A DNA stretch of 34,264 nucleotides from Rhizaria sp. SCN 62-66 (taxonomy: Eukaryota): NCBI GenBank assembly GCA_001724265.1, contig MEDY01000009.1:248001-282264 (forward strand), written 5' to 3'. Below the pieces are notes generated by a model. It worked only from the letters and a program-made list of their open reading frames with translations. It ran no database searches and was not told the origin of the DNA. The position numbers and the translations under genes were made by a program. Below, piece after piece: positions 1 to 34,264 of the stretch (position 1 is the stretch's first letter; each line of letters opens with the position of its first letter).

Positions 1-3000
1 TCGTGCGAGCGGTTGCGCGGCGCCGCCAGCACGCGCGGCGCAAAGCCCACGGCGCCGCGCGCGGGCTGGCCGGCGTAGCGCGCGAGCGTGGGCAGCAACG
101 CGGCCAGCGCGGCGGCGTCGATCCGGTTTGACGCGATCCCCAGGTGCGACACGCCGGGTGACGCGCGCACGAGTGTTGCCACCGCAGGCGCGTGCGCGGC
201 GCGCAAAGAGTTGGATGTCAGGTGCAGCGACTGCACGGCCGTCGTGCGCGTCGCCGTGACCGCCGCGAGTAGCAGCAGGTGCGCGGACGTCGCGGGCACG
301 GCCGTAGCAAGCGCACGCGCGGCTGCGGCCTCGGCAGCGACGGCGCTGTCGGTCGGCGACGCGGGCACGCCGAGCAGCTGCGGCAGGAAAGCTGGCAGCG
401 GCTGCGGCGCGGCGAGGTGCGGCGCGTAGGGCCGCGGCAGCAGATGCGGCCCCATGGGCTCAACCGGGTAGCCATAGTGCTGCGCGGGCGGGTCCGACTG
501 CACGACACACACGGATGCGGAGTCGACTGTGTCCGCGCCGTCGCCTGTACCGCTGCTCTTGCTGTTGTTCTTACTCCCGGCCGCGAGCAACGGCGCGCCG
601 CGAGCGTCAGCAAAGAGCGCGTACGGCACGCAGCGCGGGTACGCGTGGTTGTAGGCGTTGAAGTGCCGCCAGAACCGGCGGTTGGACGCGGCCATGTACA
701 GCACAGTCCACAGCGCGGCGGGCGACAGCGCGGCGGGCGAGGACGCGCCGTCAGTGCCGACGCCGATACCGCGGACCGACAGGCCGAGCGCGGCCGCGGC
801 GGCAGCGGTCGCCGAGGCAGCCGCAGACGCCGCCGCAGTGGCTGCAGACGTCGACGCAGCGTGCGTCAGAGCATTCGCATGCAAATGCGTGTGCACATGC
901 GACTGCAGGTGAGGCGGCAGCATCGCCGCGGCAAGCGCGTGGAGGTCGGGCACAACCGCCGGCAGCGACAGCGGGCGCGGCACGGTGATCAACGACGGCG
1001 CGATGCACGCCCAGAGCAGACGGGACAACGTGGCGGCAGCAGTGACGGTGACTGTAGAATGTGAAGAAGACGACGACGATGACGATCCAGACGAAGAAAC
1101 AACTGCTGAGGAGGATGCTGGGAACATGTGTCCATACGAAGCAGCGGCGGCGGCCACGGTCGCGGCGGCGGCGTCGGCGGCGTTGCTGCCTCTATTCGCC
1201 GCGGCCGTCAGCAATGCAAACGCGGCGGGTGACAGCGGGGGCAGAGCGGCAAGCAGCAGAGCAAGCAGCGGCGTGTGCAGCGCCAGCGGCGTCGGCACCG
1301 AGACGAAGGAAAACACGTGCGCAGGCTTAACCATCGTCACGCCGCCGTTCGCGGACACATTCGTCGCGACCGCGGCAGTCGACGTCGCAGCAGCGGCCGC
1401 GCTCGCACCATTCGCACCGGGCGCGCCCGCGTTAAAGGCGACGAACGCGTTCGCGGGCGCCGGCAGCGCGACGCGTACAGTCTGCGGCTCGGCGGTGACG
1501 GCGGCGCGCACGGCCGCGGTCGCGGGGGGACGCTGCGCGGTAAAACACGCAAACAGCGGGGCAGGGGAACGCGCGGCCGCGGGCGCGTAGGCCGTGTCCA
1601 CGCGCAGCGCCTCCATCATCGCAGTGGCCGCGGCGGCGCTCAGGGGACGCGTGCCTGTGATCACACGCGACGCGTCCGCGGCGGCGGCCGCCGCAGCGGC
1701 GGGCGCAAGCGCGGGCGCGGGGCCGAGCGGAGGCATAACCGGCAGGGCTTGACCCGCGGCAGTGACGGCCGGCAGCAGCGCACGAGGCCCCAGCGCGATG
1801 AGATTGCTAATATTGTTATCATTCGCAATGTTGCTGCCATTCGAATTAGCACTGCCATTGCTGTGGATGTTACTGTGGTTCGTAAGAGGGCTGGCGGTGC
1901 CGTGCGGGCGTGGCGTGGTCAGGTCGGCACCAGCGGCGGTGAGTACCGTGGCCAGCGGCGGCAGCGGAACGCCGTCGCAGGGCCCTGAGAGCGCGGCGAG
2001 CGGCGAAAGCGGCGCCGCGGTAACGGGTGACACGGACTCGGCCGCGACAAGCGAGCACGCCTGCGCCGCCGTCGGGCGCGGGCTCGTGGTGTTCCTTTGC
2101 TGTGGACCGTGCTGTTGCTGCTGCTGGTTCTGCTGCTAGCTCTGGTTCTGGGTCTGGCTCTGCTGCTGGGGCAAGTTAGCGTACGACAGTGGGACCGCCG
2201 TGCCAACCGAGAGCTGCCTGTATTGCGGCACGAAGGCATGCGCCTCGGCCGACGGCGGCGGCAGCGGCGGTGACCACAGTGCGCCGGGCGCCAGCGGCAC
2301 GCTCGAGAGCGCCCACAGCCACGGAAGCACCACGCGGTAGTGCCGCAGCGGCTTCACTTCCGCGTGCGGCTTGACTTTGTTCTGGTGCAGCAGAGCGCGC
2401 GCAAGGCGCAGCATCGGGTCAGCCAACAGCTGGGCAGCAGCAGATGCAGAGTCTCCAGTCTTGGCATGGGGATTCTTGTTGGCAGCAGCAGCAAGCAGTT
2501 TGTTGTGGCGCCAGTCACGCTTTGCGGCCGCAAGCGCGCGCCGCGCCGTGGTAAACGCAATGGCGACGGCAAGCTGGTCAGCAATCGACGCGGAGCGCGC
2601 CAGCACCGCAGTGACGTCGCCCTGGGTCGGGACTGGGCCCGGACCGGCGGCACCGCTCCTGCTCTTGCCGGCGCTGCTGGCCTTGCCGTCTCTGGCGTCG
2701 AGAGGACTCGAGTCGGTAGAACGGACGTGCGCCGCCTGGGCGCCAACATCGTTGCTGTTGCTGCTCGTTCCAGCTCCGGTTCCTGTCGCCGCCACGCCGC
2801 TGCCGGAGGAGGAGGGGAGCGTCACTGGCAGGCCTGAGAAGGCGGGCGTGAGCGCGGGCAGCGCTTGCGCCAGCCGCGCGGCCTGCGGCGACGACAACGA
2901 GGCCAGGTCTTCGACGCTCGGCAGCGCGCCGCCCGCAGCAGCGGCAGCGGCGGCGGCGACTGGGCCCGCGACGGCGACGGCGGCCTCTGCGAGCGCCAGA

Positions 3001-3878
3001 GTCAGTGCGCGGCGGTGCGCGCGCGCGGCCGACTCGCGGACCAGCCGCGGCAGCGAGCAGGGATGCGAGGGACGCACACGCGCGGGTGGGTGCAGCGGCA
3101 CGCCGTGCTGCTCCGGACGATGCCTGCCAGTCACAATTGTGGTGTTGGTGTCGGGGCGTTGGCGCTTGTGGCAAGCGCGGCAGCGACGGCGGCGGCCGGT
3201 ACTGTTGTGTACATCTTGCTGTTGATGCTGATGTTGCAGCTGCAGCTGATCCAAGTCGGCGGTTGACTGGCCGAGTGTGGGCGTGGTCGAGGACGCGGAT
3301 GCAATAAGCGCCGCGTCTAGGCTGGCTGACACAACACCGCCTCTGTTAGTCGCGGTCGCGGCAGCGGAAGAGTCAGAATGCGAAGCACGCGTGTCCGCAG
3401 CGACTCTTGCGCCGTTCGCAGCCAGTGTAGAGCTGCTAGTGGAGGGCGTGTTGTGCGCGGATGCCGGCGCGAGACCTGAGGCTGCAGCCGGGACGGGGGC
3501 GGAGACGGCCGCCTCGAAGGCCGTGTGCAGAGCAGTGACGACGGGGCCCGACGAAAAGGCCTCCGCAGTGAGCCCGTCCTGCGGCAACGTGGCGACCGCG
3601 GGGACGACAATTGCGGCGACGTGCGTGGCAAGCGAGGGGAAGTGGCGGCCCGTGATGAGCGTGCTGGGCGTAATCTCAGTGATGCACTGCCCCGAGCCGT
3701 CGGCGCCGGAGCCGTCGGCTGCGGCGTGCGCGGCCGCCGTGTGCTGCGCGTCGCTGCCCCAGACGCGCGTAATGCGCACGGCGTCGGCTGCGTTTGAAGA
3801 CAGCGCCGAGATCGCTGACTCGAGCGCGGCGCTGTTGATGAAGTTGGGGTGCGGGGGCGGGGTGAAGTAGGACGACAT
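1..3878 (-). CDS. Large Ala-rich protein with ribonuclease-inhibitor-like leucine-rich repeats; >1290 codons, runs off the left edge; one in-frame TAG at 2136-2138
   Basis: ATG at 3878, 580 codons, TAG, then the same frame stays open for 711 more codons to the window edge (scanned by hand, no further in-frame stop). Two LRR motifs, VQSLHLTSNSL (236-204) and VSHLGIASNRI (152-120), are exactly 28 aa apart, the RI-like period. Composition is similar on both sides of the TAG. Confidence 0.65.
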
Positions 3879-4441
3879 GGCGGGACGCGGAAGCGGGAGA
3901 CGCGACGAAGTCGGTCTGCGCGATTGAGAGGTAAGACTTCCCTGTACGAGTCTGCTGCAAACGCTTTAGTGATTGAAAGATGTGGGTATATCCTATACCT
4001 TGAAAAGAATTCTATCAGTGACGTTTAAATAGCGCAAACAGAATGAGATGAAATTGTGGACCGAGACAGCATCGCAAGATATGATGGCGCGTGAAAAGAA
4101 TCAACAAGGGAGCATATGTACGATGAATTCAAACAGAGATAAGACAAAGAAAGAAATAATGCACTTTTATGTCCAAAACCGACTGTATCGAAACACTTGA
4201 CGATGAAAATCTCGCGATATCTTTGATTATGGCCAAGGTAGTGAGGGCCTTTCTAAATCCAGATCTCGTCCTCGCTGAGGGATGATTGTCACGTTTATTT
4301 CAGGACAGCATGACAAGTCTAGATCGAGTAATAGTGACGTAAAATGAATGTTTTATTATACCACATAACCTCAAATCATCCTCCAACCCCTTTATAAATC
4401 CTTACACAGCACTAGCGCAATGCATCCCGTTGAATGCTCTC

Positions 4442-7165
4442 TTACGCGTTGACCTTGTTGGCGCGCTTGGTGGCGCTGGTGTTGTTGGCGGCCTTGAGCC
4501 CGCAGACGCGGTTGAACACGAGCTTGCTCTTGGTCTTGTCGTCATTGTCGATCACGGAGTCGGGGTCCACGCAGAAGTAGCCCACGCGGTCGAACTGGAA
4601 CGTCTTGCCGGCCGCGGCAACCGACTCGAGGAGAGGGGTCGAGACAAACGCCGTGGACACGACCAGCGACTGGGGGTTCAGGTCCTGCTTCCAGTCGCCC
4701 TGGAACGCCATAGGGTCCGCGGAGTTGAAGAGCTTGTCGTAGAGGCGCACCTCGGCGGTGGCCGGGGAGACGCCCGCGGCGGCCTCGGACACCCAGTGCA
4801 GCTTGGCGAAGGGCTTGACGTCGTTCTCGAAGTCAACCGTGCCCTAAAAGGAACAAAAATGACAATAAAATGTGGTGTTGTGAGGACAGTATAGCAAGGT
4901 ATTGATGAATATACTAACATGACCGAAGAATACATGAATATATCAATGATATAATACCAAAGCATGACTCTTTGTGAAGAAGACAGCAATTAGACGGGAC
5001 GCGTACCTGAAGCTCCTCGACGCGGCCGTCGGCGCCGATGGTCTGGCCCGTGAGCGTGACGTTGAATGCGTGGCGCAGGTGCGCGGTGCGGCCGGGCGCG
5101 AGGCGCAGGAAGCCCTCGACGGGCTCCAGCATGAAGTCGTCGCGCTCGATGTACACGACGCGCGTGAGCGGCACGTGGTGCACGTCACCAGTCTTCTCGC
5201 CGCCGGGCATGTTCGGGATCGCAACCGTGCGCGCGGGCGCGTCCACGGGCACGTTGGTGAGCACGAGGCGCAGCGGGTCGACGACGACCATGGCGCGCGC
5301 GGCGGAGAGGTTGAGCATCTCGCGCGCGGTCGACTCGATGCGCTCGTAGGGGATCATAGTCGCCGTGCGCGAAATGCCGATCGACTTGATGAAAGAGTTG
5401 ATGATCTCGGCCGTAATGCCGCGGCGGCGCAGGCCGTTGATCGTCAGCAGGCGCGGGTCGTCCCAGCCCGAGACGTGGTTCTCCTCCACGAGGGCGCGCA
5501 GACGGCGCTTGGACATGACGTTGTGCGTGATGTTGAGGCGGGAATACTCCCACACGCGAGGCTTGTACAGGTCCAGCTCGTGCAGCAGCCAGAAGTACGA
5601 CTCGCGACGCACCTCGAACTCGAGCGTGCACATGGAGAAAGTGATGTTCTCCAGCGAGTCGATGATGCAGTGCGTGTAGTCGTAGGTGGGGTAGATGCAC
5701 CACTTATCGCCAGTGTGCGGGTGCTTCGTGTACCGGATGCGGTAGAAAACCTGAAAAAAGGAATACAAGGCAAATCCAAAATAGTACAAAAGAGAGAAAT
5801 ATGAGGAGATGAAATTAAACCAATGACCAAAAACTGATATTGAATTAAGTAATTTGTTATAATGATCATCGATGCGATATGTTATCACAAAGCACGTACG
5901 GTGTCGAGCATGTTGGGGTTAGGGGACGAGAGGTCACCCTTCATGCGGAGCGTGCACTCGTTCTCCTTGCACTTGCCCATGCGCATGTCCTCGAAGAGCT
6001 GCAGGTTCTCCTCGACGGAGCGGTCGCGGAACGGCGACGCGGGCATGGTGCCCGTCTTCTTGTACTCGTCGCGGCCCTTACCGATGTCCTCCTTCGACTG
6101 GTGGCACACGTACGCCTTGCCCTTCTTGATAAGCTTCACGGCAAGGTCGTAGAGCTGGTCGAAGTAGTCGGACGAGTAGGTCGTCTTCCACGGCTTGTGG
6201 CCGAGCGCGGCGAGGTTCTCGAGGATCGTGTCGATGTACTCCTGCTCCTCGGCCTCGGGGTTGGTGTCATCGAACCGCATGATGCAGTGTCCGTTGTACT
6301 TCTGCGCGACGGAAAAGTTCTGCATCATCGCCTTGGCGTGGCCAAGGTGCAGGTAGCCGTTGGGCTCCGGGGGGAAGCGTGTGATGACACGGCCCTTTGT
6401 CTCGGCCTTGACGCGCTCGAGCTGCTCGGGGGTGTTGCGCGCCCACTCAAGCATGCGGCCCTGCAGCATGTCCTCGGGCGGGATCGTGAACTCGTCCTCC
6501 TCGCCCGCGGCGTCGCCCTCGGGCGTCTCGGCGGCCTTGGCGGCGGGCTTCGCGGCCGCGGCGGCGGGCTTCGCGGCGACGGCGGCGTCCTTCTTGGGCA
6601 GAGGCGCGCTGTCGGCGTCAGTCTTGGGACCAAGGCGCGCGAGCACGGCGGCGTCAAACTGAGCCTTGACAGCGCCGCCGTCAGCCCACTTGAGGGCCTG
6701 GGTGGCGGCGCCGAGCATGCGGCCGACGGCGCGGTAGCGCTGCACATCGAGGTCGTACTGCGGGTCCGCGAGGATGGCGTCGATGGCGGCAGAGATCTCC
6801 GCGGGCGTCACCACGACGCCGACGCCGCACTCCTTGTCGAACTCGGCGGCGTCGAACACCTCCTTCTTCTTGAAGTACGTCGCGGCGGCGTTGACCTGGG
6901 CGGAGGACTTGATGGCGCCAGAGACGACGCGCGCCCAGAGCTCCTTGCGCGAGGCGCGGATGATGGGGGAGCCGTCGACGCCAACCTTGGAGGTCAAGTT
7001 GTAGAAGACCTGGCCAACGGCCTTGTCGCAGCCGCCGGTGATGCCAGCCTCCTCGATGATCTGGTAGAGGGTGGCGGCGAACTTCTTGTTGTTGATGGTC
7101 TCGGCGGCGACCTTGGGGTCAAGGCCGATCGCCTTGAACACCTCGATGCGGGGGTCCTCAGCCAT
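4442..7165 (-). CDS. QARS1: Glutaminyl-tRNA synthetase, eukaryotic type; exons 7165-5900, 5750-5007, 4843-4442 (803 aa)
   Basis: TRFPPEPNGYLHLGHAKA (HIGH), RFDDTNP, HPHTGDKWCIYPTYDY, VMSKR (KMSKS equivalent), GWDDPRL, C-terminal FQFDRVGYF, plus a eukaryotic N-terminal extension. Splicing restores MLDT|VFYRIRY and EELQ|GTVDF. Ends TAA. Confidence 0.97.
4844..5006 (-). other. Spliceosomal intron 2 of GlnRS (163 nt, phase 0)
   Basis: GTACGC donor, ...gttcctttTAG acceptor, AT-rich; joins two open GlnRS-like exons in frame. Confidence 0.92.
5751..5899 (-). other. Spliceosomal intron 1 of GlnRS (149 nt, phase 0)
   Basis: GTACGT donor, ...cttttttCAG acceptor, AT-rich; removal restores conserved sequence. 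Confidence 0.93.
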
Positions 7166-7673
7166 GCTGCTACTAATATTAATAGGAGTAAGAGAAAATA
7201 GACAATGGCATAAACGTAGACGTGAGCGATATAGGAGACACTACGGTATTGAGATTGTGTTAGCAAGAACAATGGAGATGGGCCTCTCGCACTCCACATG
7301 CCGGGAGCCGAAACAAGGAAATCGGCGGACTTGGACGACGAGTTGAGGGATGCGAAAAAACGCATATATGAGAACAGCAAGATTTCTATCTAGAAATAAT
7401 CTTACAGAATCCAAACGACGTTGGCATGTCTTTCTAGAGACGCTCGAAAACAGCGGTCTGGGCCCTCTCTCTCGGCCTCGATTTTTTTGTGGCTGCGAGC
7501 ATTTTTGCGAACCTTGCCGCGCCGAAGCAAGCAAGCAAGGAGCACCGAGTGACGATTAAAATCATGTCTGGCTCTCTGTGTTTCGATCATTAAACAGCGC
7601 TGAGACCCTAGTTTCTGACTCTCCAAGAAGGTTTAGTTCCAAGGTTTTAATTACACGTGCTGGATCTGTTGGT
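7166..7673. promoter_or_regulatory. Divergent promoter region, GlnRS / Arp11
   Basis: 508 nt between head-to-head starts; contains GGTTCGCAAAAAT on the minus strand (7513-7501), similar to the motif in the other divergent gaps. Confidence 0.6.
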
Positions 7674-10203
7674 ATGTTCAGTTTGCTGAGCGGCACTGGC
7701 GCCCGCCACCCGACAGTGGTGCTCGACATCGGCGACCACTCGATCAAGTGCGGTATCGCAGGCGAGCCTGCGCCGCGCCGCATCGTGCCCACCAACTACT
7801 TGCTTAGCATGACATCTCTTGCCGCGTTCGCGCCTACCGTCAAGGTCCGTCAACTCTCTCCACACTCCCTCTGTCACCTTCGTTCCACTCATATCCTTTC
7901 ACCACTTGACAGCGCATGAAATCGTACTTGAACGACTCTAGTAAATACGCATATCTCACAATACTGCATTTTTCCAATTGTCATGCACAGGTTTTTCCCA
8001 CGATGACACCCATCTCACTTGTCGGCACCGTTGAGTGGGCGCAAATCCTCTCGGTCGTCTTCACCAGCGTCTTCGCAGAACACCTCCTCATCTCGCCCAA
8101 GGACCGCTTCGTTGCCATCGCAGAGAACCTACTCTGGCCCCTTCATTTCAAACGCGCTATTGTCGCCGCGCTCACGCACATCAACGTCGCCGCCGTGGTG
8201 TTTTTCCCTGCCCCCGTGCTGCCTATCTACGCCATCGCAGTGCCGGACGCGGCGGCGCCGTTCCCCATCCCCCTGCCTGCGCCCGCGCCCGCCGCCGGCC
8301 CCAACGCCGCTGCGCTGTTCGCGACATCCTCCTCCTCGTCCTCCGGGCCGGCGGCCCCGCTGGCGTCCGCGGCCGTGACGTCCCCGTCGTGCGTCGTCGT
8401 CGACATCGGCGCCTATGAGTCGCGCGTACTTCCGCTGGTCCACGGCGCGCCCCAGCTCCAGGCCTACGCCACGGCCCCCGTGGGCACGCGCCACGTTGCC
8501 GCGCTACTGCGCGCGCTGCTGCTCGCGCCCCCCGGCTCGGCCCCGGCGCTTGCTGCAGCCGCCGCGCTGGACTCGACCGCGCCGGCGCCCTCGGAGGCGC
8601 AGCAGCTCGACGCCGCGGCCTCGGTCGTCGCGCCGTTTCTGCTCCCGCTCGCGCAGCCGCAGCAACAGCAACAGCAACAGGGTGGCGATACCACGTCGTC
8701 GTCGGTGCAGAGTGGCGCTGAGACGGACTGCCCCGCGATCGCGCTCGCTGCCGTCGCGGCGGCGTGGGCCTCGGCCGCCGTCCCCGTGACCACGGGTTCC
8801 AGCGCAAATGCCGGTGTAAACGCTAACACTTCGTCTGCGAACGTCGTGCGGTGGTCCTGGCTTGCGGACGTGGCGCCTGGCACGGACCTGGAGCTCGCCG
8901 TGGCCACGGTAGCGCAGGCCGACGCCGCTGTCGCGGGCGCCGCCGCGGCCACCGTGTCGCCTTTCCCGGCCCAGTCCGCGCTGGCCAGCGACCTCCGGGC
9001 GACGTTCGAGGACGAGGACCCGTCTTGCCTGGCCCTCGCGGCGCGCGCGCTGACGCAGGAGGTCGCCGAGGCCGTTGTGCTGCGCATCGCGAGCCACAGC
9101 GCGGGGCTGCTCGTGCCGGACGCAGTGCTCACGGTCACTATTCCCGCCTGCTTCCCGCTCTCGCCGCTAGGGCTCACGGTCACGTTTCCTGTGCGCGTGT
9201 ACCTCACGGCGCTGCACGCGCTCTTTGGGTTCCGCTACCTGCCCGCGCTCGCCGCGGCGGGGGCCGAGCGCACGGCGCCTGCGGCCGAGCCCGTCGCCAA
9301 GGGAGTGACGATGACGCTCACGCCCGTGGCGGCCGCGTTCTCAAACAACAATAACAAAAACAGCGCTGCTGCGGCGGCGGGTATTGTGGGCGAGAATCCT
9401 AGTGCGGTCCGCAGCAACACGATGGCGACTACGGCCTCGGTCGAATCCTCCGCCTCCGCCAACGCCGCAGCGGTCGCCGCGCGCGCCGTCTCGCTCGCGG
9501 TCTGCCGCGGCGGCGCCTCCGTGGCGGACGCCGTGCTTGACTCGCTCGCCGCGCTGGACGCGGAGGCGCGCTCGCTCTGCGCGCGCAGCCTCGTCCTCGT
9601 CGGCGGCGGCGCCGGGCTCGCGCCGTGGCAGCCCAGCGCCGAGGCGACCGCTACTATATGCGAGGCGGGGGCCGGGGCGGGCGCGACGTCGCTGATACCC
9701 GCGCTGCTGGTCAACGCGCTCGCGCACGCGCACGCCGCGCGCGGACTGGGCCAGCCCACGGTCACGACGGCCGCTGTCGAGCGCCGCCGCACGCAAAGAC
9801 AGGGCAAGAGCGACTCGTCTGCTGCAGCCAAGCCGCACAAGAGTGGGTTCGACGGCGTTCTCGTCAGCTCCGTGGCCCAGCGCGCTGGCGATCTGCGCGC
9901 GCGCCTGTGGCAGGCCCCCAGGCCGCGGCTGACGAGTCCGATCACGCACCCGCTGATCGCGACGTGGACGGGGCTATCTCTGATGGCGAGCATGCAGCTG
10001 CCGCCGCGGGTGTTCATCGGTCTGCGAGCGGGCGCGGTGCCCGTCGAGGTCGACGACATCTTCGGGCTCGACCATGAGGGCGAGGACGACGAGCATGCCG
10101 ACGGCGACGACGACGACGACGAAGAGGCCACCGCCGCCGGTATCGCCGACGGCGACAATAAGGACAAGAAGGCCGCCTCGAAGAGGCTCGATGACGCCGA
10201 CTA

Positions 10204-10237
<34 letters not shown>

Positions 10238-10540
10238 AGCGAGGTCGGCCACGCGCTCATGGCGGCCAAGATTGCTGACCGCACCGCCAAGGCCACGGCG
10301 CGCCGGCTGGGGCCCGCCGCTGTGGCCGGCCGCGACTGGCTGTGGTCTCACCTGGCGCTCGTGGCGCGCAGGCAGCACGAAGACCGGTCCTACGACGACA
10401 AGGTGGCGCTGGCCAAGAAGGACGCGGAGATCAAGAGAATCTTGAAGCGACAGGAGAGGGCCAAGGCTGCGGAGGCGGCTGCAAAGGAAATGGAAATTAA
10501 GGCTACCGCGACCGCTGCGACGAGGCCAGCGCCTAAGTGA
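7674..10540 (+). CDS. ACTR10: Actin-related protein 10/Arp11 (dynactin pointed-end subunit), expanded to about 906 aa; exons 7674-7844, 7991-10540
   Basis: Actin-fold motifs VVLDIGDHSIKCGIAGEPAPRRIVP, VVVDIGAYESRVLPLVHG, SLVLVGGGAG and ATWTGLSL. HLLISPKDRFVAIAENLLWPLHFK resembles the ACTR10 segment [24 protein letters not shown]. Ends TGA. Confidence 0.8.
7845..7990 (+). other. Spliceosomal intron of Arp11 (146 nt, phase 0)
   Basis: GTCCGT donor, ...tcatgcaCAG acceptor; joins the two actin-like ORFs in frame. Confidence 0.85.
10211..10237 (+). repeat. (GAC)9 coding microsatellite (poly-Asp) in the Arp11 acidic tail
   Basis: Read directly. Confidence 0.9.
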
Positions 10541-10713
10541 AAGACATTGAATGATTAGCAACATACGGACTCCGTACAAACATCATTGGACTCAAGGATT
10601 TAATAAAAAGTCAGTATTATGTATAATGGTTATAGTGAAAACAAAAATGAAAAACAAAGGGAAGAAAAAGAAATGCCTTGGATATGACTCAGTGATTTTC
10701 GACTACACTTGCT

Positions 10714-12957
10714 TTACCGGAGCTTGCGGAGGTTGCGGGAGGCGCAAAAGAAGAGGAAGAGGAACCAGCCGGAGTTGATGAGCAGGCCCTGCCAGACCTG
10801 CTGGTCGGCCAGGCCCCAGCCACGCGTCATGACCGCGCGCATGCCCGCCGCGGCCCAGGTCGTGGGGATGCCATAGGAGATCCACGACAGCGGGACGGGG
10901 ACGGCCTCGACGGGCCAGATGACGCCGGAGAGCAGCAGCGAGGGGAAGAAGGTGCCAAGGACCATCTGGTTGGCGGCGTCCTCGGACTCGGCGCCCGCGG
11001 CAATGACGAGGCCAAGCATCATGCCAACCATGCCGAGCAGCATGGCGATGGCCATGAGCAGCACAAGGTTGCCCTCCATGGGCAGCGAGAAGATGAGCAG
11101 CGCGACCGTGAGCAGTGCCGAGAGCTGGATGAACAGCAGCACCATCATGACGATCGACTGCGCGATCATAATCTCGCTGGGGCGCACGCCGGCGGCGTAG
11201 ACGCGGTCCATGTTGCCGCTCTTCTTCTCCACCACGAAGCCGAGCGCGGTGAGGCCAATGGACTGGGAGAAGGCAATGGCGACGATGATGCCCGGCGCGA
11301 TGAAGTCGGTGAACTTGGCAGACTTGGAGCCGTAAACGGCCTCCTTGAGGTAGATGGGCACCGACGTCGCAGCGGCCTCGGGCGCAAACTTGAGCACGGC
11401 GTGCTCAAACGCGCTCGCCACCTCGGTCTGCAGGAACGCAGAGATCTGCTGGTTGGTCAGGTCGAGGGAGATTTCAATAGTAGACTTCTTGATCACGTCG
11501 GGGTCGACGGAACCGTCCTTGTAGCGCTGCAGGAACGCGGTGGAGAAGCCGTCGGGAAGCTCGATAAAGCCCCAGGTGTCGCCGGCGCGCGCACTCTTGT
11601 GCGCCTTGTCGTGCGTCGTGAAGCGCTTGAGGGCGAGGTCGCCGTCCGAGTGGAGGAAATCGAGCATGTACGTCGCAATATCGCCCGACTGCGCGCCCGC
11701 GACAACGCCGAACGACAGGTCCTTGGGCGTGCCACCGATGGCAAGGCAGAAGAGCGTGACCTGCAGCGCCGGCATGATGAACTGGAAGATGAGGAAGGCA
11801 ATGTTGCGCACCATCTTCTTGTACGACTTCCACGCGAGCGCGGCCGTTACCGTCTTGCGCGGGCCCCAGGCGCAGCAGCAGCCCGTGTTGTCGGTGCGGT
11901 CGCGCGGGCCGTCGCTGTTCATGCCCAGCGGCAGGTGCTGGTTGTCGAAGGAGCCGAAGAGCGGCGCCATGTGCGCGGCGGAGTTCGTGTCGGCAGCGGC
12001 GGCGGCGCGCGCAGCGCGGTGCTCGTCGACGATGACGCGCGCCTCGGCCAGCATGCGGTCGTGCGCGATGGGCCCGTCGGCGTCGGCGGGGGCCGGCGCG
12101 TAGCCCTGGTCCGAGAGCAGAGCGTCCGAGTTAAGCGAGCCGGCGTGCGGGCCCACGGCGGGCAGCGGCGACTGCACCAGCAGCAGCTCCTCCTCAGCCT
12201 CGCCCAACGCCTGATCGCGCGAGTTACACAGGTGCAGGAAGGTGTCCTCGAGCGATGTCTGCTTGTACTTGCGGATGAGGAAGTCGGGCGAGCCCTGCTC
12301 GAGCATGCGCCCGTTGCGGATAAATCCCACGACATCGGCCTGACGCGCCTCCTCGATGTAGTGCGTGGTGATGATGATCGTCGTGCCCTGTGCGGCGAGG
12401 CGGCGCAGGTAGACCCAGATCTTGGCGCGCAGCGTGGGGTCGACGCCGACAGTCGGCTCGTCCAGCAGCACCAGCGACGGGTTGTGGATGAGCGTGACGG
12501 CAAGCGAGGCGCGGCGCTGCTGGCCGCCGGAGAAGGTGCCCACAGGCCGGTTGTCGCGGGGAAGCTCGAGGAAGTCGGTGAGGAACTCCTTGCGCTCAAG
12601 GTAGTCGCGCTCGGGCACGTTGTTGAGCTTGGCGTAGAAGTAAAAGAGCTCGTCGAGCGTGAAGGTATCGTGCAGAGCGATGTTCTGCGGCATATAGCCG
12701 ACGTCGGGGCCGGGAACGCCGTGGCCCGCGGAACCGGGGGTCTTGCCCAGCACAAGCAGCGTGCCCGAAGTAACGTCGAGCGCACCCAGAATGCAGTTGA
12801 GGAACGTGGTCTTGCCGCAGCCGGAAGGGCCGAGCAGGCCGTAAATGCAGCCGCGGGGCAGGATCATGCGCATGTCGCGCAGAACGTGCTTCGGGCCGTA
12901 CGAGCGGTTGACATTCTCCGCCCACACGCCAAAATCCTCCGGGTTCACGACGGACAT
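10714..12957 (-). CDS. ABC half transporter, NBD-TMD order, ABCH / Dictyostelium AbcG20-G23-like (747 aa, single coding exon)
   Basis: Walker A GLLGPSGCGKTT, Q-loop VGYMPQ, signature FSGGQQRR, Walker B LLDEPTVGVDP, H-loop IITTHYIEEA. ABC2-type TMD with a large extracellular loop after TM1 and LLLSGVIWPVEAVP. First ATG (MSVVNPEDF) at 12957; ends TAA. Confidence 0.9.
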   Translation of the reverse strand: MSVVNPEDFGVWAENVNRSYGPKHVLRDMRMILPRGCIYGLLGPSGCGKTTFLNCILGALDVTSGTLLVLGKTPGSAGHGVPGPDVGYMPQNIALHDTFTLDELFYFYAKLNNVPERDYLERKEFLTDFLELPRDNRPVGTFSGGQQRRASLAVTLIHNPSLVLLDEPTVGVDPTLRAKIWVYLRRLAAQGTTIIITTHYIEEARQADVVGFIRNGRMLEQGSPDFLIRKYKQTSLEDTFLHLCNSRDQALGEAEEELLLVQSPLPAVGPHAGSLNSDALLSDQGYAPAPADADGPIAHDRMLAEARVIVDEHRAARAAAAADTNSAAHMAPLFGSFDNQHLPLGMNSDGPRDRTDNTGCCCAWGPRKTVTAALAWKSYKKMVRNIAFLIFQFIMPALQVTLFCLAIGGTPKDLSFGVVAGAQSGDIATYMLDFLHSDGDLALKRFTTHDKAHKSARAGDTWGFIELPDGFSTAFLQRYKDGSVDPDVIKKSTIEISLDLTNQQISAFLQTEVASAFEHAVLKFAPEAAATSVPIYLKEAVYGSKSAKFTDFIAPGIIVAIAFSQSIGLTALGFVVEKKSGNMDRVYAAGVRPSEIMIAQSIVMMVLLFIQLSALLTVALLIFSLPMEGNLVLLMAIAMLLGMVGMMLGLVIAAGAESEDAANQMVLGTFFPSLLLSGVIWPVEAVPVPLSWISYGIPTTWAAAGMRAVMTRGWGLADQQVWQGLLINSGWFLFLFFCASRNLRKLR

Positions 12958-13268
12958 GACTGCGCGGATCAGTAGAGAAAGCAAAAAGAAGTCAGCAAGC
13001 AATCAGGGATGTGAGCGGGGATGAACGAGCGAATGCAAGGAGAAGAAACTGGCGAGTCGATCGGCACTTCACTGAAAGGGGATTTTCTGCACAACCGTTG
13101 AGTGGAACATGTGTGCGAAATTAGTATGAGCTACATCAACTCGTCAACTACAGCAGCATCTCCAATCGTCACTATAGTCGGAGGATATTGACAACGAAAT
13201 GTCTTGAAACCCAGTGCGTAAAGACGACGTCGACCCCCCCGGCCAAGTCTGCCCATGCACCAACACGA

Positions 13269-13281
13269 GTTCGCGAAAAAG
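13269..13281 (+). promoter_or_regulatory. GTTCGCGAAAAAG motif in the ABC / GH2 divergent promoter
   Basis: Identical 13-mer also at 33423-33435; CGCGAAA core resembles E2F/SCB-type sites. Confidence 0.45.
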
Positions 13282-13753
13282 TCATTAACGCTGCTTTGCC
13301 ATCTCATCATCTCATTCCAACTCACACGTCGACATCTCGCTCCTCTGTTCGTCAATCTTGAAAATAACTTGTGTTTGTCATATCATCATAGCGCATTAGT
13401 GCGTTATTGTATTTTTACGGCTTAAAGACGCCGCCTGTTCGGTTAAAGTCACAATTGCGGCGATGTTATCTTGTTCGGTTCAGGACAAGCGTCATAACTC
13501 TTCGACACCGGATATGACAGGGTCAATGAAGGTTCAATCATGTATACCACCGACTATTGGTGGGACTACTATGCCAAAAAGCTTCACGCCTGCGCTCATT
13601 TGAAATGTTGTTTATCTTACGCATGTCATACCTGTTTTTTGTCTCACCTCGCCAAGGTCTCACATCTCCTCTGTCCATCTCTCCCTCACGTCCGCTGGAA
13701 CGGTTTCTTTCCTTGCTTAGCGCGCTGGCGTGCGCCCTTACATAGTAAACCCT

Positions 13754-13918
13754 GTACGGTGCTTTTAAAGCATTCTTTTATTCTTTTCACGAGCCTCGAA
13801 AGCTCACTCCTGACTCTCAAAGGCAGCCTTCCCCCTTTGCCCCTCTCACTCGCCCTAGGCCTGAGTTGCGTTGCTGCGCTGTAACACAACAGTAACGACG
13901 CGCCGTCGTTCTGTGCAG
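13754..13918 (+). other. Candidate 5'-UTR intron of the GH2 gene (165 nt)
   Basis: GTACGG donor-like site and ...ttctgtgCAG ending 1 nt before the ATG; size matches the coding introns. Confidence 0.5.
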
Positions 13919-13919
13919 T

Positions 13920-16900
13920 ATGTCCTATGCTGCCTCGCGCTCTCCGCGCGGCGCCGCAGCGTCCGATCAACAACTTCAACATCAGCAGCGGCTCCTTCGC
14001 CAGCAGCAGTTACAACAGCAGCAGCAGCGTCAGCAGCAGCAGCCTCAGCCTCAGCGCCAGCCTCAGCGTCAGCAGCAGCACTACTCCACGTCTGCGTTGG
14101 ATGACAGTGACGGCGGCTCCGGCGGCGTCGTCGTTGTCTCCCCCTTTGACGACGACGATGATGGCGACCGCTACCGCTACGGCGACGGCGACGACGGCGC
14201 TCACGACCCCCGTGGCCACAGTCACCGGGGGCACAGTCGCAACGACAAAGACGACGGCGACGACAGCACGGGCTTCCACGTGCCCGTACCCGCCAACGCC
14301 ATCGGCTACGGCAACGTCGGGGGTCACGACCACGACGACGACGGCTACTTCGACGGCGACGACACGGGCGCCGACGGCGGCAACAGCAGCGCGGGGCTCA
14401 ACGGCCGCGACGACGGATTCTACCACGGCGACGGGCAGCGCAGGCCGCACCCCCGGTCCGCCGCCGCCGCAGGTGCTGTGTCAACGGCGCGCCCGACGGC
14501 GTGGTCGCGCGCCCGCGCGCGCGGAGCTGACGCGCCGACGCTCGTGGACCGGCTCGCCGTGTGCATGTGCTCGATGCAGGGGCTCCTGCTGTGCATGGTG
14601 CTGGGCGCGTGCTTTACTATCGCCTTTGCAGTTATCTCGACGGCGCTGCTGAACCCTTCCTCCGCCGGCAGCGGGTTGATCCACATCACACCGCCCGCGC
14701 AGCCCACGATGCCTGGCGTCCCTGCGAGTCCTTCGCAGCCGCTGCAGCCCGCGACGCCGGCCATCGAGCCAGTCGACGGCACCGTCACACCGGGCACGGA
14801 CGCGACACCCACGCCGGCGACGACGCCAGCGACAGACGCGGGCTCGGTGGGTGGGGTGACGACGCCTCCCGCGACTGGCACTGACTCCGCTCCGGACGCG
14901 GCCACGGCGACGACTGTGCCGGCCCCGGAGACGGTTGCAGCAAGCGAGCTGACTGGCCCCGGCACGCAGGCGCTCTACACCCACCCGCTCCTCGCTGCCA
15001 ACGGCGCAACCACAGGCCACGGCGGCGCTGCTGTGGGCACGCAGTCTCTGGCGAGCGCGTTCGTGCCCTGGACGCTCGCGCCCGCGGGCTCCTACTTCGC
15101 GCCCCTGTCCAGCGCGCTCGCGCGCGCGGTCACGGCAGACTCGATCGACGCCGCCGCCGCGCTCGTCGCTGCCCCCGCCGCCGCCTCGGACAGCACGGCG
15201 GGCTCTGTGGGCGGCGCGCCCGTGTACACGCCCGAGAGCGCGCTGAGCTCCGGACTCTTCTCCCCCTCGGACAGCAACGGACAGTACTTGCACTCGGTGC
15301 CCAAGGCGACGCTGCTCGAGTCGGCCGCCGCTCTGCGCTTCGCCGCCGCCGCCGCGTCGGCCACACTGACGCCCGCTGCGACGCTCGCCTCGTCCGCGGT
15401 GCGCGACGCCGCGTTGTCGCTCGCAGCATCCGTGCCCGCCGCCACCGCCGCCCTGGCCGGGGACGCCGCCTCCGCCGCCGCTGTGGGCAGCCAGTCGCTT
15501 CCCGGCGTTGCGGCCGCGAGCTTCGCGGTGGGCGCGGTCGGCGCGCGCTCCGGTGCCATGGCCCTGATGCAGTCTCTGCTGCCGGCGACTCCCGCGACGC
15601 CGGCCATCGCGCACGTGTCATACATGCCCGCTCTGCCCGCAGCCTTTGCGGCCGACGCTGCGCTCGCCGCCGCGGCCGCCGCCGCCGTGGCCGACTGCGC
15701 CGCAGTGCCGGCCAGCGTGGGCGGCGACCGGCTGCGCGCGCTGCTCGCGCTGCAGGGCGTGACCGCGACGCCCGCGCTCAACCTCGCGTCCCGGCCGCTG
15801 TTCGTGGCCGCCGACGGCGCCGCCAGAGAGGGCGGCGCGCCCGCCCTACCCTCGGTCGCGGGCATGCTCTCGGCGGCCGCGGCGGGCGGCATCGCGTCCG
15901 CGGGCGCCGCCACGGGCTCCGCGCCCGCGGCGGGCAGCTCGCCGCTGCCCACGGTCGGCGAGGACTGGCTGCTCTGGGTCCGCGCGCCGAACGGCTGCGC
16001 GGCACTCTCCCTCACGGCCTCGCAGCGCCGCTGGCTCGCCGCCGCGGGTGCCACGGTGGCGCGCGAGATCCGCGCCGCGCGCGCGCTGGCCCCGGCGTCG
16101 GTCGCCGAGTCCGTCACCGCGGCGGGGCGCAAGTCCCCCGTGGTAGCCGACAGCGGTATCACGCTCTGGGACGGACCCTGGGATGCGCTCGTGTCGGCCA
16201 ACGCGACGGCCACGCGCGCGGCCTTCGAGAGCACGCTCATGACTGCGCTGCTGACGGCCGCGCCGCTGTTCAACGCCACCGTGGCCGACCCCGCGATGGC
16301 GACCGTGGTGTCCTCGGTCATGCGCGCGTTCACGGGCTCGACCGCGTTCTCCGCCGCCTCGACGGACTTGGCCGCGGTCACCGCGATGGCGTGGCAGCTC
16401 GACGCGCCCGAGGCGCTCGCGGTGCCTGTGCTGCCCGCGACCGTGCCGGGTACTGTGGTCTCCACGATCGCCGAGCAGGGCCCCGTCAAGAACCCGCTGT
16501 ACGGCACCAACCTGCAGTGCTACCCGGACATCTCCACCACGGGCCGCGGCGCCTACTCGGGCGTCTGGAGCGTCGCTTTCCCGCTGACCAACCCCGCCAA
16601 CGCCAGCGAGGCCACCGTGATCGTCTCCGCAACGCGCGCTGTCACGCCGCCCCAGCACGCTACTCGCGCCGCTATCCCCGGCGTCGCTTTCGCTGCTACC
16701 GCAACTGCGACCTCTGCGAGTGCGAGCGCGATTGCGTCGTCGAGCACGGGCGCAGACACGGTCGCGGTGGACACCGACGGCTACGCGTGGCGCGTGCTCG
16801 CCTCGCTGCGCGCCGGCAAGCTGCCCCCCGTGCTCTCGCGCGCACTGCTGCTCTCGCCCTCTGCCGCTTCCGCCGCTTCATCGGGCGCGGCGCAATGGGG

Positions 16901-19900
16901 CGCGGGCCGCGTGTGGACCAAGGTCACCGCCGGCACGCACGCCGTCACCGGCGAGATGTACATTCCACCAGTGACGGCTGAGGAGGCGCTCGCGGCCGTC
17001 AAGAACGAAGACTGTGCCGCCGAAAACGGCTGCACTGCGTACTACGTCCCCGCGGCGTTTCCGTTCCCCTCGCTCGCCGCGCAGAAGCTCGCCGAAGCGC
17101 TGGCCACTGCGCGCGCGATTGCAGCCGCGTCGGCCCCTGTGGCGAACAACACGGACACGCCCGCGGCTGCTGCTGCTGCTGCTGCTGCGTCGAACAGTGT
17201 GGGCGAGGGCGTCATCGCCGGCTTCGACTCGCCCGACCTGATCGCGCCGATGCTGGCCGCGCTTGCGACCCCCGGCAGCGGCGGCAGCGCCGCGCTGTCC
17301 GCGGCTATCGCCGCCGCGTCCCACCGCGCCGCCGCGCCGCAGTCCGCGCCCGCTGCACCCGGCGGCGCGCGCGGCGGGCAGCGCGTGTGGTTGCTGCTGC
17401 GCGGCGTGTCGTACCGCGCGCACGCGGCGCTCAACGGCGTCGCGCTGGCACCGCTGCCCGACGCCGACGGCGGCGACGCCGAGGCCGCGGTGGGCATGTT
17501 CCGCCGCGCGTGGTACGACCTCACGCCCGCGGTCGCCGCGACGCAGGGCGCGGCTGCGACGGCCACGGTCGGCAACGCCACCGCCGTGGACGTCGCGATG
17601 ACTGCGCTGGTGCGATACTTGGCGACGCTGACCCGCGAGGAACGCGCGGACCTGATCTCGGTGGCCACGGCCGCCACGACGGGCGCGCACACGGCCAAGC
17701 CTGAGGCGGCGGCGCTGGCGCGGCTGGCTGACCACCTGCGCGTGCGCGGCAGCGGCACCGCGTCGGGCAGCTCGGTGGTCACCTCCAAGTCCGCCCCCGT
17801 ACCCGTGCCCGCAGTCTTCTCCGCCGAGTTCTACTTCCTGCTGCTCTCGCACGCCTGGGCGCACCACGCCGCGGCGCCCACGGCCGCCGGCACCGAAGCC
17901 TCGGCGTCAGCGGGCAAGCCGGGCACGCGCGGCAGCGCCGGGCTGCCGCCGCACGAGGCACTGGCCGCCGCGGCGCGGCTGCTGTCGTCAGTGAGCGCGG
18001 GCACAGCGTTCCCGGCGCGCGCGCTGCCGTCGGCGGCGCTTGCGCAGCAGGCCGGCGCGGCGCTGCTTTCGGGCGCCGTCAACTCGGCGCCGCCGCGGCT
18101 CGTCACGCGCGCGTGGGCGTCGCTGCACCGGCTCTCGGTCGCGATCGAGCCAGTGCCGCACCCCGACACACCGGGCAGCCAGGGCGGCCGCACTAAGTCG
18201 CTCGGCCGCAGCGTTAACTCGCAGTACACGGGCGGCTGGGACTGGATTGAGGGCACGCCGGACCGCAACACGGGCCCCTGGGACGACGTCTCGCTGCGCT
18301 ACACCGGCAACTGCCTGATGCGCGACCCGCATGTGTGGTCCGAGGGCCACGACTCCGCCACCGCGGCCACGGTGCGCGCCGAGGTCGAGCTGCTCAACGC
18401 CTCCCCCGACCCCATCGTCGTGCACGCGCGCTACACCGTGCGCTCCGCCAGCGGCACCAACGCGACGAGCGAGGTCTCGGCGTCGGTGCCCGTGCTGTTG
18501 GCGGCCTACGCGCGCACAAAGGTCGTGTTTCCGCCGCAAGCGCTTGTGAAGCCGCGTCTTTGGTGGCCCCACGGCCACGGTGAGCAACACCTCTACGCCG
18601 CGACGTTCAACTGCGACGACGTCTCTGTCCCCTCTGCCGCGGCTGCAGCTGGCGCTAAGGGCGCGTCCACCGCGGCGACCTCGGCGAGTGCTGCGGCCGC
18701 GGCTGTGGACGGGCTGTATAGCGCGTTCCTCGCCGCCGCCGACGAGACCCTCGCGCGCGAGCTGACGCCCGTGCTCGACCGCTGGTCCGCGTCGCCCGCC
18801 GTGGCGGCCGTGACGAACGCGCCCGTGTACCTGCTGCCCGCGCCCGCGCCGGCGATGATCCGCCTGCGCGCGGGCGCCGTGGGACAGGACCCGCTGTCGA
18901 GCGCTGGCTTCATGGCCTGGGCCAGCGCGCTGCCCGCGCAGGTTGCGCCCACGGTCAGCGAGGCCGGCGCGCTGCTGCAGAGCGCGATGCCATCGCGCTA
19001 CCTCACGCGCATGCCGCAGACCGCCCCCGCGACGTCGTACGCCGCCACATATAGCGAGCTCGCCAAGAACCCCCTGTGGCGCTCGCTGCCGCCCGCGATC
19101 GGCCTGGCCAGCTCGCTGCCGACGCTGGCGTACCAGGCGCTCGGCTACGCGCCCGCCGAGGCCCCGGCCGGCGCGGCGCTGATGCCGCACGCGTTGCGGC
19201 CCGTGTTCGGCCCCGCCGGCGACGCCGTGGTGGCCGCCGCGACGCGGTCCAACATCGACGCCGTGACCGCGCGCGTGGTCGCCGTGTTGCCCGCCAGCGC
19301 GCTGGCCACGCACGCCGTCCGGAACGCCGGCGACGTGCCTGTGCTCACCCTGCGCGTGCGCGCCACCGTGCACGCGCTGCTCGCGCCTATTGGCGGCGGC
19401 AGCGGCAACGGCCCCGCGGGTGCGTCGACGGTCAGTCTGTACGACCTGCTGACCGCGGGCCTCGGACCATGGTCGACGTCGCCGCTCTCGTCGCCACTCG
19501 ACGCGCGTCCTCCCACGGACGCGCCCTCCGCCGCGGCCGCCGTGTCTGCCACCAGCGCCGCGCTGCCGCCGGCCGTGGCCTCCGCCCTGGCCGCCGCCGT
19601 CGCCGCCGCCGTCGCGCCGCTGGGCTACCTGCAGCACGCGTCCGTGGCGACGGTGCTCCCGCTGCTCGAGCACGTCATGCGCGCGCACGCGCTAGAGCAG
19701 CAGAACCAGGTCGTGCGCCCCACGCAGGCGCCGCGCCGGCTGCTCGCTGAGGCACTCCCCGCGCTCCAGCTCCACCGCCAAGGCAGCGCGCGCGGCACGT
19801 TCCTGTCCCACAACGGCGTGCTGGCCACGTCACTCGGCGGCGCCGGCGCGGGCAACCTCGTGCAGGCGCAGCAGCGGCGCGCCGGCCAGTCTGGTGCCGG

Positions 19901-22900
19901 CGACGAAGCGGGGCTTCACGGCTACTACGCTTCCGCGGCGTCCAAGCCCTTTGTTTCGGTCACCGCGAAGCTTGCCGCCGCGCAGTCGGCGCCCTACGGC
20001 GCCGCGCCGTCGCCCGCGTCGGTGCACAAGTGGCCCGCGCGCTACGCCCCGCTTGTGCGCTTTCACGCCGCGAAGCTCTCGGTGCGCGCGCTCGCCGCCG
20101 CCGGGCTGCCCGCCGGGTCCCCGGGCGCCGCGGCTGTGTCGGACAGCCAGACCGTGCGGTTCGGCGTCCGCGACGTGCACGTGGCCAACGCGCGCATGCC
20201 CGCGGCGCAGTCCCCCGCGCCGCTGGTGCTGGTCAACGGCAAGCGCATCTACACGCGCGGTGGCAACTGGATCGCGTCCGACCAGCTCCTGCGCGGCTCC
20301 TCGGACAGGCAACGGTACTTCGACGAAGTGCAGCTGCACCGTGACGGCGGCATCAACATGATCCGCATCTGGGGCGGCGCGACGGCGGAGCGTCCCGAGT
20401 TCTACGAGGCCTGCGACGAGCTGGGCGTGATGGTGTGGCAAGACTTCTGGCAGAGCGGCGACGTCAACGGCCGCTGGGGCGGGCGCTACGAGTGGCCTGA
20501 CGACCACTCGCTCTACATCGCCTCGATCCGCGACACTGTTCGCCTCCTCCGCACACACCCGTCGCTGGTCATTTGGTGTGCCGGCAACGAAATCGACCCG
20601 ATTGACCGGTCACCGCAGCCTTCGATTCGCGCGGCGATGTTCGACGCCATTTGGTCCGTGCGCCGCGACGACTCCTACCTCGTCCTCGACTCGGGCTCTC
20701 CGGCCACCGCGCGCCGCCTCTTCCTCTCCTCGACCTCGGGTGGCAACTCGCTCTTCGCTTTCGCGCCCGCGGACGGGCCTTACGACGTGCAGACCATGAC
20801 GGGCTTCTACGGCGGCTCGATGCAGTTCCGCATGCCGTTCAACCCTGAGCTGGGCTCGTCGGGCACGCCGTCAGCGCTGTCGCTGCGGCAGATGCTCGCC
20901 CCCGCGGACCACGTGCCGCCGCCGCAGGGCGCCAACGCCAACGGCGCGTCGCGCGGCTGGGTCTTCCACAAGTTCATCCAGTACTACGACACGGCCCGCG
21001 TGGACCACGTGTACCAGATGCACACGCCGGCCTCGACGCCGACGACCGCCGCGCTGTCGACTGCCGACGCGCGCGCGGTTTCCCGCGCCGAGCACTTGTT
21101 GTTCCCTAACACGGTTCTCGCGCCGCCGCCGGCCGCGCCGTTGGACGTCGAGTCGGACGGCGAGGGCACGGGCACGGGCGGCGACGCGGGCATGACGATG
21201 GACCGCTACGCGACGTCGGCGCTCATGGTGAACCTGATGCAACACCGCGCCATCATCGAGAACACGCAGGCGCACGCCTTCACGCGCCACTCGGGCGTCG
21301 TGCTGTGGAAGTCGCAGGGGCCCTGGCCGCACCTCCGCGGCGGGCTCTACGACTACTACCTCTCGCAGCAGGGCGCGCTCTACGGCACGCGCCACGCCGG
21401 CGAGCAGCTCCACGTCCAGTTTGACTACGGCTACTCTGCGGGCAACAGCAACGGGCCTGTCGCCACGCTCACCGGCGCGCCCGCCAACGGCGTCGTGCTG
21501 CGTGCCGCCTCCGCAGTCAGCGAGGGCGACGTCAAGCCCTTGCCGGCGCCGACCGCGGCCGAGACCGCGCTGGCGACGGCCGCGGAGGCCGCGCTGGAGG
21601 CCGCGCACGCCGCGGACGCGAAGCGTGCTGCGACGGCGGGCAGCGTGACCGTGCGCTCCCCGCCCCTCGCGAGCGCCGCGGACGGCGCTGGTCGCGCGAA
21701 CGAGCAGCTGGTGTACCCGTTCGCCAACGTGGCCATCACGGCGGCGACCCCGGGACTGAACCCGGGCGGCTCGACCACGCGCAAGCAGGTGCAACTGTCG
21801 CTCTTCACGCTGCGCCACGGCTGGGAGGCCGCGCCCGGGCGCGCGCTGCCCTACTGCGCGCTCTCGCCCAAGACTGCGCCCATCCAGCGCACGCTCACTA
21901 ACGCCGCCGTGCTCGTCGCCGCCACCGCGGGCGCGCCTCTGGCCGGCAACTCCCCGCTGGCCTTCGCGCACACGCCCGCGCGCGGCGCGATCCCCGACGC
22001 GCTGGGCGGCGAGTCGCAGGCCGCACTCGACTTCTGGGCCGGCAAGGGCGCCATCGTCGGCGCCGGCACCGTGTACTCAGCGCCCGCGCCCCCCGTGGTG
22101 GAGAAGTCGCCCTTCGAGGGCATCTTCGCCGAGCTGGGCACTGTGGTGCGCCCCTCTGCAGTTGCCGCTGCGCAGGTCGAGACCATCGACGAGCAGGAGC
22201 GGCTGCGGCGGCTCTGGCGCGGCACGCAAGACGCCGCCGCCGCCGCTGCCGGGCAGACCGGCGTTACACCTGACCCGTCGCAACAGCCTGGCCAGGGCCA
22301 GCAGCAGCTGCAGACCGGCAGCGCTAGCGCCAACTCGCCCGTTTTTCTCCCCGCGCTCGCCAACGCCACCGCGCACGGCAACCCGGCGTTCTCGCCCGCG
22401 GTGACCGTGGACGCGTACACCGCGGCGTGGGCGCTACAGCCGCCCGCGGCCCCGCGCGCGCCGACGGCGGCCGATGGGACCCCGCGCAAGGCCGCGCTGG
22501 CTGAGGTCCCGCTGCGCGCCGCCGCCGTGCCGGTCGGGTGGAGCATGGGCTCTACTGCGGGCTGGACCGAGGCCGCGCGGTCGCCCTGGGAGGTCCCCGC
22601 CGCGCTGCCGGTCGACTCGCCCGCCGTGGCCCCCGGCGCCGCCGCGTTCGCGCACTCGCACGCACCCGGCACTGCGGGCAGCAGCAGTGTGTCGACGGGC
22701 GCGTTCCACCTGTACCTGCCGGACTCTGCGATCGAGGGTCCGCACGCAGGCCCCCGCAGCGACGAACCCGTGGTCGCGGCCAGCGCTCTTACGGTGACCT
22801 ACAACGCTCACCCGCGCACGTGCGCCGTGTGGGCGGACCGCGAGGTATCCTCGGACCCGCGCGAGAGCCCCGTGCGCCAGGCTGTGGCGACACTCGACGT

Positions 22901-25427
22901 GCTGGAGGACGGCGCGACGCAGCGCATCATCGCCGTCGCGCCCATGGGCGTGGCCCCCGAATCGCCGCAGCTCGTCGCGACGCCCGTGCCCGCCAGCAAG
23001 GTCACAGCCTACCCTGCCAAGGCGGCGTCCGAGCTCCTGCTCGCGCTATCGGGCACGTCCTACTTCGGCCCCACCGTCGTGCCCGCCGTCCCGCGCCTGC
23101 GCGTGGCGTCGGGCGCCTCGGTGTCCTCGCGCCCCGAGTCGCGCCCCGCGTACTTGCGCGGCGCGCCGGAGCTCTCGGGCGCGCCGGGCGGCCTCACGCG
23201 CGGCTCGCCGTATTTCCACCCCATCACGGCGGTCAACAACTACAACCACACGTCGCCGCCGCTCATCGCAGTCGTGCGCTTCTTCGAGCTCGACCCCGAC
23301 GCCATGTACCAGCCGCGTTTCTACGACCACACCGGCACCGCCGGCAGCGCGCGCGCCACGGCTGCGGCCGCCGCGGGCGGGCCCTGGCGCAGCGGCTTCG
23401 GCCGCCTGCTGCTGTCGGTCACCACGACGCTGCCGCAGACGATCGCGCCGTCGACGAGCGACATTGTCGCCGCGATCGGCTTCCCCGCCGCCACGGACCC
23501 GCGCTCCACGGTGCTCGTCGACGTCGAGATGCACCTGGGCGATGTGCCGGCCCCGGTCCGCGACGCCATCGCGGCCGACATCCTCGCCTCGGCCACCGCG
23601 ACGCGGTCCCGCAACAGCGCGGCGGGCCGCGGCACTCTCGGCGGCCACGTCATGCGGACGGACCCCGCCGCGCCCTTCGCCACGGGCAAGGCCGCCGGGT
23701 CGCCGCTGGAGCCCGCCGTGGAGGCGTACCTGCTCGCGCTGTGGCGCGCGCGCGCCGAGGGCACTGCGGGCGCGTCGCTGCCGCTGGTCGACGTCGATAC
23801 GGGGCTGCATGCGCTGGGCATGTCGCGCCAGAACGGCTGGGAGCTCCACGATTGCTCCGACGAGGATGGCGTGCGCGGCATGCGCGCCCTCACCGGCCAG
23901 GCGCATCTGCCCAGCGTGCCCGCCGTGGCCGCCTTCTCAGCCTCTCCCGCCGCGACTGCTGCGGCGGCTGCGGCCGTGTCGGACGACAGCAGCGCGCTGA
24001 CCGCGGGCCTCGCCGCGCAGCCCTCGCTGCACCCGCACGCGCAGCGCGCTCTGGCGGACGAGCTCATTGCTGGCGGCAGTCAGGGCGCGATGCCATGTGT
24101 CGCGGCCTCCGCGCTCGTCGGCTCCGGGCTCTACGACTACCAGCACACCGACGCGGCGTCCACGGCGCTGCCCGCCGGGCTTGTCCCCGACGCCGTCAGC
24201 GCCGTGTGCCCCGTGCGCGCGCCCGCTGCGGCGCTGTCGGCGTGGCAGGCGCCCTGGGCCATGGCCGAAGGCTCCGCAATCATCGGCGCCGTCAAGAGCG
24301 ACAACATGCACATCACCGCCATCGTGCCCTCGCTCGACCCCAACGGCGCGCTTGAGCACCGCGGCGGCGGCGGCAACCGGGGCGGAGCAGGCGTGCGTGC
24401 GCGCGCGAGCCCGCCGGCCCCCGTGGCCGCGGCGCCGCTGCCCGCGCTGACCCGCGACGAGGTCGCCTCCGTGGGCATGTGGCGCGTGTGCACTGCGTAC
24501 CTCAACGCCTCCGCCGGTGCGCAACTCGGCCAGGGCAAGCCCTCCGCGCGGCTGCGCTTCCCGCTCCCGTCGACCGCGACGGCGGCGTCGGTGGCTCGCA
24601 TCTACCGTCCCACGCTGCTGTCGCGCTCGCAGTACTTTCTTAACACGCCCGCCGTGCACAGCAACAGCCACGCCGTGCACCCCGCCCTTGCGCGGCTGCG
24701 GCGCTCGCCGCACGCCTGGGCCTCGGTCAACGGCACCGTCACGCACACGGCCCTTCTCCCGTCGCTGCTGACGCCCGCTGCGCTCGACACCGCGGCCGCA
24801 CGTGCGGGCCAGTCGCGCGTGGTCGCCACAGGCGCGGGCGCGCTCACCCCGGCCATGCTGCGCGCGCGAGTGCCCGCCGCGGTGGGCGCCGCGTTGCTTG
24901 CCCGTGCCGAGACGCGTCTGTTCGGCAACGCCCCGATGCCCGCAGCCGCGCACAGCCGCGACGTGGTGTGGACGGTGCGGCTCGAGGCCCCGCGCCGGGA
25001 CGCCGACGGGCCGCCGCGGCCAAACGAGATCGCGACGGACGCCGCGATGGCGTCGACCCCCGCGCAGGCGCTCCCGCTGCCCGGCGCGCAAAACCTCGCG
25101 TTTAACGTCGAGGTGACGGTGCTGCGGCCCGGCGTCACGCTCGCGCACGTCGCCTCGACGGGCAGCGGGGACACGCCGCCCGAGGAGCTGCGCTTGCTGC
25201 CCGCGCAGGTCTCTGACGGGCACTTCTCGCTGCTGCCCGGAGAGCCGCACTTGGTGACGGTACGCGTCCGCCGCGAGATTATTGTCGCCGCCGTGGCCAG
25301 CGCGGCCGCGGCGGGTGGCGCGGGTGCCGGTGAGGCCGCGGCGGGGCAGTGCGGCTCGCTGATGCTGCAGGGGTGGAACCTCAAGAAGATGCTCGTGCCA
25401 CTGCCATGTGTGCATCCTGCAAAGTAA
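13920..25427 (+). CDS. Giant glycoside hydrolase family 2 protein (mannosylglycoprotein endo-beta-mannosidase-like), predicted type II membrane protein, 3835 aa, single exon
   Basis: GH2/EBM motifs in the expected order: [107 protein letters not shown] (acid/base E2224, 20589), FNPELG (nucleophile E2310, 20847), [33 protein letters not shown]. Hydrophobic helix at about 14553-14651. Ends TAA. Confidence 0.9.
   Translation: [3835 protein letters not shown]
13968..14078 (+). repeat. CAG-rich coding repeat (poly-Gln) at the GH2 N-terminus
   Basis: Interrupted CAG/CAA run encoding [37 protein letters not shown]. Confidence 0.85.
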
Positions 25428-26479
25428 TCATCACTGAGCAGCTGTGATGCGCGAAGCAACGTCCTACTTTTGAGGACTAAACTCCTAATATTTCTTTCTG
25501 CTCTTGCTAATATCTACAGCTATTCTATTATAAGCTTATCATGTGTCGTATTCGTGTATTTCTGTGTTGTAATTGGTCTTTATTTGTCGTTCTTGTTCTC
25601 TGAATGGGGTGTTTGTGTCTGAACTCTTTTCAGTTGTGATATACTTATCCTTTGCGATACAAAAAACAACAACATGAAAATCCAATTTTTCAACGTTATT
25701 TTTTTTTCCACGATGACGAACGAATGTTTCAAATGCTTGTTTATCGTGTTGAAAATGTACCCCTTCAAAAGAAAAGTGGAACGACCGAAATAGGGAAACA
25801 AGCAAAAGAAGAAGATCGAACTTGAAAAGCACTATAATCAAAATAAAATAAATGTTTTATGTAACATATTTGAAAAATATTTCTAAAAGAGATATCTCCA
25901 TCCCGAAATCTGCGTGAGTGTTGTGTAACGTGAACTACAAGTAGTAAAAATAAAGCCGCCTAAAACTAAAAGGATTACTCGTGGCTACGGAATCTTGTGA
26001 CCCACTGGTGCGATTTGAGAGCCTCATTGAAGGTCATTTAAGTGCAGATACGGTGTGTGAGGCGAGGTTTAAATGCACGCCGAGTTTGTTATGAACGCGT
26101 TTTCACTGCTAATATTTTGTGTACTCCCCTAACACTCTTGTCGTCGAGTCAAGATGACGAAGATTTGTTGACTTACTTCACTTGCTGACTCCTACCCTTT
26201 CATTTCTGCTTTGTATGCAATAGTAATGTACTTTATGCCTTGGATTGCCGCTTACGCCCCAGTTCTGGATGTCTTGGCTTTATATAGTGATGCATCGGCG
26301 AGATCTTAAACGGACTGCCACCGATCTGCCCCAGGGCAAGTTGCTCCCCACGGACCGGAACCTCAGGGCCCGGTACGTGAGTGACAAGCAGGTTGTGAAT
26401 GCCAGCAGCCCAGTCCCTCCTATTCCACCGAATAGTGAGCACGTGGACGCCATCAATAACGATGTTCCTTCCATCATAG

Positions 26480-27175
26480 ATGGCTGTCCACCCTTCGGCC
26501 GCTGTCGTTCCTGTCGCTGGCCTTGTGGCAGTTCCCTCTCCTCGCAATCCCCACGCCGCTGCTACCGAAGTCCTCAAGAAGTCAGCCCAAAATGCAGCCT
26601 CGACTGCCGCGAGCAAAGTTGCTGCGACCAACGCAGCCGCTGCCGCCGCCACCGCCGCAGCCAACGCAGCCGCTGCAGAGGCAGCAAGTGGCGATGACGC
26701 AGCAATCGCTGCCTACAAACGCCTTGCTGCCGCTGCTGTTGCCGCCACCGCCGCTGCCTTGACCGCCACCGACTAGTCTGCGATTGCTGACGAACATTTC
26801 GCAGCGACCTTCGCCGCAAATCAAGACAACTGGCATTTCGCGATGTTCTTCTCCGTAGTGCCGCAGCTGCGTAAGATCAAGGCCACGGCCCACGACATGA
26901 ACGCAAAGTTGAACTGGGCTCATGCGTCGGCGCTCGACCTAAATGCGAGGCTGGCCAAGCTTTATTCGGCGGTGGGCGACAGGAACGCGAGGCTAACCAA
27001 GATCAATTCGGTGGCTGTCGACATAAACGCGAGGCTAACCAAGATCCATTCGGTGGCGGTCGACATGAATGCGAGGCTAGACAATATCAATTTGGCGGCG
27101 GTCGACACGAACGCGAGGCTAACCAAGATCAATTCGATGTTGTTGACACGAACTAAAAGCTGGTCGCGCTGCTGA
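26480..27175 (+). CDS. Orphan Ala-rich / coiled-coil repeat protein (231 aa if TAG 26774-26776 is decoded); alternatively a pseudogene
   Basis: ORFs 26480-26776 and 26843-27175 share a frame, and the 22 codons between them are stop-free. A candidate 5' intron (GTACGT at 26373 ... ccttccatcaTAG 26479) abuts the ATG. No family recognised. Confidence 0.45.
26897..27156 (+). repeat. About six tandem 42-nt units encoding a 14-aa repeat (xNARLTKINSVAVD)
   Basis: Units start at 26897, 26939, 26981, 27023, 27065 and 27107 (41 nt), with a partial seventh at 27148. Confidence 0.9.
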
Positions 27176-27425
27176 ACACGGCTGAATGATGTTGTTGGAC
27201 GCACTTACGCACCCGCCGCGCCAGCCTGTGTAGTGATGTCATGGCCATGCCCGACACTGCAGCCGACATCGGGTCTGGCGCCGCATCTCGCACTGCCGTC
27301 GTCGTCGCAAGCCGAGCTGTAAACTGAGTGGTTGTTTGCCCACGTCTTCCCGTGTGTGTGTGACTGAATCACAAGTTTGCCGTTTCAACAGCAATAAAAA
27401 CAACAAGCCATGACTGAAGCCTCTG

Positions 27426-27428
<3 letters not shown>

Positions 27429-27462
<34 letters not shown>
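27429..27462 (+). repeat. T34 homopolymer (A34 on the minus strand)
   Basis: Counted directly; the only long homopolymer in the window. Confidence 0.95.
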
Positions 27463-27465
<3 letters not shown>

Positions 27466-28408
27466 TTGTTTGAGGTGTTCGAGAAATGTTTTGTTCTCTT
27501 ATCATTATGTACTCCGCACGAGCATCCTACAATGCATTTTTGATCGCCCTCTGGCGGTGTACTCTCGAGCTGCAGAGGTTTGTACAAAACATTACAACAG
27601 ACAGCTACACGTAACTTTAAAACGCACAACAAACGATTTCGTGTATGACACAATTTAATGCCGAAATATGCTCATGTACCTTACGACTTTCTGCATAAAA
27701 CCCCCCATGTGCCTTACCAACACCCGAACAACACATTGGAACAGCTCCGGCCGCGGGACGCCACCCCTGTTCCACTAGGTGCTGTTTGTGTGTTGCAAAA
27801 CCGTGTTTCACTGTGATAACACTGTGGTTCATGCAGCATTATTTAAATTTTCTGATCGTTTCTGTCTGCTCTCTGTGAACACCACCTTGTTACACCATGA
27901 CACAACCTTGAGACACAATGAACACTACCGTAACACTATGATACACTACGCCACACACACGCCCCTTAATGGAATAGTCAGTCATAGAAAAGGCGGCTTT
28001 TCTATTACTGACTGAATGTTAATGGGTATGACTGGTTGCTCATAGCTTTTTACATCCAAATATGTTGTAGTACATGTATCTTCCACTTTCCATGAACTTG
28101 TGGTTTCTCTCTCCGTCAAAGACTGTTCATGTCGCAGCAACCAAGACTTTATCCAGGTTGTCTCATAACAACCAGAGTGTTCAACAAAAAGAAACTTGAA
28201 AATACATGTCAAGTGCTGTGACAAATCGGGAAAACTTGTTTTATCGAATTAAAACACCATGGTCGCTCAGAAGCCAATCAAGATGTGCTGATTCTGAGGT
28301 CAAAAATAATTTGTGGTGGATTTGCACGCCAAGCACCCGCCTCATGACCGATTCGTTTATGAGAACATTTGCTTCGATATTCTGCAGAATATCACAGCTT
28401 CATTCAAG

Positions 28409-30833
28409 ATGCCTGGAATCTTTGATGGTACGTATATTTTCGCAAAATGTGACATTGATACTAGTCAATAAATTTGGCGCTTTCTTGATTTTTCCTTCAT
28501 ATCCGTTAGGGGTATCAAATGTGCAGCACCTCAACTCCATATCAACCTATTTCCTCTTCTACAACCACTCTCACTTCTCTTGAATCATCTGGATCTGACT
28601 ATTTCTTGTTACAGGCAAGAGTATCTTCATTTCGGGTACATTTTCGCAGCCCCGCGCCAAGCTTGACGAGCTCGTCCGCCGCAACGGCGGCTCCGTCACC
28701 AAGGTGATGGGCCGCGCCGCCTACGTCGTCGTCGACGTCAACACCAACACCGACTCGCTCGCCGCCGTCAAGGCCGGTCTCCCCGTTTTTACCGAGCAGT
28801 GGCTTGTTGACTCCGCCGCCGCTTCAGCGGTCAAGACTGAGGACAAGTACTACGCTTCTTCCCTCAGCACCAAGCTGCCCCCCGTCTCCGCCAACGCCAC
28901 CGCCGCCGCGCCCGCCACCGCGCCCGCCGCCGCGCCCGCTGCCCGCGGCCGCAAGCGTGCCGCCTCCCCGCCCCCCGCTGCTGCCGCTGCCGCTGCTCCC
29001 GCCGCTGCCGTTGCCCCTGCCGCTGTCGTAGCGGCCCCTGCTGCGAAGCGCGGCCGCGGCAAGGCTGCCGCCGACGCCGGCGCTGCTGCCGCCGCAGCCG
29101 CCACCGCCGCTGTTGCTGCCCCTGCCACTAAGCCCCTGACCAAGGCGGCCCTCGCCAAGGCTGCCAAGGCCGCCGCCGCCGCCGCTGCCGCACCCGCCGC
29201 TGCGGCTCCGGCCGCTGCAGCTCCAGCCGCCACTGCGGCGCCCGCTGCGAGCACACACGTGAGCGTGATCGTTAAGGGCCTGGTGCCTGTGGACCAGTAC
29301 TTCCCGATGGCGTCGTCGTACTCAGTGCACCACGACTCGGAGGGGCCGTGGGACGCGATGCTGAACCAGACTAACATCGGCCAGAACAACAACAAGTTCT
29401 ACGTGCTGCAGCTGCTCGAGAGCGACAACAAGACAGGCTGGTGCACCTGGTTCCGCTGGGGCCGCGTTGGCGTGCCCGGCCAGAACATGCTGCAGCAGCA
29501 CAGCACGCTCGCCTCGGCCAAGGCCGTGTTCCAGACCAAGTACACGGACAAGACCGTCAACCGCTGGCGCGCACCCGTTTTCTCCCCGCGCACCGGTAAG
29601 TACACGCTGATCCACCGCGACTACGGCACCGCGGCCGCCGTGGCCGCCGCCGACGCCGCCGACGCCGCCGCCGCGGGCGCCGGCAAGGCCAAGAAGAGCC
29701 TGGTCTGCGACCTGGACCCCCGCGTGCAGTCGGCCGTCTCGCTCATCTCGGACATGACGACGATGAAGAAGCAGATGCTCAGCGTGGGCTACGACGCCGA
29801 CCGCATGCCGCTCGGCAAGCTCTCCAAGACGACGCTGCGCGAGGGCCTTGCCGTGCTGTCCGAGATTGCAGACCTCTTTCCCACCACCGCCACCGGCAGT
29901 ACCGGCGCCAGCGCCAACGCGTCCCGCGCGTCGGCGGCGTCGGCGGCGAAGTCGGCCTCTGCGGTGCGCGCGGAGCTCACGCGGTTGTCGTCGCGTTTCT
30001 ACACGCTTATCCCGCACGTGTTCGGCATGAAGCAGCCGCCGGTGATCGACTCGCCGCAGATGCTGCGCGACAAGATCGCCATGGTTGAGTCGCTGAGCGA
30101 GTTGGACGCGACCGTGGAGCTGGTCAAGCAGGGCGACAAGGCCGAGCAGGAGCACCCCGTCACGGCCATGTACAAGAAGCTGCGCTGCGACATGTCCCCC
30201 GTGGCGCGCGACGGCGAGGACTGGAAGCTGGTGCACGAGTATATCACCAACACGCACGCGTCGACGCACAGCTACTACAAGCTCGAGCTCACCGACGTGC
30301 TCGAGCTGGCGCGCGAGGGCGAGACCGCGCGTTTCGACGCCGCCAAGTACAACAAGGACCACAACCGGCAGCTGCTGTGGCACGGATCGCGCCTCACCAA
30401 CTTCGTCGGCATCCTGTCGCAGGGCCTCCGCATCGCTCCACCCGAGGCGCCCGTGTCGGGCTACATGTTCGGCAAGGGCGTGTACTTCGCCGACATGGTC
30501 TCCAAGTCGGCCAACTATTGCAACGCGCGGCCCGGCGACGAGGCGTGTCTGCTCCTCTGCGAGGTAGCGCTGGGCAACCACAACGAGCTCTACCGCAGCG
30601 ACTATAATGCCAACCGGCTCCCGCCCGGCAAGCTCTCCACCAAGGGCATCGGCCGCACCTTCCCGGGCTCGACGGTGACGCGCCCCGACGGGCTCAAGGT
30701 GCCGCTGGGCAAGCCGACGACGGGCACGGTCGTGGATCAGCAGACCGTGCTGCTGTACAACGAGTTCATCGTCTACGACGTCAACCAGATCAAGATGAAG
30801 TACCTCGTCCGCGTTAAGTTCCGCAACCCCTAA
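28409..30833 (+). CDS. Poly(ADP-ribose) polymerase, BRCT - Ala/Lys linker - WGR - regulatory - catalytic (PARP1/2/3 clade, fungal PrpA-like architecture); exons 28409-28427, 28615-30833 (745 aa)
   Basis: BRCT IFDGKSIFISGTF...VRRNGG...EQWLVDS; WGR MLNQTNIGQNNNKFYVLQLL...RWGRVG; regulatory MPLGKLSK and FYTLIPH; catalytic LLWHGSR, GLRIAPPEAP..GYMFGKGVYFAD..SKSANY, LLYNEFIVY (H-Y-E triad intact). Ends TAA. Confidence 0.95.
28428..28614 (+). other. Spliceosomal intron of PARP (187 nt, phase 1)
   Basis: GTACGT donor, CTGAC branch-like site, tttcttgttaCAG acceptor; splicing completes the BRCT start MPGIFDGKS. Confidence 0.9.
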
Positions 30834-31473
30834 GCGCGCCAGACAACACGGATGCGAACACGTGCAACACGCAGCACAAATGCGTGCGTGCACAGTGTCG
30901 TCGTCGTCTCCGCGTTGTCGACTTGTTGTGGTGTCTCACTACGACCGTCGGCTGATGGGGGATTTGGTTGGAGGATAGTTTGCTTTTGATTGTCAAAGGC
31001 TTTCTTTCAGTACCCTTTGTGTATTGTATTAGTAACATTAACAGTAGTCATATCATAGCACGTTGTATTTTCTCTGTGCTTGCGCTAAGTAGTAGCACAG
31101 TTACACACGTAGGCCCTTTTGTGACAGTTTGCCATTATTGTTGGTTGTTTTGTCTCATTTCTTTCGTCTCTGCCGCTCTATACGTAATAACGCGTTGAGT
31201 TTGTTTGATGTGCGCAGTTTTGGTACTGTTCACTCAGCCTTGTCGGACCACCTCTAAATTACAAACCAACAACATACATTTTTCAGAACACGCGTAATCC
31301 ATTTCAAAAGTATTCCACCGTAAGACAAGCTGGATTCATGCTTGAATGAATTGCTATTCTTTATTTCAACAACATTTAAATCCCATATCTCAACACCACA
31401 ACGAACCAGCAAAGTCAAAGTAAAACAACACGAACACTCATTTGTTTCTCAAATTGTTGCTCATACTATACAC

Positions 31474-33208
31474 TTACCACACGCGACCGTAGCGGTATCC
31501 GGCATTCTTCCGCGTGTAGACCTGGACAATCCACGTCCAGCCGAAGACGTAGAGCGCGGCCAGCGCGAGCGGCAGGATATCCTTAAGCCCGGCCGTCTTA
31601 GGCAGGACCTTGGCAACGACAGTGACAAGCGCGTCGTCGAGAGTGATGGACGGCGGTACATCGCCCGAGGCGACCGCGGCGGCCTCGGCGGAGACTGGCA
31701 CGTCGGCCGCGCGGGCGCGGCTCGCCTTGGCGCTCTTACTACCGCTGCCGCTGCCGCTGCTGTCGGAAGAGGAGGAGGCGGCGGCGGCGCTGGAGCGCGC
31801 GTCCGCGACGGCGGCCTCAAAGGCGACGTTCTGCTTGACCTCGAGGTGCTTGGCCGAGGTCGAGCGGTCGAAGGCGTAGGCCGTAAGCAGCACGCACACG
31901 AGCGCGCAGGCGAGGTACGACGCGCCCAGGATGACGGACTCGGCGCCGAACTGCTGCTGGTGTCCGGGCGCGATGTAAGTCGGCAGCCCGTCGCGGCCGA
32001 TGCCCGAGAAAGCAGTCTTGCTGATGACGTTGAACATGCCGCCCGACACGCCGTAAATGTAGCCCACGCAAGCTCCGACGGCGTAGAGCGGCGTCAGGCG
32101 GCGGAAGAAGGAGAGCTTGTCGTAGAAGAAGTAGAGCGCGACGACGACGGCGGTGATGATCGCCAGCCCACCGAGCGCGGCGGACATGGGCACCGCGGCC
32201 GTGGGAAGCGCGATGGTGACGCCCGTGGCGCGCGCAACGAAGGTCACGACGTCGTTCGGCGACGGGGCCTGCGAGGGTGAGAAACGGTGGCGCGCGGCGA
32301 GCACCAGGTCGCGCGGGGTAGAGCGGCGGCCGTCGAGCGTGAAGCCGAACGCGACGCTGCTGGGCGGCTGCAGCGAGAAGGCCTTGATGGCCTCGGCCTG
32401 GTGCGCGAGCTCAAGCGTAACAAAGTACACGGGCACGCCGTCGCCAATGAGCGCGGCGTTCTGTGAGCGCAGGCGGTCCGACACGACGGCCTGCGCGGCG
32501 TCGAGCAGCCGGCACACGTCGCAGCGGTGCGCGTTCGTCAGCGCGGTGCCAGTCACAATGACGTGGTAAGGACGCGGGCCGGCAAGAATCAGCTCGTCTA
32601 CCTGCGCGGCGTCCATCGAGATCTGCCCGCTGGGCGCGGCGGCGGCGAGGCGGCGCATCTCGGCGCCGTTGGCGCGGGCCTTGCTCTGGATGTCCACAGG
32701 CAGCTTAGCGAGCTCGGCGTCGAGGTTGAACGACTCGCCCGAGCCGCCCATCACAGCGGCGCTCGCGGCGGCCTCCCACTTGGCGAGGCGCTTCTCGCGG
32801 CGCTGCAGACGTTGGCGGGACTTGTCCGCGGCGGCCTTGAGGGAGGCGTCGGAGCGCGTCTTGAGCTTGCGCGCGATGTCAGAACGCGTCTCACTGCGCG
32901 CGGCCCAGCGCGAGCGCGTCTCCTTGCTCAGCGCGGCGCGGTGCTCCGGGGACAGCTTCGCCTTCTGCGCGGCCGCGAGCGCGTTATCGAGCAGCTTGAC
33001 CTGGTCGTCGGTCAGACCGACGTACTTGCTCGAGTCTAAGGCGGAAAATAAACGGTTGACAATGTAAGTGACGCTCTAGAGAGACAGAAGAAGGGCATGT
33101 GAAACAATGATGCAGCAAAAACAACGATTACGTACCAGCCATGACGGGCGATGCGAGAAGCGCGGCCAGGGCACTGACGGCGAAGAGCCAGATGGTGAGA
33201 AGACGCAT
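31474..33208 (-). CDS. Oligosaccharyltransferase OST3/OST6 (MAGT1/TUSC3-family) subunit; exons 33208-33136, 33035-31474 (544 aa)
   Basis: Signal peptide MRLLTIWLFAVSALAALLASPVMA; thioredoxin-like PRPYHVIVTGTAL...CDVC (CxxC); four hydrophobic segments; SGGMFNVI, QQQFGAES and C-terminal YTRKNAGYRY as in the family. Ends TAA. Confidence 0.88.
33036..33135 (-). other. Spliceosomal intron of OST3/6 (100 nt, phase 1)
   Basis: GTACGT donor, tattttccgcctTAG acceptor; links the signal-peptide exon to the main ORF in frame. Confidence 0.88.
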
Positions 33209-33422
33209 CAGCTCTGAAGGGAGTCGCAAGGGTTGAGCAGAATGATAGCGAGGAAGATATCAAGGGAAGGACGTGAGGCTTCGGAATGCGATTGAATGAA
33301 AAATAATCTTCAAACATATGATCTAACATTACTGACTTGTAGACTATTATGTTGAGTGAAAACGCCAGGGCAGATCAGATTAGATTGAGGCTTGATGAGC
33401 CACCAGTGGACTGGCTTTCGCG

Positions 33423-33435
33423 GTTCGCGAAAAAG
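33423..33435 (+). promoter_or_regulatory. GTTCGCGAAAAAG motif in the OST3/6 / RPL19 divergent promoter
   Basis: Identical to 13269-13281; preceded by an inverted TTTCGCG (33416-33422). Confidence 0.45.
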
Positions 33436-33667
33436 CCTGGCTGCGCGACTGCGGCAGTGATGAGAGCGACGATCGAGAACGAAAATGCGGCACTTGTCGG
33501 GTCCAGACAGCCAGTTGCAGGCGTCAAATAGACACTTCAAAGTATCGTAAGCTATATTCGGCGCCGTTCTATTCGTACATTTATTGACATTCTCCGAGCC
33601 CTTCGCATAGCTCCCGTGGCTCACTTTCCCTTTATGTCTCTTCGCTCCGTTGTCTTACTCTTCATAG

Positions 33668-34264
33668 ATGGTGAGTCTGAAGCTTCAGAAGCGTCTCGCC
33701 GCTTCGGTTATGTCCTGCGGCAAGGGCAAGGTTTGGCTTGATCCTAACGAGGCCACCGTTATTGGCAAGAACGGCACTTCCCGTACGTACTTCTCTCCCT
33801 AGGAGCTCTCACTTTCTCTCTTGTTCCTCACTCACTTCCATTAGCACTCGCTTTCCTGCCACTGGCACGTTCGTTGCTTGCATTGTTTGCTGATCATGTT
33901 GGTCCAAAATTAACCGCATACTCACGTTTTTCTTACATCCTTCTCTCACTTAATCTCAATCTTATCATTGTATAGGCAAGGGCATCCGCAAGCTTGTCAA
34001 GGATGGCTACATCGTCCGCAAGCCCAACGTCGTGCACTCGCGCTTCCGCGTGAACCGCCGCGCTGAGGCCAAGGCCAAGGGCCGCCACACCGGCTACGGT
34101 AAGCGCCGTGGCTGCGCCACCGCGCGTTTCCCCACCAAGGTCATGTGGGTCCGCCGCCAGCGCGTCCTCCGCCGCTTCCTCAAGTCCTACCGCTCTTCCA
34201 AGAAGATCGACTCCCACATGCACAACGAGCTCTACGCCAAGTGCAAGGGTAACGTCTTCAAGTC
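33668..34264 (+). CDS. RPL19: 60S ribosomal protein L19 (eL19), truncated by the window end; exons 33668-33782, 33976->34264
   Basis: [28 protein letters not shown]...[12 protein letters not shown]...[12 protein letters not shown]...[21 protein letters not shown]. Missed by the ORF track. Confidence 0.98.
33783..33975 (+). other. Spliceosomal intron of RPL19 (193 nt, phase 1)
   Basis: GTACGT donor, ...cattgtaTAG acceptor; restores the conserved SRxxIRKL. Confidence 0.93.

Follow-up and report, generated by a model that had tools for sequence, protein, structure and literature searches.

Organization of the locus and continuity of the reading frame

The window, that is, the whole stretch of DNA analysed here, comprises 34,264 nucleotides of contig MEDY01000009.1 (assembly GCA_001724265.1, Rhizaria sp. 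SCN 62-66). The first part of the window carries two genes on the minus strand, namely a long gene whose frame contains a single TAG and a glutaminyl-tRNA synthetase (GlnRS) gene that was used as an internal control. The features are the following:

2139..3878, minus strand: upstream coding part, 580 codons from the ATG at 3878, Ala-rich and of low complexity (identical to database protein P0003)
2136..2138, minus strand: in-frame TAG (T at 2138, A at 2137, G at 2136), codon 581 of the gene, present in the sequence, in the DNA of run X3 and in the RNA of run X5
2097..2168, minus strand: Gln-rich tract, PQQQSQTQNQS*QQNQQQQQHGPQQ, with Gln at 15 of the 30 positions that flank the stop
3..2135, minus strand: downstream coding part, in frame with the upstream part, 711 codons to base 3, continuing beyond the window (frame analysis and database protein P0002)
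96..245, minus strand: two RNI-type (LRR_6-like) leucine-rich repeat units, a weak match and the only recognisable motif of the gene (alignment with P0004)
4442..7165, minus strand: GlnRS, with exons at 7165-5900, 5750-5007 and 4843-4442, recognised by Pfam and ending in TAA

Around the stop, the minus strand reads CAG AGC CAG ACC CAG AAC CAG AGC TAG CAG CAG AAC CAG CAG CAG CAA CAG, with C as the base 3′ of the TAG, CAG as the next codon, and the TAG itself within the palindrome GCTAGC. In the resulting pattern, Q S Q T Q N Q S [*] Q Q N Q, the TAG takes a Gln slot and lies one transition from CAG. A preliminary description of this DNA had placed the TAG in a CAG slot of a Gln tract, within a frame open for 580 codons before and more than 711 after it and with no AT-rich intron or UTR in between. 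All three observations hold: the Q-x-Q-x pattern predicts CAG at this position, the frame runs from the ATG at 3878 to base 3, and the GC content between the halves is approximately 0.70, with no AT-rich stretch, in contrast to the AT-richness of the proven introns and of the intergenic DNA. The database open reading frame P0002 (1,263 aa) extends the frame past the end of the window by about 586 codons, which brings the coding sequence after the TAG to approximately 1,297 codons and a predicted read-through product to 1,878 aa.

The gene's frame contained no stop in either the 580 or the 711 codons, compared with 5–20 in each of the other five frames over the same stretches, and a second stop was absent from these 1,291 codons of the window as well as from the rest of P0002. 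The GC content at the three codon positions was 0.68/0.54/0.86 before the TAG and 0.72/0.70/0.82 after it, and the codon-usage log-odds was highest in the gene's frame in 43 of 44 sliding windows over both halves; the lone exception (3248-3069) lies well upstream of the TAG, in a region (3338-3069) that is weak overall. The earliest ATG 3′ of the TAG is located at 1736, 134 codons on, and the intervening stretch is still coding-like. Both halves are thus parts of one gene, with third-position GC content (GC3) and codon log-odds continuous over the stop.

Similarity, composition and database calls

Pfam assigned no family to the upstream half, the downstream half or P0002 (E ≤ 1 for P0002). Residues encoded at about 245-96 aligned with the RNI-type repeats of one NACHT-LRR protein (P0004; 30–36% identity, E 1.5e-7), which according to Pfam consists of a NACHT domain and 32 LRR_6 repeats. 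Of the LRR motifs previously reported downstream of the stop, what stands is this weak RNI-type match, in which just about two repeat units align; Pfam recognised none, and Atlas feature matches to LRR_6 clusters (0.88–0.89) are leads only. A full HMMER search of 1,835,955,588 representative proteins (E ≤ 0.001) returned the gene's own two pieces and the one weak LRR match, while a word-indexed search with residues 430-900 gave no match beyond its own piece P0002. Likewise, a 120-aa query centred on the TAG had 0 matches among 135 candidates in short-contig fragments of 66–210 aa, and neither the 596 pattern matches in metagenome contigs nor the 600 in genome contigs included a confirmed copy of the target. 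Judging from these searches, the gene is a lineage-specific orphan of about 1,878 codons, and its protein contains 24% Ala and 3.2% Gln. In the database, the locus is split into P0003 (580 aa), which corresponds to the upstream open reading frame, and P0002, which begins at an internal GTG; prokaryote-style gene calls have here cut a eukaryotic gene into two database proteins.

The neighbouring GlnRS gene and the host organism

The GlnRS gene contains two AT-rich introns of 149 and 163 nt, both of the form GTACG...YAG and with long pyrimidine tracts. A spliced contig of 2,507 nt from run X5 joins the gene at 5748|5898 and 4842|5006, both introns being gone at exact GT..AG borders, and the bin depths at the introns (8.38 and 9.88) match those expected from exon cover only in a contig of depth 17.2 (approximately 8.3 and 9.7). 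Because the introns were removed and the bin depths fit exon-only cover, X5 represents RNA, not DNA, of the host organism.

The host, a GC-rich uncultured eukaryote, is known only from metagenomes of bioreactors and wastewater. A GlnRS with 75% identity (P0005) is encoded on a 14-kb contig, and a 2,214-nt metagenome contig (L001) showed 100% identity to GlnRS residues 1-66, adding no ortholog of the target gene. In a tree built from 40 hand-picked sequences of the 120 matches listed, the query fell in a clade of seven (SH-aLRT 100) whose other six members are metagenome proteins, and the GlnRS of named organisms showed 39–47% identity to it. Elsewhere in the window, an ABC transporter matched arthropod-type ABCH clusters in the Atlas search, which is uninformative on host affiliation.

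The TAG in independent DNA and RNA

The TAG was recovered in material from other studies. A 5,247-nt contig of run X3, a DNA data set from another study and year, covers 404-5650 with 0 differences, including the TAG, and the 683 X3 records together yielded a single counted difference, T>C at 1625. In run X5, an RNA-seq data set from a third study, a 450-nt contig of depth 8.86 (1933-2382) spans the TAG without a gap. Relative to the window, X5 shows differences at 2046, 4619, 5094 and 6790 but retains the TAG; the sole counted A>G lies at 4619 and the sole C>A at 6790, so that no X5 change removes the stop. Additionally, run X4, which comes from a more diverged strain, contained a 313-nt contig over 2046-2358, a range that includes the TAG, with 1 difference, and run X7, a polyA library, contained contigs on both halves, with none over the TAG and none spliced among the contigs listed. 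Cover of the target gene by X5 and X7 is partial, the 5′ end being among the uncovered parts. No CAG allele was seen at 2138-2136 in the compared runs, X3 and X5 reading TAG, and the samples that carry the allele date from 2015, 2017 and 2024 and belong to three studies.

The TAG is therefore fixed in at least two haplotypes that differ slightly, or is at least the sole allele assembled from them, and the mRNA carries it unspliced and unedited. The base-call error that had been considered for 2136-2138 is rejected, since the X3 contig is identical and X5 also reads TAG, and the DNA and RNA contigs over these positions gave no sign of error, splicing or editing.

Two kinds of candidate joint were considered and discarded. 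A joint at 2137|2938 in X3 (three contigs, side of 21) was read as a repeat or other-organism artefact, given that both of its sides are CTG/GCN repeats and that joints with a side below 30 often have such an origin. Mini-introns running from GTACGC (49 nt) or GTCGTA (52 nt) to the TAG are GC-rich, both have a length of 3n+1, and the X5 contig is unspliced there.

Use of TAG in the window

TAG occurred once in 8,308 codons and made up one of 246 CAG+TAG codons. If TAG were a free synonym for Gln, about 23 would be expected, by analogy with a TTG/(TTG+CTG) share of 9.3%, and the Poisson probability of seeing one is about 3e-9. The six other open reading frames contained no TAG in 7,016 codons, against 206 CAG and 21 CAA. 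Specifically, no TAG was found in the four Pfam-recognised genes, i.e., GlnRS exon 1, PARP, the ABC transporter and OST3, or in an open reading frame of 3,835 codons, and a six-frame scan of the window revealed no other stops inside GC3-rich sense frames. The preliminary description had favoured decoding of this UAG as Gln, by reassignment or readthrough; with one TAG against about 23 expected and none in the conserved genes, the first of these finds no support, and it is very unlikely that TAG has become an established Gln codon.

Regarding termination, the six other genes (GC3 about 0.90) end in TAA (five) or TGA (one), and a TAG that seemingly ends GlnRS is intronic. The bases following the six genuine terminators are G, A, A, T, G and G, none of them C. 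As no window gene ends in TAG, its role as a terminator in the host is an assumption; under an assumed share of one fifth of genes ending in TAG, its absence from all six would arise with a probability of about one quarter. A second in-frame TAG is situated at 26774-26776 on the plus strand, between open stretches of 98 and 132 codons. Among the codon positions of the preceding stretch, GC content is lowest at the third, and the stretch after it consists of a 42-nt tandem repeat present five times, which is a self-sufficient open frame with its own ATG; as a sense codon, this second TAG is ambiguous. The window contains no tRNA genes.

Context of the stop codon

The classical leaky motif after a stop is CAR-YYA. 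Here, the C at +4 and the CAG as next codon are present, while a 5′ Gln codon is absent and so is the YYA half, the two codons after the TAG being CAG CAG. The 119 nt from the stop onward folded with a minimum free energy of -40.1 kcal/mol, compared with a mean of -39.0 for shuffled sequences (z -0.33; 72 of 200 shuffles as good), and thus no stimulatory RNA structure was detected just 3′ of the stop.

Programmed readthrough between two long coding segments is known from Drosophila kelch and headcase, the UAG of MuLV gag-pol is read as Gln, and tobamoviruses use UAG-CAA-UUA. As in this group of cases, an in-frame UAG parts two long coding segments of one mRNA here and is followed by CAR, and of the two segments the one 3′ of the stop is the larger and contains the recognisable motif. 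In contrast to them, the present UAG has no downstream structure and lacks the YYA half of the plant viruses, and its position in a repeat slot predicts that CAG changed to TAG recently, with no ortholog found by which the stop's conservation could be gauged.

A closer parallel comes from yeast, where, according to the portions available to us of a 2026 preprint (PMC13192750), premature stops in Gln-rich low-complexity domains (snf5-Q225X, snf5-Q267X and cyc8 and whi3 alleles) leak enough for normal growth, with the +4 C and flanking Gln codons contributing. The same portions state that a C at +4 weakens termination, which is in line with the leaky context suspected here from the outset, that a few percent of full-length protein can suffice for function, and that tRNA-Gln is proposed to restore the original residue by mispairing at the first codon position. 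Like those alleles, the stop at 2136-2138 replaces a Gln codon in a Gln-rich tract, with C at +4 and a Gln codon next. Unlike them, it is a natural allele of an uncultured organism, neither engineered nor screened, and is known here from nucleic-acid sequence. In addition, the QXQ motif described for yeast is half present, the 5′ neighbour here being AGC (Ser), and two further features reported in that source are less favourable in our gene: CAG is less permissive than CAA, and the flanking Gln codons here are CAG; readthrough scales with the Gln content of the whole protein, which here is only 3.2% (PMC13192750, as far as available). Leakiness of this UAG is, by analogy, plausible.

Origin of the TAG and alternative explanations

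A C>T nonsense allele, one of the alternatives named in the preliminary description, is the most likely origin of the TAG. The codon lies one base from the sense codon that the tract predicts and is a single lesion in the frame, and the pattern of the tract suggests that the ancestral state was CAG. The explanation that we favour, with a probability of roughly 55%, is a CAG>TAG substitution under the standard genetic code, at which tRNA-Gln may permit a low rate of readthrough. One C>T change would have converted a CAG of the Gln-rich tract into TAG, and most ribosomes would terminate there and release a 580-aa product. Given the weak context (UAG-C, CAG next, Gln at half of the 30 flanking positions), Gln may be inserted by a few percent of the ribosomes through near-cognate tRNA-Gln(CUG), which would complete the ancestral full-length protein; such low-level completion would account for the tolerance of the allele. 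A mutation that is simply young would fit the intact downstream frame just as well. Against the favoured explanation count the occurrence of the allele in three studies from 2015 to 2024 and the 1,297 downstream codons without a second lesion, both of which selected readthrough predicts.

Selected (programmed) readthrough, in which the UAG is maintained and yields a 580-aa short form together with a low-rate, LRR-like long form of 1,878 aa through a near-cognate tRNA-Gln, is a minority reading to which we give perhaps a third of the weight of a possibly leaky point mutation. It accounts for a TAG that persists over nine years in two haplotypes, for a full coding signal directly after the stop, for a stop that lies upstream of the gene's only recognisable motif, and for a context, UAG-C followed by CAG, of the kind that the available parts of PMC13192750 describe as weak. 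Among the strain differences listed, four of five downstream are synonymous, compared with two of four upstream (44 further differences lie beyond those listed); changes older than the stop would show the same bias towards synonymous differences. The two haplotypes that share the TAG are about 0.1–0.2% apart, and haplotype divergence overall is only about 0.1–0.5%, too little to separate selection from youth, and both the intact downstream part and the persistence of the allele are therefore expected of a young neutral allele as well. The searched databases provided no orthologs in which the stop could be seen to be conserved, the fold had a z of -0.33, the YYA was absent, and a stop placed exactly in a CAG slot resembles a fresh transition.

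Somewhat less probable still is a dead gene, in which the nonsense mutation truncates or inactivates a dispensable orphan, the downstream part is untranslated and decay is yet to come. The narrow set of matches at E ≤ 0.001, limited to the gene's own pieces and one weak LRR match, fits a dispensable gene, as does its Ala-rich, low-complexity sequence, and the sampled haplotypes diverge so little that the downstream frame should be intact even in the absence of selection. Contigs from RNA libraries on both halves and over the stop argue against it, as does a context of the kind that leaks in yeast (PMC13192750, in the portions available). This reading and the tolerated, perhaps leaky substitution differ solely in whether the leak matters.

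A young or partial reassignment of UAG to Gln, or a suppressor tRNA, with TAA and TGA left to terminate, is improbable. Under such an early, ambiguous capture, TAG would be avoided as a terminator and tolerated as a rare Gln codon, and 2136-2138, possibly with 26774-26776, would be its first sense uses. There is a precedent in Iotanema spirale, in which, as described in the available part of the source (PMC5304391), UAG alone was reassigned to Gln and UAA was kept as a terminator. As in that organism, UAG occupies a position predicted to be Gln, TAA terminates most genes (five of six here) and no TAG terminator was seen, in spite of a GC3 of about 0.90; unlike there, as far as that part goes, TAG is about 20-fold rarer here than a free synonym and is absent from the window's conserved genes. 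The placement of the host in a GlnRS clade without named organisms is consistent with an unusual code, and so is the second in-frame TAG. However, the single TAG among 246 CAG+TAG codons, its absence from the four conserved genes and the 3,835-codon frame, the unsurprising lack of TAG terminators at the assumed one-fifth share, the ambiguity of a second TAG set by a low-GC3 stretch and a self-open repeat, and a window without a tRNA gene all weigh against it.

Least probable, and largely refuted, is a sequencing error, a small intron, RNA editing or two abutting genes, which could draw on the split database calls and on a GTACGC hexamer, which also forms the donor of GlnRS intron 2 and is here followed by CTAAC, 46 nt before a TAG that could serve as a YAG acceptor, but which conflicts with the identical X3 DNA contig, with an X5 RNA contig (1933-2382) that has neither a joint nor a stop-removing change, with the 3n+1 length that a GT at 2187 or 2184 and an in-frame AG always give, leaving the frame, with the dissimilarity of the surroundings of the TAG to the AT-rich, pyrimidine-tract introns of 149 and 163 nt, with the absence of an AT-rich spacer between the halves and of any ATG for 134 codons, and with the prokaryote-style nature of the calls, P0002 starting from an internal GTG.

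Implications

The present case is modest: an orphan gene contains one in-frame stop that is real and transcribed, and the rest of the window behaves according to the standard code. The most likely reading of the TAG is a point mutation that is tolerated and perhaps leaky, not a new genetic code. If the stop is leaky, the allele would be a natural, population-level counterpart of the engineered yeast result, in which, according to the portions available of PMC13192750, CAG-derived nonsense codons in Gln-rich tracts are partly self-correcting via tRNA-Gln. With tRNA-Gln restoring the original residue, Gln tracts would tolerate C>T nonsense mutations, and such self-correction has been put forward as an intermediate step towards the recurrent reassignments of UAG and UAA to Gln.

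In-frame TAG and its reading frame

The preliminary description had noticed a TAG in a CAG slot of a glutamine tract, and the minus strand indeed reads CAG AGC CAG ACC CAG AAC CAG AGC TAG CAG CAG AAC CAG CAG CAG CAA CAG, with the TAG at 2138-2136 and Gln accounting for 15 of the 30 residues flanking it. The open frame reported around it was also found, comprising 580 codons from an ATG at 3878 to the TAG (codon 581) and 711 open codons from there to the window end. P0002, the database ORF covering the downstream piece, showed 100% identity over the downstream part and extends past the window end; if read through, the gene has 1,878 codons, 1,297 of them 3' of the TAG.

This openness is not explained by high GC, since the target frame contains no stop over both stretches versus 5-20 in each of the other five frames, GC on both sides of the TAG is 0.82-0.88 at codon position 3 versus 0.46-0.70 at position 2, and codon-usage log-odds, trained on the window's six other ORFs, ranked the target frame first in all but one of the 44 sliding windows. 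The remaining one (3248-3069), where another frame scores equally, lies far 5' of the TAG within a weak-signal patch of the upstream half (3069-3338, minus strand), which encodes an Arg/His/Cys-rich segment.

Genomic context

The window comes from the nuclear genome of a eukaryote whose introns are conspicuous, as shown by the glutaminyl-tRNA synthetase (GlnRS) gene, which is split by AT-rich introns. GC reaches 67-78% in coding stretches and about 47-56% in spacers. The following features were annotated:

4442-7165, minus strand: eukaryote-type glutaminyl-tRNA synthetase with two AT-rich introns
5899-5751 (149 nt) and 5006-4844 (163 nt), minus strand: GlnRS introns, GTACG...YAG, confirmed by a spliced RNA-seq contig
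Neighbour of the target gene in the window: actin-related ORF
10714-12957, minus strand: half-size ABC-2 transporter, nearest language-model clusters of arthropod ABCH type
13920-25427, plus strand: intron-free, Ala-rich ORF of 3,835 codons with weak glycoside hydrolase family 2 pieces
26480-27175, plus strand: locus with a further TAG, followed by an open stretch with a tandem repeat (protein motif approximately NARLTKINSVAVD)
Plus strand: PARP with WGR, regulatory and catalytic domains
Minus strand: OST3/OST6 protein
33668-34262, plus strand: ribosomal protein L19e, running past the window end

Read without splicing, GlnRS appears broken and seemingly ends at a TAG, which was rejected as its terminator because it lies within the second intron. 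The glycoside hydrolase pieces of the 3,835-codon ORF cover residues ~825-2225, and its size is unusual for such an enzyme. Frames remain open before the first ATG, with no start codon, in PARP (28599-28706, plus strand, 36 codons) and OST3 (32752-33075, minus strand, 108 codons), whose true first exons probably lie farther upstream, behind introns; L19e is apparently split by an intron between ~33802 and 33954. Between the repeat ORF and PARP, the AT-rich sequence includes a run of 34 T (27429-27462). The six terminators identified (4442-32751) are dominated by TAA despite a GC3 of ~0.90, in a small sample.

Public runs containing this stretch came from bioreactor, wastewater and activated-sludge metagenomes. 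Among the matches listed for GlnRS exon 1, the closest was a metagenome protein (75%), followed by five more at 54-58%, and proteins of named organisms shared 39-47% identity. A quick tree of 40 sequences hand-picked from the 120 listed matches grouped the query with six metagenome proteins in a clade of seven (SH-aLRT 100).

Presence of the TAG in DNA and RNA

Four public sequencing runs were compared with positions 1-7300. In X3, a DNA run from another study and year, a 5,247-nt contig (404-5650) spanned the TAG with zero differences and zero gaps, and this independent contig rejects an assembly error as well as the base-call error that had been offered as an alternative. The only difference counted anywhere in X3 was T>C at 1625, and its assembly held no alternative-allele contig at the TAG.

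Run X5 is an RNA-seq cDNA library, for which an automated guess had returned "probably DNA". Its 2,507-nt GlnRS contig contained the joins 5748|5898 and 4842|5006, exactly both GT..AG introns, and depth in the intron-containing bins (8.38 and 9.88) equalled the exon fraction expected from a contig of depth 17.2; X5 is therefore essentially free of DNA of the source organism. X5 contigs map 5' of, over and 3' of the TAG. The one spanning it (1933-2382; 450 nt, depth 8.86) has no gap, no joint and two differences, one being G>A at 2046 and the other falling outside the listed positions, in a listing where a well-supported internal change would precede the depth-3 rows shown. Since the single A>G counted in X5 lies at 4619 and the single C>A at 6790, no stop-removing change affects 2136-2138. 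On the question of splicing or editing raised earlier, the run tables imply that the UAG is present in the mRNA, neither spliced out nor edited. X5 departs from the window at four positions (2046, 4619, 5094 and 6790), so the TAG is present on at least two haplotypes. In a third run, X4, a 313-nt contig (2046-2358) spans the site with one difference, whose position was not printed.

Gene product and strain differences

The target gene is a fast-evolving orphan to which RNA-library contigs map. Full HMMER searches against 1,835,955,588 representative proteins returned three matches at E<=0.001, two being the gene's own halves and the third a NACHT-LRR protein matching over ~55 residues (E 1.5e-7). 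The leucine-rich repeats proposed downstream of the TAG are weakly confirmed: two RNI-type units (encoded at ~245-96) align pairwise, while Pfam gave no family match for either half. Language-model look-alikes of the protein were LRR_6 clusters (0.88-0.89, low recognition), which serve as leads only.

Among the listed differences, 4/5 were synonymous 3' of the TAG, 2/4 were synonymous 5' of it, and 18/25 in GlnRS, including a divergent patch. This patch (6095-6230, exon 1) differs in X4 at 15 places in 136 nt, mostly synonymously, against ~0.5% elsewhere, and points to a further haplotype or relative, at greater distance, in the X4 sample. The downstream counts hint at purifying selection on that part, but 44 further differences lie outside the listing and the changes may predate the TAG. 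TAG-bearing haplotypes diverge by ~0.1-0.2%, so little that, by our estimate, a 3.9-kb frame free of selection would in most cases have survived intact. Given this low divergence and the possible age of the changes, a young nonsense allele and maintained readthrough are not told apart by either the intact frame or the bias towards synonymous changes. We consider selected readthrough possible but doubtful, and plain gene death, with which the same intact frame is compatible, somewhat less probable still.

Genetic code

The preliminary description had taken UAG to be decoded as Gln, by reassignment or readthrough. Across the 7,016 codons of the other six ORFs, CAG occurs 206 times, CAA 21 times and TAG not at all; the target gene has 39 CAG, 9 CAA and one TAG. 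With the synonymous first-position pair CTG/TTG as analogue (TTG, 9.3% of the pair), an ordinary Gln codon TAG would be expected ~23 times among 246, against one observed (Poisson P ~3e-9). A six-frame scan for single stops between GC3-rich open stretches gave a sense-frame match at the target TAG only, its other rows belonging to frames that mirror genuine genes. These results reject TAG=Gln as an established code.

A young or ambiguous UAG reassignment is improbable on these counts; in its favour are the six terminators (TAA 5, TGA 1, TAG 0), a number carrying little weight, and the precedent of Iotanema spirale, in which UAG alone is decoded as Gln and UAA is still a terminator (PMC5304391). 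The further in-frame TAG at 26774-26776 (plus strand) is ambiguous as sense use, because the 98-codon stretch before it (Ala-rich, ATG start) is poorest in GC at the third codon position, and the 132-codon open stretch after it is a 42-nt tandem repeat (x5) with its own ATG, ending in TGA. No Pfam family matched 26480-27175 (plus strand).

Alternative gene models

A 49-nt mini-intron ending at the TAG, from GTACGC (2184-2179; the hexamer at the donor site of the second GlnRS intron) through CTAAC, was rejected: every GT/AG pair is 3n+1 and leaves the frame that has coding signal on both sides, the candidate is unlike the proven introns, and the X5 contig is unspliced. Two abutting genes were likewise rejected, as there is no ATG for 134 codons, coding signal resumes right after the TAG, and composition bears out the earlier remark that no AT-rich spacer separates the halves. 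P0003 (580 aa), the database protein for the upstream piece, and P0002, with its internal GTG start, are prokaryote-style calls on eukaryotic DNA. An artefact or mis-modelled gene is accordingly the least credible explanation.

Origin and possible leakiness of the TAG

The tract alternates Q-x-Q-x, and because the TAG occupies a Q slot one transition from CAG, it almost certainly arose by CAG>TAG. Its termination context appears to be on the weak side, judging from the C after the TAG, CAG as next codon and the Gln-rich neighbourhood; the six genuine terminators have G, A, A, T, G and G in that place, never C. No stimulatory RNA structure was found 3' of the TAG (z -0.33).

A 2026 preprint on yeast (PMC13192750) describes 2-8% full-length protein from nonsense codons within Gln-rich domains, with Gln inserted at the stop, contributions from +4 C and flanking Gln codons, and normal growth with ~5-7% full-length Snf5. 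In the same study, however, the local effect needs both flanks, CAG is less permissive than CAA, and readthrough scales with total Gln. The parallel is weakened because the target has AGC as 5' codon, CAG as next codon and low total Gln (3.2%, against 24% Ala). Overall, we favour, with a probability of roughly 0.55, a CAG>TAG nonsense codon that is genuine and transcribed, lies in the Gln tract of an orphan gene of an organism using the standard code, and is plausibly, though unproven, leaky.
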